Source of the DNA: Candidatus Thorarchaeota archaeon
Lineage (GTDB): Archaea > Asgardarchaeota > Thorarchaeia > Thorarchaeales > Thorarchaeaceae
Length of the DNA: 64,000 nucleotides
NCBI GenBank assembly: GCA_003345555.1
Contig: PRDJ01000042.1
Span: 12,282 to 76,281, forward strand
Direction: 5' to 3'
Part shown: positions 1 through 64,000 of the stretch, one piece after another
Layout: every line of letters begins with the position of its first letter
Position numbering within the stretch: position 1 is the stretch's first letter
Notes under the pieces: model-generated
Told to the model about the DNA's origin: nothing
The model's database searches: none
What the model saw: only the letters and a program-made list of their open reading frames with translations
Program-made: the position numbers and the translations under genes

Positions 1-12
1 AGAGATGCTGTC

Positions 13-423
13 GTGTCAAGGCTTGACGAGGATATCCCACCTGTCATGCTTGAGATGATCGATGACATCGACGGTCTGAAGGCGCGAGTCGCCCATCTTG
101 AGAGAATCCAATCCACAAGCTATTACCTTGGCAAGCTCAGTGATGAAGTCAAGAGTAAGGTTTGTCGTGATGATCTTGATAGAAAGCTGCTGGCATATCT
201 TCTCCAGCACGAAGGAGCCACCACACCAGAACTTGCCCAGTCACTCTTGAGTAGCAATGGAAAGCGCCGGACGATTCTCGGTAGGATAGACAAGCTGAAT
301 CAGCGGGCTCGCACCATCCTTGGTGTACGCATACTGGAGCATGAGAGAGGGCTGGTGAAGGGGAAGCGCGGCGCCTGGTGGATAATCCATTCAGAAAAGC
401 TAGTCCAGGTCCGAGATGTATAG
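13..423 (+). CDS. hypothetical protein with C-terminal winged-helix-like region. The start codon is GTG and the frame may continue upstream of the window.
   Basis: ORF track 136 aa; coiled-coil N-terminus, then a helix-turn-helix-like KLLAYLLQHEGATTPELAQSL; no family recognised. Confidence 0.35.
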   Translation: MSRLDEDIPPVMLEMIDDIDGLKARVAHLERIQSTSYYLGKLSDEVKSKVCRDDLDRKLLAYLLQHEGATTPELAQSLLSSNGKRRTILGRIDKLNQRARTILGVRILEHERGLVKGKRGAWWIIHSEKLVQVRDV

Positions 424-500
424 TGTCAAAGAGGTGCTCGTCATTCGCAGGGGAGAGGAATAAAAGTCCTTAAGGAACAGAATCAATCCCGGTCCTCAAC

Positions 501-578
501 GGGCGCGTAGTCTAGCTTGGACAAGGCACCAGCCTCCGGAGTTGGATGTCGTCGGTTCGAATCCGACCGCGCCCGCCA
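501..578 (+). tRNA. tRNA-Arg (anticodon CCG), CCA encoded
   Basis: Cloverleaf read directly: acceptor GGGCGCG/CGCGCCC, D-stem GTCT/AGGC, anticodon stem CCAGC/GTTGG with loop CTCCGGA, T-arm GTCGG-TTCGAAT-CCGAC, discriminator G, CCA. Confidence 0.85.
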
Positions 579-663
579 TGTCTCCTTGTCGGCGAGTCAC
601 TGCTCTTTTCTCTCGGACTTTATATTGCATACAAAGGCTGACATTATCTTGAACTGAGAGGTA

Positions 664-879
664 TTGACTATGAGTGCAGTTCAAGAAACCCTCAATCCTG
701 ATGAAGTGCTGGTCAGGAGATTCACACGATATCTAAATGGGCCGATGGGCAAGGCAGTTCTGCAAGCTTTGAATGAGGGTGAAAGCTTCTTGCTGCAGAC
801 GTCTAATCATACATTCAAGGTGACCAAGAGCAGGGGTCGTGCAGTGGTAGACCTTCTCAGTTCACGCGAATTCTCATAG
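664..879 (+). CDS. small hypothetical protein between the two tRNA genes
   Basis: 71-aa ORF only; no recognisable motif. Confidence 0.2.
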   Translation: MTMSAVQETLNPDEVLVRRFTRYLNGPMGKAVLQALNEGESFLLQTSNHTFKVTKSRGRAVVDLLSSREFS

Positions 880-957
880 ATTGCAGGTAGTCATGCTAAA
901 CTCATCCACTATCTACTACGAAGAGTCTATAAGTCAGACTCATCCCGACTGTCTTTG

Positions 958-1065
958 GGGCGCGTAGTCTAGCTTGGACAAGGCACCAGCCTGCGGAGTT
1001 GGATGTCGTCGGTTCTCATGAGCCGAGTTGCAGCTCATGGCCGAGAAATCCGACCGCGCCCGCCA
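958..1065 (+). tRNA. tRNA-Arg (anticodon GCG) carrying a 30-nt non-canonical intron in the T-loop (about 1016..1045, position 56/57)
   Basis: Body identical to the tRNA at 501..578 except anticodon loop CTGCGGA. The T-loop TTC|AAAT is interrupted by tcatgagccgagttgcagctcatggccgag, which has an internal CATGAGC/GCTCATG helix (BHB-like). 3' end CCGACCGCGCCCGCCA. Confidence 0.8.
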
Positions 1066-1185
1066 TCTCGTCACCAATGGGACCATTGTCTTTTCGAGAA
1101 GCTTAAATGGAGCACAGCTAAAAGGTGAGAAAAGACCCCTGACAGGTCCTGTCCCATATGCGTCCGCCTTACTGACCCGCTTCTG

Positions 1186-2325
1186 GTGAAACATCCTATG
1201 CAGTCCACATCACAGAGAATCGAAAGGATTCATCGTACTATGCAGCGGGAAGGTGTCGACGCAATACTTGTAACGCGAAGAACTGATGTACACTACCTCA
1301 CTGGCTATGAAAGCGTCTCAGAGAGTCTTCCTGTAGGATCCGTGATTGTCGAAGGCCAGCTTCCATACCTGATCATGCCCGAACTTCAACGTGAAGCCAT
1401 GGGCCAAGATTCGACCATGGCAAAGTTGCGTTCTTTCGCTGACGCGCCCTCTGAACACTGGTATCCTAATCATGGGCCGGGCTTCTGGGATTGTATTGAC
1501 GATATTCTGCGTGAAGCAGGGGTTCACAGGGGGATGATCGGGCTACAGCACGACTGCCTCTCAATAAGAGAATTCGAATCCCTCAAGTCTGCTTTTCCTG
1601 ATGCTGGTTTCAAAGACTTCTCAAGGGCCCTATGGCGTCTCAGGCAGATTAAGGACGCGGCGGAGATTGATGCTATAAGACAAGCAGTGAAAATCGCAGA
1701 AATAGGTGTCAGGACTGCGCTTGAGACAGTAAAGGCAGGCAAGACAGAAGCTCAATGCTCGGTAGATATTGAGGCTGCGATGAGAGGCGCAGGCGGGGAG
1801 CTTAGAGGAATCAGGGCTGCTGTTTTGGCAGGCGGTCACGCACGCTTTCCGTTTGCACAGCCAACGACCGCTAGGGTTAGCAACAGTGAGCTAGTTTTGG
1901 TTGATGTCACCGTAAGCCATTCCGGATACTTGGCCGAGGTGGCTCGAACCGTGCATGCCGGAAGTCCGTCGACAGTTCAGCGGAAGCTATTCGGCTCAGT
2001 ATTGGCCACAAATGACGCTCTGCAAAGCGTGATGGCGCCGGAGACCAAGATATCCGAAGCGGCTACCCAAGCGCTCAAGATTGCTGGAAATGGGTCGCCC
2101 GTTCGCGGAGTCATACAGCCATTGGGCAGTTCAATAGGTCTTGACATAAGGGAGCCACCTTACATATACCAAGAGAGTAAGTCCACTTTCCGGGAGGGTA
2201 TGGTGTTCTCGGTTCACCCCACGATATACGAACCGGAAGCAGGGTGCGCGAAGATTGCAGACGTTCTCATGATCACCGGCGAAGGCTGCGAGAGCCTGAC
2301 TACGATTTCAAAGGAGACGCTTTAG
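1186..2325 (+). CDS. M24 family metallopeptidase (Xaa-Pro aminopeptidase/prolidase-like)
   Basis: 379 aa; creatinase-like N-terminus plus pita-bread region (VLVDVTVSHSGYLAEVARTVHAG ... FSVHPTIYEP ... ADVLMITGEGCESLT). Confidence 0.75.
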   Translation: MKHPMQSTSQRIERIHRTMQREGVDAILVTRRTDVHYLTGYESVSESLPVGSVIVEGQLPYLIMPELQREAMGQDSTMAKLRSFADAPSEHWYPNHGPGFWDCIDDILREAGVHRGMIGLQHDCLSIREFESLKSAFPDAGFKDFSRALWRLRQIKDAAEIDAIRQAVKIAEIGVRTALETVKAGKTEAQCSVDIEAAMRGAGGELRGIRAAVLAGGHARFPFAQPTTARVSNSELVLVDVTVSHSGYLAEVARTVHAGSPSTVQRKLFGSVLATNDALQSVMAPETKISEAATQALKIAGNGSPVRGVIQPLGSSIGLDIREPPYIYQESKSTFREGMVFSVHPTIYEPEAGCAKIADVLMITGEGCESLTTISKETL

Positions 2326-2326
2326 T

Positions 2327-2851
2327 TCAGGGTCCTACCTGCCACTTTCTGAGTTTCTGAAATACTTGAGCGATAGTCTCTGCTCTCGTTGTGTGCTTGC
2401 TTACTTCCTCCCTTGAAACCTCTCGTATCTGAGCGGCCGGGGCACCAGAGTTCATACTTCGCGGGGGAATTACCACGTGTGCTGGTACGATGCTTCCAGG
2501 AGCAAGCATGACTCCTTCTCCTAGAGTAGCTCCATCGAAGATAACGCAGCCATCTCCGATGTTTGTATTGTCCCCGATGTACACACCGTGGACTACTGAC
2601 GCAGTGCCGATGATGGTGAAGTTGCCGATTATGGTCGGATTGTCTTTCGTGTGAGCATGGATTACGACGCTGTCTTGAACACAAGTGCTCTCCCCTATTC
2701 TGACCGAAGCCTGATCACCACGGATGACAGCGCCAGGCCAGACGCTTGCCCGTGCTCCTATCTCCACATTTCCTACGATGGTAGCTTGATGGCTCACAAA
2801 AGCTGTTGAGTCGATTTTCGGGAGGCGATCTCCAGAAGGAAGGATGGGCAT
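2327..2851 (-). CDS. gamma-carbonic anhydrase / hexapeptide-repeat (LbH) family protein
   Basis: 174 aa with repeated [LIV]G-x4 hexapeptides (IVGNVEIGARASVWPGAVIRGD ... IIGNFTIIGTASVVHGVYIGDNTNIGDGCVI). Confidence 0.8.
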   Translation of the reverse strand: MPILPSGDRLPKIDSTAFVSHQATIVGNVEIGARASVWPGAVIRGDQASVRIGESTCVQDSVVIHAHTKDNPTIIGNFTIIGTASVVHGVYIGDNTNIGDGCVIFDGATLGEGVMLAPGSIVPAHVVIPPRSMNSGAPAAQIREVSREEVSKHTTRAETIAQVFQKLRKWQVGP

Positions 2852-2929
2852 AACCTCACCTCGTTTATTCTGCCCAAGTGAGGTTCAAGATTCTAATAAA
2901 CAAAGCTCAGGTTGTCAGACGGTTTAGTG

Positions 2930-3298
2930 TTATCCGAGGAGAGCGCGAATCACTTCTTCGTAGTGCCCAGCGGGCCGAAGTCCTATCAGCCTGTCCATCA
3001 TGATTGCTTTCTTGCCTTTCGGCCCCGGTGACTCGAACCGAGCAGGTTTGCCCTCGAAATAGACAAGCACGCAGGGTATCGCATTAATGCCATGTTTCAT
3101 GGCGAACTGGGGATAGTCTTGAGTGTTAATCTTGACGAATTTCACATCCGGGTTGTCCGCATACTTCTCGGCGAGTCCTTCAAGTATTGGCGCCAAGGCA
3201 ACGCACGGGCCGCACCAAGGTGCCCAAGAATCGACAAAGAGGAGTTTCGATTCCTGTATTTCATCCTCAAGGGTCTCCGGGTTTACTTCCTTAACCAC
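2930..3298 (-). CDS. trx: thioredoxin
   Basis: 122 aa with WCGPC active site and thioredoxin fold pattern. Confidence 0.85.
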   Translation of the reverse strand: MVKEVNPETLEDEIQESKLLFVDSWAPWCGPCVALAPILEGLAEKYADNPDVKFVKINTQDYPQFAMKHGINAIPCVLVYFEGKPARFESPGPKGKKAIMMDRLIGLRPAGHYEEVIRALLG

Positions 3299-3451
3299 CC
3301 TGCATCACTTAGTCCCAGTTTCGCCGGGTGGCACATTAAGAACGTTGCTGTCTAGGATAACCGACTGAGTGGTACTCGAAGACGATGAAGACCGTTGCCC
3401 TTTGTTGTCCGACGACATCGTCTTTCTCCCGAGGCGTGGCCAATGCAGGGC

Positions 3452-4054
3452 CTATATCCTCTCGGTCTTTACGGCTAGAGTTGCTCCACAATGAGGGCAT
3501 CGGACCGAGTCGGGTCCGACCCATTCCATCTCTTTCGGATTGATGCTCGCACCACACTTGTAGCATTTCTCAGGCGCCTTCCTGGTGACCATCACCTCCC
3601 GCTCTACAGCGACGCCTCCTTTGGTGGGTGCTGCCCTCATGAAAGTGTTACCCTGAATGGTGCCTGCCAAGTCTCCAGATGCTATCGCCGCGTATAGAAC
3701 ATCGTTAACGAGGGACGCAGGCCTGCTGCTCATTCGGCTCATCTCGTCTAAGGTCACTCTGTCATAGCCTCTGGCTATTCCGATGATCTTGACTCTCGAT
3801 ATCTCAAGCCGATACTTTCTCCAAGTGAAGAAAAGGACCGGAACGGAAGCGAGATACATGACGGCAACGACGACGTAGGCCTCCAATCCATAGTACCCAT
3901 GACCCGTGAGTGTGACATATATGAAATTACCCAACAGCAAGGTCGCAAAGGCAAGACCTGCCAAAGAAACTAGGATTAGTGGCAAGAACAGGCAGTAGAT
4001 TTTCGTACTGCTTGACATTTCCATCCTCCACCGAAATCGAATCAAACGTTGCAC
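3452..4054 (-). CDS. membrane protein with cytoplasmic winged-helix-like segment and C-terminal zinc ribbon
   Basis: Two N-terminal hydrophobic helices; C-terminal CYKCG...CPHCG. Confidence 0.45.
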   Translation of the reverse strand: MQRLIRFRWRMEMSSSTKIYCLFLPLILVSLAGLAFATLLLGNFIYVTLTGHGYYGLEAYVVVAVMYLASVPVLFFTWRKYRLEISRVKIIGIARGYDRVTLDEMSRMSSRPASLVNDVLYAAIASGDLAGTIQGNTFMRAAPTKGGVAVEREVMVTRKAPEKCYKCGASINPKEMEWVGPDSVRCPHCGATLAVKTERI

Positions 4055-4261
4055 ATATGATTAAACCATCTAATAACCATAGCGGGATGGTGCAAGCAAC
4101 GCCGCGACTTGGTCAGCATGAGCATTCATGTAGAATACTGCAGCTGAGCTGCCTGCCGGTCCAAACTCTATCCAATGATTCGCCAATCGAGTGAGACGGT
4201 GCAAGTCGCACTCTGACAGCACCCTTATGTAGTTCGCAGGGGAAGGGCTTACGGGAATGCG

Positions 4262-4753
4262 TTGGTGAGTGAGATTAGCAGAATTCCATTGAGATACATG
4301 TTCTGGGCTATTCTCTACTCATTCATAATCAATCTTCTTGACGAAACGATGATGAATGGTGGCTTCGTCGAAGGGGTGAAGACGCATTTCTGGGCAGATT
4401 TCTCTTCTGACAAGTTCTTCTTAATGAACGGTCTGTTCATTCTTTTCATCACGGTGAGCATTCTAATCTATGAAAGAAGAGGCGGCCGCTGGGTTGTGTT
4501 CCCGCTTTTCTGGTCGATGGAACGCACGTTCAATGGATTTTGGCATGTCTGGTGGACTCTTGCATTCCTCAGTTACTCTCCTGGTTTGGTGACCAGTGGC
4601 CTCTTCTGGATCATCACATACTTGCTGGTCAAGGAGAACTACAGACAGGGCGATTTCACAAGAAGACAACTACTGACAGCAACTGCGACTGCGTTGGTCT
4701 TTGAGTCACTATTCCTAGGACTGTTTCTGGTTGTTCCTCTGTTAGGAGCATAG
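4262..4753 (+). CDS. polytopic membrane protein, hypothetical
   Basis: 163 aa, four or five hydrophobic spans. Confidence 0.45.
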   Translation: MVSEISRIPLRYMFWAILYSFIINLLDETMMNGGFVEGVKTHFWADFSSDKFFLMNGLFILFITVSILIYERRGGRWVVFPLFWSMERTFNGFWHVWWTLAFLSYSPGLVTSGLFWIITYLLVKENYRQGDFTRRQLLTATATALVFESLFLGLFLVVPLLGA

Positions 4754-4782
4754 TGCACACGGCATAAAGAGTGAAGTGGATG

Positions 4783-5142
4783 CTACGCGTCTCCGCCCAA
4801 GAGACTCTCGACGAGTTCGGCATAGATTTCCTCCGGCATGACACCGACGAGTCTGTCCATTTTCTTACCGCTTCCATCATCGAATACTACACGCCTGCCT
4901 TCGCTGAACACGAAGACCGAAGGTACACCACTCACTCTGTTCTTCATACTGAATTCCCGGTTATTGTCAACGTCTATCTTTACGACCTTAAGCCCTCTAT
5001 CGCCATACTTCTCAACTAGTCCCTCAAGAATCGGGCTCAGGACTTTGCAGGGGTGACACCAAGTGGCAAAACAGTCCACAAACACCAGCTTGTTGTCGCT
5101 GACGACTTTTTCAAGCTGGTCAGACATGATTTCATCAACCAT
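4783..5142 (-). CDS. thioredoxin paralog (WCHPC active site)
   Basis: 119 aa; ATWCHPCKVLSPILE, same fold pattern as the thioredoxin at 2930..3298. Confidence 0.8.
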   Translation of the reverse strand: MVDEIMSDQLEKVVSDNKLVFVDCFATWCHPCKVLSPILEGLVEKYGDRGLKVVKIDVDNNREFSMKNRVSGVPSVFVFSEGRRVVFDDGSGKKMDRLVGVMPEEIYAELVESLLGGDA

Positions 5143-5306
5143 CGATTACTTTCTCCACTCATCGGTTGTGCACGATTACCGCACAACCCTTTTAATGTTT
5201 ACGATAGAACACCAAGAAGGTGTTCTGCTATCTGCTTTTCAGTTTTCATCGGCTGTGCACTGCCAAACTTTGATAAGCGCCAGACCGACGTGCTGTCAAG
5301 TCCTAG

Positions 5307-7967
5307 GTGATTGCCATGCCTGTGCTCCATTGCCCCACGTGTGGTTCCAAGCTTGACATCTACAAGGGCGGCCAGGTATGGACAGTTCGATGTCCTACAT
5401 GCAACACGCAGGTAGACGTCGGAGGCCGGAACAAGGATCTTCTTGATGCTTACGAAGCGTACATTCAAGCTGTTCAGAGCGGCACGGCCCGGACAAGCAC
5501 TGGCCCACGATTGGCCAAGACTGAGGTGCCCCTAAGCACTATCGTCGAGGAAGAGGGAATCGGCAAGAGGACAGTCCATCGCGGCGGCGAGAAGAAACAG
5601 TCCCGGGAAGAAGTTGCCAAGACTGTGGCAGCTGGTGGCTCAAGCATCGATGAATTGCCGCACGCCTTGAGACCTCTGATTGAGAGCGGTAGGGACTACT
5701 TGGTGACCTATCGCTACAATACCGCCACGGATGCTGAATATGGCTGCAGCATAGATGATCTGAAGATACCGTCGAGGCTGAAGTCATTACTCCTGAAGAG
5801 GGGCATATCTCGTCTGTACAAGTTTCAGGAACAGGCCCTTGAAGAGATTCAGGCGGGAAAGGACGTCGTGCTAGTAGCTCCCACAGGACAGGGCAAGACA
5901 GAGGCTTTTGTCCTGCCGATTATCAACAGACTTCTGGCGACCACACAAGACGCATTTGCCGAAAGGGGTATCAGAGCTCTCCTAGTATATCCCACCAAAG
6001 CGCTCGCAAGAGATCAGTATGACAAACTCGAACAGATGTGCTCAGCATCCAGTTTGAGACTTGGAGTCTTCGATGGCGACGTTCCGGCTAATCAGCGGGA
6101 GAAAATCTATGCGAACCCACCCGACATTCTGCTGACCAACCCAGACGTGCTACACTATCACCTAGGGTGGGACCGGTCACGTTTGGTACCTCTGCTGCGA
6201 TCGGTCAAACATGTTGTACTTGATGAGATTCATCTCTACACGGGGTCCATGGGCGCGAACGTCTACTACATTCTAAAACGTCTGGAGATGGAGTCGGGTA
6301 AGCTTCAGGTTGTGGGCGCCTCAGCAACGGTATCCAATCCGGTAGAGTTCGCTGAGCAACTCTTCGACAGACCTGTCCAACTTATTGAGTCGACATCTGC
6401 ACGCCGGGGTCCGTTTCACTTCTGCATGTACTTTCCAGCTGAACGCAGCAAATATAGCATGATAGTTGACTTGGTCCGGATGCTCCAGCGGGGCCAGTAC
6501 AAGACTTTGGTCTTTGGCAATACCCACTCCGAAGCTGAGTTGCTGAACCTCCTGCTCAGGAATGCCGGCGTGAAATCCGAGATTCATAGGGCAGGTTTGT
6601 CAAAGGCGCACAGGACTCAGGTAGAGAACGAGTTCAAGTCGGGGCAATTGCCAGTGCTTGTATCCACACCCACGCTTGAACTGGGCATAGACATCGGAGA
6701 CCTTGACAGCGTAGTGAGCATGATTGTTTCAATCACGAGACTGACTCAGAGAATCGGGAGAGCCGGACGCAAAGGGCAGGAAAGCGTCGCGATTCTTGCT
6801 CTTCGTGAGAATGATCCGATTTCAGCCTACTATCGGCTTAGACCTGACAAGTATTTCACTGACATAGACTCAGCCTACATGGAACCGGAGAACGAAGTCG
6901 TCGGACGATATCAGCTCATGGCCGCAGCCTTGAGTGGAAAGCTGGACGTATCTCAGTTTCCAAGGCAACGGAAGATAATCGACTCGTTGGTTGCAGAGGG
7001 CCTTCTCAAGGTGCTTGCTACCGGACAGGTCAGAGTGGCCGAAGCTAATAAAGTTCGCAAGGAATTGCGAGACTACAACGTTCGTGGGATAGGTGCGACA
7101 ATCGAAATCAAGAGCGGAATGAAAACACTCGGCGAACGTTCGATGCCTATGGCCGCTCAAGAGCTTCACCCAGGAGCAATCTACCTACATGGCGGCAAGA
7201 ACTACCAATGTGTCGATTTCAAGTACATTCCTCCCATCGGAAGAGCGACCGTAGCTCCTATGCAAGATCGTAGCTATTACACCCGTCCGTTGTACATGAC
7301 CATGCCTAGGATAGTCGAGTCGCACGAAGAACGACAGGTCTTGGGTCTCAAGGTCCTCTACTGCAGTCTAGAGATGACGCAGACTGTAACAGGCTTTGTC
7401 AAGAAGGAAACACTCTCCGGCAGAAACGTGAGCAAAGCAGAACTTCCTCAGCCGCTGGAGTACAAGTATCCGACCCGTGGCTTCGTGTTTTCAATGCCGG
7501 AACCTAAATCTGCAATCGACGATTATACTCATGGCAAGTTCGCCAGTCTGGGTGGTCCGAAGATGAGCCCAGTTGAGCTCTATGGAGGCACATTTCATGC
7601 AGTGGAGCATGTCATAATCGAGTCGAGTGACATGCTGACCGGCGGAGGGACCAGAGAGATAGGCGGCGTGTCGATGGGTGACTCCGGTATCATATTCGTC
7701 TACGATGGTAGTCCGGGCGGCAATGGAGCATCTAAGCTGCTCTTTGGTAGACTCGATGAAGCGTTTCAAAGGGCCGAGACCATGCTTGCAAAGTGTGACT
7801 GCAAGACTATCGACGGATGCCCACTCTGCACATATTCCTATCAATGCGGCAATAACAACCAACCGCTGTTCAAGCTCGGTGCTCTAGAGAGCATAAGAGC
7901 GGTCCTGAACAGAGCTGAGACAAAGGTCGATGTGGTCGGATACTCAACCTATGAGCCTGTCGTATAG
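5307..7967 (+). CDS. DExH-box helicase with N-terminal zinc ribbon and C-terminal DUF1998/MZB domain (MrfA/YprA-like)
   Basis: 886 aa. N-terminal CPTCG...CPTCN; motif I APTGQGKTEAF; motif II VLDEIHLY; SAT; motif VI QRIGRAGRKGQ. C-terminal four-Cys cluster CDCKTIDGCPLCTYSYQCGNNNQP typical of DUF1998. Confidence 0.85.
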   Translation: MIAMPVLHCPTCGSKLDIYKGGQVWTVRCPTCNTQVDVGGRNKDLLDAYEAYIQAVQSGTARTSTGPRLAKTEVPLSTIVEEEGIGKRTVHRGGEKKQSREEVAKTVAAGGSSIDELPHALRPLIESGRDYLVTYRYNTATDAEYGCSIDDLKIPSRLKSLLLKRGISRLYKFQEQALEEIQAGKDVVLVAPTGQGKTEAFVLPIINRLLATTQDAFAERGIRALLVYPTKALARDQYDKLEQMCSASSLRLGVFDGDVPANQREKIYANPPDILLTNPDVLHYHLGWDRSRLVPLLRSVKHVVLDEIHLYTGSMGANVYYILKRLEMESGKLQVVGASATVSNPVEFAEQLFDRPVQLIESTSARRGPFHFCMYFPAERSKYSMIVDLVRMLQRGQYKTLVFGNTHSEAELLNLLLRNAGVKSEIHRAGLSKAHRTQVENEFKSGQLPVLVSTPTLELGIDIGDLDSVVSMIVSITRLTQRIGRAGRKGQESVAILALRENDPISAYYRLRPDKYFTDIDSAYMEPENEVVGRYQLMAAALSGKLDVSQFPRQRKIIDSLVAEGLLKVLATGQVRVAEANKVRKELRDYNVRGIGATIEIKSGMKTLGERSMPMAAQELHPGAIYLHGGKNYQCVDFKYIPPIGRATVAPMQDRSYYTRPLYMTMPRIVESHEERQVLGLKVLYCSLEMTQTVTGFVKKETLSGRNVSKAELPQPLEYKYPTRGFVFSMPEPKSAIDDYTHGKFASLGGPKMSPVELYGGTFHAVEHVIIESSDMLTGGGTREIGGVSMGDSGIIFVYDGSPGGNGASKLLFGRLDEAFQRAETMLAKCDCKTIDGCPLCTYSYQCGNNNQPLFKLGALESIRAVLNRAETKVDVVGYSTYEPVV

Positions 7968-7979
7968 GAGCGTGAAGTT

Positions 7980-9923
7980 GTGACTGAGTTCCTTATCAAT
8001 CGTGGTCATGATGGTCCTGCTCGCTCTGGTACGCTCAGGCTGAAATCCTCAACTACATCCACACCCGCCTTGATCGGAGGAACTAGTTCTACTGATTCTA
8101 TTCTAGGGATCTGGACCTTAGGACGTGATTCTCGGCCATTGTCGGTCCCCTGCATTCTCGCCCTGCCTCCTCTCTCAGACTACACCGATTCGATGCTGGA
8201 ATTGATCCGAGATGATGATCCGATTCTCTTGCCATCGCTGCCATCCTCATCGACCTTGGGCCCGGACTTTGCAGCGGCTCTTCTCAATCGACAGCTGGTT
8301 CTTCTACAGAATTCAGGAGATATGATTGAACCGTCGAGAGTGATAGTTAGAATACCTCCTCAAGTAAAACATGAGCTTCTTGACTCCATAGTCCCTCGGT
8401 TCGACGAGCTAGGCGTTCGCGGTGCGGCGTTCGTATTCAACGGCGAGCTTGGTCCGAACGACCGAGACTCGCTAGCGCTTCGGTCAAGGCTTCCTCGCAA
8501 TTGGCTAACATTGGCGCTCGGAAGAATAGAGCCGTATGCCATTCCAGTATTCTACTATCTGGGTCTTGACTTGATTGATGCTGGTAGAGCATTGGGTGCG
8601 GCGGCTCAGGGAATCCGTCTGTGGCCCAGAGGATACGAGAGCATTCCACATTCCGAGGAGATACGCTATTGTTCTTGTCACGCATGTTCGTCGCAGACGA
8701 ATCTAGCAGATATTGACAGAGAAGCCCTTCAGACAGTTCTCGTGGCACACAACATGGGTCTCTGCAGGACGTTTCTCTCAGAGAGTGTGAACGCGGCACA
8801 TTTGGGGCAGCTGCGGTCTCTTGTCGAATCTATGACCCACTCAAGCCCGGCATCTGCAGCTTTCCTGAGAACCGTCGATAAGGAACTCTACACTTTTACC
8901 GAAGAGTTCACCAACACAACGGGGAGTGGTGCTCTGCCGCTCATTGGTCCGGAGTCGTACAATTCCCCTGTTGTGAGACGATTCCGTGAATATGTCGCAT
9001 CAAGATATGTGCCACCTAGTTACAAGAAGCTCATACTAATCCTGCCATGTTCTGCCCGCAAGCCGTATTCAGACTCAAAGTCACACAAGCTGTTCCGGGA
9101 GGTCACCGATGCAGGCTTGGGAGCATCGAGATTCGCAGTCGCGGAAACCATACTGACATCGCCACTAGGGGTTATTCCCAGAGAGCTTGAACGAAGTTAC
9201 CCGGCATCCTTCTACGATCTTCCTGTGACCGGTGATTGGGACGCAGAGGAAACCGCGATTGCTGCTGACGCACTTTCTGTGCACCTGGCAAAATTCGACA
9301 AATCGGCTGTGGTTATTGCACACGTTTCGGGAGGGTATGAAGATGCTGTCAAGGCTGCTGAATCCAGAATTCAGCAGAGCATAATTTACACCACGAGTGG
9401 TCAACCAGCTACCAGCAGGGAGTCGCTAGAATCTCTGGGGGAGACTCTCAAAGAACTGGTGGATGTTCTCTCCCTGAAGTCCGGCCGTAGCCTTGAGAAC
9501 AAGGAGATACTTCGGGCAACTGCTGACTTCCAGTTCGGATCCGGTTCGGGCGAAGTTCTGATTCCCGAGAATGCATCGGTATGGGGCAAGCCTTATGGTA
9601 TGATTGTTAGTCGGATTGAGAAAGAGCAGACCTGCGCCTATGTGGCTGCTTCGGGTGCTCTCTCTCTTACGCTTGTGGGCGGGCGGCTAGTAGCTCCTCT
9701 TGAACGATACTGGGTACGATTCGATGGGCGCCGGATAAAGGGGGGTTCGGTCTTTGCTGTTGGCGTCCTTGACGCAGACCCGAAGATACGACCGGGCGAC
9801 GAGGTTATTGTGATTGGGACTGATGATGAGGTCATAGGAGTAGGCCGCAGTGAAATGTCTGGCATTGAGATGTGTGAGTTCGAGAAGGGCTGCGCAGTGT
9901 CCGTGCGGCACAAGGTGGATTGA
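7980..9923 (+). CDS. archaeosine synthase (ArcS)-like protein: TGT-fold domain, DUF5591-like middle region, C-terminal PUA domain
   Basis: 647 aa. TGT zinc motif CSCHAC...H (CxCxxC-H); PCSARKPY segment; C-terminal PUA-like YWVRFDGRRIKGGSVFAVGVLDADPKIRPGDEVIVI. Starts 12 nt after the helicase stop. Confidence 0.55.
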   Translation: MTEFLINRGHDGPARSGTLRLKSSTTSTPALIGGTSSTDSILGIWTLGRDSRPLSVPCILALPPLSDYTDSMLELIRDDDPILLPSLPSSSTLGPDFAAALLNRQLVLLQNSGDMIEPSRVIVRIPPQVKHELLDSIVPRFDELGVRGAAFVFNGELGPNDRDSLALRSRLPRNWLTLALGRIEPYAIPVFYYLGLDLIDAGRALGAAAQGIRLWPRGYESIPHSEEIRYCSCHACSSQTNLADIDREALQTVLVAHNMGLCRTFLSESVNAAHLGQLRSLVESMTHSSPASAAFLRTVDKELYTFTEEFTNTTGSGALPLIGPESYNSPVVRRFREYVASRYVPPSYKKLILILPCSARKPYSDSKSHKLFREVTDAGLGASRFAVAETILTSPLGVIPRELERSYPASFYDLPVTGDWDAEETAIAADALSVHLAKFDKSAVVIAHVSGGYEDAVKAAESRIQQSIIYTTSGQPATSRESLESLGETLKELVDVLSLKSGRSLENKEILRATADFQFGSGSGEVLIPENASVWGKPYGMIVSRIEKEQTCAYVAASGALSLTLVGGRLVAPLERYWVRFDGRRIKGGSVFAVGVLDADPKIRPGDEVIVIGTDDEVIGVGRSEMSGIEMCEFEKGCAVSVRHKVD

Positions 9924-9932
9924 GAGTAAGCC

Positions 9933-11033
9933 ATGGATGATTTTACGGATGAACTGCACAGGCTTGTTGTCGAGGAAACAAGGAGTGCAAGAGGAGCCTC
10001 AATTCGCAAACGTCCTGCTAGACCTGCCATCATGCCAGCTTCTGCATGGACGACAGAGACCCGAATTTCGTCCGAGACCGGAAGGGCTCTGTCCATTGTG
10101 TTTTCCACGATAGGATGTGCTCACGCGCGCGATGCCTCCGGAGGTTGCACTATGTGCAGTTACCTTCTGGATGGCACTCAAAGGTCACCGTCGTCCGAAG
10201 AGCTTCAACAGCAGTTCACGAACGCAATGTCAAAGCTAGAGGGGGCACCTAGCCCGGTCTCTGTGAAGCTCTACACCAGTGGTAGCTTCTTGGACCCGGG
10301 CGAGGTGCCGGTCTCTGCTAGGACTGCCATATTGGAGATGCTTGCTGCTGACAGCCGAGTACGTGAGGTAGTGCTGGAATCGCGCCCTGAGTATGTGTCT
10401 CAGGAGGTCATGGCGGAGCTGAGAAAGTCTCTTGGAGACAAAGAGATAGAACTCGGCATTGGTCTGGAGAGCAGTAATGATCTGATTAGGTCAATATGCA
10501 TCAACAAGGGGTTCTCAGCTGAGGACTTTCACAATGCCATCGAGATAGCAAGGTCAGAAGGAATTGGTGTGCGTGCCTATGTCTTGGTGAAGCCTCCCTT
10601 CCTGACTGAAAGGGATGCTCTTCTTGATGGCATACAGACGATTCGTGATGTAGCCGCCATGGGTGCCACAACAATCTCAGTCAATCCTGTCAACGTCCAG
10701 AGCTATACTCTCGTGGAGCGGCTGTGGTCCAGAGGCGAGTATCGGCCCCCGTGGCTGTGGACTGTGCTTGAGATTCTGCGACAGTCGAGTAGTTCCTCGG
10801 GCGATTCAGTCAGAATTGTGTGCGACCCCGTGGCGGCGGGAAGAATACGAGGAACGCACAACTGTGGGGTTTGTGACGAGGCTGTCTCGCAAGCCATTCA
10901 TGAGTTTTCCTTAGTTCAGGATGCATCCGTTCTGGAGGGTCTCGACTGCAGCTGCTTGTCTGAGTGGGAACATGTGCTGGAACACGAAGACTCGTCGCTG
11001 TTAGTGCACGATCATACGTTAACGGGCAAATAG
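9933..11033 (+). CDS. radical SAM-like protein with atypical Cx9Cx2C motif (RaSEA-like partner of ArcS)
   Basis: 366 aa; GCAHARDASGGCTMCSY cluster; TIM-barrel-like pattern (LYTSGSFLD, ELGIGLESS, VKPPFLTERD); starts 9 nt after the ArcS-like gene. Confidence 0.45.
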   Translation: MDDFTDELHRLVVEETRSARGASIRKRPARPAIMPASAWTTETRISSETGRALSIVFSTIGCAHARDASGGCTMCSYLLDGTQRSPSSEELQQQFTNAMSKLEGAPSPVSVKLYTSGSFLDPGEVPVSARTAILEMLAADSRVREVVLESRPEYVSQEVMAELRKSLGDKEIELGIGLESSNDLIRSICINKGFSAEDFHNAIEIARSEGIGVRAYVLVKPPFLTERDALLDGIQTIRDVAAMGATTISVNPVNVQSYTLVERLWSRGEYRPPWLWTVLEILRQSSSSSGDSVRIVCDPVAAGRIRGTHNCGVCDEAVSQAIHEFSLVQDASVLEGLDCSCLSEWEHVLEHEDSSLLVHDHTLTGK

Positions 11034-11076
11034 CACGGAAAGTGTTATAGGAGCAGAAGGAGAAGGTCACCCGTTC

Positions 11077-11454
11077 TTGATAAGCGAGGTCTTCGAAATG
11101 GCAAGATACGTCACTCGAGTTTCTGTTTGGTTCAATAGTGAGGGTGCAAGCCCTTCCACAGTCATAAGGAAGCTTGTCAGTCTTGGATTCATACCAGTGC
11201 GGGGTGCATACGATTTCATCTACAAACATGAATCTCCGCAAGACATGACAGAATCAGAACTCAGCACTGCTATTATTGAGATTTCCAACGCGCTTCACAA
11301 GACTCTTGCCGGGTTCAAGGTTCTCTATACACTAGACACGCACACACTAGATGACGAATCTGATTACGTCCCTCTCGAGGACATAGACGCAGAGCTTGAA
11401 GCAACAAGGAAGGAAATCCAAGAACTGGAGAGAGAGACTTCGGAATTCAGCTAG
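11077..11454 (+). CDS. hypothetical protein
   Basis: 125-aa ORF with acidic C-terminus. Confidence 0.3.
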   Translation: MISEVFEMARYVTRVSVWFNSEGASPSTVIRKLVSLGFIPVRGAYDFIYKHESPQDMTESELSTAIIEISNALHKTLAGFKVLYTLDTHTLDDESDYVPLEDIDAELEATRKEIQELERETSEFS

Positions 11455-11508
11455 GATGAGCGAAGGGGCGAGAATGCCCCTGTCACTCATCTTGATAGGA
11501 CTGGAGCT

Positions 11509-13317
11509 TTAGTCAGAGGCCACTTCGGGTTCGCGACGCTGGTACTCGCCCTCTCCTTTGACCACAATACGGAGTGACTTCTTGTCGCTTGGATTCATGC
11601 GAGCCCAGGTCCAGACCATGTCAGTGCCGTCTTTCGCAGGATTCCGCTTTGGTTCGTCCTCTCGAGGATCTGTTGATACATAAGTGAAACCGCTAGGGAT
11701 CCAGTCTACAAGTTTCACGTTCTCGACAGTGACTTCACCTTTGTTCTCGACGACCAGTGTTATCACATACTCACCAGCCTTCGAGCCCTTGCTAATCGCC
11801 TTCTTTGCTGCGATACGACGCTTCCGATATACTACACCAAGCTTATGGGCAAAAGGTGTGGATACAGCTTCTGCAGCAAATCCAGCGGGGTGGGTATAAG
11901 CCCAACAATGGATTGGACTGGGGTACTCTTTCTCTGGCCTATTGCGCCAAGCCATTATGGCGTAGCTAACCTTCAAGCTATCACCGGGCTTCAGCTCACC
12001 CATGCTATCCCTCATGCCAGAGATCTTGATTCTAACCTTGTGCGGCGTCTCCGGGTTCTGGTCGTCAGGGGTTATTGTGACGCCGTAGGTTCCTGTATAC
12101 TCCTTTCCCGCGACCGAGACCGTCACATGTTCCTTCTTAGGAGGCATCACATCATCAGGAAGACTATCTTCTACCTCAATCTGGTCAAGGCGCGCCGAAC
12201 CGCTGTTCTTAATGTCGATTGTCACCTCGACCGGCGTCTTGTCAAGGCTGCTAACTTCTGAGGGATCGAATGACTTCGCATAGGTAATCTGGCACACTGG
12301 CAGGATCTGTGGCACTTTGGTTGCTGTTCCGAGCACTCTTCTCTTGACAACCCTTACCGGGGTGTAGACGACATCAGGTGTGCACTTGGGCGGGGCTTTG
12401 CTGTCAACTTCAAATGATGACCTCCAAGTCTCACCTGGCTTCATCTCGACGCGGGGCGCAACTTCCACCATCTTCTTTTTCTCGCCACCCCCTTCTGGTG
12501 TGAGGAATACCACTGCCTTGTCAAGGCGAACTATCAAGTCGGTTTCGTTTGAGCACTCAAGAGTACACTCCCAGTGGTTGGGCTCGGTCTCAGCAGTCTC
12601 AATGCCGCTGAGGAACTCCGTGAGCGCGGTCATGTCAGGGTCCAAGCACGATCTCTGTTGACCCTGAGACTTGTAGCTGATGACAACTTCACCCGCATTT
12701 TTCTCGCTTACATCATCAACATGAGCTAGACCCGAGAGCGTTAGTGTGGACTCTTCCTTGGGGTAGATGACGAAGTCTTTCCATACAACTTGTCGGGTTC
12801 CCTCATCGAACTTTGCCATACCCGATTTCGCACTGTCGACTTTGACCTTCGTCAGTTCAGGAGGAATCGTCTTGTTGACAATGATGTTGTCAATCTGGCC
12901 ATCCGTCTCATTCTTGAGGTGCAGTGTAATCCTGACTGGGTTCTCCTTACCATGCACGTATGCCCAATGCGGGCTCTCTGCAGTGATGCTGCTACAGGTG
13001 TCATATGTCTCGGTGAGCGTAAGGATAGGCCCATCAATAGTGATACCATATTTCGTGCTCCACTCTCCGCCTGCTTCAACCTCACCGGCTGACAGCGTCG
13101 AGTCTTTGATGGTTGTACCGCTTCTGCTGTCTCCAAGGTTCACTCTGACATTCCATATGCGAGCTTGGGCCGAAACATTTTTGACAGTCATAACGCCTGT
13201 CGCTTCGGCAGACTCAATCTCACTCAGTTCACCAAAGCGGTTCTTCTCGCTTTCCTCCAAGTCTATAATCACATTCTTGCGCTCACTCATCGATATCTCA
13301 CCCGCCTGCGTGCTCAT
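11509..13317 (-). CDS. large repeat-domain protein (DUF11/CARDB-like beta-sandwich repeats), no signal peptide
   Basis: 602 aa with repeated about 100-aa units. Its start overlaps the stop of the MBL hydrolase gene by 4 nt. Confidence 0.45.
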   Translation of the reverse strand: MSTQAGEISMSERKNVIIDLEESEKNRFGELSEIESAEATGVMTVKNVSAQARIWNVRVNLGDSRSGTTIKDSTLSAGEVEAGGEWSTKYGITIDGPILTLTETYDTCSSITAESPHWAYVHGKENPVRITLHLKNETDGQIDNIIVNKTIPPELTKVKVDSAKSGMAKFDEGTRQVVWKDFVIYPKEESTLTLSGLAHVDDVSEKNAGEVVISYKSQGQQRSCLDPDMTALTEFLSGIETAETEPNHWECTLECSNETDLIVRLDKAVVFLTPEGGGEKKKMVEVAPRVEMKPGETWRSSFEVDSKAPPKCTPDVVYTPVRVVKRRVLGTATKVPQILPVCQITYAKSFDPSEVSSLDKTPVEVTIDIKNSGSARLDQIEVEDSLPDDVMPPKKEHVTVSVAGKEYTGTYGVTITPDDQNPETPHKVRIKISGMRDSMGELKPGDSLKVSYAIMAWRNRPEKEYPSPIHCWAYTHPAGFAAEAVSTPFAHKLGVVYRKRRIAAKKAISKGSKAGEYVITLVVENKGEVTVENVKLVDWIPSGFTYVSTDPREDEPKRNPAKDGTDMVWTWARMNPSDKKSLRIVVKGEGEYQRREPEVASD

Positions 13318-14009
13318 GACACTTTATACCTGAATTCATTACCTGCGGCCCACTGAATCTCGAGAACCTGCTTAGGTTCCATTAGAATCGCGACGGTACC
13401 GCTTGCGAACTGCTCCAAGTACTTCCGGAATTTCGCACTCTGTTCCGGTGCGGTCCATCTGATGGGAATCCCTATTCTCGGCTTTGCATCTATGCAGAGG
13501 CTAACTGCATCCTTGACCGCGAAAACCTCGCCATCCCCTACTGGAACAATCATGACATCTGCCTCGATTTTTCCAAATGCACCCCGGACCACAGTGTCAC
13601 CAAGGTACGCGACCTTCATTCCAGACATTTCCAAGTACAAACCCAGATTCTGGGATTTCTCTCCCGACTTTGGGTCTGCTCTCTGAAGAGAGTAGGGAAC
13701 AAGCTTGAGACCTGGTATCTGATAGACTTCTTCTGGTCTCAATATGTGGAGAAGCCAAGGCTTCCCTCCTTGGGATTTTGCCTTCTCGATTGTCTGCTCA
13801 TTTCCCAAGATCCATGCCTTGGACTTCGAGGCAATAGCTGTAGCGTTACCAATCGCATCATCGAAGTGGTTAGTTGCCACTATGACTCTCACATCGCAGT
13901 CATCAGGCACTACGGGTTTTCCGTCCCATATGCCAGGATTCAGGAGGACTGACATGTCTTTGGAATCCAGCCTGAACGAAGTGTGACCGAAGTATGTAAT
14001 CTTTAGCAA
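13314..14009 (-). CDS. MBL-fold metal-dependent hydrolase (UPF0173-like)
   Basis: 231 aa; KITYFGHTSFRLD ... LGDT pattern of the beta-lactamase fold. Confidence 0.65.
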   Translation of the reverse strand: MLKITYFGHTSFRLDSKDMSVLLNPGIWDGKPVVPDDCDVRVIVATNHFDDAIGNATAIASKSKAWILGNEQTIEKAKSQGGKPWLLHILRPEEVYQIPGLKLVPYSLQRADPKSGEKSQNLGLYLEMSGMKVAYLGDTVVRGAFGKIEADVMIVPVGDGEVFAVKDAVSLCIDAKPRIGIPIRWTAPEQSAKFRKYLEQFASGTVAILMEPKQVLEIQWAAGNEFRYKVS

Positions 14010-14245
14010 CTGGCCACTTCCATTAGTACCGTTAGTCGCCGCTGGGTTGGAACTCCTGCAGCTGAAGGTAATCTAGGTCCCATTCCTTAAAAACAAAATT
14101 CGCATTGGTGCTTACTTTGAAGCACCAGCGGCATACTGTGAGATTACTCGACAGTCCTGTGCAAAGGTTATTGAGTCCCGCAGATTGCGAAACGACAAGT
14201 ACTACACTAGTATGAGCACACAGAACGGGCTCCGGAGACCGCAGC

Positions 14246-15151
14246 ATGTACGAATACAAATCGCAGCAACGGACACTAGAATTCGGTGGTGTGAAGATCG
14301 GAGGAACACCGGGGCTTGCGCCGACAGTCCTCATAGGTTCCATTTTCTATTCGAAAGATAAGTTAGTGCTTGACCCGAAGGCTGGTGATATAGACAAGCC
14401 TCAGACGGACAGAGTTCTGACTGAAGTCGCAGATATGTCAGAAAGAACGGGGTTACCCAGCATGCTGGACGTAGTTGCATCCTCGTCACCCGCAATGAGG
14501 CGATACATCACCTACCTCGCCGACAAGACGAGTATGCCGCTGCTAATCGACGGGTCTGGCTCTCAAGACGTGAATCTCGCCGGCATAGAGATGGCGCGTG
14601 AGAATGGCATGCTGGACAGAGTAATGCTCAATTCATTGACCCCGGAGACTAGTAATGAAATGTACAGGAAGATGCAGGAGGCAGGTCTCAAGAGTGCAGT
14701 TATCCTTACATTCTCCAAGGATGCTATGTCTTCTGTAGCAAAAAGAACCGAACTCGCTGATCAAATCCTTGCAAAAGCCACAGACTCTGGATTGACCAAC
14801 CTGATAATCGACACTGGGGTTGTAGATATGCTCACTCTTGGACTTGCCTGCAAAGCCATGCAATCAATCAAGGACAAGCTTGGCTACCCGGTAGGATGCG
14901 GTGCCCATAATGCGGTGAACATGTGGGCCGGCTTGGTTCCAAAATTCGGGAAGGACGCGAAGAATCCGGCTCTTGTTGGATCGAGTCTCATGCCCGTTGT
15001 TCTTGGGGCCGACTTCGTGCTTTATGGTCCCGTGAAGCATGCAGGTATTGTATTTCCTTCTGTGGCCATGATTGACACGGCTCTCTCAGGCGTGCTGCTA
15101 GAGAAGAGAATCCGACCGGACCGACAGCATCCTCGCTTCAGAATCGGCTAG
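14246..15151 (+). CDS. mtrH: MtrH-family methyl-H4MPT:corrinoid methyltransferase (stand-alone)
   Basis: 301 aa. Strong resemblance to MtrH: FGGVKIGGTPGLAPTVL, GYPVGCGAHNAVNMW, GADFVLYGPVKHAGIVFPSVAMID. Confidence 0.85.
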   Translation: MYEYKSQQRTLEFGGVKIGGTPGLAPTVLIGSIFYSKDKLVLDPKAGDIDKPQTDRVLTEVADMSERTGLPSMLDVVASSSPAMRRYITYLADKTSMPLLIDGSGSQDVNLAGIEMARENGMLDRVMLNSLTPETSNEMYRKMQEAGLKSAVILTFSKDAMSSVAKRTELADQILAKATDSGLTNLIIDTGVVDMLTLGLACKAMQSIKDKLGYPVGCGAHNAVNMWAGLVPKFGKDAKNPALVGSSLMPVVLGADFVLYGPVKHAGIVFPSVAMIDTALSGVLLEKRIRPDRQHPRFRIG

Positions 15152-15162
15152 GTGATTCTGAC

Positions 15163-16818
15163 TTGTCAGGACCTATGCTTGTGTTTGAACCATCTGGCCA
15201 GAGGATTTACGTGTCTCATGCTACAACGGTGCTTGACGCAGCTCGCAGTCTTGGTCTTCCCATTCCTACAGACTGTGGAGGCCATGGCACATGCGGAAAG
15301 TGCAGGATTAAGTTTCAACCAGCGCCATTCCCGACTCAACGGGATTTGCAGCATCTATCCAAGGACGAACTGGCAGAAGGTATACGTCTGGCCTGCGAGC
15401 ACGTGATTGAAACAGACACGAGGGTTGTTCTTCCATTTCCTGAAGAGCAGGCCAAGATTCTGGTCTGGGGATCTTCGAAGGCTGCTGTGCAGAAACTGGA
15501 CAAAGGCCTTGTCGGACAGTTGGGAGTCGCAATAGACCTAGGCACGACAACCATAGTAGCTTACCTCATGGACCTGGGGACAGGTAGTCAGATTGAACAA
15601 CAGGCAATGCTCAACCCAGAGGTTGCCTATGGGGAGGACATCATGACGCGCATGGCCTATGTCATGAACGCGCATGAGGGCGGTGAGGAGCTCCGTCAAT
15701 GTGTGCTTCGCGGCATTGATGTGCTTCTCACGCGTCTTATTAGCGCAGCAGGAGTACTTCCCGACACTGTCTCTCGCATCTCGCTTGTGGGCAACACTGC
15801 CATGCACCATCTCTTTTTGGGATTGGACATCCACGGTCTGAGTCTTGCACCGTACAGACCAGCCATGTTGAAGTCACTCACGAAATCATCTGACGAAATC
15901 GGGCTCAAGTCCGTTCCAAAGGCTCAGGTATATGTTGCTCCGAATATTGAAGGTTTCATAGGCAGTGATACGGTAGGTCTTATTGTCTCACAAGGGCTTG
16001 GCTCTGTCAAGGGCACAGTGATGGGGATTGACATAGGAACCAACGCAGAGATAGTCCTCTCGGTTCGCGGGCGCCTCATATGTTGTTCAGCAGCAGCAGG
16101 TCCTGCGTTCGAAGGAGCAAGAATCAGGCTTGGCATGAGGGGCGAAGAGGGTGCGATAGAACACGTGCGTATCAACAATCCCTCAGAGCCGGCAGAATTG
16201 TCTGTGATAGGACAGGCTTCTCCTCGAGGCATTTGCGGCTCAGCTATCGTCGACATAGTCGCCGAGCTGTTGAGAACAGGTCTTGTAGACCGTACTGGAC
16301 GGATGCGAGACTCGAAGAGGATTGTTCATGAAGGCGGGTACGGTCTCTGCTACATCGTAGCAGAACCAGGCGAGTCTGACGCGGGCCGACGCATAGTGTT
16401 CACTCAGGAAGACGTAAGACAGGTCCAGCTTGCAAAGGCAGCAATTGCTACGGGTGCCGGGGTCCTAATGGATGAATGCGGCGTTACCTCTTATGATATT
16501 GATGCGCTTCTTCTAGCCGGCGCATTTGGAAACTACATCCGCCCTGAGAGTGCCTTAGCGATTGGTCTTCTTCCTGCGATCCCACTGGACAGAATCGTTC
16601 CGGTTGGAAACGCAGCAGGTGAGGGTGCCAAGAGGTTTCTTCTGTCCTTGAAAGAGAGGGCGGTTGCTGAGACGCTTAGCAGGAGCGTCAAGTACGTCAA
16701 TCTTGCTGCTCATCCAGCGTTTGCTGACAGGTTCTTGGAGGCCACAGCAATAGGTCAAGCTGGAGACGGTTCGAATCACAGCCATGTGCGGATAGCCAAC
16801 CACACTAGCAATCCGTAG
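15163..16818 (+). CDS. corrinoid activation/regeneration protein (RACo family: 2Fe-2S ferredoxin plus ASKHA ATPase)
   Basis: 551 aa; N-terminal CGGHGTCGKCR ferredoxin motif followed by a large ASKHA-like domain. Confidence 0.7.
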   Translation: MSGPMLVFEPSGQRIYVSHATTVLDAARSLGLPIPTDCGGHGTCGKCRIKFQPAPFPTQRDLQHLSKDELAEGIRLACEHVIETDTRVVLPFPEEQAKILVWGSSKAAVQKLDKGLVGQLGVAIDLGTTTIVAYLMDLGTGSQIEQQAMLNPEVAYGEDIMTRMAYVMNAHEGGEELRQCVLRGIDVLLTRLISAAGVLPDTVSRISLVGNTAMHHLFLGLDIHGLSLAPYRPAMLKSLTKSSDEIGLKSVPKAQVYVAPNIEGFIGSDTVGLIVSQGLGSVKGTVMGIDIGTNAEIVLSVRGRLICCSAAAGPAFEGARIRLGMRGEEGAIEHVRINNPSEPAELSVIGQASPRGICGSAIVDIVAELLRTGLVDRTGRMRDSKRIVHEGGYGLCYIVAEPGESDAGRRIVFTQEDVRQVQLAKAAIATGAGVLMDECGVTSYDIDALLLAGAFGNYIRPESALAIGLLPAIPLDRIVPVGNAAGEGAKRFLLSLKERAVAETLSRSVKYVNLAAHPAFADRFLEATAIGQAGDGSNHSHVRIANHTSNP

Positions 16819-17005
16819 ACGAATCTCCAAAGCCAGTATCCATGATGAAAGATATATGTCCGTCAGCTTCCGGAGAATCCTAGTCCAATCAGCAGATGGC
16901 CACAGGACAGCCCGAAGCCGCTAAGATCCGTTGGCAAGGGCTGAGACCAGTCGATCTGCACCTGCGACACGACTAGTGACACTCCAAAGACTGAGGAAAT
17001 GCAAA

Positions 17006-17635
17006 ATGACAGATTTGACAGACGCAATGGCAGACCTTGACGAGCAGAAAGTGTTGAACATTGTCAATGAACAAATCCGCACGAACAAACCCGTTCAGAT
17101 TCTCGATGAATTACGGCGAGGCTTGGACATCGTGGGTAACAGGTTCTCAAAGAATGAGTATTTTCTGGTCGAGTTGGTGATGTCAGCCGACATATTCAAG
17201 AAAGCGATGGCGATAGTAGAACCGAAACTGCTGGCTACTCAGCGTGCGAGCGCAAAGGGTAAGGTCGTAATCGGGACTGTCCAAGGCGACATCCATTACA
17301 TAGGCAAGAACCTTGTCGTTGCGTTTCTCAAATCCAACGGATTCGAGGTCTACGATTTGGGCGAAGATGTGCCGCCTGAGAAGTTTGTTGACACGCTCAA
17401 GAAAACAGGATCTTCCATTCTTGCGCTTAGCGGGCTGATTACTACTACTCATGATGTAATGCGAACGACAATTGAGGCGCTCAAGACTGCAGGCATTAGG
17501 AAGAAGGTCAAAGTAATGATTGGCGGTGGAGACATCGGCGAGGAGATCGTGAAATACACTGGTGCAGATGCTTTTGGTAGGGATGCCCTTAGTGCAGTAG
17601 AGCTTGCCAAGAAGTTCACTGCGGGGACAAAGTGA
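17006..17635 (+). CDS. cobalamin-binding corrinoid protein (MtaC/MtbC-like)
   Basis: B12-binding motifs GDIHYIGKN (DxHxxG), LALSGL (SxL), MIGGG. The ORF-track start at 16931 is probably spurious; ATG 17006 is in the same frame. Confidence 0.8.
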   Translation: MTDLTDAMADLDEQKVLNIVNEQIRTNKPVQILDELRRGLDIVGNRFSKNEYFLVELVMSADIFKKAMAIVEPKLLATQRASAKGKVVIGTVQGDIHYIGKNLVVAFLKSNGFEVYDLGEDVPPEKFVDTLKKTGSSILALSGLITTTHDVMRTTIEALKTAGIRKKVKVMIGGGDIGEEIVKYTGADAFGRDALSAVELAKKFTAGTK

Positions 17636-17809
17636 TTACGAGTCTGTTTCCTCCCGGCTGTGGTCTGCGGCTTTTCCAGAGCCCAAAAGGTCAAATCGGC
17701 CGCTCCTGAGGAGGTCTTAGTCCTACGGTCGTCGCCACCGAGTGTTACCTTTTTATGACAAAGACCGGACTAGAACTCTGCATTTGCATGTCCGCGGCCA
17801 GAGAGCCAT

Positions 17810-19123
17810 TTGTACAAGAGGGGTCTCATGCTCGAAAGAATTCTCACCGATGAATTTAGGAATCAATTGAAAGCCACCTTCATGGACATACGTGAAACTC
17901 AGGAAAAGAAAGATGAGAACGAACTGGCGAAAGACGAGGAAAGACTGAGGCACAAGCTCATTGACAGTATTGAACCATATCGGTCCGATGTTGTGTTCGA
18001 CACGGATTATATGGTCTCTGCAGTCGACGGGTCCGGCTCAAGCGAACTCGCAACTCTCAACGATGTGAGGGTTCACCTACTGAGCACATCCACCATCGTG
18101 CTTGGCACAAATACGAAGAACGGTGCACCTTTCATGCCGATGGACAGAGTCACGCTGGAGGCCGCACTTGGTCGGGCACAACCGTATGTGAACTCCTATT
18201 GGCATTCAGGCGTGAGAGGGGATGCCAGAGAAAAGATGGCAGAGACGCTCGAAGATATCTACCCGGTCAGTAAAATACCGGATCTGATCCTGCCCTTCTT
18301 CAGAGACACAACAAACGGGCAGATACAGTCAATCGCGGACCTGTCGAACTCTCGGTATAGCGAGCACGCTGCAATGCTGCAAACCATGGAATCACTCATT
18401 TTCTATGGGCAGTTTCTTACAAATACCCACGTTCACGACGAACTCCGTAAGGCCTCCGAGTATGCCGCTGCTCGAGCCGTCATAACCAGTGACATCAGGC
18501 CGAAGTATGTGCTGCTTGACGGTGCCATGTCCATGTTCTTGCATCAGGTTGGCCAGTATCCTATAATGCCGACGGGCTTCATGCTAAGGGAGCTGTGTTC
18601 CGTTGCGCGTGACAAGCGCGTCGTATTGTGTGCGGTAAGCAAGAGTCATACGATTCCGGGCGCGGATCGAATTGCAGAGTTGGCTGAAGAGGTGATCGGC
18701 AAGAGCAACAAGTGGTTTTGTTTCCTTCCCGGTCAAGACGACCCCGGCGGAGGTCTTCACATTCTGGAGAAGCGAACATATATTCCGCCACCCTTGGCCG
18801 TGCCCTACTTGTTCAGCTTTTCTCAGGACAACCGGCCATCGCGGATTGACTTCGACAGAGTATGGTGGCTTCAGGACATATTCGTGGCAGGTGACCCAAA
18901 GAAGACGAGGCAAAACGAAAAAGCGCTCTTTCGGGATATTGAGTTCATGTCAAGAGATGCTCGGTGGTATGGTTACCCCGTTGCTCTCGCGTTGGCACAT
19001 GAGGAATGCAAGTTGAGCTACGAAGACCTAAGACTTGCGAAGGAAATCGCTGATGATGTTCTTCAGGAATTGGGAATGGGTATTCGAAGAACTGTGGAAC
19101 TGAGAGAAGACTACAATTTATAG
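17810..19123 (+). CDS. nurA: NurA-like 5'-3' nuclease
   Basis: 437 aa; AVDGSGS motif resembling the NurA IDGS catalytic motif; directly upstream of herA-mre11-rad50. Confidence 0.55.
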   Translation: MYKRGLMLERILTDEFRNQLKATFMDIRETQEKKDENELAKDEERLRHKLIDSIEPYRSDVVFDTDYMVSAVDGSGSSELATLNDVRVHLLSTSTIVLGTNTKNGAPFMPMDRVTLEAALGRAQPYVNSYWHSGVRGDAREKMAETLEDIYPVSKIPDLILPFFRDTTNGQIQSIADLSNSRYSEHAAMLQTMESLIFYGQFLTNTHVHDELRKASEYAAARAVITSDIRPKYVLLDGAMSMFLHQVGQYPIMPTGFMLRELCSVARDKRVVLCAVSKSHTIPGADRIAELAEEVIGKSNKWFCFLPGQDDPGGGLHILEKRTYIPPPLAVPYLFSFSQDNRPSRIDFDRVWWLQDIFVAGDPKKTRQNEKALFRDIEFMSRDARWYGYPVALALAHEECKLSYEDLRLAKEIADDVLQELGMGIRRTVELREDYNL

Positions 19124-19142
19124 ATACTACGAGTGATGCGCT

Positions 19143-20906
19143 ATGACTCTGGATGTGAAAACCCTCGGCGACTTGTACGGCAAGGTAGCAATAGGGAATC
19201 AGGCCATGCTTGGGATTATGGGAAACAACCGTGATATCAGCGTCGGTGAGATATTCATGGTGTATTCCCAGAGAGACGGACACGAGCGAGTGTTCTTCTT
19301 CCGTGTCTCAGCCCTCCAAAACTACCTGCGTCATGTGGACGACATGGCGCGCGTAGCTGGCACATTGATGATTGAAGGGGACGCGTATCTCTCAGGCATC
19401 AAGAGAGACATGCTACTCGAAGTCGAAGGAAAGATGCTTGGGTACGCAGAAATGGAGAACGGGAAATACGCCTTCAAATCGCCGCGCCGTCTTCCTGACC
19501 ATCTTGCTGATGTGTACCGACCAGTCCCCGGTGTCTCCGACAAGACCGTAAGGGAAATGCTGTCTAGTCAAACAGGCGGCGAAGTGCTCATCGGAGACCT
19601 ACAAGTTGGCGAGGCCACGCTAGATGTCCCGGTGGGCATACCTGCGAAGTTCCTTCCAATGCACATGGGAATCTATGGGTCCACAGGTTCTGGAAAAAGC
19701 AACCTGATGATGGTGATGATCAAATCCATTTTGGATTCAAATCTCGAGGGAATTCGCAGTCCGAATGAGCCTCGTACCCGTATCTCGGCCTTCTGCATAG
19801 ACCCGCACGACGAGTTCGCCAAGGGTGTCACGAAGTTCGGAATCCAGAACGTAGTGGAGGCAATGGATCAGGACACTAGGTCGGCGGTCATAGGTGACTT
19901 CTACTACCTTACAACGCATCTCAAGGCCACTCCTCGGGAAATCCAGCGATATGGCAGGGAGATACGTATCCTATGGGAAGAGATCCTGCCGCACGATCTC
20001 TATACCATCATGGACTTCACTCCACAAATGGTATCCTTCATTGATGCTCAGTATGCCATTAACAAAGAGAACTGGATATCGGCAATACTTGACCTGACGG
20101 AAGACCCCGACATGGTACAAAAGGGAACTCTGAATGCTGTCCAGCGACGCCTTCGATTCATTGAACGTTCGCCAATCTTCGTCCGTAGCGGTTCGTCTAT
20201 ACTAGATGATGTATTCGTGGCCATGGAGACGGGGCGCGTGCTCGTAGTCAACACCAGCCTGATGAGTGATACGGAGCAGTTTCTCCTTACGACAGTAGTC
20301 GCACGTTCGATATCCGATCTCAGAAGGGCCGCGAAAAGCAGCGGAACGCTGGGGGACTTCGAGACTCAGGGCCAGCTTAGGCTTCCCGCCCCATTCTTCG
20401 GCCGCATCAAGACCAAGGCAAGATCCTTCTACACGAAAGGTGGAAAGAGCGATGATTCTGGGGTACGCGATCCACGCGAAATGCCTGTGATTCTCGTGAC
20501 CGTTGAAGAAGCCCCTTCAATTCTCAATCCCCAACTGATGCAGGGGCAGTCGGTGTTCAAGGACATCTCTCGTCAAGGGCGGAAGTTCAACATAGGCCTC
20601 GTCGTGATAAGTCAGCAGGTCAGCGTTCTGGATAATGTGATACTGAGCCAGATGAACACCCAGGTCAATCTTCGACTCGGTAACGAGCATGAGATTCAAG
20701 CATGTGTCGATAATGCAAGCATCAACATATCGGGCATGGAGAACGAGTTCCGTGTCATGGTCAAAGGAGACGCGATACTCACAGCATCATATCGTGAGCT
20801 TCCTTTGCCTGTCCATGTACCTCTCTTCGATACATTGTTCGAACGTGACAAGGGAAAGTACAAACCATCAAAGACCGCACGGTCAAGCGAGAAACACACA
20901 CTCTGA
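19143..20906 (+). CDS. herA: HerA helicase/ATPase
   Basis: 587 aa; Walker A GSTGSGKS (FtsK/HerA type); Walker B-like VTVEEAP; operon context. Confidence 0.8.
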   Translation: MTLDVKTLGDLYGKVAIGNQAMLGIMGNNRDISVGEIFMVYSQRDGHERVFFFRVSALQNYLRHVDDMARVAGTLMIEGDAYLSGIKRDMLLEVEGKMLGYAEMENGKYAFKSPRRLPDHLADVYRPVPGVSDKTVREMLSSQTGGEVLIGDLQVGEATLDVPVGIPAKFLPMHMGIYGSTGSGKSNLMMVMIKSILDSNLEGIRSPNEPRTRISAFCIDPHDEFAKGVTKFGIQNVVEAMDQDTRSAVIGDFYYLTTHLKATPREIQRYGREIRILWEEILPHDLYTIMDFTPQMVSFIDAQYAINKENWISAILDLTEDPDMVQKGTLNAVQRRLRFIERSPIFVRSGSSILDDVFVAMETGRVLVVNTSLMSDTEQFLLTTVVARSISDLRRAAKSSGTLGDFETQGQLRLPAPFFGRIKTKARSFYTKGGKSDDSGVRDPREMPVILVTVEEAPSILNPQLMQGQSVFKDISRQGRKFNIGLVVISQQVSVLDNVILSQMNTQVNLRLGNEHEIQACVDNASINISGMENEFRVMVKGDAILTASYRELPLPVHVPLFDTLFERDKGKYKPSKTARSSEKHTL

Positions 20907-20914
20907 GGCGCATC

Positions 20915-22228
20915 TTGATGACTGCACGCATTGCGCACATATCGGACACCCATCTGGGCACGAGGCCTAGAGACGGGGTCAGGTCCGATGTCTGGGCAGT
21001 CGAGATGCGTACACGAGTCATCGAGAATGATTTCTATGAGCGCTTCGCAGAGATCTTTGACAGGATTGCCTCACTTGATCCTCCAGTCGACCTAGTCATA
21101 CACTCCGGTGATCTCTATGACTCACCGTCGGAAGAGAACCCCTCGCAGCCGCCGGTGGTAGCTCAGGAGACTGCGCTGTCAGTTCTGAAGAGCTTCACCG
21201 AGAAGACTGGAATTCCTGTTCTGATAATAGAGGGAAATCACGGGCTCTATAGATCAATGGATGTGTCATTGCTTGATTCTCTAAGAATGTCAATCTCTGG
21301 TCTCAATGTTGCCACGCATGTTGACCTCAAACAAGCATTCAACAAGAAAGAACCGCTGAAGTACTCTTACGACAAACTGGACGTCTTCTGTTTCCCATAC
21401 ATGAGCGCGAGTCTGTTGGAATCATCCGGCTTGGTAAACGAATTCAGTGACTGGATAATGACGAATCAGTCTCCTAGCAGCCGGAAGGCATCTGTTGCAG
21501 TAGTTCATGGAATGGATAGTGATCGAACACTTCCTCCATCTATCCTTAGTATGGGTTATAGCTACATTGCTCTTGGACACGATCACAAGCAGCACAAGCA
21601 TTCTGAGAATGCTTGGTACGCGGGATCGACTGAAAGATGGAGGTTCGATGAGGCAGGACAAAAGAAGGGCTTTCTCGTAGTCGAGATAGCGGCAAACGAA
21701 CGCCCGTCTGTGACCCCTGAATACATTCATTTCGCGCGTCCAGTCTTCAACCGAAGAATGACCACTGAGGATATTGGAAGCACCGAATCTCTGACTCAGA
21801 AAATCGATGCTTGGTTTTCTGAAAAGGGTATCAGGGGACCTTGGGATTCGTCAACTGCCGCTAGAATCAGGTTCGATTTTCGAGGGTCTTCTCGTATTGG
21901 TAATCTCGAAATCATGAATGCAATGGAAGCCTACAGAACGAAGGTCCTGCAATCGGGGTCTGATTACAACATAGCCCAGCTGACTTGGCATACTCGCCCG
22001 CCTGAAACCGAACCGAGTCTCACCGCATTTCCTGAAATCGAGTCCGAGTACCTTATCGAGAACCCCGAAGAGGATTTTCGCGCATACTTGGACACGATCA
22101 AAGGGCTTGACACACAGTTTGACCCCGCTCTCTTGACGAAAGTGGCTGTGCGAGCACTCAAGATGTCCGTAAAGAAAGGTGAAGACAAGCTTACACTCGA
22201 AACACTGTCGGAGGACGAGGGCAGATGA
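20915..22228 (+). CDS. mre11: Mre11 nuclease
   Basis: Phosphoesterase motifs in order: ISDTHLG, HSGDLYD, GNHG, ALGHDH, YAGSTER. Confidence 0.85.
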   Translation: MMTARIAHISDTHLGTRPRDGVRSDVWAVEMRTRVIENDFYERFAEIFDRIASLDPPVDLVIHSGDLYDSPSEENPSQPPVVAQETALSVLKSFTEKTGIPVLIIEGNHGLYRSMDVSLLDSLRMSISGLNVATHVDLKQAFNKKEPLKYSYDKLDVFCFPYMSASLLESSGLVNEFSDWIMTNQSPSSRKASVAVVHGMDSDRTLPPSILSMGYSYIALGHDHKQHKHSENAWYAGSTERWRFDEAGQKKGFLVVEIAANERPSVTPEYIHFARPVFNRRMTTEDIGSTESLTQKIDAWFSEKGIRGPWDSSTAARIRFDFRGSSRIGNLEIMNAMEAYRTKVLQSGSDYNIAQLTWHTRPPETEPSLTAFPEIESEYLIENPEEDFRAYLDTIKGLDTQFDPALLTKVAVRALKMSVKKGEDKLTLETLSEDEGR

Positions 22229-24315
22229 AGGTGCTGAGCATCAAACTCAGGAGCTTCAAGCCCTTCCGTAGTCTTCTCCTACCTGACGATGAAGGCGATC
22301 TTCCAGAAGGCTTGATACTGGTTCGAGGACCGAATTCCACAGGCAAGTCCTCGCTCTTCGAAGCAATACTGTGGGGTCTCTGGGGAGCAGACGCAGTGAA
22401 GCTCAACAACGATGAGCTTGTTAGCTTCGGTGCGGCGTCATGTGAAGTTACCATAATCTTTGAGATTGAGAAAAAGCAGTACAAGATTGTCAGGTCGTAC
22501 GGTTTGGATAAGCGTCTGTCTGTCACGCTCTACGCGAAGGCAAACGGCAACTGGAAACCCATAGCTGACAAGAGCAGTTCCGTGGCTACGAAGCTAGAAG
22601 AGATACTCAACCTCCAGCTGAACCAAGCTCTAAACACGCTTCTTGTCCGACAAGGGGAAGTCGCCACCATTGCCAGTGCTACTCCCTCTGAGCTGAGAGA
22701 GCTTCTTGTAAAGGTTTACAACATTGAGCTATTGGATAAGATGGAAACACATCTGGAGAGTCTTGAGTCAGATGTTGCATCCAAGGTCAAGACGCTGAAA
22801 GACAACTATGAGGCGCCTGAACTAATCGAGGAGAGAATCAGACAATCGGAATCCCGAATTCGCAAACAAGAAGAAGGGCTTGAGGCAAGAACCAACCAAC
22901 AGGCTGTCTTGCTCTCTCAGGTAGAGTCTCTTCCCAATCCGGCCATCCTTTCAGAAGTTCTCAAGCTCGATTCTGACGTAGAAGGAAAAGAACGCGAGTA
23001 CGAGTATGCCATAAGCAACAGAGACAGAGAGCTTGCCGATGCTGGACTAGTCGACTCGACAGATATAGTGGTCCGGGCCCGCCAAGAGGAACTTGCCAAG
23101 GAGTTCGAGCGACTAACTGAACAGCGCGCCAGAATCGAGTCGGATATCACAGATGCTGATCAAGAAATCGGTGGGCTGGCTAAGGTTGACAAAGACCTGC
23201 TCAAGCAAGTCGAGACGCTTCAAGGAGCTGCCGAGTCTGTGGGACAAGGAATGAAATGTCCCACCTGTGGGAAGGCTCTATCAGTGAAAGAGCGCGACGA
23301 GTTGGTAGGGCAATACAGAGCCACACTCAACAAGGACGCTTCGCGACGAGACGACCTATCCAAGCTGAAGACCAAGCTGGCCGCGAACAAGAGGATTACG
23401 GACGAGAGACTCAATACCATTCCTTCCGCTATTGAGGCATTGAAACGGCTTTCTGAGCGGCAAGCAGCAGTTGACGAAACAAAGGGGCGGGTGGAGGAGT
23501 CTAAGGGATTGCTGAAATCCTTCCTCAAGGAACATGATATGCCTCCTCTACACGATCTCCTTAGCCAGTTTAACGCCAATGACTTGGCTGAGCTGCAACG
23601 CATCGTAGACGCAAGAAGCATTCAGCTCGAGTCGCTGAATCGAGAGATTGAATCAGCAAAAGCGGAGCTAGACGATAGGCGCAGGGAGAAAGATGAACTC
23701 GAAGCCAGGGCTACCCGAATGAAAGAGATTGGCGCTGAGATTTCAGACATGGAGACACTTGTTGAGCATACGAAGTATGTGAGAAGGAATCTTGTGAAGG
23801 GATTCATCTCCGACTATGTTGTTCAGAAACGATTGATTGGCATAATCAGGGCGGCCACTAATCAATACGTTCAGTCGTTTACGAATGGTCAGTACACTCG
23901 TATTGACTTGGTGCCGACTCCGGCAATGGCAAAGTCCGGTGCTGGGTTAATGCTCAAAGTTCATGACGATCGCGACAATCAGGAAAAGAAGGCCAGCCAG
24001 CTTAGCTACGGGGACCGGACTGCGGTGAGTCTTGCGCTGAGACTCGGAATCAGTCGAACCATGAGTAGAATCCGACCTTTGAAGGACAGTCCCGCGTATT
24101 CTCCTCGGGTCCAATGCGTTCTTCTGGATGAGCCTCTAGGCGGTCTCGATAGAGAACGGAGGGCATCGGTCGTCAGGAATCTAACAAGCGATCAAAGCTT
24201 CAAACAGATATTCCTGATTACGCATACCGATGTCCAAGGATTGGAGGGTGTCTCCGTCATCGATGTCGCAAAAAGCGGCTCGGGAAGTACAGCTACGCTC
24301 ATCGCCACATCATAG
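22225..24315 (+). CDS. rad50: Rad50 ATPase (short coiled coil)
   Basis: Walker A GPNSTGKSS; zinc hook CPTCG; signature LSYGDRTAVSLALRL; Walker B VLLDEPLGGLD; H-loop ITHTD; 4-nt overlap with mre11. Confidence 0.85.
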   Translation: MKVLSIKLRSFKPFRSLLLPDDEGDLPEGLILVRGPNSTGKSSLFEAILWGLWGADAVKLNNDELVSFGAASCEVTIIFEIEKKQYKIVRSYGLDKRLSVTLYAKANGNWKPIADKSSSVATKLEEILNLQLNQALNTLLVRQGEVATIASATPSELRELLVKVYNIELLDKMETHLESLESDVASKVKTLKDNYEAPELIEERIRQSESRIRKQEEGLEARTNQQAVLLSQVESLPNPAILSEVLKLDSDVEGKEREYEYAISNRDRELADAGLVDSTDIVVRARQEELAKEFERLTEQRARIESDITDADQEIGGLAKVDKDLLKQVETLQGAAESVGQGMKCPTCGKALSVKERDELVGQYRATLNKDASRRDDLSKLKTKLAANKRITDERLNTIPSAIEALKRLSERQAAVDETKGRVEESKGLLKSFLKEHDMPPLHDLLSQFNANDLAELQRIVDARSIQLESLNREIESAKAELDDRRREKDELEARATRMKEIGAEISDMETLVEHTKYVRRNLVKGFISDYVVQKRLIGIIRAATNQYVQSFTNGQYTRIDLVPTPAMAKSGAGLMLKVHDDRDNQEKKASQLSYGDRTAVSLALRLGISRTMSRIRPLKDSPAYSPRVQCVLLDEPLGGLDRERRASVVRNLTSDQSFKQIFLITHTDVQGLEGVSVIDVAKSGSGSTATLIATS

Positions 24316-24372
24316 TCGTAAGGCAGGCGATGGAGAACAAGTATATCAGACAGCTTAGATGACCGCATATCT

Positions 24373-26196
24373 ATGCGCTTGGCCAAGCTGGCACCGCGTC
24401 TTGTGAATGGGCTTCTTGTTCAAGTCTCTGTGCTTGTCGTTCTTTATGTCACAGCCGTGGTCTGGGTGCTGGTTTCTGGCGGCGTCGTACAGGCTTACGT
24501 TCCCCAATTGATTATTCTTTACGCTGCGTTCGCCATATTGACTGTGGTCTTCAGGCGCTCTGTTGTCGAGTACTTGCCGCTGCTGCTAGTGCTGCAATTC
24601 GGCATGTTGGTATGGACTTCGGTTTTCAATGCTGCAGTGGCAGACTACCTTTCCGGCGGAGTGTGGAACAGCAGAGGAGTTTGGCTGGGTAATAGACCGA
24701 TCGACTTCTTCGGTTACACAATTCAACTTCGTTTGGAGGGTTATACCGACTACAGCTTCTTCTACGTTCATTGGGGACACAACATGTTGAATGGAGTGAT
24801 GCCATACAGTGACGCATTCGGTTACCTCGTAATGAACGGAATCACAAACAGAAATGGACTGTACATATTTCCTCCGTTCTACGCGTATCTCTATGCGGCT
24901 GGCATAGCCCTTCCTGTTGATGATTGGGGCATAGGACTACTGATTGCCTGTTTTGGATACCTGACTGTTCTGCCCGTGTACGGTCTTGGACGCGAGCTGT
25001 CAGCGAATAGGCATGTTGGGGAAGTTGCAGCTCTGACTTACCTGCTAAGCCCGAGTGTCCTCTATCATACTGATTTCGTATGGTTGAATCCCTCACCCTT
25101 CATCTTCTTCTTCTTTGCGGGGTTCTACATGCTGGTCCGAGGCAATCGACATACCGGCACGATCCTCATTTTGGTCTCGGCATTGTTCAAGCAGACGGCT
25201 TGGTTCTTGGGAATCCCCCTCGTTGTGTACCTTCTCATGAAGCCTCGGGTCGCCTCGCGGGCAAATCCTCCGGGCAACAGAAGTATTCTGGGTTCTGTTC
25301 GTGAGATACTAAGAGGAATTTCCAATGCACTCGATATACGAGGCTTCATGTTCAGTGTAGTGCTAGTAGTCATATTCGTCGGAGCGGTGATGTTTCCGTT
25401 CCTCTTGGCTCAACCGTATGTGCTGCTATTCATGAGCCTGGCCTCTGGAGGCTTTAGGCTCGAGTCATTCACTGAGCTTCCTTCATACGGAAGTCCAGCG
25501 CGGCTTCAAGTACTTCCTCTAGTTGCCTACCTTTCGATACCTGAGTCTAATCGGTCTGAACCTCTTGGTGTTTTTCTTCTATGGTTAACCCAGACTCTTG
25601 ATAACCTTGTCTTCAATGATTTCCTTCTGATCCTGGGGGTTGTGATATTCAGCGGTGTGATGCTGATTGAACCTAGGCGCGTTGGACGCGAGAAGCAGTA
25701 CATGAGGCGTCTGCTTTTCCTCACGATGATAATGATGCTTTGGGTCAATCTGACAGGACCGAGGGGTGTCTACAAATACTATTTCACATTGTTCGCGCCA
25801 TTTTTCTCACTTTTCTCATCTGCCCGAATCGTTGAGAGCAAGGAAGAGCATGTGCCATTTTCTTGGTCAATGCTCTGGCTTCCAGTCTCGATGAGTGCCA
25901 TGATTCTTATTCCAAGTCGCTATGTATACTTATTCGGAGTTCTTTTAATTATGATTGCATACTTGCTTGTTCATAGCGTAGGCACTTTCTGGTATATACT
26001 GACAACCCCGACTCGGTACATGTCAGATAGACTCAAGGGACACATGCATCATACGGCTTTTCTAGCGTCCGTCTTGGCGAGCAAAGTGAGAGGACTCAAC
26101 AGAGAAACAAGCCCATTGTCCGAAACCCTGCCTGATTCGGAAGCCATGCGTGAATCCGAAGGCAGAGGAGGCATGTCTAATGTTGGAAAGCCTTAA
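24373..26196 (+). CDS. GT-C fold integral membrane glycosyltransferase, PIG-M/DUF2029-like (paralog 1)
   Basis: 607 aa, at least 10 TM spans. First-loop motif GYTDYSFFYVHW...GVMPY (similar to the PIG-M YTDIDY...SPY motif), WLNPSPF, FKQTAWFLGIPLV. Confidence 0.5.
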   Translation: MRLAKLAPRLVNGLLVQVSVLVVLYVTAVVWVLVSGGVVQAYVPQLIILYAAFAILTVVFRRSVVEYLPLLLVLQFGMLVWTSVFNAAVADYLSGGVWNSRGVWLGNRPIDFFGYTIQLRLEGYTDYSFFYVHWGHNMLNGVMPYSDAFGYLVMNGITNRNGLYIFPPFYAYLYAAGIALPVDDWGIGLLIACFGYLTVLPVYGLGRELSANRHVGEVAALTYLLSPSVLYHTDFVWLNPSPFIFFFFAGFYMLVRGNRHTGTILILVSALFKQTAWFLGIPLVVYLLMKPRVASRANPPGNRSILGSVREILRGISNALDIRGFMFSVVLVVIFVGAVMFPFLLAQPYVLLFMSLASGGFRLESFTELPSYGSPARLQVLPLVAYLSIPESNRSEPLGVFLLWLTQTLDNLVFNDFLLILGVVIFSGVMLIEPRRVGREKQYMRRLLFLTMIMMLWVNLTGPRGVYKYYFTLFAPFFSLFSSARIVESKEEHVPFSWSMLWLPVSMSAMILIPSRYVYLFGVLLIMIAYLLVHSVGTFWYILTTPTRYMSDRLKGHMHHTAFLASVLASKVRGLNRETSPLSETLPDSEAMRESEGRGGMSNVGKP

Positions 26197-27700
26197 TCGC
26201 GCTCTTCGTAGGATTGTCCTAATCCTGTTCAAATACAGGATACTCCTTGTGATACTCATATCGGCCTGTCTTGTTTGGGCGTGGATATTCAATCTGGCCG
26301 CGGCGGATTTCATTGAAGGTGGGTCGAGGCCTTTCAGAGCGGCCTGGAACGGATATGGCGCAATCAACGTCGCGGGATTGACGATTCCGCTGAACCTTGA
26401 GGGTTGGGCTGACTACGACTACTACTACATCAGTTGGGCAGACCAGTTTCTAAGAGGCGTTCAGCCTTACACAACCGAATTCGATTATCAAACGATTGGT
26501 GGCACAGTATACAACATTCCGTATTTCTTTCCCCCTCTGTTCTTGTATCTGTGCGCATTCGGGAGGGTGCTGCCGATTCAACCGTTTGGAATCGGATTGG
26601 TCATTACAGTGTTTGGCTATCTCACGGCTTTGCCGATATACGGGGTCGGAAAGTATCTCTCCGACAACCCGCATGTGGGAGAAATCGCAGCTGCAACGTA
26701 TCTCTTCAATCCAATTGTGCTTTATCACACAGTGGTTGATTGGCTAAATCCAGCTCCGTTTGTCTTCTTTGTCATGCTTTCCATCTATCTGATAGTCTCT
26801 GGCCACAGGGTCTCCGGTGTCCTTGCAATGGCGACCGCGGCAATGTTCAAGCAGACGGCGTTCGTGCTAGCCATACCTCTAGTCTGCTTCTTCCTGAGAA
26901 GACCTCCTCAGAAAGATGTGGCTCCCGAAACCGAGGCTCTTCAGGAGGGAAAGAGGTCCCTTCCGAGCGACAAGCTCGACTTGCGAAGTTTCTCAAAGAT
27001 CGTTCTGGTTGTTCTATTGTATGCGGTCGCCCTTTCTGTTCCATACTTGTTAGACCCGCTGAACTATGGATACTTCATCTTTCAGCGTGCAGGTGCCTTT
27101 CTATTGACCGATTTAGCGACACCTCCCGGCGACGGGCTGCCTATGACCTTGGCTGTCATTCTCATTGTGATGCATGCACCGGAGTGGTTAATCCAAGGTG
27201 TGAATCTAATGACGTATTACTCGGTCGGTCTCATCCTCGGGCTTTTGCCCATCCTCGTACAGATGCTTATCGAAATGAAGGATGACCGCAATCTGACCGG
27301 ATATTGGCGAAGGATGCTCTATCTCACATTATTGCTCCTACTCTGGATTCACCTCTTCTCGCCACGGGGAATCTACAAGTACTACCTAGTCGCGCTTGTA
27401 CCCTTCTTCTCGATCTTGTCGTCAACGACTATGTGCTCCAAAGAGTCTGGCGAATTTCGTCCGTCACTCCCGATGGTCGTTAACCCATTTGTGATCAGTA
27501 TACTGATTATTGTGCCCGACAGAACCATCTACATGCTATACTTGATACTAATCCTTCTATCATATGTCTTCTACAGACAGCTTGGCTTGGCATACAGACT
27601 TCTTGGCCGGACCTTCAGGCGAGGTATGAACGGCCTTCGCCACCTACGAGGGCATTCGGAGCCTCCAAGTTCGTCGAGTACTCTTGCGGAAGGAAGATGA
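26150..27700 (+). CDS. GT-C fold integral membrane glycosyltransferase, PIG-M/DUF2029-like (paralog 2)
   Basis: 516 aa with matching motifs ADYDYYYISWADQF...GVQPY, WLNPAPF, FKQTAFVLAIPLV, RGIYKYY. The annotated start overlaps paralog 1 by 47 nt; the true start may be 26180. Confidence 0.5.
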   Translation: MNPKAEEACLMLESLNRALRRIVLILFKYRILLVILISACLVWAWIFNLAAADFIEGGSRPFRAAWNGYGAINVAGLTIPLNLEGWADYDYYYISWADQFLRGVQPYTTEFDYQTIGGTVYNIPYFFPPLFLYLCAFGRVLPIQPFGIGLVITVFGYLTALPIYGVGKYLSDNPHVGEIAAATYLFNPIVLYHTVVDWLNPAPFVFFVMLSIYLIVSGHRVSGVLAMATAAMFKQTAFVLAIPLVCFFLRRPPQKDVAPETEALQEGKRSLPSDKLDLRSFSKIVLVVLLYAVALSVPYLLDPLNYGYFIFQRAGAFLLTDLATPPGDGLPMTLAVILIVMHAPEWLIQGVNLMTYYSVGLILGLLPILVQMLIEMKDDRNLTGYWRRMLYLTLLLLLWIHLFSPRGIYKYYLVALVPFFSILSSTTMCSKESGEFRPSLPMVVNPFVISILIIVPDRTIYMLYLILILLSYVFYRQLGLAYRLLGRTFRRGMNGLRHLRGHSEPPSSSSTLAEGR

Positions 27701-28891
27701 TTAGGAGGCTTGCTTGTCAAATTCCTCTCTCTTCTCAGCAAGTCTCCTGTCTAGGCTAGCTAACCGTTCGTCCAGTTTTTCAACCTGCTCATCATAGCTC
27801 TCTCTTGTCATAGTGCCAGTGGAGAGTTTCTGTTCTATGTGATCTCGGAGCTGATGAACTGACTTGATTTCCTTCTCGATAGAATCGATGTCAGCTATTA
27901 TCTCCTCGATTCTGTTCTCTTCCTCGGATTTGAATTGTTTCGCGGGCACCATGAGTCCGAACTGTTGTTGTGTCTTTTCCGCAAAGTCTTGGAATTGACC
28001 TCTGAGCCCTTCGATGCTCTTCTCGATTCTCCCCGTGTTCTCTGTGAGTCTCGCTATGTCTTTTTGTAAATCAATGACTGCATTGACAAGTCTGCGGAGT
28101 GTCTTGTCTATCTCGGCTTCGAAAGTGACCTGTGCGCCCTCACCAGCCGAGGGTCTTTCCTCTGCGGCCTTCGCTTGTGCCGCAACCACACGGCTAGGCC
28201 TTGTCAGTCGGTCTTCTCCTGTAAGCCATCTGAAACAGTTGAGTGCGAAGGTTGTGTTACCGTCGTTCTTCAAACCTCCCCCTCTTCGGAATATCTCATA
28301 GGTCCCGATGCAGATGACCCTCCCCCGCTCGAAGTCTGCGGCAGCTATGACAGGCTGATTTGGCGGATCCGCAGCCCCCGATGTTGCTGCTATGGCCATT
28401 GCCTTTCCCGAAAGCCTCAAGGTGCATGATGATGGCAGCAAGATATTGTTGATTCCTTCGGTTATTGAATGTTGGACGAAGCCTGATATCATGAGCAGAG
28501 TTGGAAGACCTGCGTTGTCTCTTTCATCCTTGACTGCCGTGTTGTCGAACTCGATACCAAAGTTCTTCGACAACAGGCTCATATTGGTCATGAGCCCCTT
28601 GTCGCCGCCAGAGAGCGACAGCAACATCAATCCGCCGCCGTCCTGAACAAACTTCTTGATGGCATCAATTTCATTGGACCGAAGCTTGGAGCCATTCGGG
28701 CAGGCAAACACGAGAGCGTCAATTCCTTCCAGCTTCTTGGGCATTATCATATACTCTGTATATGCCTCGACGTCATAGTCATTGTCTTTGAGAAGCTGAC
28801 CGAGCTGTGAATAAGTCGTGTCTAAGCGTCCTCTCTCGTTCTGAGTCTGGTCAAATGCAATTCGCTTTCTCCTCGCGCTCACGTTGCGCAC
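27701..28891 (-). CDS. hypothetical protein: ThuA/GATase1-like N-terminal domain plus C-terminal coiled coil
   Basis: 396 aa; IDALVFACPNGSKL...GGGLMLL pattern, then a long heptad-rich tail. Confidence 0.35.
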   Translation of the reverse strand: MRNVSARRKRIAFDQTQNERGRLDTTYSQLGQLLKDNDYDVEAYTEYMIMPKKLEGIDALVFACPNGSKLRSNEIDAIKKFVQDGGGLMLLSLSGGDKGLMTNMSLLSKNFGIEFDNTAVKDERDNAGLPTLLMISGFVQHSITEGINNILLPSSCTLRLSGKAMAIAATSGAADPPNQPVIAAADFERGRVICIGTYEIFRRGGGLKNDGNTTFALNCFRWLTGEDRLTRPSRVVAAQAKAAEERPSAGEGAQVTFEAEIDKTLRRLVNAVIDLQKDIARLTENTGRIEKSIEGLRGQFQDFAEKTQQQFGLMVPAKQFKSEEENRIEEIIADIDSIEKEIKSVHQLRDHIEQKLSTGTMTRESYDEQVEKLDERLASLDRRLAEKREEFDKQAS

Positions 28892-28984
28892 CTCGGGCTG
28901 CCTGGCATACTGATTACGATGGCCAGTGACTAATGAGACTTGTGCTGGTGAGTACTCTGGAGTGCGAACACTTTATCATCCGGT

Positions 28985-29434
28985 TTGGCAGATTCTGTCT
29001 GCATGAGTAGTCCCGAGGACTGTGTATTCTGCAGAATCGTCAAAGGTGAAGTCCCTGCATCAATCGTCTTCCAAGATGAGGTATGTCTGGCCTTCATGGA
29101 CATATACCCTGTCACCAGAGGCCACTGTCTGCTGATTCCGAAGAAGCACTTCAACAACCTGCTCGATGTTGACTTGGACGTGCTCTCACATCTCGCCCGG
29201 CGCCTAGCTGAGTTGACTCGCAAGGTTCAGTCTGGCTTGAAGCCCGAGGGCGTATTGAATGCAGCCGCCAACGGACCTGGTGCCGGTCAGGATATCCCAC
29301 ACTTACATTTCCACATAATCCCGCGCAACAGAGGCGATGAATTCGGTTTTCATTTTCCTAGGAATTACAGGGAAAAGATGGCAGATAAAGCGCAGCTGGA
29401 CCGGATTGCCAAAACAATCCGGGAGGCCAAGTAA
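28985..29434 (+). CDS. HIT family protein (histidine triad hydrolase)
   Basis: HLHFHIIPR triad motif; CVFCRI near the N-terminus. Confidence 0.8.
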   Translation: MADSVCMSSPEDCVFCRIVKGEVPASIVFQDEVCLAFMDIYPVTRGHCLLIPKKHFNNLLDVDLDVLSHLARRLAELTRKVQSGLKPEGVLNAAANGPGAGQDIPHLHFHIIPRNRGDEFGFHFPRNYREKMADKAQLDRIAKTIREAK

Positions 29435-29462
29435 GGCATCCACTACGTACTGCGATTTGTGT

Positions 29463-29894
29463 TCAGATATTCATCAGATTTAGACCGGTTGCACTGTCCT
29501 TCTCCTTGGTGATTTCTTCCGCTGCTTCGATGAAGAAGACTTCCATCGTGAGAGACACTTGGCATCCCTTACGTACATGCCCACCATGACAGCTTCCGCT
29601 CTCATCTGAGACACTCATATGCAGGTGCGCCATGGGCTTGCCTTCGTTGATACATACGTTGCCGACACATGAAATGATTTCCACATCCTTGTCGATGCTA
29701 AGCTCCCTGTATGTACGACTATCTCGGTCAAAGAATGCCAGTCTGGCCTTGGATAGTGCGCCGATACCGGTTAATGAAGCAGTTCGGATGCCTTGACTGA
29801 CGGCTACCTTCTCAATGGTTTCAAGGACGTCCTCGCCCGGCTCAAGTCGCGCAACTATCATCCGTCGCGATTTGGTAGGCAACGATCGAACCAT
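29463..29894 (-). CDS. PPC/DUF296 domain protein
   Basis: MIVARLEPGEDVLETIEKV ... ISCVGNV core; start placed at an internal Met because the longer ORF would overlap the polB start. Confidence 0.45.
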   Translation of the reverse strand: MVRSLPTKSRRMIVARLEPGEDVLETIEKVAVSQGIRTASLTGIGALSKARLAFFDRDSRTYRELSIDKDVEIISCVGNVCINEGKPMAHLHMSVSDESGSCHGGHVRKGCQVSLTMEVFFIEAAEEITKEKDSATGLNLMNI

Positions 29895-30005
29895 GCATTT
29901 ACGGTAGTGTGTCCGTCTTTTGAAGGGCTCGCCACAGATAGTTGCGCCACTTTGAGAAGGGCTTATCAATGATGTATACTCAATCAGTGATGCGAGAGAA
30001 CAAGG

Positions 30006-32843
30006 TTGGTCAAGGAAAAGAAGCCCGCACACGGGGATCAGTCCTCAGTAGAGGATTTCCTGGGCCCCGAACAGCGGCGCCGACGAACTGAAGATTCAAG
30101 CGTGGGGTCTTCGGATGTGGAGCATCGCGGCGCGCCTGACGATCCACCTGTTTCTCACAAGTCTACCTCCAGTCCGCCTCAGGCAGAAAATGATGTTGAA
30201 TCTGAAGAAGAGAAGTATGCCGATGTAGTGGAGCAACCCGAAGTTGAGGTTGTAGAGGAAACAGAAGCTGTAGCAGAGATAAGAGCCGGCGATCGGGACA
30301 CGCCTCGTAACCTTCCACCGTCTTTCCTGCTCTCAATAGACTATGCGGGCCAGCAAAAGAAAGCAGTCGCGCGCTTGTACGACACAACCACGAAGCGATT
30401 GCTATTTTGGTTCGACAACAAGGGTCACCTGCCGTATTGTTACACTGACCTTCCTCGTCAGGCCGTGGAAAAGATAGACCGAGTCAGCAAGAGCCCCGGG
30501 TTTGTTAGGGCTGAAGCCGTCAAAATGCTTGACTTGCTTCAAGACCAGTCGAGAGACATGACCAAGGTAATTGCGGACGACCCACTCAGCATAGGTGGCC
30601 GAGCTGGCTCAATAAGAGAACAACTTGTCAAAGACGGTGTGAGCCATGCTTGGGAGGCGAACATACGGTACCGCAACTGTTACACGTACGACACTCGCGT
30701 CGTGCCTGGACTCGTCTACAAGATTGAGAATGGTGACTTGATTCCCTGCGCACCGAAGATAGATAGCAAGCTGATTGACGAGTTCAAAAGAGTCGTTCAG
30801 GATGAAGCAGGTCTTGATCAGGTACTCTCGGAGTACGCTCCGATGTTCTTCACCGAAGTTCCTGACATTCATCGTGTTGCGGTAGACATTGAAGTATTCA
30901 CACCCGTCAAGAACCGGGTTCCCGATGCGGCAACTGCACGTTATGAAATCATAGCAATTGGTCTGTCAGACAACGAGGGATACAGCAAATGCTTCGTTCT
31001 AAGACGCAAAGATCACCCCGAAGGCACGAAGGACAAGGATTTCCCCGGAAAGCTGGATATTGTCTACTTCGATCGAGAAGTTGACATGCTTCTCGAAGCT
31101 TTCAAGGTGATTGACACTTACCCCATAGTGCTGACATTTGTGGGGGATGCCTTTGACCTCAACTACATGTATCATCGAGCCGAACGTCTTGGTATTGACA
31201 TGAAAAGACAATGTCCAATAACGCTGGGCAAGGATGTGGCTTTGCTCAAGAAGGGCATTCATGTCGATCTCTATCGTTTTCTGAAGAACCCCTCAATCAG
31301 GCTGTACGCTCTGTCGGGAGCTTATGAGCAGAACAATCTCGACTCAGTTGCAAAGGGTCTGCTGGGAGTTGGAAAGCTTGGGATAAGCAGCGACATATCC
31401 AGCGTTCCGTACGTTGAGCTTGCTCACTATTGCTGGCAAGATGCAGATATCACGCTAAGGGTCACACAGTATGAAAACAACCTCTTGTTAAGACTCATTG
31501 TTCTACTGATGCGTATATCCCGTCTGTCTATGGAAGATGTGACTCGACAAGGAATATCATCGTGGATTCAATCGCTTTTCAGACAGGAACACCGGACTAG
31601 GGGATGTCTGATACCCCGTCAGGTTGACATTGAGCTAGCAAAGTCTTCCGAAGCGCAGACTGCCGCCGTTATCAAGGACAAGAGATTCAAGGGCGCGATT
31701 GTTATCGAACCAGTTGCAGGGGTACACTTCAATGCGGTAGTTCTGGATTTCGCAAGTCTGTATCCCACGATAATGAAGACCCACAACATCAGTTACGAGA
31801 CCGTGGATTGCCCCCACGAGGAATGCAAGAATGCAACTGACAACAGAGTCCCGGAGACCAATCACTGGACATGCAAGAAACGCCGCGGAATGATTAGTCA
31901 GACGATAGGCTTCTTCCGAGATACCAGGGTGAAATGGTTCAAGGCTAGGAGCAAAGACAAGTCCCTTGATGAAAAAACGAGAAACTGGTATTCTGTGGTT
32001 GAAAAAGCTCTCAAGGTTTTCGTTAATGCATCGTATGGTGTGACAGGGGCTGAGCACTTTGAGCTGTTTTGCATGCCCGCCGCAGAAAGCGTTACTGCCT
32101 ACGGTCGCGATGCAATAATGAGGACTAAGGCGAAGGCGGAATCGATGGGCATCTCTGTGCTATACGGTGACACAGACTCTCTCTTCATGGACAACCCCAC
32201 AAAGGAACAGCAGGAACAGCTAATCCAGTGGTCGCGCAAGGAGCTGGGCATCGATCTTGAAGTTGACAAGACATACAAGTATGTGGCTCTCTCTGGAAGA
32301 AAGAAGAACTACATCGGGGTCTACAAATCAGGCGCCGTCGAGGTGAAAGGTCTTACTGGCAAGAAACGCAACACTCCTGATTTTGCTCAGCACGCATTCA
32401 GGCATATGCTCGAAGTTCTGAGCCGCGTTGACAGTCCTGACGGTTTCGAGACTGCCAAGGCTCAGATTCGTGAGGTCGTCAATCAAGTCATCGACAGGCT
32501 GGAAGGTAGGGGTGAACCTTATACTCCCGACGATGTAGCCTTCAGAGTACAGATTACCAAGCCGCTTGAGCAATATGGGAAGACGAAACCACAACATGTG
32601 CGCGCTGCTCTCATGATGAGGAATGCGGGTTATGATGTCCCTGCAGGGACCATAGTGAGTTACATCAAGACAAAGGGCGAGGACGGAGTACTGCCGGTCG
32701 AGCTTGCTCAAGGAACGAGCTACTGGTTGGACAAGGACAAGTACATTGAGACACTGCACTCTGTGTTCGAACAGGTACTTGATTCCGTAGGGCTTGAGTT
32801 TGAAGAGCTCATGGGTTTCACAACGCTTGATCAGTTCTTCTAG
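30006..32843 (+). CDS. polB: family B DNA polymerase with an approximately 100-aa acidic N-terminal extension
   Basis: Exo I VAVDIEV; motif A DFASLYPTIM; motif B KVFVNASYGVTG; motif C VLYGDTDSLF. Confidence 0.9.
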   Translation: MVKEKKPAHGDQSSVEDFLGPEQRRRRTEDSSVGSSDVEHRGAPDDPPVSHKSTSSPPQAENDVESEEEKYADVVEQPEVEVVEETEAVAEIRAGDRDTPRNLPPSFLLSIDYAGQQKKAVARLYDTTTKRLLFWFDNKGHLPYCYTDLPRQAVEKIDRVSKSPGFVRAEAVKMLDLLQDQSRDMTKVIADDPLSIGGRAGSIREQLVKDGVSHAWEANIRYRNCYTYDTRVVPGLVYKIENGDLIPCAPKIDSKLIDEFKRVVQDEAGLDQVLSEYAPMFFTEVPDIHRVAVDIEVFTPVKNRVPDAATARYEIIAIGLSDNEGYSKCFVLRRKDHPEGTKDKDFPGKLDIVYFDREVDMLLEAFKVIDTYPIVLTFVGDAFDLNYMYHRAERLGIDMKRQCPITLGKDVALLKKGIHVDLYRFLKNPSIRLYALSGAYEQNNLDSVAKGLLGVGKLGISSDISSVPYVELAHYCWQDADITLRVTQYENNLLLRLIVLLMRISRLSMEDVTRQGISSWIQSLFRQEHRTRGCLIPRQVDIELAKSSEAQTAAVIKDKRFKGAIVIEPVAGVHFNAVVLDFASLYPTIMKTHNISYETVDCPHEECKNATDNRVPETNHWTCKKRRGMISQTIGFFRDTRVKWFKARSKDKSLDEKTRNWYSVVEKALKVFVNASYGVTGAEHFELFCMPAAESVTAYGRDAIMRTKAKAESMGISVLYGDTDSLFMDNPTKEQQEQLIQWSRKELGIDLEVDKTYKYVALSGRKKNYIGVYKSGAVEVKGLTGKKRNTPDFAQHAFRHMLEVLSRVDSPDGFETAKAQIREVVNQVIDRLEGRGEPYTPDDVAFRVQITKPLEQYGKTKPQHVRAALMMRNAGYDVPAGTIVSYIKTKGEDGVLPVELAQGTSYWLDKDKYIETLHSVFEQVLDSVGLEFEELMGFTTLDQFF

Positions 32844-33084
32844 GTGTCCGCAGAGGGAAGTTGGCATCCTCAATAACCTAGAGTCAGTATTGTCGGTGAT
32901 AATGATGATTTGCCGCGCGCGTCTTGATTCAGACATTGACGAGAATGGCCTTCTGTATGTGTCTGAGCCTTCTGCCAAAACCGATTGGCGCATGAAGTCC
33001 GACCAAGAAACTCTTAATATGTCCGACAGGTCAAGAGCCAATGGACAGACATCAGTCAGACCACAAATGATGGGGCCGCATTAG

Positions 33085-34119
33085 ATGAAGCTGAACTACC
33101 GAGAGCTCTTCATGGAAAAAATGGGAATCCTTCTCCGACCAGATGACATTGAGGCGACTGCGCGAGACTTCCTTTCGAGCTATGCATCTTACATGAAGGA
33201 AGTTGGGATTGTTGCTAAGGATCCAAGTGGCAAGACACTCTACTCAAGTCGAACCGCTCCAGTTGATGACAAGTACACACAATTCTTCGAACAATGGGTG
33301 AGTCTGACACGTGCACTTGGAATCGATTCTGCTGTTGCGATGGACTTCTACACTGATGGATGGTTCGGCCGTGACCCCAAGTACCAGACAATTGGATTCA
33401 AGGGTCAAACATTGACACATCAGATCTGTCCTAATCGGGAGGAGTTCTGGCAATACGGGGCCGAAATCATCAAGGAGCTAGGAGCTTATCCTATTGATGA
33501 GATTCTGCTATTTGGCGCCGGGTACGTTCGAGACGAGTTCTGTTTCTGTGAACGATGCAGGAAGGAATTCGCTCCGATGGTTGACCAGGAACCCAAACGT
33601 CTGACGTATCTCTACATTTCTGAGAACCCTGACCACCTGGCAAAGTGGTACAAATGGCGCACCGACAAGGTCAATCGAGGTCTCCAAGTCCTTCAAGACG
33701 CCGCTCGTGAGGTCGATAAGAAAGCAGGCCGATCAAAGCCCCTAACAATTGCTGTCGAAGTTCTGATTGACCCGGAGACCGGGCTGTCTGACGGCGCTAT
33801 GAAGAGATGCGGTTATGACTACACGAAGATAGGCGAGATAACCGGCAATATTCTCATCAATCTCTTTCCATGGTCTCCTCTGTTGCCAAAGAAGGGAACA
33901 AAGCAATACAACGACTTGATTGAGTCTCTCTACTTCACGACTGAGTTCAAGCGACGCGGCGGCAGGGCCTCTCTCTTTCGATGGGGGGTGAAGACGCTTG
34001 ACCAATTCAGGGAACTCAAGGCCTTCGGCAAGGACGCCGGAATAGACAGGTTTGTTGTCTCTCTCCACTACCCCAATGATTACTCAACTCGACGTGAGAG
34101 TGCCATAACCAGCTATTGA
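33085..34119 (+). CDS. hypothetical protein (possible glycoside-hydrolase-like TIM-barrel)
   Basis: 344-aa ORF; no firm motif. Confidence 0.35.
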   Translation: MKLNYRELFMEKMGILLRPDDIEATARDFLSSYASYMKEVGIVAKDPSGKTLYSSRTAPVDDKYTQFFEQWVSLTRALGIDSAVAMDFYTDGWFGRDPKYQTIGFKGQTLTHQICPNREEFWQYGAEIIKELGAYPIDEILLFGAGYVRDEFCFCERCRKEFAPMVDQEPKRLTYLYISENPDHLAKWYKWRTDKVNRGLQVLQDAAREVDKKAGRSKPLTIAVEVLIDPETGLSDGAMKRCGYDYTKIGEITGNILINLFPWSPLLPKKGTKQYNDLIESLYFTTEFKRRGGRASLFRWGVKTLDQFRELKAFGKDAGIDRFVVSLHYPNDYSTRRESAITSY

Positions 34120-34132
34120 GACGCGGTTCGTT

Positions 34133-35062
34133 TCATCGCGAAGAACCACAATAAGGACAGACTCTTGTCCCTTCCCTTAGGCTTCTGCCGCATGAGAAGC
34201 AAAAGCTTCTCTTGGGTTCTTCAGTACGCTTGTCTTCGGCGAAGGGACTGAGTTCTCCCTGCGCAAACAAGCTGCCTAGGCCTTCAACTGAGTCTCCAGA
34301 ACAGCTCCGACAAGCAGTACTAGAGGATTTGTCGCGGGTAACGGGCCGACGCTGGTCACCACGATAGTCTTCTTCGCGATCGTCGTTGAAAGGACCGGCT
34401 GTCCTTCCTTCCGAGAACGGGCTCTCTTGCTGTTCCAATGAATACCCTTGTCCGGCTGACCATCGGTCTTGGCCTTGGGCTTGAACCGGGCTGGGTCGAC
34501 TGGACTGCATGCTCCTATCTAGAGTTTCGAAGTCTCCTCGGTAGTCATCAGAACTGTAATCCCCCCCTGTCGAAGGTCGATTCGCACTTCTCTGACCTAG
34601 ATCCTCCCTTGGCTCATAGTCTTCTTGGGATGAGAGTCCTCGCGAGGCATCGATGAAATGAGTGTGGGACTCTGCCTTGAGCCGCTGATAGTCATCTTGT
34701 GTTAAGCCAAGCATCTCAAGCGATCTGTCTCTGTCGGCGCATCTCTTTGAAAGGGGACAACAGTAGGCTAGGCTGCCATGACATAAGGATGCCATGGCTC
34801 TCTCTTGACGTGACTTGAATATCGGCGTAATCCTCCGATTTCCGAAGATGAGCGAATCCCCGACGGCCTTCAGCTGAGTATAGCCGCTTTGCGCCATTGC
34901 CTCAACAATCTCTCTTGCGGGATAGGGCTTGCCCTCTATTATCACGTAGCCCTCAGTCTTTTCCAGTCTGATGGGCCTTTCAGCGCCCCTATCATCATAG
35001 CTCGAATCGTATCTCGTCTGAGCCCACCTCAGGTCGATGTCTATGTCAGGGATTGGGGTCAC
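34133..35062 (-). CDS. hypothetical protein, largely disordered with C-terminal zinc ribbon
   Basis: 309 aa; CFSCG...CPYCG at the C-terminus. Confidence 0.35.
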   Translation of the reverse strand: MTPIPDIDIDLRWAQTRYDSSYDDRGAERPIRLEKTEGYVIIEGKPYPAREIVEAMAQSGYTQLKAVGDSLIFGNRRITPIFKSRQERAMASLCHGSLAYCCPLSKRCADRDRSLEMLGLTQDDYQRLKAESHTHFIDASRGLSSQEDYEPREDLGQRSANRPSTGGDYSSDDYRGDFETLDRSMQSSRPSPVQAQGQDRWSAGQGYSLEQQESPFSEGRTAGPFNDDREEDYRGDQRRPVTRDKSSSTACRSCSGDSVEGLGSLFAQGELSPFAEDKRTEEPKRSFCFSCGRSLREGTRVCPYCGSSR

Positions 35063-35258
35063 AACAATAGAACGGTGAGTATTACAGGGATAACTCTAAT
35101 CCGTGTGCCGCATACTGCCGGGTCTTGTTATATAGAAGGACAGACTCCGTTTCACTGCTTATCGGAAAGTATATTATCTCAGGGAAGGCCCCTTGTTGAC
35201 GGTAGAGGACCGAACGGCCCGCTATGCGTCGGTCGTCTTGTACTAGGATGGAGATACT

Positions 35259-35627
35259 ATGGGTTGTAAGGCAGAAGGAGCTGCCCAGGGCTATACCGTT
35301 CTTGGTGGAATAGTGCTGTTGATTTTCGCCATCAACGACCTGCGCAACGGAATAGGTCAGGCTCTGGAAGGTAGCTTCGAAGGCACCATCACTGTAGTCT
35401 TGGCAATAGTGTTGATTCTGCTGGTGGTTCTGTCTTTTGATGCATGCGGATTTACGCACTTCAAATTGCGGCGCAGCGGGCTCTTGCTGGCAGTCTTCGG
35501 GTTCATAGCGATCGTCATAATCGGACGAGGCCTGAGCTTCGACATTTTGGGCTGGCTTATGAACCTGGGAACGCTGGCAGGTCTGATGATACTGATAGCA
35601 GGCATTTTGATAATGGTGAACAAGTAA
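35259..35627 (+). CDS. small four-TM membrane protein
   Basis: 122 aa, strongly hydrophobic; tandem with a paralog. Confidence 0.45.
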   Translation: MGCKAEGAAQGYTVLGGIVLLIFAINDLRNGIGQALEGSFEGTITVVLAIVLILLVVLSFDACGFTHFKLRRSGLLLAVFGFIAIVIIGRGLSFDILGWLMNLGTLAGLMILIAGILIMVNK

Positions 35628-35647
35628 GTTGAGGTGAAAGAGAGAAA

Positions 35648-35989
35648 ATGCCAAAGAACACTCAAGCAAACAAGATTGGTCAACTCCTCGTCCTCTTGGG
35701 TGGAATAATAGGACTTCTGTTCGGGATAATGGATGTACTCCTGATTGCCAACCCGTTGCATGCATACTTCCCGACACTCGAGTTTGGAATCGGAGCCGTG
35801 ATTGTAGGGGCAATCCTCATTATCTTGTCATTGGCCGTACTCGCGACCAGTGGTGCAGTCAAGATCAAGTTCCTGACATTCGACAACAACTGGATTGTTC
35901 TTCTGATTCTCGGCATACTGATGTACATATTCGCCGGAGGCATCGGAGCAATCCTAGTAATCCTAGGCGCAATCCTGATGCTTCTGTAG
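35648..35989 (+). CDS. small four-TM membrane protein (paralog)
   Basis: 113 aa with the same topology pattern. Confidence 0.45.
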   Translation: MPKNTQANKIGQLLVLLGGIIGLLFGIMDVLLIANPLHAYFPTLEFGIGAVIVGAILIILSLAVLATSGAVKIKFLTFDNNWIVLLILGILMYIFAGGIGAILVILGAILMLL

Positions 35990-36195
35990 AGGGCAACTGG
36001 TCCAGAGAGAGGTTAGTGTAACAGTCGGCAGGCATGTTCTCACAGCCTGCCGGTCTCACCCTTTTTCTGGGTTTTCGCAATCGCCCCAAAGAAGTCGGGT
36101 TCAGTGGGGATTAGGCTGACTCGCACGGCATGCATCGCAAATTAGATAACGGCTTAGTGTCTGGGCCAGCTTGCCCGAACCGGGGAGGCGTTATC

Positions 36196-37548
36196 ATGGA
36201 CGATAAGCACATCCAGATTCTTAAGGACTTGGGCTTTGGCGACATCAGCTCAAAGACAATGAGTAATGAGTACTGGAAGAATAGGGCGGCAGAAGCCCTT
36301 GCCATCACGACTCAAGAAAGAGATGTCTTTGGCTGTCTTGACCACACTCGCGGAGATGGCGTGAGGATCTATGACATTGAAGGCACAGAGTATCTTGACG
36401 TGACTGGCGGGGTCGCAGTACGTGCCTTCGGGCTAAGATACAAACCGTTCTTAGACTTCGAAGCGAGCATCAGCGACGTCGTAAGCGAGTTACCGGGGAT
36501 GGACTTCGACGCTATTCCACAGACACTGCTTGCAGAGAGGGTAGCTAAGATTACTCCGGGCACCTTCAAGAAGCGGGTCGTCTTTACAACTTCAGGAGCA
36601 CGCGCTGTCGAGGGCTGCATGAAATCAGCAATGGATCTCTCTAGTAGGCGCAGATTCGTCGCGTTTAGACCGGCATTTCATGGTCGGACCGGCTATGCAC
36701 TGGCATTGACTGCCTCGAATGCAATGCACAAGTCAGGTTTTCCTCAAGGAGTTGATGTCATCAGGGTTCCTTACCCATACTGCTACCGTTGTCCCTATGG
36801 TCAGGAGGTTGAGAGCTGCAACCTCGAGTGCGTCGAAGGTCTTGTGTATGCTCTCCAAGTTGAGGGAAACGACATTGTGATGACCGTGATGGAGCCAATC
36901 TGCGGTGAGGGTGGACTGATTGTGCCTCCGGCCAAGGCCGTGAAAGGCATGTACGATGTCACAAAAGAAGTCGGTGCCTATTTCATGTCTGATGAAGTGC
37001 AGGCGGGGATGGGTCGCACTGGTAAGTGGTGTGCCATCGAGAATCATGGTGTTGTTCCCGATTTCGTTTCAATCGCGAAGGCGCTCGGCGGGGGTTACCC
37101 GATGGGCGCGTCGATAGGGCCTGCCCCAATGTTCACAGGACCATCTCGGCACTCGGAGACATTCTCCGCTGAGCCGAAGCTCTCATTGCTTGCACTCTGG
37201 ATAATCAAGCATATGGAGGATGGCGGGTTCCTTAAGAAGAACGCAGAAAATGGTGCCTACCTCATGAAGCGTCTGAACGAACTGAAGGACAAGTATGAAG
37301 TAGTTGGCGACGTACGCGGAATAGGTCTGATGGTCGGTGTCGAGTTCGTGAAGAGCAAGAAGACTAAAGAAAAGGCAAGGGACCTCAGATACCGTATTGT
37401 CAAGAATGCGGTGCAGAAGCAGAAGCTCTGGATGATAGGTGCAGGCCAGAACTGCGTGAGATTCACTCCGAGTTACATCATAACGAAAGCCAATATCGAT
37501 GATGCCGTCGATAGATTCGACAAGGCCATAGCCCAAAGCCTCAGCTAG
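36196..37548 (+). CDS. class III PLP-dependent aminotransferase (acetylornithine/GABA aminotransferase family)
   Basis: FMSDEVQAGMGRTGKW ... SIAKALGGGYPMGA. GGAGG sits 6 nt upstream of ATG 36196; the ORF-track start at 36130 is less likely. Confidence 0.85.
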   Translation: MDDKHIQILKDLGFGDISSKTMSNEYWKNRAAEALAITTQERDVFGCLDHTRGDGVRIYDIEGTEYLDVTGGVAVRAFGLRYKPFLDFEASISDVVSELPGMDFDAIPQTLLAERVAKITPGTFKKRVVFTTSGARAVEGCMKSAMDLSSRRRFVAFRPAFHGRTGYALALTASNAMHKSGFPQGVDVIRVPYPYCYRCPYGQEVESCNLECVEGLVYALQVEGNDIVMTVMEPICGEGGLIVPPAKAVKGMYDVTKEVGAYFMSDEVQAGMGRTGKWCAIENHGVVPDFVSIAKALGGGYPMGASIGPAPMFTGPSRHSETFSAEPKLSLLALWIIKHMEDGGFLKKNAENGAYLMKRLNELKDKYEVVGDVRGIGLMVGVEFVKSKKTKEKARDLRYRIVKNAVQKQKLWMIGAGQNCVRFTPSYIITKANIDDAVDRFDKAIAQSLS

Positions 37549-37700
37549 TGCGGTAGGAATCCGCAAGACAGCAGTCAATCCAGTTCTTTGAAGGACCCCG
37601 TTCTTCTTGCTGACGTAGACAGGATTCCTTTTGGCGATGCTCGAGGAGCCAAGCTTACTAATCCTGTTCCTAGCATAGATGTCTCGTCCATAGATTGCTA

Positions 37701-38963
37701 CTAAGGTCTTCTCAGTATGACCAGATTCTCCGTAGCTGTTCTCCTGTCTTCGATCTTGGTTGCCGGATTCACATGATAGGAAAAGACTCTCCGAGCGACT
37801 ATCGTGTCAATCAGTGTCTTTTCGTGAATCCAGCCCATCTGAGTGAAGTGCTCTGCGAAGATCGTGTCTATCGGAATCGGGCGTCCCCTGAGACTAGACC
37901 TTCCTACGAAGAAAAACAAACGCGACGTTATCTTGTCCTGCAGGCGACTGAGTGCTCCTAGGATGCCGTGAAAATAGCGGTCGTAGATCTTCTTTATGTG
38001 CTCTTCCTCGATATCATCGCGAATGACTGAGAATGTGGGCGAGTTCACCGGCCTCGGAGGCAGGTTCCTGTAGGGAATCTCAAGTCTACTGAGATTCTTA
38101 ATCTCCATTTCAGAGTGTCCCAACCAGAAGAGATCCATCTTGGCTTGGCGTATGTATTCTTGGGACTGTAGGTAAGGCGGAGAGGTTATGAGAATGTCCT
38201 TCTCCTCGTCGAGATTAGTAGACAGCGTATCAACTCCGCCTCTGACCACGGCCTTTGTCATCTTGGGCGCAAGACTCTGATATTCACTGAGTCTCTGAAG
38301 GACATTCTCAGTTTCACGTCTCACCGTTTCATAGAACCGCTTCTTCCAGTCTCCGGCAATTAGCTGCATAATCCTCTCTTTTGACTTCGGCGACTTAGAC
38401 AACTTCATCCTTCCCATATCATCGAAGGAGAAGTTCCTGCTTGCCTTGAGGAGCGGTATCGTAAGGAGCAGTCTTGCATGCTCATCATCGAGTGAATGGT
38501 AGAATCCCCAGGCTCTGGTCAGAATAGGCACGAATTCAGGAGGAAACCAATAATCGAACTTGGACCAGTCGGGCATGAATTCCTCCTCTGAAGAAACCAT
38601 CTTGTCTATCAGTTCTCTTGTGCGAATCTCTCGTGGCTCCAGCATAGTGATACGGTGAAGGACTTCTATGATTGGATTCAAATCCCACAGCTCGTAATCA
38701 CAATCGTATAATCGAGACACGACGCCCACCGTGCCATAACCGGCGAAGGGGTCGAATACCTTCGCTCTGGAGTGTGCGTAGTTTTTCAGAACGTATGCTA
38801 TGACGTGAGGGATGAACTTTGCCGGGTACCTGTAGATACCAAAAGCAGCATAGGTCGTGGAAGGGAAGTCAATCAAGTCCCTGAATGCAACTTGTTCTTC
38901 TGGCCCCAAGGTTTGTTCTTCTCGCGTGATTACGTCTGTGACATCTGGGTTGGTCGCCCACAT
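37701..38963 (-). CDS. DNA amino-methyltransferase (N6-A/N4-C), alpha-type motif order, orphan
   Basis: Motif I FDPFAGYGTVG about 180 aa before catalytic SPPY; no nuclease neighbour. Confidence 0.6.
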   Translation of the reverse strand: MWATNPDVTDVITREEQTLGPEEQVAFRDLIDFPSTTYAAFGIYRYPAKFIPHVIAYVLKNYAHSRAKVFDPFAGYGTVGVVSRLYDCDYELWDLNPIIEVLHRITMLEPREIRTRELIDKMVSSEEEFMPDWSKFDYWFPPEFVPILTRAWGFYHSLDDEHARLLLTIPLLKASRNFSFDDMGRMKLSKSPKSKERIMQLIAGDWKKRFYETVRRETENVLQRLSEYQSLAPKMTKAVVRGGVDTLSTNLDEEKDILITSPPYLQSQEYIRQAKMDLFWLGHSEMEIKNLSRLEIPYRNLPPRPVNSPTFSVIRDDIEEEHIKKIYDRYFHGILGALSRLQDKITSRLFFFVGRSSLRGRPIPIDTIFAEHFTQMGWIHEKTLIDTIVARRVFSYHVNPATKIEDRRTATENLVILRRP

Positions 38964-39225
38964 TTCAAGTATTGCTATAACAAAGACAATACGTCCAGAT
39001 GGCGGGAGTGGGACTCTCGTTCGTTTGCAGATGGCAGTTCCAGAGACCTACTTGACCGTGCCGCGAACGTGACCTCGTGATGCCAACGCTTATCAGTTGA
39101 ATGTGTTTCTTTTGAGCCAGAACTACGAAGGAGGTAGTCAGGCAGAATGGCAATAACCCAATGGGGGAATCGCGTTTGCGCGCCAGTCGATACTAGCTCT
39201 GCCTCCCTCTGCGAAGTTCGTCTAC

Positions 39226-39405
39226 GTGCTTCTTAAGAGCCGGCACCAATTGTCCCGGCAGGATTTAATCTCGGCGACCTACATGCCCCCAAGAACAGTG
39301 AACTATGGGATTAGTCGCTTAAAGGCATTAGGTCTGATTCAGGAAGAGAAGCATGGCGGCGATGCGCGGGAGAAGGTATACGTGCTGGTTTCGGCGCCGG
39401 TGTGA
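39226..39405 (+). CDS. small winged-helix DNA-binding protein (GTG start), not in the ORF track
   Basis: Manual translation gives VLLKSRHQLSRQDLISATYMPPRTVNYGISRLKALGLIQEEKHGGDAREKVYVLVSAPV with an HTH-plus-wing pattern. Confidence 0.3.
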   Translation: MLLKSRHQLSRQDLISATYMPPRTVNYGISRLKALGLIQEEKHGGDAREKVYVLVSAPV

Positions 39406-39572
39406 TTCCCGCTTAGGAATTCCGTATCGACTTAGCATCCCATAGGTACTGCAGGCAACTGCAGTATCTCCCTTTCTTTCGGTTCATCCAAAAGCCTCAT
39501 AATCGAGACGCGGGAACCTCGGATTGGCCAACTCTCAACATGGTGTAGTTGCACATGGCCAGTTGATGAGCG

Positions 39573-40961
39573 ATGAGCGATCGAGTAAGAGACGAAGGTA
39601 ACTCAGACTTCTACGCAAGGCTCGGCGTAGAACCGATGGGCAAAGAAGGGCGCACGCATTTCAGTAATGAACTGACACCGGAGATAGCCGGAAAGGATGT
39701 CGTGCTAGTCGGATGGGTTCACATACTCCGTGACAAGGGAAAGCTCAAGTTCCTCATTCTCAGAGATGAACACGGCACTGCTCAGGTCACAATATCGCAG
39801 GACAAGGTTCCACCAGACGTCTTTACTGTTTCCGGACAGCTGAAACCTGAGTCGGTTGTCGCTGTCAAGGGGCGGGTTGTGAAGGCCGGCCAAGTCGAGA
39901 GGGGCGTTGAGGTTGTACCCACCAGGATTCGTCTGATAAACACTGCAGAACGGCTCCCAATAGACGTTGTTGAGGGAAAGGTCGACATTGACCTAGAGAC
40001 TCGTCTCAACAATCGTATTCTCGACTTACGCAAGCCAAGAGTGAATGCCATTTTCCATGTGCAGCATTGTCTTGTGAAATGGGCACGAGAGTATCTGGTC
40101 AAGAATGCATTCATCGAGATTCATACCCCCAAGCTCGTGGCTGAGGCCACGGAAGGGGGTGCAAACCTCTTTGAGGTCAAGTACTTCGAGAGAAAGGCGT
40201 ACCTCGCGCAAAGCCCTCAGTTCTACAAGCAGCTTATGCTTCTGGCAGGATTCGGAAGAGTCTATGAGGTCGGGCCCGTATTTCGAGCCGAAAAGCACAA
40301 CACTCGTCGTCATGTCAACGAATACACATCATTCGATTTTGAAATGGCATGGATAAGTGGCGTCGAGGATGTCATGAACATGGAGGAGAGAATGCTAGAG
40401 TACGCATTCAAACAGACAATCAAGGAAGCATCTGCTGAGCTCGAGTTGGTAGGAGTAAAACTCCAGACGCCGAAGGTCCCGTTCAAGAGAATCAAACATG
40501 CGGAAGCTATTGACCTAGTGAACGAGACGGGCATGCATCTGTCGTATGAGGACGACCTTGACCCGGAGTGCGAACGCATTCTCGGTGAGATCTTCCCGGA
40601 GAAGTACGGCACTGACATGGTGTTCATAACGCACTATCCACTTGGGCTGAGACCGGCATACACGATGCCAAGTCTAACTGATGAGGGAAAGACTGAGAGC
40701 TTCGACCTCACGTACAAGGGCATGGAGATCACAACTGGCGGTCAACGGATACATCTCTATGATCTTCTTGTTGAACGATTCAAAGCAAAGGGATTTGACC
40801 CAGCGCATTTCGCTTTCTATCTTGACCCCTTCAAGTATGGGGCGCCTCCACACGGGGGACTCGGTCTTGGAGTAGAACGTCTGACTATGCAGACACTTGG
40901 AATTGAGAACGTAAGAGAAGCCACTCTGCTCCCCAGGGACCGCGACAGACTGACTCCCTAA
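39573..40961 (+). CDS. aspS: aspartyl-tRNA synthetase, archaeal type (class IIb)
   Basis: OB-fold N-terminus, QSPQFYKQLLM, motif 2 FRAE, motif 3 GLGLGVERL. Confidence 0.8.
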   Translation: MSDRVRDEGNSDFYARLGVEPMGKEGRTHFSNELTPEIAGKDVVLVGWVHILRDKGKLKFLILRDEHGTAQVTISQDKVPPDVFTVSGQLKPESVVAVKGRVVKAGQVERGVEVVPTRIRLINTAERLPIDVVEGKVDIDLETRLNNRILDLRKPRVNAIFHVQHCLVKWAREYLVKNAFIEIHTPKLVAEATEGGANLFEVKYFERKAYLAQSPQFYKQLMLLAGFGRVYEVGPVFRAEKHNTRRHVNEYTSFDFEMAWISGVEDVMNMEERMLEYAFKQTIKEASAELELVGVKLQTPKVPFKRIKHAEAIDLVNETGMHLSYEDDLDPECERILGEIFPEKYGTDMVFITHYPLGLRPAYTMPSLTDEGKTESFDLTYKGMEITTGGQRIHLYDLLVERFKAKGFDPAHFAFYLDPFKYGAPPHGGLGLGVERLTMQTLGIENVREATLLPRDRDRLTP

Positions 40962-40970
40962 TGCTCACTC

Positions 40971-41000
40971 TATAATGCTCTCTCAAAGCACGAGCCGCGG
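40971..41000. repeat. approximately 30-nt direct repeat, copy 1 (ataatgctctctcaaagcacgagccgcgg)
   Basis: Matches 41353..41385 at about 29 of 31 positions. Confidence 0.6.
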
Positions 41001-41080
41001 GATTCAACGGACAGTATCAGCACACGCGAGTTTCTACAGGACATCTCGTAGTTAAACTAACTTCATCCCGGCGGCGTAGG

Positions 41081-41160
41081 TTTTCCTTGTTTAACTTCTT
41101 TCTTTACCTTTGGTCGTCTAATGCTCTTTCCTTTCTTTCCCATTTTTCATCTCTTCTTTC
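41081..41160 (+). terminator. pyrimidine/T-rich tract downstream of aspS (candidate archaeal terminator)
   Basis: ttttccttgtttaacttctttctttacctttggtcgtctaatgctctttcctttctttcccatttttcatc. Confidence 0.3.
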
Positions 41161-41352
41161 TAATAGAACCGGTTCTACAAACCTCAAACGCAACATACAA
41201 CTATAAAACAGCACGGATATGAGACCTTGGGGAACTTATAAGGAAATATTCCTTAGAGTATTCTGTTGGCACGAGTGATATAGGAGGGGGAATAACAAGA
41301 CCCCCTATCTTGTGATTTCTAATTCCTTTCCTCTGAAGAATTCCAAGAGGCT

Positions 41353-41385
41353 CAATAATACTCTCTCTTAAAGCACGAGCCGTGG
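41353..41385. repeat. approximately 30-nt direct repeat, copy 2 (caataatactctctcttaaagcacgagccgtgg)
   Basis: See copy 1. Confidence 0.6.
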
Positions 41386-41439
41386 CAACGTGTAATGGCC
41401 CAGCGACACTCATATCAACTCAAGAAGAGGTCCTAGGTA

Positions 41440-42177
41440 ATGGACGAACCACTGCAATCCGCGCTCTACGCATCAATCGCTACACTGGACCAGCTCAAGA
41501 AAATGTACGACATGGGCGTTGTTGATGTCAGGTCGTATGAAAGGGAGTCTGAAGCGCTAATAACAGAGGTTCGGAATTGCATCGAACAGATGCGGAGAAC
41601 CGGTCTTGACGTTGGGAACTTCGTGGGTCAGGCCCGGATATCGGAGTCGTTTCCCGAAGCGTCGAACATGCTGGGGCTGTACGGACGAGACACGCGGCAG
41701 CCAGGTATAGGGATGACAACTGATCAGTACTTCGACTACATCGGACTTGCCGTCTTAGATGTGGCTACCGCGAATTCCTCGAAAGGGCTGATGGGACTTG
41801 CGGAACTCATTGTCGAGGTCGTGCGCCTGCTGCCAGAGCTCAAGTCTGTCAGCTACAATGACGTGATCGAGGCAGTGAACCGCGTGTCTCAACATGGATT
41901 GATACCGGGCATTCGGACGCTTAGGGGCGGAGTCAAAGTTGTGGAACTGCGTCCGTTAGAGCTGCGTCGTGACCAAGCAGATGTAATCAATGCTGCCGCC
42001 ACCAAGGGGTACGTTTCCATTGAAGAGCTCATGATGCAGCTCAAGTGGTCAGAGGACCATGCACGTCAAGTTCTCTCCAGTCTGGTCGATGCTGGCATGG
42101 CAGTGGCAGACATACGGTTCTCGACGGGTGGCCGCTATTACTTCCCGGGTTTAAGACCTAGAGATAGTACAGTGTAG
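41440..42177 (+). CDS. ESCRT-II Vps22/EAP30-like tandem winged-helix protein (tentative)
   Basis: 245 aa; helical N-terminus and two WH-like segments; context with Vps25-like and Vps4. Confidence 0.4.
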   Translation: MDEPLQSALYASIATLDQLKKMYDMGVVDVRSYERESEALITEVRNCIEQMRRTGLDVGNFVGQARISESFPEASNMLGLYGRDTRQPGIGMTTDQYFDYIGLAVLDVATANSSKGLMGLAELIVEVVRLLPELKSVSYNDVIEAVNRVSQHGLIPGIRTLRGGVKVVELRPLELRRDQADVINAAATKGYVSIEELMMQLKWSEDHARQVLSSLVDAGMAVADIRFSTGGRYYFPGLRPRDSTV

Positions 42178-42225
42178 AGGACTGTATTCGCTGTTGGCAT
42201 TCGGGCTATGACAGGTCACATTGGA

Positions 42226-42939
42226 TCAGACCACTGCTAGTATTGCGCCTTTCTTCGAGTCAACCCATTTTGCCAATCCTTTGTCAACCATTATCTGCAT
42301 GATTCGATGCAAGTCTCTTTCAGGGAGCTTCGAGAAGTCTTGGCCGGATTCCTGCACGACAATTGACTGCACATCTAGGCGCAGTTTTCCTGTCTTTATT
42401 GCCCAACGGTATATGATGTCACCCCATTCCTCGAGGGGTCGCCAGTAGACTCGAAGCTGTCTTTTCTTCTCGTCGAGCCATTCTCCAACGTCCTTCTTGA
42501 CCAATGATTCACCTATGAATCTGAAGGCGTCGACCTTTCCAAGGATGTCACTGAACGGTTTCTCCTTCACGAAGGTTGACACTGAAAGAACATGTATGCT
42601 TTTGAACTCGGTCCAAATCATAAGATAGTCTGACCACTCTTCCGCCCACATTTCTATGTCTTTTTCTGCAGGTGGAATATGATACATCCATTCAGCTTGG
42701 TTTACGTTTCCCCACTGCGGGGCCGGGAGCTCTAGGACCTGTGAGGGCGCAGACTCAGGGACGATTTCAGTCTGAATCGACTCGAGCTCCTGAGTCTGCG
42801 AATCCTCTTCAGCTTCAGTTTCGGTAACATCGACAAGAGTGTCGGTCTTAGGTGTCTCTTTGCCAACAGAAGCATCAGACGTTGGTTTGGGGGTTGGCTT
42901 CTGTCGCTCCTTTTCTTTCCGGCGTTCCTTCACTTCCAA
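42226..42939 (-). CDS. ESCRT-II Vps25-like protein
   Basis: C-terminal tandem WH with the Vps25-like signature YWRPLEEWGDIIYRWAIKTG; start 3 nt after the vps4 stop. Confidence 0.55.
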   Translation of the reverse strand: MEVKERRKEKERQKPTPKPTSDASVGKETPKTDTLVDVTETEAEEDSQTQELESIQTEIVPESAPSQVLELPAPQWGNVNQAEWMYHIPPAEKDIEMWAEEWSDYLMIWTEFKSIHVLSVSTFVKEKPFSDILGKVDAFRFIGESLVKKDVGEWLDEKKRQLRVYWRPLEEWGDIIYRWAIKTGKLRLDVQSIVVQESGQDFSKLPERDLHRIMQIMVDKGLAKWVDSKKGAILAVV

Positions 42940-42942
42940 TCC

Positions 42943-44172
42943 CTAAGACGCCTCCCCCCATTCGATATACTTCCTTACGTCTTCTGGAGTTGTACCGGGT
43001 CCAATGTTCTCAATAGCCCGCAGAAAGTCGTCCCGTGAGACGGGCCGTAGTTCGAGTCGTGCGCGGTCGCTATCGAGCTTTCCCACGCGCTGTAGGTCTC
43101 TTATTGGTTCCATCGCGGCTTCCCGACATACCACACTAATATCCCGGCCACTATAACCGTCGGTCAAATCAGCAAGTTCTCCGAAGTCGACTTCCGGGGA
43201 CAGTTCAATGTCTTCCATGTGAATCTCGAATATCTTTCTCCGTGAGGTTTTCCTTGGCAAGGGGATGTGAATCTTCTTCTCAAATCTTGATCGAAGAGCG
43301 AAGTCCAGTTCCCATGGAAGATTGGTAGCACCGATTACAGTAACCCTATCATCGGGATGAGTCGCCAATCCCTGCAGCTCAGTCAATAGCTGAGTCTTGA
43401 GTCGTCTCTCCCCGCCAACATCATGTCCCGTTCTTGAGATTCCAACAGAATCAAGCTCATCCATGAAGATAACGGAGGGCTGACTCCTCCTCGCCATTTC
43501 AAAGAGGGTCATGACGAGCTTCTCTGACTCGCCGAGCCACTTGCTGACGATATTTGCGGCTGAGACATTGAAGAACGTTGCATGCACTTCAGAGGCCACA
43601 GCCTTTGCTATGAGAGTCTTACCACATCCTGATGGTCCATAGAACAGAATGCCCTTCCAGGGCTGCCTCGATTTTCCCTTGAAGAGTTCAGGATGTTTCA
43701 TTGGAGACACAATGGCTTCTTGAATTACCTGCTTTGCATCGTCCAATCCTGCAACCTCGGACATTTTCAAATCCGGTCGTTCAGTAAGAATCGTGTCAGC
43801 AATCATATCCTGAAGGTGTCTCATGTCTTCGTTGTCGTCGCCTGTTTCCGAAGTCCTTCCGGATGGCAGTGATGGCTCTCCCCTGTCTATAGAAAATGTG
43901 GCGGGAATACTTGGAATCGTCGGTCGTTCCGCTTGCCTTGTCTTAAGGCCTGAGATGTATCTTACCCGATCTACACACTCTTGGGCCCTGCTCAGGTAGT
44001 GCTTCTGCAAAGATGGAAGGGATGAGGAATTCGAGAGCTTGATGAGTATCATGCTTGCCTTTAGATAGTCACTACAAGCCTCTTTCTGGAGTCCTCTCCT
44101 GTCCAAATCTATTGCCTTTTCGAGCAAAGCCTTGACTCCAAGGTCGAGGCGGTCAGCGTCTGTTCCTGACAT
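42943..44172 (-). CDS. vps4: Vps4-like AAA ATPase (MIT domain plus AAA)
   Basis: N-terminal MIT-like helices; Walker A GPSGCGKT; Walker B VIFMDELDS. Confidence 0.85.
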   Translation of the reverse strand: MSGTDADRLDLGVKALLEKAIDLDRRGLQKEACSDYLKASMILIKLSNSSSLPSLQKHYLSRAQECVDRVRYISGLKTRQAERPTIPSIPATFSIDRGEPSLPSGRTSETGDDNEDMRHLQDMIADTILTERPDLKMSEVAGLDDAKQVIQEAIVSPMKHPELFKGKSRQPWKGILFYGPSGCGKTLIAKAVASEVHATFFNVSAANIVSKWLGESEKLVMTLFEMARRSQPSVIFMDELDSVGISRTGHDVGGERRLKTQLLTELQGLATHPDDRVTVIGATNLPWELDFALRSRFEKKIHIPLPRKTSRRKIFEIHMEDIELSPEVDFGELADLTDGYSGRDISVVCREAAMEPIRDLQRVGKLDSDRARLELRPVSRDDFLRAIENIGPGTTPEDVRKYIEWGEAS

Positions 44173-44268
44173 TCAAGGTCGCCAGTCAAGTGCGCTTGAA
44201 TGGTTAAGAGTTTCTGTGTTTCGTAGCGCGATACTCCTTCAGTTGTCCTGCCCGCCAGAAAGGCACGT

Positions 44269-44955
44269 TTGTTACGAAGGCTTAAAGGCGGAGGTCTCGC
44301 ACAACCCACAGAAGTTCATCATCAGGACATGGTGAGGTCGTTGGGTACATTCAGGAAGGCTATGACTTGGGGTCGCAAGAAGCCGGACGTTGCAGAGGTA
44401 ACCAGTCAGCTTAGAATCCTAGGCAAAGAGCTCGAGCGAGAGAGAAACAGGCTCGAGAAGGAAGAGACTGAGACCAAGGCTCGAGCGGTGCGGGCTCGGA
44501 AAGAGGGCCATGTCGACGCCTACAAGACCTACGCAGTAGAGATGATCCGGTTCAGGAAGTATGCTTTGTCTGTCGACAAATCGCGGCTTCACCTACTGAG
44601 GGTACTCGGCCATATCGTTCATGCTCAGTCGGCCGCTAAGACGAGCTTGGCAGTAGAAAAGGTCGCCAAGATTCTCGGGATACTAGGTGATGCAAAAGAC
44701 CCAACAAAGGTTGTTCGGAGTCTTGATGAGATTACTCGAAGACTGGACGCAATGGAAATCGAAAGCGGGATTTCTGACGAAGCCTTTGACTCTATGAAAG
44801 ACAGCAAGGTGACGTCAGAAGAGCTGGCCGCAGCACTGCAGGAGATTGATGCCGAGGCTGGGGCTGCAAAGGTCGTCTCGCGGGCCGGTCCAGCTACAGA
44901 GGCTGAGAAACTCGAAGAAGAGATCAAGTTGCTAGAGAAGGAACTTGGTGTCTAG
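44269..44955 (+). CDS. ESCRT-III (Snf7/CHMP family) protein
   Basis: 228 aa; basic helical N-terminus, acidic C-terminus with MIM-like EEEIKLLEKEL; divergent from vps4. Confidence 0.6.
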   Translation: MLRRLKGGGLAQPTEVHHQDMVRSLGTFRKAMTWGRKKPDVAEVTSQLRILGKELERERNRLEKEETETKARAVRARKEGHVDAYKTYAVEMIRFRKYALSVDKSRLHLLRVLGHIVHAQSAAKTSLAVEKVAKILGILGDAKDPTKVVRSLDEITRRLDAMEIESGISDEAFDSMKDSKVTSEELAAALQEIDAEAGAAKVVSRAGPATEAEKLEEEIKLLEKELGV

Positions 44956-44956
44956 A

Positions 44957-46597
44957 CTAGCGCCCAAAGACCTGACGATTCCCAGAAGCCGTTTCTAGTC
45001 TTTTTCTCGTTTCAAATGAATCTCGCATGAGTCCCTTGTATCTCCTGATGAAATCCTCTGGGACCAGCTGACCGTTCCTCAATAGACGAACCGTTTCTCT
45101 AGCGGCATCCTCAATCGTTATCGCGTCTCTTCTGAGTCCCATTGTTTCTGCAGAGTCGGGAACCGGAGAAGGCATGCCACCTGCACCGAACAAGCCGCCG
45201 AGGTCTCGGCCGAGTCTGTCGTGATACTGCAAAGGAGCTGTGCGGGCTCCGTTGTCAGATGCGTTTCCGAATGGATAGTACGAAGCCGATCGCCGGTCGT
45301 ATGGTCCGTATCCAGCAGATGCTTGTGTCCCGATGTCAGCTTTTCCACCTGAACACATGAGCGAGTAGGCGAGTTCTTCTACCTTGAGCCTGACATCGCT
45401 AATGCTCACGTCGGTCTGTCCGAGCTTTCTCGTTCGCTGAAGGTCTGACTGCATATACTTGTCGAATTTTCTGGCGATTTCTACATAATCTGGCAGAACA
45501 CTCTCTGTCTGATCGCTGCAAGTTATCTTGATATCGCCCTGCTTCATTCTCAGGACTGTTCTCTTTCTCAGCCTGCCATCCTCTTCTAAACCCTTCATGT
45601 AAGCAAGGGGTATATCGAAGACTATGTCGGTTTTCTTTCGGAGTCTTCCGGTTTCAGCAATAAAGACGAGCCTCTTGTTGGTTATGTACAAGGTGCCAGT
45701 GGCCTTGTCATTCTTCACGAAGTCACTGCCTGCGATTCTGATGTCGGGTAACGCACAGACTGGCAGTTCGTTTACAGACAGTTCTGCAGTCTCATAGAAC
45801 CCCGCGAATTGCTTCCTATAGTAGTCCAGTCCGTCCAGCTGCTGTTCGATATCTACTAATGTCAGCCTCGCCTCTTCGATTGCGTCATCAATATTCTTCC
45901 GGTATTGACCCACAAGATGGGTGACACGATTCGTTACTCCGCCTACAAAGGGGAACTGATCGGCAGACCATGCGCTGGAATCGAGGAGCCCCTTGGTCTC
46001 AGCAGCCATTTGCCTCGAGACTATCTCCGCTTGGCTTGTCACTCTGTTCTTGATGGCAGGGATCTCCATCTCGATGTTCTCAATCTTCTCTTCCAGCCAG
46101 CGATAGTGAAGGAAATTCGCCATCCTGAGAGAAACAAGAAGCCTCTTGGCTGACATCAGCTGGTTGGTGAAATCGCGCAGGCGTGTGTATCCATAGTGGA
46201 GTGTGATTATGGCATGACGCAGGTCTTGAGCCAGCACCTTTCTTTTGTCCTCTACAGACACCGTGTGTGTGGAATGGCACCTGGGACAGATTTCTTCGAT
46301 TCGCTTCCCAGCACTCAGCTCTCGAGAGCCGCATTCCGGGCATTTCTCGAACTTCTGCCCTGGGGCGGGAGTGCCAAGGCCGTGGTGGCAATTACTGCAT
46401 ACAATGTGCTCGCTTGACTTGGTCTCAAGGCATTCCAAGCACAATACCTCTCCGCAATCCTCACAAAGATGCGTGGCTCTATTGCTCTTGCAGACTTTAC
46501 AGAGCTGGGTAGAGGATTCGTTACTCAACTGGGTGCCTCCGAACATCTGGGCTTGCATATTGTACTGAGGAGTCATGGATAATTGGCTATGTATCAC
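44957..46597 (-). CDS. B-box/treble-clef zinc-finger protein with coiled coil and GRAM/GLUE-like PH domain
   Basis: 546 aa; CKVCKSNRATHLCEDCGEVLCLECL...CSNCHH; CPECG...CPRCH; GTLYITNKRLVFIAE GRAM/GLUE-type strand. Confidence 0.5.
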   Translation of the reverse strand: MIHSQLSMTPQYNMQAQMFGGTQLSNESSTQLCKVCKSNRATHLCEDCGEVLCLECLETKSSEHIVCSNCHHGLGTPAPGQKFEKCPECGSRELSAGKRIEEICPRCHSTHTVSVEDKRKVLAQDLRHAIITLHYGYTRLRDFTNQLMSAKRLLVSLRMANFLHYRWLEEKIENIEMEIPAIKNRVTSQAEIVSRQMAAETKGLLDSSAWSADQFPFVGGVTNRVTHLVGQYRKNIDDAIEEARLTLVDIEQQLDGLDYYRKQFAGFYETAELSVNELPVCALPDIRIAGSDFVKNDKATGTLYITNKRLVFIAETGRLRKKTDIVFDIPLAYMKGLEEDGRLRKRTVLRMKQGDIKITCSDQTESVLPDYVEIARKFDKYMQSDLQRTRKLGQTDVSISDVRLKVEELAYSLMCSGGKADIGTQASAGYGPYDRRSASYYPFGNASDNGARTAPLQYHDRLGRDLGGLFGAGGMPSPVPDSAETMGLRRDAITIEDAARETVRLLRNGQLVPEDFIRRYKGLMRDSFETRKRLETASGNRQVFGR

Positions 46598-46723
46598 ACT
46601 GGTATTAGTCGATGCATGCTGGTGTTTGGCTAGCTAGTGCACTTGGTACTCTCCAAATGGATTGTCCCGTCCGGATTGGTTATATTACGGGAAGCAAGTT
46701 TCGGAACACAAGGCGAATCACGC

Positions 46724-48109
46724 ATGAAGACTCTCGCGCAGGCTGCAATTGAAGCCGCTCTCAAGACCGGAGCTGCTTTTGCAGACATCAGGATAGAAAA
46801 CACAGTTACAACAATCATTGAAATCGATGATGGAGTCACAAAGAGGTCGATGGCCGCCCAGTTGAAGGGGGCGGGAATAAGAGCATTCTTCGACGGAGCT
46901 TGGGCATTCGGTCAAACCACGGACCTAACTCCTTCTGCAATGCGAAGTACTGCGGCATCTGTTGCCAAGATGGCTATTGCCACGCACGGCAGAGTCGCAG
47001 AGAAGTTCAGCATTGACGGACCTGCCTTCGAAGACAATGTCCGTCTCAAGGTGAAACGCCCACTCCAAGATGTGGGTGCGGCGGAGAAGGTTGCATTGGT
47101 CAAGATGATAGATGAGCAGGCTCGAGGTTATGACAAGAGGATAGCAAATGCCCGGACTACGTATGGAGACCTGTGGACCGAGCTGTACGTAGCCAATTCA
47201 TTGGGTACGAGTGTTTACATCGAGAATTCGCTGCCGCGCATTGTCAGTATGGTAACAGCCAAGGACGGAGCCAACAGACAGCGGGCGTTCAAGTCAGCGG
47301 GGGCAAGGGGTGGTTTCGATGAGATGCAGACCGAACACGCTCAAACAATCGGCGAAGAGTCTTCCAAGTTGGCTGTTGAACTCCTGTCTTCTGTCGCTGC
47401 AAAGGGTGGAGTCTATGATGTCATCATGGATCCAGTTTTCAATGGAGTAATGGTGCATGAAGCGTTTGGTCATGCTTGCGAGGCAGACAACTGGCCAGCT
47501 CATACCACGGTACTAGAAGACAAGGTGGAGAAGGTTGTGGGGCCTGAACACCTGAATTTGAGTGATGATCCTACCCTTGAGGGGATGCGTGGTTCGTTTC
47601 CTTACGACTGGGAAGGGACTAAGACCCGAAAGAGACATCTTGTCAGACGCGGCGTACTTACGGATCTACTGCATGGCCTTGAGTCTTCCAGTCGGCTAAA
47701 CATGGAACCAAACGGTGCGGCAAGGGCCCAATCGTTCATGAGTGAGCCGATTCCTCGGATGAGCAACACGTTCATGGAGCCCGGCGACTGGCGTGTTGAT
47801 GAGCTGATTTCAGACACGCGCCAAGGAATCCTGCTTTGCGACTTCAACTATGGCTACACGGAGCCATCAAAGGGTCAGTTCATGTTTCAGGCGAGCTATG
47901 GATATATGATTGAAGGTGGAGAAGTTGGCCAGATTGTGCGCGATGTATCAGTTGCAGGACAGATTCTTGATGTACTTCCCAAGATAGATGCCGTGGCGAA
48001 CGACTTCAGATTGGAAGCAGGGAGTTGCGGCAAGAACGCTCAGCTGGTTCCGGATATGAGTGGCGGACCTCACGCTCGGGTACGGTCAGTTCCGGTAGGA
48101 GGAATGTAA
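46724..48109 (+). CDS. tldD: TldD family metalloprotease
   Basis: HEAFGHACEAD HExxxH motif; start taken at the internal Met of the ORF-track entry. Confidence 0.8.
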   Translation: MKTLAQAAIEAALKTGAAFADIRIENTVTTIIEIDDGVTKRSMAAQLKGAGIRAFFDGAWAFGQTTDLTPSAMRSTAASVAKMAIATHGRVAEKFSIDGPAFEDNVRLKVKRPLQDVGAAEKVALVKMIDEQARGYDKRIANARTTYGDLWTELYVANSLGTSVYIENSLPRIVSMVTAKDGANRQRAFKSAGARGGFDEMQTEHAQTIGEESSKLAVELLSSVAAKGGVYDVIMDPVFNGVMVHEAFGHACEADNWPAHTTVLEDKVEKVVGPEHLNLSDDPTLEGMRGSFPYDWEGTKTRKRHLVRRGVLTDLLHGLESSSRLNMEPNGAARAQSFMSEPIPRMSNTFMEPGDWRVDELISDTRQGILLCDFNYGYTEPSKGQFMFQASYGYMIEGGEVGQIVRDVSVAGQILDVLPKIDAVANDFRLEAGSCGKNAQLVPDMSGGPHARVRSVPVGGM

Positions 48110-48110
48110 G

Positions 48111-49460
48111 ATGACGAAGCAGCTCACGGACCTAGCAGAGAAGACAGTCAAAGTCGCAGAACGATTGGGCGCTGAGCAGGCGGAGGTCTACATCGGTTCC
48201 ACACGGTCTTTCTCGATTGATGTTGAGAACAATGCTATCAAGAGCGCCGCCGAAAGAAGAGACGCTGGGTGCGGCATTCGATGCGTGTTTGGAAAGAAGA
48301 TAGGCTTCGCATACGTAACCACACTAAACGGTGATGACATCGAAAATGCCTTGCGCAGGTCCATTTCTTTGGCAAAGGCATCAGTCGCTGATCCCGACTT
48401 CGTGAGTCTGCCCGGTCCTGAGTCACGCTACCCCGTTGTGAAGGACTTGTTTGACAAGGGCGTAGAAGGCTTGACTGCTGATGAAGCTGCTGACCTTATC
48501 GCAGGATGTCTAGATGCTGCCAAGGAGCCTCTGCATGGAAGGAAGTATGCCATTCAGGCAGACTTGAGCACTTCTTCGGGTAGCAGAGCAATCGCCAACT
48601 CTCTCGGAGTGTCACAGTCTGCAGAATCGACTTCTATAACAATGTACAGCGAGGTGACAATCAAAGAACAGGCGGACCAAACGTCAAGTTACGAGTATCT
48701 GGTGTCGCGTGCACTGAGGGAGATTAATCCTGAGTGGATCGGCAGGACCGCTTCGGAGAATGCATTGCGCAATCTCGGAGCGAAGACTATCGAAGGCGGC
48801 GACATGTCAGTAATCATGACACCTCTGGCCGTAAGCATGGTTGTCGGATCAGGTTTTGCAGATGCCGTCAACGCAGAAGAGGTTCAACAGGGACGTTCCT
48901 ACATCTCAGATGCAATTGGCTCGGAAGTTGCATCGGATGAATTACATATCGTGGATGATGGTTTGCTCAAGGGCGGAGTAGGGTCACGAGCATTTGATGC
49001 AGAAGGTGCCCTTTCTCAACGGACTCAGGTGCTGAAACGCGGTGTGTTGCGGAGTCTGCTCCATAGCTCTTACACCGCTAACAAGGATCGGGTTCCCAAT
49101 ACCGGGAATGCTTCTCGGCCTTCCTACGCTGGCATACCAATGATTGCCACTACCAACTTCGTGATTGAGCCTGGGCGCGGCATGCTTGAAGATCTCGTCT
49201 CAGAAGTGAAGAAGGGCGTCCTCTGCATGAATACATTCGATCGACCGAACATGACCACGGGCGATCTGAGCGCAATGGTGAGCGAAGGTTTCTACATAGA
49301 GGACGGCGAACTCAGACAAGGAGTCAAGAGTACTCTCATAGGCATCAACATGCGTGACCTTCTCAAGAGGGTCATTCGTGTCGGTGCAGACACGAGAGCA
49401 ACAGGCCGCATGGTGACCCCTTCCATCGTGATTGATTCTGCCAAGATAACCTCCGGATGA
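48111..49460 (+). CDS. pmbA: PmbA/TldE family protein
   Basis: 449-aa TldD/PmbA-fold paralog immediately after tldD. Confidence 0.7.
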   Translation: MTKQLTDLAEKTVKVAERLGAEQAEVYIGSTRSFSIDVENNAIKSAAERRDAGCGIRCVFGKKIGFAYVTTLNGDDIENALRRSISLAKASVADPDFVSLPGPESRYPVVKDLFDKGVEGLTADEAADLIAGCLDAAKEPLHGRKYAIQADLSTSSGSRAIANSLGVSQSAESTSITMYSEVTIKEQADQTSSYEYLVSRALREINPEWIGRTASENALRNLGAKTIEGGDMSVIMTPLAVSMVVGSGFADAVNAEEVQQGRSYISDAIGSEVASDELHIVDDGLLKGGVGSRAFDAEGALSQRTQVLKRGVLRSLLHSSYTANKDRVPNTGNASRPSYAGIPMIATTNFVIEPGRGMLEDLVSEVKKGVLCMNTFDRPNMTTGDLSAMVSEGFYIEDGELRQGVKSTLIGINMRDLLKRVIRVGADTRATGRMVTPSIVIDSAKITSG

Positions 49461-49461
49461 A

Positions 49462-51378
49462 TCACATGCGTTCGACAGCTTGAATACCGAGTATTCTCAG
49501 ACAGTTTGCCATAGTTGTTCTAAATGCTTTCACGAGTTCGAGCCGCGCTGTCGCTATGGCAGGCTCTGCCTTGAGTACGGGGCATGAGTCATAGAACTTG
49601 CTGAAGAGGTTCGCAAGACCATAACCATAGGAGGAAATCTTGTTCGAGTAGAAGCTCGTCCCCCACATAGTTTTCTTCAGACTTCTCACGGTCTCAAGAA
49701 TCTCTTCCGGGAACATCGCTATTGCTTTTGCTAGGGCAAATTCGCTTGCTGATGAGAGCATCGTCAGATCGGTTTCCGCCTGGGTCTCCTCGGCGGCTTT
49801 CTCGATAATCCTCTGAGCTCTTGCATGTGAGTACTGGAGGTACGGAGCGGCGTCGCCATCAAAATCGAGTGCTTCGCTCCATCTGAAAGTAATCTTTCTG
49901 TCTGGCGAGGCCTTCAACAGCATGTATCTCACAGCTCCAGTGCCGACCTGAGTCGCCACTTGTCCCTTGAACTCATCTGTTTCGTCTGGGTTTCTCTTCG
50001 CAACTTCATCGTGGGCCAGCTCAACTGCCCTGTCAAGGATTTCGTCTACTGTGTATCCGATCCACGTTCCCTTTCTCCCAGAGAAATCAGTATCCTCGAG
50101 GCCTACGAATTCATAAGCTACGTGATGAGAGTTCTCGCTCTGTGTCTTGTAACCCAAGAGATCAAGAATCGTGTAGACTAGCCTCTGAGGCTGGGCCTGT
50201 GAAGAACCCACAACGTTGAATACAACATCGAACTTCCCTATGTTCTTCTTCTTGCCCTTCACTGATGTTCTGAGGACTTCTTTCCCATTCGGCTGCTTGT
50301 CAAAGACTTGGTATCGGAACGGGTCTTGGACTATACCGAATTTCCACATCTGAAGTGCAACATCGGCCCCTGTATACGTCCTTGTTCCGTCTGACCTGAA
50401 CAGGACCTTGTAGGGTTCCTGCATATCCTTGAATTCATCAATCGTGTCAAGTTTGACAACAATGCATCCTGCTTTGTCTCCTTCTTCGAGCTTGACGACA
50501 TTCTCGCATTCCAACATCATGTTTCTTGCTGCTTCAAGGAGACCGCTATGTGCAATGTCGCTTTCCCAGACTTGGTAGTCGTGATAGATGCCTAGGCGGT
50601 AAGATGTCTGACACTGTGCCAACAGACAAGCTGTTACCATGCTGATGCTCTTCTTCGATGCTTCGGAATCCGGGTCTTCTAGCTGTCTAGCGATCTCACG
50701 TATTTCGTTCTCAGCTTTCTCGTCTGTCTCGAATGCCTTTTGCACATCGACGTAGAGTCGTCCAAGATAGTGGTCATACTTAATGTTCGCGAGATTCTCC
50801 GTTTCCTGCAGAAGCTTCCATGCTAGCTGTGCGATCTGCAGCCCTAGATTGTTTATGTAATCGATTCTAGCTACCTTGTATCCAACCGTCTGAAGCACGT
50901 TGCCGAGCATGTCGCCGATAACGGCATTTCTTGCATGTCCAATATGCCATGGCTTGGAGGGGTTGACTGCTGGGAACTCAATCAGGGCCCTATGACCCTT
51001 GTAGACTGCAGTTCGACCATATTCTTGACCAAGCTGGTTCGCAGCTTCGATTGCGAATTTGACAAACCGACCACGATTGAGGAACAGGTTTACGTAGGAT
51101 CCACGTGACTCAGCGCGTTCGAAGACCATTGTGGTCTCGAGCCGTGCATTGATTTTCTCAGCGATTTCATTGGCAATTTGCGCCGGGCTCTTCTTCAGCT
51201 GTTTAGCGAGCTGAAATGATACTGTTGAGGCGAGGTCTCCAAGATTCGGATCTGGTGGAATCTCGATTGATTCACGCACTCTGGTGACATCAAGTTTCGT
51301 CACGTCTGCCAGAAGTGACACGGCGAGATTCTTGACTGAGTCCCACGGGTTCACGAACTGGCTCTCTGTGGTTGCCAT
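49462..51378 (-). CDS. argS: arginyl-tRNA synthetase
   Basis: 638 aa; class I WHIGHAR (HIGH) motif; C-terminal anticodon-binding DALRYMLL-like segment. Confidence 0.9.
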   Translation of the reverse strand: MATTESQFVNPWDSVKNLAVSLLADVTKLDVTRVRESIEIPPDPNLGDLASTVSFQLAKQLKKSPAQIANEIAEKINARLETTMVFERAESRGSYVNLFLNRGRFVKFAIEAANQLGQEYGRTAVYKGHRALIEFPAVNPSKPWHIGHARNAVIGDMLGNVLQTVGYKVARIDYINNLGLQIAQLAWKLLQETENLANIKYDHYLGRLYVDVQKAFETDEKAENEIREIARQLEDPDSEASKKSISMVTACLLAQCQTSYRLGIYHDYQVWESDIAHSGLLEAARNMMLECENVVKLEEGDKAGCIVVKLDTIDEFKDMQEPYKVLFRSDGTRTYTGADVALQMWKFGIVQDPFRYQVFDKQPNGKEVLRTSVKGKKKNIGKFDVVFNVVGSSQAQPQRLVYTILDLLGYKTQSENSHHVAYEFVGLEDTDFSGRKGTWIGYTVDEILDRAVELAHDEVAKRNPDETDEFKGQVATQVGTGAVRYMLLKASPDRKITFRWSEALDFDGDAAPYLQYSHARAQRIIEKAAEETQAETDLTMLSSASEFALAKAIAMFPEEILETVRSLKKTMWGTSFYSNKISSYGYGLANLFSKFYDSCPVLKAEPAIATARLELVKAFRTTMANCLRILGIQAVERM

Positions 51379-51637
51379 TCAGTCGCATCAGCTCTTGCCA
51401 CTCATGACGAGTATCTGTTCATAAACACAGCGTTGCATCTGGATGAACTCTGGTCCATGCAGCAGAATGACTGTGGATCGTAGCCGCTAACCCGGGTCCG
51501 AACAACATGCTAGAATCCCTCAAGAAACTCACCGGGGCAATCAAATCAACAAAAGAGCAATCCATCAAAAGTCTGAGCATAAGGTTATAACCGTTCACCT
51601 TGAGCGACAGCATACGCTCCCCGAAAGGAGTGCGTTC

Positions 51638-51655
51638 ACCCTACCGCGCCCGCCA
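51638..51655 (+). other. isolated tRNA-Arg 3'-end-like fragment (cctaccgcgcccgcca)
   Basis: 15-16 nt identical to the acceptor 3' end plus CCA and flank of the tRNAs at 501..578 and 958..1065; no cloverleaf can be completed on either strand. Confidence 0.4.
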
Positions 51656-51746
51656 TGTGTTCGTTCATACGCCGTGAAGGGACACCTCAGAGGTAACCCC
51701 GACAGCTCTTACAGCGCAGCTACCTCATGGTAGTGACTGCACGGAG

Positions 51747-52709
51747 ATGATTGGACTGGAACACGGACAATCAAAGACAAAGAAACATGGGGAGCGCATG
51801 GGTACCACCACTTACGTTTGTTCTGCTTGTAGTTCTCGTGACATGTACATTGACTATACCCGCGGGGAAGTCATCTGTTCTAACTGCGGTCTTGTTATAT
51901 CTGACCGGTCTATAGACATGGGTCCAGAGTGGAGAGCCTTCACTGCTGATGAGCAGAGTGCTCGCCAGAGAGTCGGAGGTCCTACCGACTGGAGCAAGTT
52001 CGATCAGGGACTTACAACGATAATCGGCAGACAGAACGTCGATGCTTCAGGCAGGAAACTCAGCTCCACGCGGAGAGCTCAGATACACAGGCTGCGCAAG
52101 TGGCAAATCCGAACCAAGGTGCACTCCTCGGACAAGCGAAATCTTGCTGTTGCGATGACAGAACTTCACAGGATAAGCTCCCAGCTGAGCATACCATACT
52201 CTATCCGAGAGACCTCTGCAGTTATCTACAGGAAGGCTTTGCGAAAGCGACTCACACGCGGAAGAACCATTCTCGGTATGATCGCGGCTTCTCTGTATCT
52301 GGCCTGCAGGGTTCACAAGGTGCCTCGTCCTTTGGAGGAGGTCACAGAGCAGATACATATCACACGAAAGGAGCTCAGTCTCTGCGTGAGGTTGATACTC
52401 CGTTACCTGAACCTCAAGGTCCCTCACAGCAATCCGATAGAGTTCGTCCACCGGTTTGGCACAGAACTGGATCTTCCTGGCGAGGCCAAGAAGAAAGCCA
52501 TTGATATTCTGGAGCAAGCCAGGGCTGAGAGACTTACGATTGGGAAGGACCCGAAGGGAATGGCCGCCGCAGCAATCTATGTAGCGAGTATTCTGACCGG
52601 AGCACGGAGGACACAGCTCGAGATTGCACGAACCGCGAGGGTAACCGAGGTTACCGTAAGGAACCGCTACAAGGAATTAATCGCGAAGCTCAACATCTCC
52701 ACCATGTGA
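51747..52709 (+). CDS. tfb: transcription initiation factor TFB (TFIIB)
   Basis: N-terminal zinc ribbon CSAC...CSNCG, then two cyclin repeats; alternative start at Met 51798. Confidence 0.9.
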   Translation: MIGLEHGQSKTKKHGERMGTTTYVCSACSSRDMYIDYTRGEVICSNCGLVISDRSIDMGPEWRAFTADEQSARQRVGGPTDWSKFDQGLTTIIGRQNVDASGRKLSSTRRAQIHRLRKWQIRTKVHSSDKRNLAVAMTELHRISSQLSIPYSIRETSAVIYRKALRKRLTRGRTILGMIAASLYLACRVHKVPRPLEEVTEQIHITRKELSLCVRLILRYLNLKVPHSNPIEFVHRFGTELDLPGEAKKKAIDILEQARAERLTIGKDPKGMAAAAIYVASILTGARRTQLEIARTARVTEVTVRNRYKELIAKLNISTM

Positions 52710-52878
52710 TACGTCGATTGGTCTCGGGTCTATCGTGACGGGTCATGGGTGCCAGAAGGTCACGAGCGGGCAATATCCACATCCCAGTAGTTGGCGGTAG
52801 CATAGCATCCATGAACGCATGCGGCATAGGCTTATTTTCGGAGGCTGGCTGCCATGCTAGTGGGAGCCAAGAACATTC

Positions 52879-53712
52879 ATGTCAGACCGCCTTTCCATTC
52901 ACGGCATCTGGTTAATTGAACGCCATACGGGTAGGAATCTGATAGCCCGGGCGTATACCGGTGTCTCCATCGATATGGACTTGATCGCACCATTTCTGTC
53001 AGCGACTCACACTTTCATAAACCGCGCAGCGAACGAGACTCTGAGAACAATCGACACTGATACACATAGGTACGTGTGGGCTGCAAATGATGAGCTGTTG
53101 TTTGTGATGGTAATATCCAAGGGCGCACGCACAGGACACATGCGGTTCCTTCTCGATTATGCACTGAATGAGTTCATGCACAACGAAGTCCCTGAGGGAA
53201 TGGACCTGCCCACCTTCTTGAAACAATGGGAAGGAAACCCAGTGAGCTTCGAGCGGTTCGCCAGATTCGTGGATGAGCTGGTCTCTCAGTATGAACAATC
53301 AGGCGATAGTCTCGTGGCCGGAAAGACGATGGACTGTCTTGAGGTGCACAATCATATCTTCAGGGCACTAATGGAAGTAAAGGTCGACAAGAGGACCCGC
53401 AAGAAGATGGTTGAGGAAATCAAAGCACGACTTCGGCCGCTTGTAGAAACACACCCCTTCTTGGCTGTGGTGCCTGTGGATGATGCAGGCATTGAAGTTC
53501 TCAACATTGACGTATACAGTGTGGAGTACAAAGCCCTCCGAAGCGCGCTGGAGAGCGTGTTCCAGGTGGTCGCCGAGGTGATAAGGAACGTTGCGGGTGA
53601 GGAACCGTATCGGAACATGATCTTCGACCATGCAATGCCCTATGTCAAGAACGACATCGAACGCCTCCAGACCTATGCGATTCTCGACGATATTGTACGA
53701 TACCTATTCTAA
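52879..53712 (+). CDS. longin/roadblock-like domain protein with helical C-terminal extension (tentative)
   Basis: 277 aa; N-terminal 120 aa fit a longin-type alpha-beta-alpha profile (GIWLIERHTGRNLIARAY...ELLFVMVISK). Confidence 0.35.
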   Translation: MSDRLSIHGIWLIERHTGRNLIARAYTGVSIDMDLIAPFLSATHTFINRAANETLRTIDTDTHRYVWAANDELLFVMVISKGARTGHMRFLLDYALNEFMHNEVPEGMDLPTFLKQWEGNPVSFERFARFVDELVSQYEQSGDSLVAGKTMDCLEVHNHIFRALMEVKVDKRTRKKMVEEIKARLRPLVETHPFLAVVPVDDAGIEVLNIDVYSVEYKALRSALESVFQVVAEVIRNVAGEEPYRNMIFDHAMPYVKNDIERLQTYAILDDIVRYLF

Positions 53713-53808
53713 GAATCCACGCTCAATGGTCTAGTGGCTTGTTCGCAGGCACTTCGTATCGTCTAGACTGATATAGGAGTTCGGATGCACAGTAAGGAAG
53801 CGTGAAAA

Positions 53809-54288
53809 GTGTCTCTTGCGTTCCCTCCACATATGGACAGCTACACATTCTCGATGCATATGTGTCAGGACAAGCAGGATGCGGCGGCTGCCCAAAGCGG
53901 ACTTTCCGTCATCTACTCTGGATTGGGCAACAATATCGTAGAGAAGACAGGCATCGCCGAGTTGGGTCGCCCCATATACATCTTCGTGCGGAACAGCCAG
54001 AAAGAGATCGTCGGAGGAGTTGTTGGGCAGGTATTCGGAGGGTGGCTGTACGTATCGCTTCTGTGGGTGGACAAATCCATCCGGGGAAGGGGCTACGGAA
54101 CGAGACTGATGCACATGGCTGAGGAGAAAGCGACAAGCATGGGTTGTACGGACGTTCACTTGGATACATACAGCTTCGAGGCAAAGCCCTTCTACGAGCG
54201 ACTCGGATACGAGGTGTTTGCCACACTGGAAGACTACCCAAGAGGGCATCGCAAGTACTTCTTGAAGAAGAGGCTAGCTTTATCGTAG
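53809..54288 (+). CDS. GNAT family N-acetyltransferase
   Basis: RGRGYGTRLM motif A. Confidence 0.75.
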   Translation: MSLAFPPHMDSYTFSMHMCQDKQDAAAAQSGLSVIYSGLGNNIVEKTGIAELGRPIYIFVRNSQKEIVGGVVGQVFGGWLYVSLLWVDKSIRGRGYGTRLMHMAEEKATSMGCTDVHLDTYSFEAKPFYERLGYEVFATLEDYPRGHRKYFLKKRLALS

Positions 54289-54307
54289 GGGGCCAAGATA
54301 GAGTCGG

Positions 54308-55645
54308 TTATCTCGAGAGCATAATCACTTCGCGTTGTATAATCTGTCCTCTTTTCCTCTCGGGCAGACGAGGACGGTTGGTCTTGAGTCCGCTCTCATC
54401 ATCGAGCAAGTCCCTATTTGTTATTGAGTCTCTGGGCAAGAATGGAATCACGTCGAACCCGGTGTTGTTCAGGAGGTTCTTGAGATCGATTCTGACGACG
54501 CCACCTTTGGAGTTGACTACCGGGAGCGTCATGCCTACCCTCCCGTTAGTCTTGAGGCACAGGCCAATGCTGGATAGAGCATCACGGTATAGGATGGTCA
54601 AGTCCTTGATTGCCTTCTCGGCTTCCCCCTTGTTGGGTTGGCCCGAACAGACAGGACCCAGATATGGTTCGAAGGCGGCTGCATCAACTTTCCCTTGCAC
54701 AAGCCTTGCCGCTTCCCGCGCGTCGCCTCTAAGTATCTCATACTTCAACTTGCGTCCTAGCTCATTCTCCAACCATTTCATGTTGCTTCTGCTGCCTTCG
54801 ACAGCTTTCAGGTCAGTATCTATGCCCACGCAGTCCATGCCGAGCAGGGCCGCTTCCATCAAAATCGTACCCGTGCCGCAGAAGGGGTCGAGAATTGTGT
54901 CACCAGCCTTGGCACCAGAAAGATTGAGAAGTGTTCTGCATATTTTCGGGCTCGTACTGACCTCTGCAGAAACGTACGGTCTGGTTTCGTCTCTGTGCTG
55001 CTGCGAAATGGAATCATAGACTGCGACGGTTTTTCCTACGTATAGCGTCTTCTGACTGAAGACCATGAGTATCTCTGCGTTTGGAGAAGTCAGAAGACCG
55101 TACTTGACGAGTGTTTGCGGCCAAAGAGCGGTGTTCGGCCTATCAGCTTTCCTTCTGTCGGGCCCTTCGTAGACGAAGTAGTCCACCTTCTTTGCTCCGA
55201 GTCCCACCAACCTCTCTTTGACTTCTTCGTCCATCGCTATGGTGAAGCGCTTCAGGTCAATGGACGTGTCATTCTGCATCGGATATGTGCTGATGCCAAA
55301 CCGGATCCGCTGATTTCTCGCGGTGCCCCAGACCTCGGACACCCAAGGGCAGCCAAGCAGTTTCCTTCTATCCTTCTGGATGATCTTCCCTTTCTTTGGA
55401 AATGCGGCCAGTACGGTATTATGGTCGTACGTGAAGATAGCTGCACCAATCTTGAAGCATCCGCCCAGTGCAGTCTGAATGTCCTTGATTTGTCTATCAT
55501 TCAAATCATCGGTAATGCTCATGATCACTGCTTTTCGAGAGAAGTCCTTGACCACTGCGCTGACACCTTGGTCTCTAAGATGAACAACCAGCTCCGCTAT
55601 GCTGAGGAGCCAGTTAGAGCCGAGAATGAATACGTAGTCCTTCAT
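54308..55645 (-). CDS. THUMP-type N2-guanine RNA methyltransferase family protein (Trm11/Trm14-like)
   Basis: 445 aa; motif I LDPFCGTGTIL; the position expected for DPPY reads FEPY. Confidence 0.5.
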   Translation of the reverse strand: MKDYVFILGSNWLLSIAELVVHLRDQGVSAVVKDFSRKAVIMSITDDLNDRQIKDIQTALGGCFKIGAAIFTYDHNTVLAAFPKKGKIIQKDRRKLLGCPWVSEVWGTARNQRIRFGISTYPMQNDTSIDLKRFTIAMDEEVKERLVGLGAKKVDYFVYEGPDRRKADRPNTALWPQTLVKYGLLTSPNAEILMVFSQKTLYVGKTVAVYDSISQQHRDETRPYVSAEVSTSPKICRTLLNLSGAKAGDTILDPFCGTGTILMEAALLGMDCVGIDTDLKAVEGSRSNMKWLENELGRKLKYEILRGDAREAARLVQGKVDAAAFEPYLGPVCSGQPNKGEAEKAIKDLTILYRDALSSIGLCLKTNGRVGMTLPVVNSKGGVVRIDLKNLLNNTGFDVIPFLPRDSITNRDLLDDESGLKTNRPRLPERKRGQIIQREVIMLSR

Positions 55646-56487
55646 GAATTGGACTTCTCCAGTTCTTCAAGCAGGAACTTTGAGTAGATTGCACCTAGAA
55701 TAGGTTCGGGTGTTTCCGATATGAACGTGGGCTTGTATCCCGCCTCTCTGACAACCTCCATGAGAGGCAGAATGTCTGGTCCCCACTTCTTTCCCAATGG
55801 CCTATGAGCCTTCTCTCCCGAGGAAGTGAACTCGATACCGCTGACATGAAAATGCAGGTTGTTCACAAATCTGGAGCCAAGGTTGCGTTCGAAAGCCTCC
55901 AATACTTTGAGGTAATCCCCCTTGCTGTTCAAACCGCCTTGGGTTCTTGCATGGAGGTGAGCCCAGTCAATGGTCGGAATCAGTCCGTCTACGTTGCTGC
56001 AAAGTTTTATCAGCTCCTCGACCGAACCGAAGGCACCCAGCTTGCCTGCAGTCTCTGGAGCTAACAAGACTCCTTGATCCCGGTGACCGATCGTGTCCCA
56101 GACCTCTTCCAGGCTGCTTCTTACAATAGGGTAGGCCTCATCAGGTGTGAGTCCGCTGTATCCTCCTACGTGAAACACGATTCGTGTGACGTTCATCAGT
56201 GGTGCGAATTGGAGCGACTTGACGAGCCTCGCAATCGAGTTTCGTCTTGTCTGCTTGCTCTTTGACACAAGACTGATGTAGTAAGCGGCATGCATACTCA
56301 TCACAATCCCGTATTCATTTGCAGCCATGCCAAGTTTTTCCGCCGTGTGCTCTCTCATCGTCAGACCGTAGACCGCGGCATACTCAAGAGCATCGAGACC
56401 CGCATCTCGAATAATCCTGAACGCTTTGCGGGGATTTCCGCTTGTATCAGTAGGATAGCCAGCTGGACCGAAGTGCATCTTCGCCAA
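55642..56487 (-). CDS. nfo: endonuclease IV-like AP endonuclease (TIM barrel)
   Basis: 281 aa with xylose-isomerase-like barrel pattern; 4-nt overlap with the upstream gene. Confidence 0.65.
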   Translation of the reverse strand: MAKMHFGPAGYPTDTSGNPRKAFRIIRDAGLDALEYAAVYGLTMREHTAEKLGMAANEYGIVMSMHAAYYISLVSKSKQTRRNSIARLVKSLQFAPLMNVTRIVFHVGGYSGLTPDEAYPIVRSSLEEVWDTIGHRDQGVLLAPETAGKLGAFGSVEELIKLCSNVDGLIPTIDWAHLHARTQGGLNSKGDYLKVLEAFERNLGSRFVNNLHFHVSGIEFTSSGEKAHRPLGKKWGPDILPLMEVVREAGYKPTFISETPEPILGAIYSKFLLEELEKSNS

Positions 56488-56680
56488 ACAAGCTGTATCC
56501 GATTTCGTGCTCAGCTAGCTTCCTCTCCTTTGCTCCGGGTCAACTATGACTACATTTGCTAGAGTCAACATGAATATCTTTCCCTTTCCCGTCTCCAGAG
56601 TGAGGCAGAACTCTTGACCTGTACTCCGGAAGCCTTTAATCATAGCCGCCACACGGCAGCTGAAAGGACGGGAATCGGGA

Positions 56681-57616
56681 ATGTCCGACAATACGACCAC
56701 AGCCCGAGGACAAGAGCGGCGAATCGATGCGAAGGCATTCTTGTCGATAATCCGACCTCAGAACTGCATCATCGGTGGTCTCACAGTTGTTGCTGGCGTG
56801 GCAATGGCATACCGCGTGAATCCAGTGGGGCCAATTCCATCCTACCTCTTTCTTTTCATCTTTGGATATATGACGTATTTCTTCGTAGCCGCGGGAGGAA
56901 ATGTAGTCAACGATATCTATGACATAGAGGTTGACAAAATTAATCGTCCGCATAGGGCACTGCCTAGCGGCCGAATGACGGTCAACCAGGCTTGGGTGTA
57001 CGTTGGAGTACTAAGTGCATTGGGAGTCCTTTTTGCGTGGTTGAATGGCACCTTCGGTACTCTCATCGTTGTGTTCTTTGAGAGCGCTGGGTACACATAC
57101 GCTGCAAAAGTGAAGGCTCTTGGCATCGCGGGCAATCTCATGGTAGCATTCTCTTTTGCGTTCGGTGTCATCTACGGGTCTTTCATATACGCAGAACGAG
57201 TCGAGGCCTATTCGATCCCCGTTCCATCTCTGCTTTTCTTTATCACTGCATTCATGATACTGCAGGCCCGAGAGACAATAAAGGGGGCAGAAGACGTTGA
57301 GGGTGACGCGCTGAGAAATGTCAGGACCATAGCACGGGTCTACGGTTATCGCGCCGCTGCCGCAACACAAGCTGTGCTGAATCTGATTGGCGTGTTATGC
57401 TATTTTCTGATCTGGCAATTGGGCTATGCCAGTTACGACCTAGCATACCTCCTCCTCCTCTGTCTTGGGTCGATAGTCATAATTGCCGCGGCAGTTGCTC
57501 CTATAACGGGGCCTCGAAACAAGAAGAGACTCGTCATTGGCAGTACGTTGGACAAAGTCGGCGCTCTGATCGGGTTGATTGCGTTTGTCATAATTTCGTT
57601 CTATGAGATTGTCTAG
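56681..57616 (+). CDS. UbiA-family prenyltransferase, probable DGGGP synthase
   Basis: NDIYDIEVDKINRPHRALPSG motif and second EDVEGD motif; multiple TM spans. Confidence 0.7.
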   Translation: MSDNTTTARGQERRIDAKAFLSIIRPQNCIIGGLTVVAGVAMAYRVNPVGPIPSYLFLFIFGYMTYFFVAAGGNVVNDIYDIEVDKINRPHRALPSGRMTVNQAWVYVGVLSALGVLFAWLNGTFGTLIVVFFESAGYTYAAKVKALGIAGNLMVAFSFAFGVIYGSFIYAERVEAYSIPVPSLLFFITAFMILQARETIKGAEDVEGDALRNVRTIARVYGYRAAAATQAVLNLIGVLCYFLIWQLGYASYDLAYLLLLCLGSIVIIAAAVAPITGPRNKKRLVIGSTLDKVGALIGLIAFVIISFYEIV

Positions 57617-57622
57617 GTGGAG

Positions 57623-58387
57623 TTAATGGGCCTGCCAGAAGGTCCAACCCAGGACTATCATACATGTCAGTGCGATTAGGAATGCCCACACCGTGGACGT
57701 ATCGTGCGCCTCTCTTATACCGAATGTCAGAAGGAAGCCCACCCAGACAAATGATGCCGTGGTCATATAATCCAAGATAAGCCAGACATCCGATCCATAG
57801 ATGGACGCAACTACATTAGGCAATACTGCCCCCGGTCCAATGTCATATGTCGGCAGGACTGCAAGCAAAACGAAGAATCCTATGACTCTGAAGAGCAACA
57901 CTGGCATCATACTGTACCCAACTACTGAAAGCGTCTTGGTCATGCGCCCCGTGCCCCCTGCGACTTTGAAGGCGATATGGGCGAATAGGGTACCCACGAT
58001 TAGATAGATCATTCCAATCATGATGTTGGATACAATGCTTGCCAATGCCGTTGCATAGTACATGCCGGCATCTGTAGTATCCAAGATGGACACGGTCGCC
58101 GTGGCTCCCGAGGTAACATTGGTCACGACAACGACAGTGAGGTGCGATGATATCGCTAGGAAGAAGCCCATGAGCAACAGTGCATTCATCATTATTATCA
58201 TGAAGGGGCCAGCACCGTCGGGTCTCTGAGCGATATCTCGGTAGGTCAGTGCAGGTCTTCTGATTACCCCCCATAGACGCTCAATAGTTCCCATCGCACG
58301 GACTTCTGGTGCCTCAGGTCTCTTCAGCAGAGGCAACACTCTCTCTAGAGCCTCTTCAGAAATGACCTGTCTACACACTGGACACAC
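57623..58387 (-). CDS. Yip1-domain membrane protein with N-terminal zinc ribbon
   Basis: 254 aa; CPVC at the N-terminus, then five TM spans in a Yip1-like arrangement. Confidence 0.4.
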   Translation of the reverse strand: MCPVCRQVISEEALERVLPLLKRPEAPEVRAMGTIERLWGVIRRPALTYRDIAQRPDGAGPFMIIMMNALLLMGFFLAISSHLTVVVVTNVTSGATATVSILDTTDAGMYYATALASIVSNIMIGMIYLIVGTLFAHIAFKVAGGTGRMTKTLSVVGYSMMPVLLFRVIGFFVLLAVLPTYDIGPGAVLPNVVASIYGSDVWLILDYMTTASFVWVGFLLTFGIREAHDTSTVWAFLIALTCMIVLGWTFWQAH

Positions 58388-58541
58388 TGTGGCGTCTGCA
58401 GGGACAGGCGAATCGCAGTACTCGCATCGTCTGACCGTGGCCGATTCCTTCCCTAGAGGATGTCTCTACAGACAGGACCACTTGAGTCTATTTAAGCGAT
58501 TCCCGATTGTTTACGTTGTCGTCTCTTCTCTTTGGCGAAAA

Positions 58542-59213
58542 TCACCACATCCTAGAGTGGTCGAAGAGCGAGGTGGGGTAAACAATCATGAGGGGTACCA
58601 ATGCGTCCCAGAGACTCTGGATTCCGTTGAGAATCAAGGCATAGGTGATAATGAAGTCTGTAGTAAGGTAGGGTGATATCAGGAGGGGAACAAGAATCAG
58701 ATTGGCCGGAACCATCAGAAGCAGCCTCACGCAGAATGCCACTATCATCAGAATCGTGTAATTGCCGTAGGGTAGTCTCCCTAGAGGTTGTGCGAGGTAC
58801 TGTCCTCCGAATCTTGTTCCATACTTTCGTACTCCAAGCCATGGTACAACTATCATTGGCAGAGTGGCAAGGAATTTGAACATCGGACCGATGCCAGTCG
58901 GGTCGAAGAAGAACAGGCAGACAGTGCCTAGCGTAGTACTTAGCATTCCCACTCTTATGCCACCAATCAAAAAAGCGATGATCCAGAAAAGCGAAACAGG
59001 ATCGAAGAGCGCAATTCCCCACCCGGGGATTCTCGGAAGCATCGAGGCAATGGGTGTAATCGCTGCCGAGAGTGCCGCGAAGACAGCAGCAACAACAAGC
59101 TGGATGACTCTGCTATGCTCCTTGGAAACACCCACAAGCTGAGTGTCCACAATGGCATGCTCTGCTTCCGGTTGCTGTGGCTCTGCAGGTGAGTCCGTGG
59201 GGGCTTGCGACAT
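58542..59213 (-). CDS. polytopic membrane protein (ECF S-component-like), hypothetical
   Basis: 223 aa, six hydrophobic spans. Confidence 0.35.
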   Translation of the reverse strand: MSQAPTDSPAEPQQPEAEHAIVDTQLVGVSKEHSRVIQLVVAAVFAALSAAITPIASMLPRIPGWGIALFDPVSLFWIIAFLIGGIRVGMLSTTLGTVCLFFFDPTGIGPMFKFLATLPMIVVPWLGVRKYGTRFGGQYLAQPLGRLPYGNYTILMIVAFCVRLLLMVPANLILVPLLISPYLTTDFIITYALILNGIQSLWDALVPLMIVYPTSLFDHSRMW

Positions 59214-59269
59214 GCGTTTAGGGGCAGCGTCTCCATCTTAAGTAGATTACTCAGCGACTAAGAGCTTAC

Positions 59270-59785
59270 TCAATCATGAGTAGGACCGTCAGGGGGCGGA
59301 ATCCGGGTAGAATGGATATCATCCACTCCGTGGTCCTCTGCCCCCATTGTTCGAACACGGCCCACCATTTGCAGTAGCTTTCGAGTTGGTTCCAGCCAGT
59401 CCGGGTTTATCCTCCAATCTGCCCAGTCTAGTCCTGATGATAGAGAGGCCCTACTGAGAATGAGCCTCGACGATACGAGTTCGTTCATTCCTTCCAGTAT
59501 GGTGCCAATCGTCACAGCTCCTATGATGGATCTTACCTGCCGCGCAACTCTGAGCAGGTCACCGGTAGTAACCCATCCGCCGTCTTCTATCAAGACTCTG
59601 AGTATTCTGGAGCGTACAGCGTCGGACTCAATAGTCCTCTTCAGTGGTGCCAGATTAATGGGCGGCGTGGGTCTGCTTGGCTCACGCGTATCCCACGAAG
59701 CGGAATCCGGATCACCGACGAAGGGACTGAAGTCCATGTTCTGCCAACACCAGGACTGTTGACTGCCCGGGAGGATTTGAAACAC
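59270..59785 (-). CDS. hypothetical winged-helix protein
   Basis: 171-aa ORF. Confidence 0.3.
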   Translation of the reverse strand: MFQILPGSQQSWCWQNMDFSPFVGDPDSASWDTREPSRPTPPINLAPLKRTIESDAVRSRILRVLIEDGGWVTTGDLLRVARQVRSIIGAVTIGTILEGMNELVSSRLILSRASLSSGLDWADWRINPDWLEPTRKLLQMVGRVRTMGAEDHGVDDIHSTRIPPPDGPTHD

Positions 59786-59807
59786 AGTATTATGAGACGC
59801 TCATCGA

Positions 59808-60254
59808 GTGTGCATAGTTATTGCACAACCCTTATTTTTCACTGAACTTCAGTACATCCAAATGAAGACCAGAGATCCATTGGAAGGCCTTTTCACAAGA
59901 AGCCTCCAAAAGCCCTCAGACCTATTGTGCTGTGCGTTTGGACTGCATGATAGCGAGATTGACGCATACTTCTGTCTCCTCACTGAACCCCAGACTGTTG
60001 AATCGATATCCTCTGCAATCGTGCGTGACCGCAGCACTACTCAGCGAATTCTCAACAAGCTCCGAACAAAGGGTCTAGTGGAACGTGAGGCAAGGCCGAT
60101 TGAGAAGGGCGGATACTACTACATGTACAGAGCTATCTCAACGGAGACAGTGAGGAAGCAAATGCTCGCTCAGCTTGACAAATGGTACAATGAAACCAGA
60201 AGATTCTTGTCGTCGGGCTGGCCGCAAAAGCCCGAGCGGATGTCAGTCTCTTGA
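59808..60254 (+). CDS. MarR/TrmB-like winged-helix transcriptional regulator
   Basis: HTH-plus-wing pattern SSAIVRDRSTTQRILNKLRTKGLVER. Confidence 0.5.
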   Translation: MCIVIAQPLFFTELQYIQMKTRDPLEGLFTRSLQKPSDLLCCAFGLHDSEIDAYFCLLTEPQTVESISSAIVRDRSTTQRILNKLRTKGLVEREARPIEKGGYYYMYRAISTETVRKQMLAQLDKWYNETRRFLSSGWPQKPERMSVS

Positions 60255-60264
60255 GGCAACGTAA

Positions 60265-60840
60265 ATGCTGTCAATGCCGATTCGGACGAACACCATCACC
60301 GTCACGTGCATGGCAATGATTGCGGCCCTGGGAATTGCTGCACGTTTCCTAATCCGTATTCCGCTTGTGCCCAATCTAGTCGAACTCACACCTGGTTTTC
60401 TCTTCTCTGAGCTGAGTGGTGTCGTAGGTGGCCTTGCGGGCGGAATGCTAGTAGGAGCCGCTATTGGCGTAGGCGGAGCGATAGCTGGAGGTGAATTCCC
60501 GCTTATGCCCATGATTGGCAACATCTTCCTGGGCGTCGGAACTGGTTATGCGATTCATTTCACAAAAGACCGAGACAGTCTCAGGTACGCGCTGATGGTC
60601 GTATTGGGCGGCGGCTTAATTGGCGGCTTCGTGCCTGACATGACAGTGTTTCTTCCACTCACCGAATCGTTCCAAGCCGCTTTCCTGGCAGCGTTGGCGG
60701 ACACTATTCAAGGGCTGTTCTGGGCACCAGTTGCCCTGTTCGTGGAGAGGGCCGTTATCAGGCCCCTGCTCGGGCACTATCTGTATGCTTATCCCCAGCA
60801 ATTGACATTGGAAAGAACGGAACGTGACGAGAATGTCTAA
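60265..60840 (+). CDS. glycine-rich polytopic membrane protein
   Basis: 191 aa; overlaps the hypB start by 17 nt. Confidence 0.4.
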   Translation: MLSMPIRTNTITVTCMAMIAALGIAARFLIRIPLVPNLVELTPGFLFSELSGVVGGLAGGMLVGAAIGVGGAIAGGEFPLMPMIGNIFLGVGTGYAIHFTKDRDSLRYALMVVLGGGLIGGFVPDMTVFLPLTESFQAAFLAALADTIQGLFWAPVALFVERAVIRPLLGHYLYAYPQQLTLERTERDENV

Positions 60841-61483
60841 CAAGACCGTATCAATCGACGTGCAAAAGGACCTGTTTGGTGCGAACAAGGGTGCTGCTAT
60901 TTCCAATGCTGACGAATTCAAGAAGCACGGGATTCACGCTTTCGATGTCATGGGTTCCGTAGGTAGCGGGAAGACGTTGTTCATTGAAGCATTATGCGAA
61001 AAGATGTCAGGACGCTACAAGATTCTCATGGTCGCAGGTGACTTGGCTACTAGGATTGATGCCGATAGGGTTGCCTCTCACGGCATAGACACGGTGCAAA
61101 TCAACACTGGCAATGCCTGTCATCTTGATGCAAGAATGGTCCGTTTCGCCCTGAAGGATGTTGACCTATCGAAGTACGAGCTCGTCTTCATTGAAAATGT
61201 TGGCAATCTGATTTGCCCTGCAGGTTACTCTCTTGGAGTCGAGAAGCGAATAGTCCTCCTTGGAATCACCGAGGGCCCGTATATGGTTCGAAAGCACCCT
61301 CTCACAATCAAGAGGGCGGATATTATCGTGATAAACAAGATAGACCTTGCCGAAGTGCTCGACTTTGACGTTGAGGCACTGGTTAGCGATGTTCGTGAAG
61401 TAGACTCAGATCTCCCGGTTTTCTTAGTGAGCTCAAAGACTGGCCAAGGTATTGACGAGGTCGTGCATGGTCTCGGTCTCTAG
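60824..61483 (+). CDS. hypB: hydrogenase nickel-insertion GTPase HypB
   Basis: GSVGSGKT, NACHLDARMV metal site, ENVGNLICPA, INKIDL. Confidence 0.75.
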   Translation: MTRMSNKTVSIDVQKDLFGANKGAAISNADEFKKHGIHAFDVMGSVGSGKTLFIEALCEKMSGRYKILMVAGDLATRIDADRVASHGIDTVQINTGNACHLDARMVRFALKDVDLSKYELVFIENVGNLICPAGYSLGVEKRIVLLGITEGPYMVRKHPLTIKRADIIVINKIDLAEVLDFDVEALVSDVREVDSDLPVFLVSSKTGQGIDEVVHGLGL

Positions 61484-62166
61484 GAACCCGCCTGAGACTC
61501 TAGCAACTTTGACAGGGCGTTTTGCACTCCTTCAATGTGCCCAGCACCCAGCACGGCGACGATCTTGCCCTTCACGTCGTTGAGTATCGTGCAAAGAGCA
61601 TTTGCCACGTATTTGTCTCTCTCGTCAATCAATGCATTGCTCAGATGAGGGAACTCAGACCTAAACTCCTCCATTACCGCAGTCACCGCGCCCTCTTCCT
61701 TGAGCGTCGTCATCAAATCCTGAGCGTCACCATGTTGTATGTCGTCCGAAGCCCCCGGAATCATATTGAACATCCTATAGACCTCGTCCAGAGGAACGGA
61801 CATGATGGCCTGTGCTGTTGCTTGGATCGGTCTGTCTACAAGGGCTATCTTCGAACCGAGCTTCCTGCCTTCCTCGATTGCAGCCAGCATCTCCGCTCCA
61901 ACATCGGAACCTGTTACATTTCCGAGTTTCTTTTCTAGTAGCGCAATCTGCTGGAACAAATCCTGAACAACTTCGCCCGTTGGAACTTGAGCCGTCATTT
62001 CCTGCTCTGTCGGGGGGTGCAGGAGCTGCTGGTACCTATCACGGTCTAATTCGACGGCAACGACTTCTGGCTTTGTTTCTTTCACCGCTTTCCTGACATG
62101 CTTCACGCTGTCTATATCAGTATGAATGACACCAACGAACAATACTCTGTCAGGGATTGCCTTCAA
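61480..62166 (-). CDS. TraB/GumN family protein
   Basis: N-terminus VGVIHTDIDSVKHVRKAVKETKPEVVAVELDRDRY resembles the TraB family N-terminus. Confidence 0.45.
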   Translation of the reverse strand: MKAIPDRVLFVGVIHTDIDSVKHVRKAVKETKPEVVAVELDRDRYQQLLHPPTEQEMTAQVPTGEVVQDLFQQIALLEKKLGNVTGSDVGAEMLAAIEEGRKLGSKIALVDRPIQATAQAIMSVPLDEVYRMFNMIPGASDDIQHGDAQDLMTTLKEEGAVTAVMEEFRSEFPHLSNALIDERDKYVANALCTILNDVKGKIVAVLGAGHIEGVQNALSKLLESQAGS

Positions 62167-62379
62167 TTTCAGAACCTGCGCTAGTATCTGCGAATCCTAC
62201 CTTTTATGTTTCGTTTCAGATACATACTCAACTCGTGAACTGCTTGCACCAAGGCGATCGGTCTTGAATGGCCTGAACTACATGTCATCAGATCTGAGCA
62301 GAAAATCCGACAATCTCTCCATTGCTCTCTTGGCAACGCGTTTCCGCAATCGATATAGAAGTCTGTTTCAAATCACCCG

Positions 62380-62793
62380 TTAAGGGTGGGGAACAAAAAT
62401 GATCTCGATTGTGCCTGATGTCATTCTTACTTCCATATTGCACGTCTCCGCGCTGATGGGCGCCCCGACAATGACAATGTTGTGAGCATAGGAGCTCGTC
62501 CAGACAATCGGCTCCTGAGTGCTCTTTTGGAACGATACTGCAAGGGTATTCCCTGTTGCAGTCACGGTAACACCGTTCGGGACGTATACATTAGATATGA
62601 CGTTCGCAACAACCCCTAGATCAACCCGGTCAGTCGCATTCTGCACTTCTTGCGCAAACGTTCTGGCGAGTTCAAATTCGGATGCCGCATTCACAGTGTC
62701 GATGGCGTACAGAAGAACCGGCACGCCCACTATGACGGCAGTGGTCAAACCGACTGCAACAAGCATCATCTTCTCCAGCGAACGTGATACCAT
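62380..62793 (-). CDS. small secreted or membrane-anchored hypothetical protein
   Basis: N-terminal hydrophobic helix, then a beta-rich region. Confidence 0.3.
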   Translation of the reverse strand: MVSRSLEKMMLVAVGLTTAVIVGVPVLLYAIDTVNAASEFELARTFAQEVQNATDRVDLGVVANVISNVYVPNGVTVTATGNTLAVSFQKSTQEPIVWTSSYAHNIVIVGAPISAETCNMEVRMTSGTIEIIFVPHP

Positions 62794-62919
62794 GGCTTTC
62801 TATCAGCCAGTTCCCCCAATAAAGCAACCCCGAACTTGCTCTTGCACCTGCTAGGGACGTTCCAAGCAGCTGAACGGTCCCTCGGTGAAGGTTTTAACGC
62901 GCTGAGGTTGGAGCATACA

Positions 62920-64000
62920 ATGAGCCTGAGAATGGAAAGCCTTGTCCCGATTCACGTTGGTCTGGTTGGTCACATTGACCATGGCAAGACGCAGCTAGCA
63001 AGGGCCCTCAGCCAGAAGGTGTCCACTGCCGGACTTGACAAGCATCCACAATCTCGGGAACGGGGTATAACCATAGATTTGGGCTTCACTATGTTTGTGC
63101 TCGGTAAGTATCTCGTGACGCTTGTGGACTCGCCGGGTCATGCAGACCTTTTCCGCAGTGTAGTTGCTGGGGCCGGGATTATCGATGCCGCCTTAGTAGC
63201 TGTTGCAGCCGACGAGGGTCCCAAGGTGCAGACCGGGGAGCACCTCTTGTTGCTTGAGTCAATGGGCGTTGATACGATTATAGTGGTAATCACGAAAACG
63301 GACATAGCCGACGAGAACCAGCAGACTCTGGTAGAGGACCGCATGAAGTCGATTGTAGGCGGAATGTCCTTTACAAAAACCGAGTTCGTCAGGGTCTCTG
63401 CACTTACCGGTCGCGGTATCGACACGCTTCGTGATGTAATGCTGCGCACGATTGTTCCGAAGGTGAGACAGAAAGAAGGATCTTTCCTTATGCCAATCGA
63501 TCACGCCTTTTCAGTGAAAGGCCATGGCACTGTTGTCACCGGCACGATCTTGAGGGGTCAACTCCAGACGGACGATATCCTTGAGCTATTACCTCAGGGC
63601 ATGAAGGGGAAAGTCAGGTCGATCCAGACCTTCAGTGAGCCGCGGAGTCGAGCGAGCGCGGGCGACAGAGTCGGAATCAATCTCCCAGACCTATCCGACC
63701 GAGTAGTCAGCCGAGGTGACTACGTCTGCGAGCCTGGATCACTCAAGACGACCACTGGTCTCATTCTGGCGTTTCGAGCTAATCCACTATATCGTGGCCG
63801 TCTGGTCAAGAGAATGATTGTCAGTGCAACTGTGGGTATGCCCACTGTCACGGCCGAAATCATGCCATTTGAAATAGAGAACGGTGAGAAAGTAATAGTC
63901 GACGAGGCTGATAGCAACGAATCGAACATTGCACTGCTACTCCAGAAGGAGATTGCCGCCGAGGTTGGCATGAGGGTGGTTCTGATGCGGACTGATCTGT
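62920..64000 (+). CDS. SelB/EF-Tu-family translational GTPase, partial (C-terminus beyond the window), possibly a selenocysteine-specific elongation factor
   Basis: G1 GHIDHGKT, G3 DSPGH, G4 TKTD, then beta-barrel domain II; start ATG 62920 found manually. Confidence 0.5.
   Translation, partial: MSLRMESLVPIHVGLVGHIDHGKTQLARALSQKVSTAGLDKHPQSRERGITIDLGFTMFVLGKYLVTLVDSPGHADLFRSVVAGAGIIDAALVAVAADEGPKVQTGEHLLLLESMGVDTIIVVITKTDIADENQQTLVEDRMKSIVGGMSFTKTEFVRVSALTGRGIDTLRDVMLRTIVPKVRQKEGSFLMPIDHAFSVKGHGTVVTGTILRGQLQTDDILELLPQGMKGKVRSIQTFSEPRSRASAGDRVGINLPDLSDRVVSRGDYVCEPGSLKTTTGLILAFRANPLYRGRLVKRMIVSATVGMPTVTAEIMPFEIENGEKVIVDEADSNESNIALLLQKEIAAEVGMRVVLMRTDL

Follow-up and report, generated by a model that had tools for sequence, protein, structure and literature searches.

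The window analysed here is a 64,000-nt stretch of the chromosome of a Thorarchaeota (Asgard) archaeon. Three plus-strand ORFs were read at 5307-7967, 7980-9923 and 9933-11033, and the spacers between them were 12 nt (7968-7979, helicase/ArcS) and 9 nt (9924-9932, ArcS/RaSEA), which confirmed from the sequence the arrangement given in the original prediction. The first ORF encodes a YprA/MrfA-family DExH helicase, the second ArcS, the archaeosine synthase alpha subunit (647 aa, GTG start), and the third RaSEA, the radical SAM enzyme for archaeosine formation (366 aa). A small conserved ORF of 118 aa (11098-11454, plus strand) lies 64 nt 3' of RaSEA. The window is core chromosome and contains ESCRT genes, aminoacyl-tRNA synthetases, PolB, TFIIB and Mre11-Rad50. 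Among the approximately 55 window ORFs scanned, we found no arcTGT, queCDE, dpdA or defence genes, no Pfam matches to TGT, QueC, QueD or QueE, and no nuclease or methylase.

The helicase (plus strand, 5316-7967) is 883 aa long when read from ATG 5316, as in the public gene calls for the source contig, versus 886 aa from GTG 5307. It had been described as a zinc-ribbon DExH helicase with a C-terminal DUF1998 domain, and this description held. The order is N-terminal zinc ribbon, RecA1, RecA2 and C-terminal MZB/DUF1998, and the Pfam scores for DEAD (126.8 bits), Helicase_C (71.4 bits) and MZB (PF09369, formerly DUF1998; 48.0 bits) are all above the gathering scores. The motifs GQGKT and DEIH are at residues 191 and 303. 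The zinc ribbon CPTC-x16-CPTC occupies residues 6-29 (5331-5402, plus strand), and the MZB/DUF1998 four-cysteine zinc cluster CDCKTIDGCPLC occupies residues 827-838 (7794-7829, plus strand); its cysteines C827, C829, C835 and C838 are invariant in the helicase orthologue alignment A1. The pattern CPxC...CxxC recurs in the consensus sequence built from 22 non-Thorarchaeota orthologues, and in loci of Heimdallarchaeota and Nitrososphaeria the tblastn matches begin between query residues 1 and 6.

The best solved relative of the helicase is B. subtilis YprA/MrfA (6znp, 209 bits). Residues 151-839 are colinear with chain positions 41-730 over approximately 690 residues, and TIGR03817 was matched at 328 bits, below its cut-off of 874, over model positions 24-740 of 742. 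Like MrfA/YprA of B. subtilis and SftH of M. smegmatis, the protein combines DEAD, Helicase_C and MZB/DUF1998 with the 4-Cys cluster, and it has no large insertions, being colinear with both 6znp and TIGR03817. Unlike MrfA, it has an N-terminal extension of about 150 residues with a CPxC...CPxC zinc ribbon, which is common to other archaeal orthologues. One branch of the YprA family is set apart as repair/housekeeping (Bell et al. 2025, PMC12458937); it is termed 'YprA only' and has no conserved gene context (PMC12458937). No MrfB/YprB-like exonuclease, the partner in the MrfAB subtype, was found among the neighbouring ORFs scanned, so the helicase fits the 'YprA only' type. Judged by its sequence, it is a YprA/MrfA-type 3'-5' DNA helicase and a member of this repair/housekeeping branch, with a predicted function for the archaeal clade.

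YprA-family helicases are also core components of Dpd and BRIGADE systems (PMC12458937), and the locus resembles these in that such a helicase adjoins a TGT-superfamily protein and 7-deazaguanine chemistry. The architecture was originally thought to be common to Dpd helicases. This needs correcting for the 4-Cys DUF1998 cluster, which is retained here and has been lost in DpdJ (Bell et al. 2025, PMC12458937). The helicase matched DpdJ NF041067 at 79.9 bits (cut-off 800) and DpdF NF041063 at 72.2 bits (cut-off 550), in both cases over part of the core only, and the PADLOC DpdJ model at 82.7 bits over residues 260-349. Defence clades of the YprA family have large inserted domains, and the colinearity with MrfA leaves no space for them (PMC12458937). 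ArcS, RaSEA and the small ORF gave zero matches to PADLOC defence models. Unlike Dpd with its DpdA/B/C and DpdJ, the locus is without DpdA, a preQ0 synthesis cluster or a nuclease, its TGT-like protein is an ArcS with a PUA domain, and it lies outside a defence island.

ArcS (plus strand, 7980-9923) was expected to have a TGT fold, a CxCxxC-H zinc site, a DUF5591 region and a PUA domain, and Pfam, AlphaFold2 and motif reading bore this out. The domains are a TGT-like Nt (approximately 1-330), C1/DUF5591 (332-490), C2 (511-571) and PUA (587-645). Pfam matches to DUF5591 (164.2 bits), PUA (56.7 bits) and TGT_C2 (25.7 bits) are all above the gathering scores; the Pfam TGT model reached 21.0 bits, under its gathering score of 26.3. 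Structure comparison of the AlphaFold2 model (pLDDT 89.9) recovered full-length P. horikoshii ArcTGT (1iq8; E 4e-27, TM 0.71 on the target), and also bacterial and eukaryotic TGTs and AF0587 (2q07). At the level of this model, the N-terminal half does adopt a TGT fold, and CSCHAC 231-236 with H257 aligns to the ArcTGT zinc site. The C1 signature PC-X3-KPY-X2-S-X2-H (PMC10516641) is present as PCSARKPYSDSKSH at residues 356-369. This segment is nearly invariant in 34 ArcS orthologues: all defined signature residues are invariant, and only R360, D365 and K367 vary. The score against NCBIfam NF040592 was 388.5 bits, below the equivalog cut-off of 440, and the aligned part of the model is confined to positions 120-575, with the first 165 or so residues of ArcS outside the alignment. 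The runner-up, NF053620 (188 bits), is likewise an ArcS model. These comparisons indicate that the gene 2 product is a divergent ArcS orthologue rather than a member of another family.

Viral ArcS2 proteins (Vibrio phage nt-1, Sulfolobus virus STSV-2) have the same DUF5591 core and signature motif. ArcS2 forms dG+ in DNA; it consists of the C1 domain alone, without Nt or PUA, and works with DpdA on DNA (PMC10516641). In contrast, the ArcS found here has Nt, C2 and an RNA-binding PUA domain and is paired with RaSEA; no DpdA accompanies it.

The third gene (plus strand, 9933-11033) had been called a RaSEA-like radical-SAM protein with a Cx9Cx2C cluster, correctly so. It scored 357.7 bits against TIGR01210 (curated equivalog cut-off 212.15) over model positions 2-309 of 313, and its radical-SAM [4Fe-4S] cysteines are C62-x9-C72-x2-C75. 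The generic Pfam Radical_SAM model gave 29.3, marginally under the gathering score of 29.5. ArcS and RaSEA are an obligate complex producing G+15, and the T. kodakarensis complex works in vitro without a helicase (PMC11298593). The present pair is like the Thermococcus kodakarensis/euryarchaeal system in its four-domain ArcS (Nt, C1/DUF5591, C2, PUA), its C1 motif and the TIGR01210 partner gene directly 3' of arcS. It differs from the T. kodakarensis system in its Asgard host, its divergent ArcS and its position behind a helicase in a tight gene string. From homology to this characterised complex, we infer the chemistry of the pair. ArcS would bind, through the TGT-like Nt, C2 and PUA, a tRNA already carrying preQ0 at G15, and C1/DUF5591 would add lysine to the preQ0 nitrile. 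RaSEA, the radical-SAM partner, would then cleave the lysine adduct to yield archaeosine.

A promoter-like motif, CCAAACTTTGATAAG (5263-5277, plus strand), is located about 40 nt 5' of the helicase start. In the form CCAAA[C/G]TTTGATAAG, it occupies the same position in six of seven Thorarchaeota-type sequences (the window, L001, L007, L008, L043 and L048). The seventh, L002, has ACAAACTTTGATAAG, with one mismatch and much nearer the annotated helicase start. Within the window CCAAACTTTGATAAG is unique, and other matches need three mismatches, as chance predicts. The motif is likely a BRE/TATA promoter or operator of the transcription unit. The helicase-arcS gap is 10-20 nt in 14 independent Thorarchaeota-type loci, and the arcS-rasea gap is -1 to 21 nt in 15. 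The short gaps and the conserved upstream motif suggest co-transcription, and the three genes probably share one transcript from this element. The helicase-arcS gap is stable even though Thorarchaeota ArcS proteins share only 45-61% identity, which is compatible with selection for co-expression and makes some functional link conceivable. The small ORF follows RaSEA in 12 of 13 Thorarchaeota-type loci with downstream sequence (it is missing in L086), was found in no non-Thorarchaeota locus examined, and has neither a Pfam nor a PADLOC match. An exact copy of TTGATAAGCG is present at 11077-11086, just 5' of this ORF, whose place in the transcription unit is uncertain.

The distribution of the helicase was followed in 62 loci, namely 59 of 80 species-level loci with a YprA-type orthologue and three more. 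ArcS-RaSEA lies downstream of the helicase in all nine Thorarchaeota-type loci of this set. The other 53 span Heimdall, Hod, Njord, Culex, Nitrososphaeria, Bathyarchaeia, Crenarchaeota and Archaeoglobaceae; a search of the DNA around the helicase gave no ArcS or RaSEA match in any of them, and the neighbours vary by lineage (small GTPase, ribosomal protein S17e, GNAT acetyltransferase, Hef). Seen from the other gene, 73 non-Thorarchaeota ArcS loci gave no helicase match in their 6 kb flanks, and RaSEA adjoins ArcS in 11 of these. Recurrence of the adjacency outside conserved gene order, which we used as the test of functional linkage, was thus seen on neither side (0/53 and 0/73). The three-gene synteny that had been proposed as a check is present in Thorarchaeota-type loci and absent from the helicase and ArcS loci elsewhere.

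Within Thorarchaeota, RaSEA is directly 3' of arcS in all 15 independent loci, and the pair is never split. A block of about 13 kb of unrelated housekeeping genes on mixed strands is equally syntenic: M24 peptidase, hexapeptide transferase, thioredoxins, helicase, ArcS, RaSEA, small ORF, DUF11 protein and metallo-beta-lactamase. Every helicase-ArcS locus with sampled flanks also carries this flanking block. The Thorarchaeota-type locus L087 keeps ArcS-RaSEA and all downstream genes; unrelated ORFs lie upstream, with no helicase within 6 kb upstream of ArcS and no copy of the promoter-like motif on this contig. The proposal of a novel 7-deazaguanine modification or surveillance module gains no support from these data. 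The adjacency exists only in Thorarchaeota-type loci, where the whole block is syntenic, and it is broken in L087. The helicase is widespread without ArcS close by, as is ArcS without the helicase close by, and the defence models gave no PADLOC match for ArcS, RaSEA or the small ORF and only scores far below the DpdJ/DpdF cut-offs for the helicase. The more modest option in the original prediction, tRNA archaeosine synthesis beside an unrelated neighbour, is favoured by the distribution, domain and defence-model evidence. We consider it highly probable that a housekeeping archaeosine pair sits behind a repair-type helicase in a lineage-specific inherited operon, without coupling of the helicase to 7-deazaguanine. 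The gene order would have been kept by inheritance, with co-regulation perhaps a further reason for keeping it.

Shared regulation alone is an unlikely alternative. The three genes and the divergent thioredoxin genes would together form a small regulon, such as one answering redox or metal stress, since each of the three products is a metalloprotein (Zn in the helicase and in ArcS, Fe-S in RaSEA). No physical or pathway link would join the helicase to archaeosine. The conserved motif is specific to the intergenic region shared with the divergent thioredoxin gene, and every Thorarchaeota-type locus with upstream sequence has thioredoxin genes flanking its helicase. However, the argument is purely inferential, the motif may simply be a basal promoter, and in L001 the thioredoxins and the helicase are separated by other, inserted genes.

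A functional partnership of the helicase with ArcS-RaSEA on RNA is also improbable. In such a partnership the helicase might open up tRNA or another structured RNA, exposing the preQ0-15 buried in the D-loop/T-loop core, or might extend archaeosine formation to non-tRNA RNAs. RNAs with a D-arm-like structure are possible substrates of ArcTGT and ArcS-RaSEA (PMC11298593), and 14 of the 15 independent Thorarchaeota-type loci retain operon-like spacing, a single conserved motif lying upstream. However, the characterised family members MrfA and SftH act on DNA, as helicases or as DNA-dependent ATPases (PMC7797055 and PMC3424565, as summarised in PMC12458937). Helicases of the same architecture are common without a nearby ArcS, including in Crenarchaeota, most of which lack ArcS (PMC5485725). 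ArcS-RaSEA in turn occurs without a nearby helicase in the 73 non-Thorarchaeota loci and L087, and the T. kodakarensis complex needs none in vitro.

A Dpd/BRIGADE-like system writing or sensing 7-deazaguanine in DNA, in which ArcS-RaSEA would convert dPreQ0 to dG+ and the helicase would be a translocase or restriction component, has the family membership of the helicase and the dG+ made by viral ArcS2 in its favour, yet is hardly credible given the lack of a DpdA-like transglycosylase, preQ0 genes, nuclease and methylase among the window ORFs scanned, the 80-83 bits on DpdJ models versus 800, the retained 4-Cys cluster, the Nt, C2 and RNA-binding PUA domains of ArcS, and a single-context core-genome locus in all Thorarchaeota sampled rather than a variable island.

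The pairing of helicase and archaeosine genes is confined to the Thorarchaeota and looks like gene order passed on by descent rather than a new DNA-modification or defence system. There is a slim chance that the Thorarchaeota helicase was recruited as a third archaeosine component, which would remodel tRNA or another structured nucleic acid to give ArcS-RaSEA access to preQ0, or direct the complex to a non-tRNA substrate. If true, such recruitment would explain why the 10-20 nt spacing under one promoter-like motif is kept across the class.

The three plus-strand genes of the original prediction were confirmed by ORFs at 5307-7967 (helicase), 7980-9923 (ArcS) and 9933-11033 (RaSEA), and direct reading of the sequence gave spacers of 12 nt and then 9 nt. 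In public gene calls on an identical ENA contig (ERZ27227667 k141_1146343), the helicase starts at ATG 5316 and has 883 aa. In 6 of the 7 Thorarchaeota-type sequences examined, the helicase start is preceded, at a distance of approximately 40 nt, by the motif CCAAA(C/G)TTTGATAAG. In the window it reads CCAAACTTTGATAAG (5263-5277), a form that is exact in the same proportion of sequences and occurs only once in the window. L002, a comparison locus, carries a copy with one mismatch closer to the helicase start, and the motif is absent from L087, another comparison locus. The 10-mer TTGATAAGCG of the motif recurs exactly once more, at 11077-11086, just upstream of a small ORF starting at 11098. 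The two sites may share a promoter or operator element, and we infer that the cluster would be co-transcribed from one promoter. A scan of the cluster for bacterial-type promoters and terminators, with bacterial models applied to an archaeal host, found fewer sites than in shuffled sequence.

The first gene had been read as a zinc-ribbon DExH helicase with DUF1998, and this proved correct. Pfam matched DEAD, Helicase_C and MZB (PF09369, formerly DUF1998), a zinc ribbon CPTC-x16-CPTC occupies residues 6-29, and the motifs GQGKT and DEIH are present. The C-terminal cysteine cluster is CDCKTIDGCPLC. Residues 151-839 align colinearly, at 209 bits, with 41-730 of the chain of B. subtilis YprA/MrfA (6znp), and the SftH-type model TIGR03817 is matched colinearly over positions 24-740 of 742. 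Matches to the defence-helicase models DruE, DrmA, DpdJ, DpdF and BrxH were confined to parts of its SF2 core. The YprA family has two branches: a repair or housekeeping branch, comprising "YprA only" members without conserved context and MrfAB members, and a defence branch, which includes DpdJ without the 4-Cys cluster and clades with inserted domains (Bell et al. 2025, PMC12458937). The window helicase retains the 4-Cys cluster that is lost in DpdJ (PMC12458937), and its colinear alignment, in contrast to the defence clades, has no space for large insertions. No MrfB-like exonuclease was found among the neighbouring ORFs scanned. These three features fit the "YprA only" type, and we assign the helicase as a repair-branch YprA/MrfA homologue.

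The TGT fold, CxCxxC-H zinc site, DUF5591 and PUA domain proposed for the second gene, and the RaSEA-like radical-SAM assignment of the third with its Cx9Cx2C motif, were likewise borne out. Pfam matched DUF5591, TGT_C2 and PUA in the second gene, and the TGT model itself gave a sub-threshold match only. The AlphaFold2 model (pLDDT 89.9) superposes on the full-length archaeal ArcTGT 1iq8, and bacterial and eukaryotic TGT barrels match the N-terminal half of the model, which indicates that the modelled TGT fold of this half is real. CSCHAC and H257 align with the ArcTGT zinc site. ArcS consists of Nt (TGT-like), C1 (catalytic), C2 and PUA (RNA-binding) domains, and the C1 motif is PC-X3-KPY-X2-S-X2-H (PMC10516641). 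All four are present in the window protein, which carries the exact motif at 356-369, and the defined residues are invariant in 34 orthologues. Viral ArcS2, which acts on DNA with the partner DpdA, consists of C1 alone (PMC10516641), whereas the window ArcS has Nt, C1, C2 and PUA. Its score on NF040592 (388.5 bits) is below the cut-off of 440 because the first ~165 residues lie outside the model, and we treated the protein as a divergent orthologue. Its 120 close homologues among the matches listed form a single orthologue group at a minimum of 50% identity. The third gene passes the curated RaSEA model TIGR01210 (357.7 bits, cut-off 212) and carries C62-x9-C72-x2-C75. ArcS and RaSEA form an obligate complex that places lysine onto preQ0-15 in tRNA, and the adduct is then cleaved to give archaeosine (PMC11298593). 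The ArcS-RaSEA pairing is canonical, and all parts of the cluster belong to known families.

A full-library search with the helicase returned full-length relatives in a gradation of identity from 30 to 47%, some labelled Heimdallarchaeota. An alignment of 22 relatives was used to scan one genome per GTDB species, giving 80 loci; with L001, L002 and the source contig (L003), 83 loci were searched by tblastn with the window ArcS and RaSEA. A YprA-type orthologue was present in 62 of these, and the other 21 match the SF2 core only. All nine Thorarchaeota-type loci (helicase identity 58-100%) have ArcS and RaSEA immediately 3' of the helicase. L001 is labelled "Lokiarchaeota" and was not taken as an independent lineage, because its entire neighbourhood is Thorarchaeota-like. 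Tblastn of the surrounding DNA found neither ArcS nor RaSEA at the other helicase-orthologue loci (0/53). These come from Heimdall-, Hod- and Njordarchaeia, a 45%-identical "Promethearchaeota" MAG, Culexarchaeia, ~35 Nitrososphaeria, Bathyarchaeia, Sulfolobales/Acidilobales and Archaeoglobaceae. Most Crenarchaeota have no ArcS at all (PMC5485725) yet retain the helicase. Clustering of all ORFs of the 83 loci revealed no partner conserved across lineages; neighbours are lineage-specific, and immediate ones elsewhere include a small GTPase, ribosomal protein S17e, a GNAT acetyltransferase and Hef. In an Archaeoglobaceae MAG (L044, 7800-12711), the gene after the helicase orthologue encodes a Hef-type helicase-ERCC4 nuclease. 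Such a repair-flavoured neighbourhood is consistent with a DNA-repair role of the helicase family.

When metagenomes were scanned with an alignment of Thorarchaeota ArcS, 80 loci were returned, 73 of them non-Thorarchaeota (30-39% identity) and 7 Thorarchaeota-type. The helicase is directly upstream of ArcS in 6 of the 7; no helicase match was found within the 6 kb flanks of the 73, of which 11 have RaSEA immediately 3' of ArcS. The exception, L087 (SDBU01000263.1), retains ArcS, RaSEA, the small ORF, a DUF11 protein and a metallo-beta-lactamase. Upstream of its ArcS (1-5985), ORFs of 1422 aa and 252 aa, neither with a Pfam match, replace the helicase block, and no helicase, helicase remnant, thioredoxin, hexapeptide-transferase or M24 genes were found there. 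L087 is a rearrangement breakpoint or insertion exactly at the helicase/arcS junction. The hexapeptide-repeat transferase (window 2327-2851), whose family in Thorarchaeota sits 2.5 kb 5' of the helicase gene, has homologues in the flanks of 14 non-Thorarchaeota ArcS loci (L092, L097, L102, L103, L106, L107, L110, L112, L113, L115, L121, L122, L130 and L156).

Within Thorarchaeota, a block of ~13 kb with genes on mixed strands is conserved throughout. Its order is M24 peptidase, hexapeptide transferase, thioredoxin(s), helicase, ArcS, RaSEA, the 118-aa ORF, a DUF11/CLIPPER protein and a metallo-beta-lactamase-fold protein. Insertions separate the thioredoxins from the helicase in L001 and the two thioredoxin genes from each other in the window, and in L002 they follow the small ORF. 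Since the whole block is conserved with such insertions, the helicase-arcS junction is not better kept than junctions of obviously unrelated genes. It is broken once (L087), and ArcS-RaSEA is intact in 15/15 independent loci. The spacing is 10-20 nt between the helicase and arcS, and between arcS and rasea it is -1 to 21 nt. The small ORF (11098-11454, plus strand), which has no Pfam or PADLOC match, is present after RaSEA at 60-90% identity in 12 of 13 Thorarchaeota-type loci, is missing in L086 and was found in no other lineage sampled. Three-gene synteny across relatives holds in Thorarchaeota-type loci except L087 and fails at the 53 other helicase loci and the 73 other ArcS loci; the helicase upstream of arcS is a Thorarchaeota-specific arrangement, probably an operon. 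No comparative signal favours a functional link of the helicase to archaeosine synthesis, which we consider very improbable, and a full-text literature search, including the Asgard archaeosine and transglycosylase literature, returned no relevant paper on such a link.

Nothing points to the DNA 7-deazaguanine modification or surveillance module of the original prediction. The scanned ORFs of the 64 kb window included no arcTGT, queC, queD, queE or dpdA, no second ArcS, and no nuclease-methylase pair or other defence gene. GC is flat (0.49-0.53), so there is no sign of an island. Membership in a defence system was rejected, as PADLOC gave zero matches for ArcS, RaSEA and the small ORF, and generic SF2-core matches only for the helicase. 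Close homologues carry Thorarchaeota names. Beyond the cluster, the ORFs scanned are those of a core Asgard chromosome. Directly downstream of the syntenic block is a corrinoid methyl-transfer cluster (14246-17635, plus strand) of an MtrH-like methyltransferase, a RACo corrinoid activase (Fer2, Raco_middle, RACo_C_ter) and a B12-binding protein. A DNA end-resection cluster (17810-24315, plus strand) contains a 437-aa ORF without Pfam match in the place expected for NurA (17810-19123), HerA (19143-20906), an Mre11-like phosphoesterase (20915-22228) and a Rad50-like SMC ATPase (22225-24315). Eukaryote-like domain matches include a PIG-U-like (GPI transamidase subunit) membrane protein (26150-27700), an IFT52 GIFT-domain protein (27701-28891, minus strand) and a weak, sub-threshold FUZ/MON1-type longin domain (52879-53712). 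The Asgard ESCRT cluster (41440-44955) comprises EAP30/Vps36-like (41440-42177), ESCRT-II/Vps25-like (42226-42939, minus strand), Vps4 AAA ATPase (42943-44172, minus strand) and Snf7 (44269-44955) genes. PolB, AspRS, ArgRS, TFIIB and TldD/PmbA are further core genes.

Only if the helicase were a physical partner of ArcS-RaSEA would a new question arise, that of a helicase assisting the modification of bases in tRNA or another nucleic acid. As a caution in genome mining, the presence of a YprA-family helicase beside a TGT-superfamily gene is not, alone, a Dpd-like signature. If the ordinary reading is true, that is, tRNA archaeosine synthesis beside an unrelated helicase, the value of the finding is modest: Thorarchaeota would use the euryarchaeal-type ArcS-RaSEA route to archaeosine, and YprA/MrfA-type helicases that carry an N-terminal zinc ribbon and lack conserved gene context would form a widespread archaeal clade.

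Follow-up and report, generated by a model that had tools for sequence, protein, structure and literature searches.

A conserved MtrH–RACo–corrinoid protein cassette in Thorarchaeota and its predicted role in soluble methyl transfer

Among the described corrinoid-dependent methyltransferases, the Mto system of Methermicoccus shengliensis is the closest counterpart to the locus discussed here. It comprises MtoB as substrate-specific methyltransferase (MT1), MtoC as corrinoid protein (CP), the MtrH-like MtoA as second methyltransferase (MT2) and the 2Fe-2S activase MtoD, which requires ATP and Ti(III) citrate (PMC8630106). MtoA demethylates CH3-Co(III)-MtoC with a pterin acceptor, in the assay tetrahydrofolate (H4F), and not with CoM (PMC8630106). 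The glycine betaine:tetrahydrofolate methyltransferase MtgABC of Desulfitobacterium hafniense is built in a similar way from MtgA of the MtrH family, MtgB of the non-pyrrolysine MttB family and the corrinoid protein MtgC. Stand-alone mtrH genes paired with a corrinoid protein gene occur in Hermodarchaeota and Thorarchaeota, in Bathyarchaeia and in Verstraetearchaeota (PMC8163825, PMC6421429, PMC11291895). These pairs are loci of the same kind as ours, with the same proposed role of connecting methylated compounds to CH3-H4MPT; the co-location in Hermod- and Thorarchaeota has been read as we read it here (PMC8163825), and the role of stand-alone MtrH in non-methanogens has been termed unclear (PMC6421429). 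The general idea is thus already published for both lineages, and since the kind of system is known from Mto and Mtg as well, the gain presented here is incremental. The subject has a wider interest in that no known organisms are more closely related to eukaryotes than Asgard archaea, whose energy and carbon metabolism is still deduced almost wholly from genomes.

The window, by which we mean the whole analysed stretch of 64,000 nucleotides, stems from a metagenome-assembled genome of a Candidatus Thorarchaeota archaeon and also carries ESCRT genes. The features of interest are the following, with alternative starts where they apply.

13314–14009, minus strand: MBL-fold hydrolase gene
14010–14245, no strand: intergenic region separating the divergent MBL-fold hydrolase and MtrH genes (sequence and ORF map)
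14246–15151, plus strand: MtrH-family methylcorrinoid:pterin methyltransferase, non-canonical and MtoA/MtgA-like, predicted MT2 (301 aa)
15163 or 15181–16818, plus strand: predicted RACo-type ATP-dependent reductive activase of corrinoid proteins (551 or 545 aa)
16819–17005, plus strand: RACo–CP spacer of 187 nt (read from the sequence)
16931 or 17006–17635, plus strand: MtaC/MttC-type corrinoid (B12-binding) protein (234 or 209 aa)

An earlier note on this DNA had proposed three same-strand genes at 14246–17635, namely an MtrH homologue, a 2Fe-2S/ASKHA corrinoid activase and a B12-binding protein, accompanied neither by other mtr subunits nor by an MtaB/MttB-like partner. The ORF map and Pfam bear this out: all three genes are intact and lie on the plus strand, and gene calls of 301, 545 and 209 aa stand in the public record of the identical contig. 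The region 14010–14245 is presumed from its position to hold the promoter of the cassette. Within the RACo–CP spacer, an A/T-rich, TATA-like stretch (AAAGATATATG, at ~16848–16858) may act as an internal promoter; among orthologues the distance between the called RACo and CP ORFs ranges from ~10 to 250 nt. A search of the locus with Rfam returned a tRNA-Arg at 501–578 as its sole match and no riboswitch or other RNA element.

The first gene product matches the Pfam family MtrH (PF02007) with E=2.4e-66 and 224.4 bits (cutoff 22.8) over profile positions 2–289 of 299, and reaches 281 bits against the NCBIfam model ‘MtrH family protein’, just under its cutoff of 287. It is identical (100%) to an NCBI protein from Candidatus Thorarchaeota, and database records name it ‘tetrahydromethanopterin S-methyltransferase subunit H’. 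Among representative proteins, 457 clusters match at E<=1e-3, the best representative being 45% identical. The equivalog models do not follow the database name: the mtrH equivalog TIGR01114 gives 184.8 bits (cutoff 271.4), and that of MtgA gives 194 (cutoff 550). The nearest solved relative is M. shengliensis ‘MtxA’ (8z9u; 234 bits, 41% identity), followed by D. hafniense MtgA (167 bits, 35%) and the Mtr-complex MtrH of Methanosarcina mazei (134 bits, 29%). From its entry title and organism, 8z9u appears to be the MtoA introduced above.

An AlphaFold model of the window MtrH (pLDDT 87.5) has the pterin-binding TIM-barrel fold of the Pfam family that it shares with the complex subunit, and Foldseek superposes it on 8z9u, 6sk4 and 9qtp_o with TM scores of 0.85–0.92 (0.85–0.91 for 8z9u, 0.90–0.92 for MtgA and 0.91/0.87 for the complex subunit 9qtp of M. 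mazei). Asp102 and Asn222, which align with the MtgA mutation sites D102A and N227A (6sjo, 6sjp), are the catalytic residues and are unchanged in 33 of 33 MtrH orthologues. Unlike the complex subunit, the window protein has no MtrA–G partners encoded nearby. Judged by its sequence, it is not a canonical Mtr-complex subunit; it belongs to a separate Thorarchaeota clade, distinct from the M. shengliensis protein too.

The second ORF contains Fer2 (2e-10), Raco_middle (3e-48) and RACo_C_ter (1.5e-81) domains, all above their cutoffs. It may start at TTG 15163, ATG 15175 or GTG 15181, the last being the public gene call of 545 aa. Its top PDB match is 3zyy (320 bits), deposited as ‘iron-sulfur cluster binding protein’ and presumably the RACo activase of Carboxydothermus hydrogenoformans. 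The 2Fe-2S, middle and ASKHA ATPase domains are shared with this RACo-type activator and with AcsV, and an N-terminal 2Fe-2S domain with MtoD. Compared with 3zyy, the stretch that joins the Fe-S and middle domains is shorter in the window protein by ~85 residues (its residues 108–524 align with 201–619 of 3zyy), and its partner is an MtaC-type CP and not CoFeSP. The NCBIfam scores for AcsV (369, cutoff 800) and RamA (139, cutoff 500) stay well below threshold. Orthologues retain the [2Fe-2S] ligands Cys38/44/47/78 and the ASKHA motifs DLGTT and DIGTN.

The third product shows B12-binding_2 (2e-15) and B12-binding (3e-20) domains, and its best PDB matches are 1y80, 4jgi and the MttC chain of 7xcn. 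Its score against the methyltransferase cognate corrinoid protein model TIGR02370, 164.6 bits, is under the cutoff of 215.3, which marks it as a divergent member of the MtaC/MttC type; the B12 region of MetH (TIGR02082) is matched with 126 bits. The His-on motif DxHxxG reads GDIHYIGKN and is kept in orthologues. The longest ORF begins at TTG 16931, and the start at 17006 yields 209 aa; orthologous CPs have 207–211 aa where the start is clear.

The three genes form a unit that is conserved well beyond this window. Of 27 informative Thorarchaeota loci, ~25 keep the order MtrH–RACo–CP, and the neighbourhoods in which they do so are of two unrelated kinds; in all related loci the trio recurs without Mtr genes; RACo is missing in two loci (L013 and L019). 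Compared with an 88%-identical relative, all three genes show dN/dS values of 0.04–0.10. Recurrence in ~25 independent loci together with this purifying signature puts the association far beyond chance. We found no description of a fixed MtrH–RACo–CP cassette, nor of its separateness from permease–CP–MttB genes or of the fused variant described below, in the accessible parts of the three reports on stand-alone mtrH (PMC8163825, PMC6421429, PMC11291895).

Among the non-shadow ORFs of at least 150 aa in the window, Pfam finds no Mtr A–G, Mcr, MttB, MtaB or URO-D protein, and tblastn of the window with MttB, URO-D and RDH (reductive-dehalogenase-family) queries gave no matches. Neither mtrA–G nor mcr nor any MT1 gene was found in ~8 kb past each window end on the 183.8-kb source contig, so that mtrA–G and mcr, whose presence nearby would have made this an ordinary methanogen subunit, are absent across ~80 kb of contig. 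The window also contains no H4MPT, Wood–Ljungdahl or cdh genes. In its lineage and in most orthologous loci, no MT1 lies within ~10 kb of the trio.

In its gene content the locus resembles Mto: it groups genes for the same three types of protein, the system is soluble, and the membrane subunits of Mtr are missing. The proposal of the earlier note, a soluble methyl-corrinoid:pterin module in place of the membrane complex, agrees with this match to MtoA/MtoC/MtoD (PMC8630106) as well as with the low mtrH equivalog score and the ranking of solved relatives. The differences are that the window lacks an MtoB-type or any other MT1 in cis, that the locus belongs to an Asgard archaeon that is not a methanogen, and that the MT1 linked in an orthologous lineage is of the MttB family and not MtoB-type.

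We consider it reasonably probable that the trio is an MT2 and activase module, which would move the methyl group of a corrinoid protein to H4MPT and be served by MT1 enzymes in trans. In a soluble methyltransferase system that depends on a corrinoid, it would make up the common half. The cobamide on the CP would alternate between the Co(I) and CH3-Co(III) states, the MtrH-family enzyme would be the MT2, and the RACo protein is predicted to return Co(II)-CP, formed by accidental oxidation, to Co(I) with the aid of ATP and its [2Fe-2S] cluster. The MT1 enzymes, each specific for its substrate, would be encoded elsewhere in the genome, the best candidate being a non-pyrrolysine methyltransferase of the MttB family that is specific to Thorarchaeota and accompanied by a permease and a CP of its own. 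That H4MPT accepts the methyl group, and that the transfer runs in this direction, we infer from the archaeal Wood–Ljungdahl pathway reported for the lineage (PMC9723677) and by analogy; which MT1 and which CP would partner the window MtrH is likewise a prediction.

Where, then, might the missing methyltransferases be found? Thorarchaeota MttB genes were retrieved by a protein search with the MttB of locus L035; the best 120 matches to a Promethearchaeota MttB query (L021) came from Bathyarchaeia, Nitrososphaeria and unnamed sources. The Thorarchaeota MttB proteins form a clade with Ile at the pyrrolysine position, and their usual setting is a permease–CP–MttB cassette without MtrH or RACo. 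Two such proteins (L112 and L107) matched trimeth_pyl only, with 448–457 bits (cutoff 525). Looking for MttB beyond the window, as the earlier note had suggested for the rest of the genome, led to the L112 cassette, whose sample holds an identical copy of the window trio. Its GC content is 0.511 compared with 0.510 for the window, and in tetranucleotide usage it correlates with the window at 0.915, inside the range of the window with itself (0.914–0.947) and above that of co-occurring Thorarchaeota lineages (0.85–0.88). By composition, L112 is a candidate for an MttB cassette from the window's own genome.

A direct link between the two gene sets is seen inside the window's own MtrH clade, where L107/L035 show the order CP–MttB–MtrH–RACo–CP on one strand; L060 has CP–MttB–MtrH. 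Like MtgABC, the fused L107 operon brings together an MT2 of the MtrH family, an MT1 of the non-pyrrolysine MttB family and an MtaC-type CP, and the window MtrH keeps the Asp and Asn of MtgA. The Thorarchaeota proteins depart from MtgABC in that their scores stay below the equivalog cutoffs for MtgA, MtgB and MtgC, that two different CPs are present, and that the window genome has no MT1 linked to the trio. The cassette CP shares just 28–43% identity with MttB-linked CPs, even where a CP–MttB pair lies directly upstream. As the cassette retains its own CP, a single CP shared by MT1 and MT2 is not established. The fixed cassette of MT2, activase and CP probably serves the unlinked permease–CP–MttB cassettes. 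If so, quaternary amines or related compounds could supply methyl groups to the H4MPT Wood–Ljungdahl pathway with no need of Mtr, Mcr or CoM.

The acceptor deserves a closer look, as sequence alone does not distinguish H4MPT from H4F. That the same module delivers to H4F, as MtgA does, is a rather unlikely variant, although MtgA is a genuine H4F enzyme of the MtrH family with 35% identity and a closely superposing fold, and MtoA takes H4F in vitro (PMC8630106). A weak match to a folate-family ECF S-component in the window (60265–60840, E=7e-4) would also suit a folate-based acceptor. However, the window protein resembles MtgA less than it does the archaeal MtoA-type structure, its MtgA equivalog score is far from the cutoff, and Thorarchaeia are described as having the archaeal, H4MPT-dependent Wood–Ljungdahl pathway. 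By analogy, H4MPT is probably the acceptor.

The direction of transfer can be questioned as well. In a biosynthetic shuttle running in reverse, MtrH would load a dedicated CP from CH3-H4MPT on behalf of another methyltransferase, for which a folate-independent ‘core’ methionine synthase of the MesA/B/C type is the candidate. On this view the trio would correspond to a MetH split into pterin, B12 and ATP-driven (RACo) reactivation modules and adapted to H4MPT; it would be a self-standing housekeeping cassette and not an accessory to methylotrophic catabolism. Such a shuttle would account for the cassette's own CP, distinct from the MttB-linked one, for the class-wide lack of an MT1 in cis, which extends over two different conserved neighbourhoods, and for housekeeping surroundings, in the window genes for archaeosine synthesis and HerA–Mre11–Rad50. 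It would fit the match of the CP to the MetH B12 region too, and core methionine synthases of anaerobes with a Wood–Ljungdahl pathway are predicted to draw methyl groups from corrinoid proteins (PMC7857596). The donors in that prediction are, however, CoFeSP or MtrA and not an MtaC-type CP (PMC7857596), and none of ~100 loci examined has a neighbouring gene of the homocysteine-binding or MetE-like kind. The link to MttB in L107 and L060 suggests that the methyl groups come in from catabolism, and the nearest characterised homologues, MtoA and MtgA, are catabolic MT2 enzymes. We regard the reverse shuttle as quite improbable and retain the reading as an MT2 and activase module for input from MT1 enzymes.

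Another partner is suggested by ~12 orthologous loci, in which an RDH-family gene (TIGR02486, 207 bits, cutoff 160) stands divergently upstream of MtrH; it abuts MtrH in most of them, and the CP–MttB pair intervenes in L060. RACo and CP might accordingly handle or reactivate the cobamide of an RDH/QueG-like corrinoid enzyme. The window and its extensions contain no RDH homologue, yet the trio is kept in the window lineage, and to our knowledge MtrH has no role in dehalogenation, which makes this support function very improbable. Least probable of all, and already contradicted for the window locus, is a remnant or orphan subunit of the membrane complex, an ordinary MtrH acting with MtrA–G and CoM: the database name and the ‘canonical MtrAH’ reported in Thorarchaeia as methanogenesis remnants (PMC9635834) speak for it, but the low mtrH equivalog score and identity to complex MtrH, neighbours that are an MtaC-type CP and RACo and not MtrA, and the lack of Mtr genes both around the window trio and in all related loci speak against it.

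Two minor observations concern the relatives of the cassettes. In a sister clade of the window MtrH, a 246–249-aa ORF following MtrH, considered as MtrA, had no Pfam, NCBIfam or PDB match. The luciferase-like gene adjoining the sister-clade MtrH in L039 was considered as Mer, which would have tied the MtrH family to H4MPT, and was rejected (Mer equivalog 72 bits, cutoff 349); it is a TIGR03560 F420-dependent LLM oxidoreductase. Finally, two of five distinct Thorarchaeota MttB cassettes examined (L106 and L112) include an MtaA/CmuA-family gene, and the URO-D-family gene beside these MttB cassettes scores 205 bits for MtaA/CmuA (cutoff 235) and 87 bits against the MtaA structure 4ay7 and may be either an MT1 or an MT2; the MtaA/CmuA-family gene of L106 and L112 could be those cassettes' own MT2.

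Three consecutive open reading frames on the forward strand carry the Pfam domains expected from the earlier note, which had recognized an MtrH homologue followed by a reductive activase of corrinoid proteins (RACo) and a B12-binding corrinoid protein (CP):

14246-15151, +, MtrH-family gene, 301 aa, Pfam MtrH over nearly the full length (E=2.4e-66)
15163 (TTG), 15175 (ATG) or 15181 (GTG) to 16818, +, RACo gene with three candidate starts
17006 (ATG)-17635, +, CP gene, 209 aa, the longest ORF running from TTG 16931

From N- to C-terminus the RACo protein comprises a plant-type 2Fe-2S ferredoxin domain, the RACo middle domain (E=3e-48) and the RACo C-terminal ASKHA domain (E=1.5e-81), and the CP a B12-binding cap and a B12-binding Rossmann domain (all Pfam). 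Between the MtrH stop and the RACo start lie 11-29 nt, and between RACo and CP 187 nt. Public gene calls on a 183,818-bp metagenomic contig are identical to the products of this trio (301, 545 and 209 aa), and the MtrH product shows 100% identity to an NCBI-named Candidatus Thorarchaeota protein.

The AlphaFold model of MtrH (pLDDT 87.5) superimposes on all solved family members with TM 0.85-0.92. The PDB includes D102A and N227A mutants of MtgA, an MtrH-family member, and both positions align to residues of the window protein, Asp102 and Asn222, that are invariant across 33 orthologues. Likewise, RACo retains Cys 38, 44, 47 and 78 as well as the ASKHA phosphate motifs DLGTT and DIGTN, and the CP its cobalt-ligand motif DxHxxG, all of them conserved in orthologues. 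Compared with an 88%-identical relative, dN/dS is 0.04 for MtrH, 0.10 for RACo and 0.06 for the CP. All three are genuine genes that evolve under strong purifying selection.

The nearest PDB relative of the window MtrH by sequence is 8z9u (234 bits, 41% identity), followed by MtgA of Desulfitobacterium hafniense (167 bits, 35%) and MtrH of the Methanosarcina mazei Mtr complex (134 bits, 29%). The fold search gives 8z9u the title Methermicoccus shengliensis ZC-1 '2-methoxybenzoic acid methyltransferase (MtxA)'; from title and organism we take it to be the MtrH-like methylcorrinoid:pterin methyltransferase (MT2) of the methoxydotrophy (Mto) system. The Mto cluster of M. shengliensis contains MtoA (MtrH-like), MtoB (an O-demethylase, the substrate-specific methyltransferase or MT1), MtoC (corrinoid protein) and MtoD, an activase with a 2Fe-2S site at its N-terminus. 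There, MtoD produced Co(I)-MtoC in the presence of ATP and Ti(III) citrate, MtoB methylated MtoC, and MtoA demethylated MtoC with H4F, which replaced H4MPT in the assay, whereas CoM did not serve as acceptor (PMC8630106). Equivalents of MtoA, MtoD and MtoC are present in the window, whereas an equivalent of MtoB is absent. Pfam detected no MtrA-G, Mcr, MttB, MtaB or URO-D among the window's non-shadow ORFs of at least 150 aa, tblastn of the window with MttB, URO-D and reductive-dehalogenase-family (RDH) queries gave no match, and the contig for about 8 kb past each window end holds housekeeping genes only. No MT1 partner was found in the window, as the earlier note had stated.

How is the trio distributed? 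Scanning one genome per species plus metagenomes yielded about 100 loci (L-numbers below), and a neighbour-joining tree of 100 MtrH sequences shows a Thorarchaeota clade to which the window protein belongs (57-88% identity), a sister Thorarchaeota clade whose MtrH genes are solo, and remoter clades (39-46% identity), the one around 8z9u among them. In these remoter clades MttB, CP and RACo genes are often neighbours. Within the window's clade, MtrH-RACo-CP occurs in about 25 of the 27 loci with enough sequence to judge; L013 and L019 show just MtrH-CP. Two neighbourhoods recur, unrelated to each other and each conserved internally. The window type runs from ArcS-like, RaSEA, a DUF11 protein and an MBL hydrolase through the trio to an ORF in NurA position, HerA, Mre11 and Rad50; the second runs from proteasome alpha, a radical SAM protein, a PAS histidine kinase and an RDH-family gene through the trio to a DNA methylase and a deacetylase. 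Both lack an MT1 within 10 kb, and the trio thus behaves as a unit to which its surroundings do not belong.

The sister-clade genes (L044, L040, L041, L042, L046, L055, L056, L070; 55-59% identity to the window MtrH) stand without RACo or CP and are followed by a conserved ORF of 246-249 aa (L044 11015-11755). This ORF is not detectable as MtrA, having no Pfam, NCBIfam or PDB match. At L053, a sister-clade MtrH has a heliorhodopsin gene (8203-9048, -; NF038020, 339 bits) two genes upstream.

One sublineage within the trio clade (L107, L035, L060) is an exception to the rule of a missing MT1. L107 (GCA_019058235.1, span 398-5464) has all its genes on one strand in the order CP(217)-MttB(490)-MtrH(312)-RACo(535)-CP(partial), L035 matches it but is truncated by both ends of its contig (MttB-MtrH-RACo), and L060 has CP-MttB-MtrH beside a reverse-strand RDH-family gene. 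The downstream partial CP of L107 shares 96% identity with the trio CP of a relative, L012; its upstream CP, a separate paralogue, shares 28-35% with trio CPs. A search with the MttB of this sublineage retrieved a tight clade (66-95% identity) with several NCBI-named Thorarchaeota members, including SMTZ1-83. Its five distinct further contexts share a cassette of permease (~500-530 aa), CP (214-218 aa) and MttB (478-482 aa), all five lacking MtrH and RACo genes and two accompanied by an MtaA/CmuA-family gene (L106, 5565-11131; L112, 120-5075). The L107 cluster is such a permease-CP-MttB-type cassette fused to the trio, with two clearly different CPs. The two Thorarchaeota cassettes are complementary in gene content, one contributing MT2, activase and CP, the other permease, CP and MT1. 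At the pyrrolysine position of Methanosarcina MttB this clade has Ile, which places it in the non-pyrrolysine branch of the family, whose characterized members are known as demethylases of quaternary amines such as glycine betaine.

The search for MttB beyond the window, suggested by the earlier note, led to L112, a cassette on the 85.9-kb contig k141_5110696 from ENA sample ERZ27227668, in which the trio also occurs with 100% identity (L002). L112 and the window agree in GC (0.511 and 0.510) and have a tetranucleotide correlation of 0.915, inside the range of equal-sized window pieces against the rest of the window (0.914-0.947); co-occurring Thorarchaeota lineages reach 0.85-0.88. This composition fits an origin of both from the same population, though it is not proof.

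Taken as a whole, the reading we consider probable is one in which an MT1, most likely a non-Pyl MttB, would methylate a corrinoid protein in the Co(I) state, the MtrH-family enzyme would hand the methyl group to H4MPT, and the methyl group would from there feed into the Wood-Ljungdahl pathway in its archaeal form, reported as encoded in Thorarchaeia (PMC9723677). RACo would repair oxidised Co(II) protein using ATP and a low-potential electron. The picture is complicated by the two different CPs, by the MtaA-like genes beside two MttB cassettes, and by the acceptor, H4MPT or H4F. H4F as the acceptor has a rather low probability. We regard as unlikely a biosynthetic shuttle in the reverse direction, supplying methyl-cobamide to core methionine synthase: the housekeeping context and the private CP of the trio match it, and a use of corrinoid proteins has been predicted for such synthases (PMC7857596), but no locus has a linked acceptor enzyme. 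In many Thorarchaeota lineages a divergent RDH-family gene lies upstream of MtrH-RACo-CP and mostly abuts MtrH (L006 8528-9862, -; TIGR02486, 207 bits against a cutoff of 160; two 4Fe-4S motifs; equivalents in L007, L008, L012, L014, L015, L018, L020, L030, L037, L047 and L060, the last with the CP-MttB pair in between). A role tied to this neighbour is very improbable for the window locus, whose lineage lacks the gene.

Least tenable is an ordinary subunit of the membrane Mtr complex, which is contradicted by a score of 184.8 bits under the cutoff of the NCBI mtrH equivalog (271.4), by the closer kinship to 8z9u and MtgA than to the complex MtrH, and by the absence of MtrA-G from the window's long ORFs and about 8 kb either side. 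The best-scoring NCBI model is the broader 'MtrH family protein' (281 bits, cutoff 287). In both respects, no other mtr subunits and no membrane complex, the earlier note is borne out, and the mtrABCDEFG or mcr genes it had named beforehand as contrary evidence were found neither in the window nor in these flanks. Thorarchaeia are reported to retain 'canonical MtrAH' (PMC9635834); the window MtrH has no paired MtrA.

Stand-alone MtrH is well documented in non-methanogenic archaea, its role being called unclear (PMC6421429). For Hermodarchaeota, mtrH co-located with a corrinoid protein has been described and interpreted as a link from methyl compounds to CH3-H4MPT, 'as suggested for Thorarchaeota' (PMC8163825), and in Atabeyarchaeia and Freyarchaeia MtrH lies close to MttB-like and MtbC-like genes (PMC11291895). 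With stand-alone MtrH and CP already in the literature, the window locus belongs to a known system type, within which it is an uncharacterised member from a Thorarchaeota-specific clade; the soluble methyl-corrinoid:H4MPT module of the earlier note is essentially the published interpretation. Against the available portions of these papers, three points may be new: that MtrH-RACo-CP forms a fixed cassette, that this stands apart from the permease-CP-MttB cassette, and that a fused variant carries two distinct CPs. These points are modest, and a whole genome and biochemistry are required to give them weight.

Elsewhere the window encodes the following, of which the ESCRT, longin-domain, Yip1, PIG-U-like and IFT52-GIFT-like proteins fit an Asgard archaeon:

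7980-11033, archaeosine tRNA-modification genes: ArcS-like (DUF5591 + PUA + TGT_C2), then RaSEA, a radical SAM protein (TIGR01210, 358 bits)
17810-24315, DNA-repair operon directly 3' of the trio: 437-aa ORF, HerA (DUF87), Mre11 (Metallophos), Rad50 (SMC_N)
26150-27700, PIG-U-like, eukaryote-like
27701-28891, -, IFT52 GIFT-domain protein, eukaryote-like
41440-42177, +, EAP30/Vps22-36-like ESCRT-II subunit
42226-42939, -, Vps25-like ESCRT-II subunit
42943-44172, -, Vps4
44269-44955, +, Snf7/ESCRT-III
52879-53712, longin-domain protein, eukaryote-like, weak match under cutoff
57623-58387, -, Yip1-domain protein, eukaryote-like
60824-61483, HypB (TIGR00073, 239 bits)

The 437-aa ORF in NurA position has no family match, and linkage of the repair operon to the trio is kept only in the window's close relatives. 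Neither Pfam nor NCBIfam gives a match at E<=0.001 for the three long ORFs 24373-26196 (607 aa), 33085-34119 (344 aa) and 44957-46597 (546 aa). The sole RNA gene detected in the window is a tRNA-Arg (CCG) at 501-578. Just past the 3' end, selenocysteine machinery is encoded on the contig extension (L023 4800-9247) by archaeal SelB, SepSecS and a KTI12/PSTK-like kinase. The ESCRT genes, a hallmark of Asgard archaea, are compactly clustered at 41440-44955.

What the first reader, a model, noticed from the sequence alone, without database searches (positions are those of the whole stretch)
24373..27700. Tandem paralogous PIG-M/DUF2029-like GT-C glycosyltransferases with overlapping reading frames
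Two large polytopic proteins share a series of collinear motifs: a YTD/ADY...PY first-loop motif, WLNPxPF, FKQTAxxLxIPLV and RG[VI]YKYY. These resemble the eukaryotic GPI mannosyltransferase PIG-M (GT50) and the related DUF2029 family. The second ORF begins 47 nt inside the first. This suggests recent duplication of a lipid-linked glycan mannosyltransferase, which is a eukaryote-like feature in an archaeon.
Basis: partly seen in the sequence, partly recalled or inferred. Interest (0 to 1): 0.55.

Follow-up and report, generated by a model that had tools for sequence, protein, structure and literature searches.

The report
Ancient tandem pair of membrane glycosyltransferases
Two neighbouring genes of a Thorarchaeota (Asgard) archaeon encode related membrane sugar-transferases of an unnamed Asgard-only family that distantly resembles the eukaryotic GPI-anchor enzymes PIG-M and PIG-U; the pair is old and conserved, not a recent duplication, and it is a modest addition to an already reported Asgard-eukaryote link.

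Summary
ORF1 (24373-26196) and ORF2 are paralogs (38% identity over 464 aa, E 6e-86), and all four motifs are present. The window matches a Candidatus Thorarchaeota MAG, where both proteins are annotated as hypothetical.

ORF2 most likely starts at ATG 26180, which has a conserved GGAGG upstream, so the overlap is 17 nt rather than 47.

The duplication is ancient. The two ortholog clades are reciprocally monophyletic. 42 of 60 species-representative loci carry the same A->B tandem in the same synteny. B was lost from the locus at least three times.

Both proteins are GT-C fold enzymes with 12 and 14 predicted TM helices. No Pfam family claims them consistently: there is no PF05007 or PF09594 hit, ORF2 alone passes PF06728 (PIG-U), and that model also hits authentic PIG-M.

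The closest solved structures are PIG-U and Gpi14 (PIG-M). A profile of the wider Asgard family aligns to PIG-M at E 4.4e-8 and places ORF2 D78-Y-D80 on the catalytic D49-x-D51. ORF1-type proteins have Ser or Thr at the second position.

Best reading: two polyprenyl-phosphate-sugar glycosyltransferases acting at the outer membrane face; the acceptor is unknown. Classification: new member of a known kind. Interest is moderate to low.

The parts
24339..24348 (+). TATA-like A/T box (AAGTATATCA) 25-34 nt upstream of the ORF1 ATG; candidate archaeal promoter for a leaderless bicistronic transcript
   Evidence: Read directly from the sequence. A comparable A/T box lies about 25-35 nt upstream of the ORF1 ortholog in L001, L002 and L003. 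Promoter function is inferred, not shown.
24373..26196 (+). ORF1, the 'A-type' GT-C paralog: 607 aa, about 14 TM helices (12-TM core plus 2 extra N-terminal TM helices found only in its closest relatives)
   Evidence: ORF. 100% identical to hypothetical protein C4K47_05960 of a Thorarchaeota MAG. AF2 model pLDDT 77.6, pTM 0.78. Foldseek top hits are PIG-U and Gpi14. N-terminal extension seen in the alignment. Helix and K/R map.
24736..24762 (+). ORF1 first-loop motif EGYTDYSFF: E122 and D126 conserved; S128 occupies the position of the second Asp of a DxD
   Evidence: Among 119 A-type proteins, E, G and D are in all 119, and the +2 position is S or T in 118 and never D.
25081..25101 (+). ORF1 WLNPSPF motif
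25186..25200 (+). ORF1 FKQTA motif; the Lys matches ORF2 K224, which the profile alignment places on PIG-M K180
25759..25782 (+). ORF1 PRGVYKYY motif, in the predicted outer loop between core TM9 and TM10
26165..26171 (+). Shine-Dalgarno-like GAGGAGG inside the 3' end of ORF1, 8 nt upstream of the ORF2 ATG
   Evidence: GGAGG lies 8-11 nt before the ATG at the same junction in L001-L003.
26180..26196 (+). 17-nt overlap between the ORF1 3' end and the likely ORF2 start (47 nt if GTG 26150 were used)
26180..27700 (+). ORF2, the 'B-type' GT-C paralog: 506 aa from ATG 26180, 12 predicted TM helices, N- and C-termini cytoplasmic
   Evidence: 100% identical to C4K47_05965 (506 aa). AF2 model pLDDT 80.3, pTM 0.82. 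Foldseek hits: PIG-U E 1.6e-4; Gpi14 E 6e-4 with TM-score 0.53/0.64. Pfam PF06728 at 42.8 bits. K/R-rich loops alternate as expected for this topology.
26399..26425 (+). ORF2 first-loop motif EGWADYDYY: the D78-Y-D80-Y81 DxD-plus-aromatic motif aligns with the catalytic D49-I-D51-Y52 of PIG-M
   Evidence: The second Asp is present in 107 of 119 B-type proteins.
26741..26761 (+). ORF2 WLNPAPF motif
26846..26860 (+). ORF2 FKQTA motif (K224 aligned to PIG-M K180)
27362..27385 (+). ORF2 PRGIYKYY motif in the outer loop between TM9 and TM10; candidate donor-phosphate binding site (inferred)

Best explanation
ORF1 (A-type) and ORF2 (B-type) are an ancient, co-inherited tandem pair of paralogous GT-C fold glycosyltransferases. 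They belong to an unnamed family that this analysis found only in Asgard archaea. They are probably transcribed together from a promoter of their own, and ORF2 is probably translationally coupled to ORF1 through a Shine-Dalgarno site inside the ORF1 3' end.

Each protein has a 12-TM core with the N-terminus in the cytoplasm. A long first extracytoplasmic loop carries the invariant E-G-[WY]-x-D motif.

By analogy with PIG-M/Gpi14, PimE and ALG6, the loop Asp (D126 in ORF1, D78 in ORF2) would activate an acceptor hydroxyl at the outer face of the cytoplasmic membrane. That hydroxyl would then attack a polyprenyl (dolichyl)-phosphate-hexose donor, most likely Dol-P-mannose. The conserved Lys (FKQTA) and the PRGxYKYY loop would hold the donor phosphate.

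The paralogs differ consistently at the second DxD position (B: Asp; A: Ser/Thr), and B has been lost repeatedly while A has not. So they most likely catalyse two different, probably consecutive, steps on a lipid-linked or surface glycan rather than forming an obligate complex.

Shown here: paralogy, fold, motif conservation, age of the duplication, synteny and the homology link to PIG-M. Inferred: donor, acceptor, catalytic roles of individual residues, operon structure and topology.
For: Paralogy: 38% identity, E 6e-86.

Fold: AF2 models reach pLDDT 80.3 and 77.6. All meaningful Foldseek PDB hits are GT-C enzymes, led by PIG-U (E 1.6e-4) and Gpi14 bound to Dol-P-Man (E 6e-4; TM-score 0.53/0.64), followed by AglB, ALG3, PimE, STT3 and ALG9.

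Pfam: hits in the two ORFs, their orthologs and the wider family fall almost entirely on GT-C clan models, namely PIG-U, Alg6_Alg8, PMT_2, GT87, ALG3, Mannosyl_trans4 and DUF2079.

Profile-profile link: the merged Asgard family profile against PIG-M gives 94.9% probability, E 4.4e-8 over 221 columns. It maps D78=D49, D80=D51, G93=G65, P96-Y97=P68-Y69, K224=K180 and P233=P189. Reversed and shuffled controls give E 0.2-0.8.

The catalytic role of the PIG-M DxD, and its absence from PIG-U, come from PMC12653191 and PMC6056205.

Motif conservation: E, G and D are in 119 of 119 proteins of each type, and PRGxYKYY is in 119/120 (B) and 112/120 (A).

Topology: K/R-rich segments at the N-terminus, residues 240-267, 365-377, 419-429 and the C-terminal tail alternate with K/R-poor loops, including the first loop.

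Age and co-inheritance: the A and B clades are reciprocally monophyletic with congruent subtrees. 42 of 60 loci are A->B tandems, and every B with enough upstream sequence has A upstream. The synteny Rad50-A-B-(GIFT)-HIT is conserved.

Coupling: a GGAGG before the B-type ATG is conserved at four junctions.
Against: No enzymatic or glycan data exist for any member. No Pfam, NCBIfam or PDB sequence profile assigns the two ORFs consistently: ORF1 has no Pfam or NCBIfam hit at all, and four profile searches of PDB sequences found no GT-C.

Alignments of the two ortholog groups alone do not reach PIG-M in hhalign; the link goes through more distant Asgard relatives and covers only the N-terminal conserved module.

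Foldseek E-values are modest (about 1e-4), with TM-scores near 0.5.

The window contains no other glycosylation gene that would indicate a pathway or an acceptor.

A-type proteins lack the residue equivalent to the proposed catalytic base of PIG-M, so A could be inactive or work differently.

Operon structure and topology are predictions.
Confidence: 0.72

Rival explanations
1. The two proteins are true orthologs of the eukaryotic GPI mannosyltransferase PIG-M (GT50) or of GT87/DUF2029. They mannosylate a GPI-like glucosaminyl-inositol lipid, so this archaeon makes GPI-type anchors.
For: Gpi14 is the best structural match by TM-score and rmsd. The family profile aligns to PIG-M with the DxD, G..PY, LNP, K and P positions in register. 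PMC12872458 reports GPI-anchor synthesis components as Asgard-derived.
Against: PF05007 hits neither ORF nor any of about 130 relatives scanned, and PF09594 hits only distant relatives weakly. The alignment to PIG-M covers only the conserved GT-C module. The variable C-terminal module, which shapes acceptor binding, does not align. ALG3, PMT_2 and Alg6_Alg8 models hit relatives about as well. No PIG-X/Pbn1-like partner or any inositol-lipid gene lies nearby.
Confidence: 0.1
2. The pair works as a heteromeric enzyme. B-type (with DxD) is the catalytic subunit. A-type (DxS/T) is a non-catalytic or lipid-presenting partner, analogous to the split between PIG-M and PIG-U or to paired GT-Cs such as Pmt1-Pmt2.
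For: There is a consistent difference at the position aligned to the PIG-M catalytic base: D in 107/119 B-type proteins and S or T in 118/119 A-type proteins. The junction is tight and SD-coupled, and every B has A directly upstream (42/42). PIG-U is a PIG-M relative that lost its DxD.
Against: Seven species-representative genomes have Rad50-A-GIFT with no B at the locus, in at least three separate places of the A tree, so A functions without an adjacent B. A keeps every other family-wide invariant (E, D, K, PRGxYKYY). In the wider Asgard family the second DxD position is not Asp either, so E...D appears to be the ancestral catalytic pair. No complex prediction could be run.
Confidence: 0.12
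3. ORF2 is an archaeal ortholog of PIG-U, the non-catalytic GPI-binding subunit of GPI transamidase, as its Pfam label would suggest.
For: PF06728 scores 42.8 bits against a gathering score of 24.5. PIG-U chains have the lowest Foldseek E-values.
Against: Only 1 of 26 B-type orthologs hits PF06728, and only profile positions 56-225 of 378 are matched. Authentic PIG-M proteins also carry PF06728 hits, so the model does not discriminate. PIG-U is defined by loss of the DxD (SSW in its place), whereas ORF2 keeps D-Y-D-Y. No PIG-K, PIG-T or GAA1-like gene is in the window.
Confidence: 0.03
4. The two genes are a recent duplication, or the overlap marks a frameshifted or mis-assembled single gene.
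For: They are adjacent, on the same strand, collinear in motifs, and their reading frames overlap.
Against: They are only 38% identical. Each has its own ortholog clade, with within-clade distances of 0.65 and 0.75 against 1.21 between clades. The tandem and the surrounding synteny are conserved across Thorarchaeota. Each ORF encodes a complete 12-TM core. Orthologous junctions have an overlap or gap of a few nucleotides with a conserved SD.
Confidence: 0.01
5. They are GT-C-like membrane proteins with a function other than single-sugar transfer, for example a Wzy/EpsG-type glycan polymerase or a lipid-linked glycan binding or translocating protein.
For: The consensus of distant relatives weakly hits EpsG (E 2.8e-6, below its cutoff). 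No family assignment is firm, and no biochemical data exist.
Against: The acidic first-loop motif, the Lys and the late outer-loop basic/aromatic motif are all invariant, which is the pattern of catalytic GT-C enzymes. The structural neighbours are all glycosyltransferases or their derivative PIG-U.
Confidence: 0.05

Closest known systems
PIG-M / Gpi14, catalytic subunit of GPI mannosyltransferase I (CAZy GT50, Pfam PF05007)
   Same: Both have a 12-TM GT-C architecture with a cytoplasmic N-terminus. It is the best structural match by TM-score (9wno_A: 0.53/0.64 for ORF2). The family profile aligns over the conserved module at E 4.4e-8. ORF2 D78-Y-D80-Y81 falls on the catalytic D49-I-D51-Y52, and G..PY, [YW]L.NP, K and P are also in register. 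The presumed donor, a polyprenyl-phosphate sugar, is an inference.
   Different: No PF05007 hit. The C-terminal variable module does not align. ORF1-type proteins lack the second Asp. The long first loop carries a beta-hairpin, and the PRGxYKYY motif is specific to the Asgard family. No PIG-X/Pbn1 partner was seen. The host is an archaeon, so the enzyme would sit in the cytoplasmic membrane rather than the ER.
PIG-U / Cdc91 (Gab1), GPI transamidase subunit (Pfam PF06728)
   Same: It has the lowest Foldseek E-values (8imx_U, 7wld_U, 7w72_U). ORF2 passes the PF06728 gathering score. Both have 12 TM helices.
   Different: PIG-U has lost the first-loop DxD (SSW instead) and is thought to be non-catalytic. 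Both ORFs keep the invariant E...D, and ORF2 keeps a full DxD. The PF06728 hit is partial, occurs in 1 of 26 orthologs, and the model also hits PIG-M.
PimE and GT87 (Pfam PF09594, formerly DUF2029); MptA (TIGR03459)
   Same: Both are polyprenyl-phosphate-mannose dependent GT-C enzymes of prokaryotes. PimE is among the structural hits for ORF2 (9dm7_A, E 1.3e-2). GT87 hits occur in 4/29 and 14/49 distant Asgard relatives. ORF2 has a weak TIGR03459 hit.
   Different: Neither ORF hits PF09594. The structural similarity is lower (TM-score 0.39/0.50).
ALG3 (GT58) and ALG6/ALG8 (GT57), lumenal enzymes of N-glycan precursor assembly
   Same: GT-C fold, Dol-P-sugar donors, action on a lipid-linked oligosaccharide after flipping. 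ALG3 9s6r_A and ALG6 6snh_X are structural hits. Alg6_Alg8 hits occur in 5/26 B-type orthologs, and ALG3 hits in 14/49 distant relatives.
   Different: All hits are below or near threshold and limited to the conserved module. No evidence links the pair to an AglB/N-glycosylation locus.
Paired paralogous GT-C enzymes (Pmt1-Pmt2, EmbA-EmbB); comparison drawn from general knowledge, not tested here
   Same: Two paralogous GT-C proteins kept together over long evolutionary times.
   Different: Those pairs form physical complexes. Here A-type occurs without B-type at the locus in 7 genomes, and no interaction was tested.

Membership tests
GT-C glycosyltransferase superfamily (Pfam clan CL0111) | Polytopic membrane protein with the GT-C fold | tested here: met
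   AF2 models have pTM 0.82 and 0.78. The top 25 (ORF2) and top 29 (ORF1) Foldseek PDB hits are all GT-C proteins.
GT-C glycosyltransferase superfamily (Pfam clan CL0111) | Conserved acidic motif (DxD, ExD, DE or similar) in the first extracytoplasmic loop | tested here: met
   E-G-[WY]-x-D is present in 119/119 A-type and 119/119 B-type proteins. The loop follows TM1, and the N-terminus is K/R-rich. The outside location is inferred from the positive-inside rule and the fold.
GT-C glycosyltransferase superfamily (Pfam clan CL0111) | Uses a polyprenyl-phosphate-linked sugar donor | not testable with these tools
   Requires biochemistry.
GT50 / PIG-M (PF05007) | Match to the family profile above threshold | tested here: not met
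   No PF05007 hit at E<=10 for either ORF. None at E<=0.01 among 129 scanned orthologs and relatives, and none for the consensus sequences.
GT50 / PIG-M (PF05007) | Catalytic DxD followed by an aromatic residue in the first lumenal loop | tested here: inconclusive
   ORF2 has D78-Y-D80-Y81 aligned to D49-I-D51-Y52, so it meets the feature. ORF1 has D126-Y-S128-F, so it does not.
GT50 / PIG-M (PF05007) | Homology along the whole protein, including the variable C-terminal module | tested here: not met
   hhalign covers ORF2 residues 25-304 against PIG-M 21-266 only, and only through the wider family profile.
GT50 / PIG-M (PF05007) | Acts on GlcN-(acyl)PI together with a PIG-X/Pbn1 partner | not testable with these tools
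   No candidate partner in the neighbourhood. The substrate needs biochemistry.
PIG-U (PF06728) | Match to the family profile above the gathering score | tested here: inconclusive
   ORF2 scores 42.8 bits against 24.5; ORF1 has no hit. Only 1 of 26 B-type orthologs hits the model. The model also hits authentic PIG-M.
PIG-U (PF06728) | Loss of the catalytic first-loop acidic motif (non-catalytic GPI-binding subunit) | tested here: not met
   Both ORFs keep the invariant E...D, and ORF2 keeps DxD.
PIG-U (PF06728) | Part of a transamidase complex with PIG-K, PIG-T, PIG-S and GAA1 | not tested
   None of these is in the 64-kb window. The rest of the genome was not available.
GT87 / DUF2029 (PF09594) | Match to the family profile above threshold | tested here: not met
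   No hit for either ORF or their orthologs. Only sub-threshold or weak hits in distant Asgard relatives.

The most novel reading that the evidence does not exclude
The A/B pair, and the wider Asgard family it belongs to, could be the prokaryotic stock from which both eukaryotic PIG-M (catalytic, DxD) and PIG-U (DxD lost) arose. Thorarchaeota would then already use it to build or handle a GPI-like glycolipid anchor, with B-type as the mannosyltransferase and A-type moving towards a lipid-presenting role.
Probability: 0.06. Interest if true: 0.75.

Novelty: new member of a known kind. Interest (0 to 1): 0.3.

Why it matters
If the assignment holds, Thorarchaeota carry a conserved two-gene module for glycan assembly at the outer membrane face, from a GT-C family that current Pfam and NCBIfam models do not capture. 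Its nearest detectable relatives are the eukaryotic GPI-pathway proteins PIG-M and PIG-U. This gives a concrete, testable pair of proteins, with named candidate catalytic residues, for asking what Asgard archaea glycosylate and whether GPI-type chemistry predates eukaryotes. The general claim that eukaryotic GPI and lumenal glycosylation enzymes derive from Asgard archaea is already published (PMC12872458). The contribution here is therefore an annotation and a hypothesis, not a new principle.

Tried and rejected
- HMM profile searches of PDB sequences with four alignments (A1, A2, A4, A5) found no GT-C, only a chance glucosylceramidase match at E 0.3-0.9.
- hhalign of the A-type, B-type or combined ortholog alignments directly against PIG-M was not significant. 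Only profiles that include distant Asgard relatives reached PIG-M.
- NCBIfam gave only a weak MptA hit for ORF2.
- Pfam scans of consensus sequences did not sharpen the assignment.
- Pfam scans of 20 other window ORFs found no glycosylation, GPI or dolichol-pathway gene.
- Literature searches found no paper describing this family or an Asgard PIG-U.
- A first tree attempt with all 250 sequences timed out and was repeated on subsets.
- Frameshift, mis-assembly and recent duplication were considered and rejected on the tree, the synteny and the conserved junctions.
- Linkage to the upstream HerA-Mre11-Rad50 genes was considered. It is conserved synteny, but a 57-nt gap with a TATA-like box suggests separate transcription, and no functional link is proposed.
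The preference for PIG-M over those families therefore rests on Foldseek ranks alone.

Full report
**What is in the sequence**

The region holds two + strand ORFs: 24373..26196 (607 aa) and 26150..27700 (516 aa if read from GTG 26150). BLASTP between them gives 38% identity over 464 residues, E 6e-86.
- EGYTDYSFF / EGWADYDYY, followed by ...PY
- WLNPSPF / WLNPAPF
- FKQTA...IPLV in both
- PRGVYKYY / PRGIYKYY

Both proteins are 100% identical to hypothetical proteins C4K47_05960 and C4K47_05965 of a Candidatus Thorarchaeota MAG, so the host is an Asgard archaeon.

**Start of ORF2 and the overlap**

The public protein is 506 aa, which corresponds to ATG 26180. GAGGAGG sits at 26165-26171, 8 nt upstream of that ATG. 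The same GGAGG-spacer-ATG arrangement precedes the orthologous gene in three other Thorarchaeota genomes. There the two genes overlap by 1 nt or are 4 or 11 nt apart.

The overlap here is therefore most likely 17 nt (26180-26196), not 47. It reflects ordinary tight coupling and not a frameshift. The C-terminal tails of ORF1 orthologs are unconserved, so the overlap costs little.

Upstream of ORF1 there is a 57-nt gap after Rad50. It contains an AAGTATATCA box 25-34 nt before the ATG. Comparable A/T boxes occur in the three other loci. This suggests a separate promoter and a leaderless transcript, which is an inference.

**Age of the duplication**

Each ORF has its own set of orthologs at about 47-75% identity, and many carry adjacent locus tags.

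In neighbour-joining trees the ORF1-type (A) and ORF2-type (B) proteins are reciprocally monophyletic. Mean distances are 0.65 and 0.75 within the clades and 1.21 between them. The two subtrees are largely congruent.

A scan of one genome per species returned 60 loci, all labelled Thorarchaeota, 'Promethearchaeota', Hermodarchaeota or simply (uncultured) archaeon:
- 42 loci are A->B tandems on one strand.
- Every B with enough upstream sequence has A directly upstream.
- 7 loci read Rad50-A-(GIFT)-HIT with no B. These sit in at least three separate places inside the A clade, which indicates repeated loss of B at this locus.

The surrounding order HerA-Mre11-Rad50-A-B-(GIFT, opposite strand)-HIT-(PCC)-PolB is conserved. 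'Recent duplication' is therefore rejected.

**Family assignment by sequence**

- ORF1 hits nothing in Pfam or NCBIfam.
- ORF2 hits PF06728 (PIG-U) at 42.8 bits, against a gathering score of 24.5, but only over profile positions 56-225 of 378. It also has a weak MptA (TIGR03459) hit.
- Among 26 B-type orthologs, 5 hit Alg6_Alg8 and 1 hits PIG-U. Among 25 A-type orthologs, 2 hit PMT_2 and 2 hit DUF2079.

An exhaustive profile search of 1.84 billion representative proteins found only 251 relatives at E<=1e-3. Every member that carries a source name is from an Asgard lineage: Thor-, Sigyn-, Hel-, Odin-, Hod- or Heimdallarchaeota. These distant relatives hit Mannosyl_trans4, PIG-U, GT87, PMT_2 and ALG3.

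PF05007 (PIG-M) never hits. Profile searches of PDB sequences find no GT-C.

The family therefore lies inside the GT-C clan but belongs to no described family.

**Fold and link to PIG-M**

The AF2 models are good: ORF2 has pLDDT 80.3 and pTM 0.82; ORF1 has 77.6 and 0.78.

Foldseek against the PDB ranks the hits in this order for both models:
1. Human PIG-U chains (E 1.6e-4 to 5.5e-4 for ORF2).
2. Candida glabrata Gpi14 (PIG-M) bound to Dol-P-Man (E 6e-4). For ORF2 it has the best TM-score (0.53/0.64) and the lowest rmsd (5.9 Å).
3. Yeast GPI transamidase, AglB and ALG3, then PimE (ORF2 model only), STT3 and ALG9.

I used a human PIG-M sequence recalled from memory as a search bait. It proved 100% identical to a database protein. 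From the hits I built a vertebrate PIG-M alignment.

A merged profile of 113 Asgard family members, with ORF2 as master, aligns to that PIG-M alignment with 94.9% probability and E 4.4e-8 over 221 columns. Reversed and column-shuffled controls give E 0.2-0.8. The alignment maps the following residues:

| ORF2 | PIG-M |
|---|---|
| D78 | D49 |
| D80 | D51 |
| Y81 | Y52 |
| G93 | G65 |
| P96-Y97 | P68-Y69 |
| Y-L-F-N-P178 | W-L-L-N-P135 |
| K224 | K180 |
| P233 | P189 |

The A-type and B-type alignments alone do not reach significance, so the link is transitive and limited to the conserved N-terminal module.

Authentic PIG-M proteins also carry PF06728 hits. The PIG-U label on ORF2 therefore does not separate PIG-U from PIG-M-like proteins.

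**Catalytic motif**

In PIG-M/Gpi14 the first-loop DxD is essential, and the second Asp is the proposed catalytic base. PIG-U has SSW at that position and is considered non-catalytic (PMC12653191 and PMC6056205).

In this family:
- E, G and D of E-G-[WY]-x-D are present in 119/119 proteins of each type.
- B-type proteins have Asp at +2 (a true DxD plus aromatic) in 107/119.
- A-type proteins have Ser or Thr there in 118/119, never Asp.
- In the wider Asgard family the +2 position is variable, while E...D is kept in the 41 of 80 distant relatives where the motif pattern was found.

So E74/D78 (E122/D126 in ORF1) look like the ancestral catalytic pair, and the second Asp of B-type is a clade-specific addition. 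Both paralogs keep K224 (FKQTA) and PRGxYKYY.

**Topology (inferred)**

AF2 helices combined with K/R counts give a 12-TM core for ORF2. The following segments are K/R-rich and assigned to the cytoplasm:
- the N-terminus
- residues 240-267
- residues 365-377
- residues 419-429
- the C-terminal amphipathic helix

The first loop (47-118; a beta-hairpin plus the helix carrying the motif) and the PRGxYKYY loop (393-400) are assigned to the outside. This matches the 12-TM layout described for Gpi14.

ORF1 has two extra N-terminal TM helices, shared only with its closest relatives. Many other A-type orthologs instead have a C-terminal extension of about 230 aa made of further TM helices.

**Most likely function**

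These are two polyprenyl-phosphate-sugar dependent GT-C glycosyltransferases acting at the outer face of the cytoplasmic membrane. The donor is probably Dol-P-mannose, because most of the nearest families are mannosyltransferases.

They are co-expressed from a bicistronic unit and probably catalyse distinct steps on a lipid-linked or surface glycan. An obligate heteromer is less likely because A persists without B in seven genomes.

The acceptor cannot be decided. The window holds no other glycosylation gene.

**Comparison and novelty**

The pair works like PIG-M, PimE or ALG3-type enzymes but fails the profile tests for GT50 and GT87. ORF2 contradicts the defining feature of PIG-U.

It is best described as a new member of the GT-C kind, in an Asgard-restricted family close to the PIG-M/PIG-U group.

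A 2026 study already reports GPI-anchor synthesis, transamidase and lumenal glycosyltransferases as Asgard-derived (PMC12872458). The general 'eukaryote-like' point is therefore not new. Interest is moderate to low (0.3).

[quoted passage not shown] I give it about 6% probability.

Noticed in passing
window 27701-28891 (- strand): The convergent downstream gene (396 aa) has an IFT52-type GIFT domain (PF23355, E 8.9e-16) followed by a long C-terminal coiled coil, and I saw no obvious TM segment on reading it. It abuts or overlaps the 3' end of ORF2 and is a conserved neighbour in every Thorarchaeota locus examined, including those that lack the B-type gene.
   Followed up: partly
window 17810-24315 (+ strand): A DNA-repair cluster, HerA (DUF87)-Mre11-Rad50, lies directly upstream of the pair. 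It is preceded by a 437-aa ORF with no Pfam hit, which could be a divergent NurA. The cluster and the GT-C pair are syntenic across Thorarchaeota, with no evident functional link.
   Followed up: partly
L048, L049, L052, L054, L056, L059, L063 (about 3.3-3.9 kb downstream of the A-type gene): Seven species-representative genomes have Rad50-A-GIFT-HIT with the B-type gene missing from the locus, at three or more separate positions in the A tree. Whether B lies elsewhere in those genomes was not determined.
   Followed up: partly
L005 and L051 (both from Thorarchaeota MAG OWC3, PRDI01): The same MAG carries two A-type genes on different contigs (63% and 59% identical to ORF1). This could be a second copy, strain heterogeneity or a binning artefact.
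   Followed up: no
window 24373-24560 (ORF1 residues 1-63); P0206, P0229 and P0215 C-termini: A-type proteins vary in architecture. This lineage has two extra N-terminal TM helices. Many other orthologs (about 720-810 aa) instead have a C-terminal extension of about 230 aa made of further TM helices.
   Followed up: partly
P0256, P0265 and other ~600-650 aa Asgard relatives (alignment A4): A second tier of the family has an N-terminal TM helix, an apparently extracytoplasmic domain of about 140 aa that looks beta-rich, and a further TM helix before the GT-C core. JGI names one 'Gpi18-like mannosyltransferase' and NCBI names a cluster mate 'ArnT family glycosyltransferase'.
   Followed up: no
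window 46637-49460 (+ strand): Two adjacent TldD/PmbA-family metallopeptidase paralogs (490 and 449 aa), another tandem paralog pair in the same window.
   Followed up: no
window 14246-16818 (+ strand): An MtrH-family methyltransferase next to a RACo-type corrinoid activation protein (Fer2 + RACo middle + RACo C-terminal domains), suggesting methyl-corrinoid metabolism.
   Followed up: no
window 11509-13317 (- strand): A 602-aa protein with DUF11 and DUF7507 repeat domains. These repeats suggest a surface protein, so it is a possible glycosylation substrate, but it is not adjacent to the pair.
   Followed up: no
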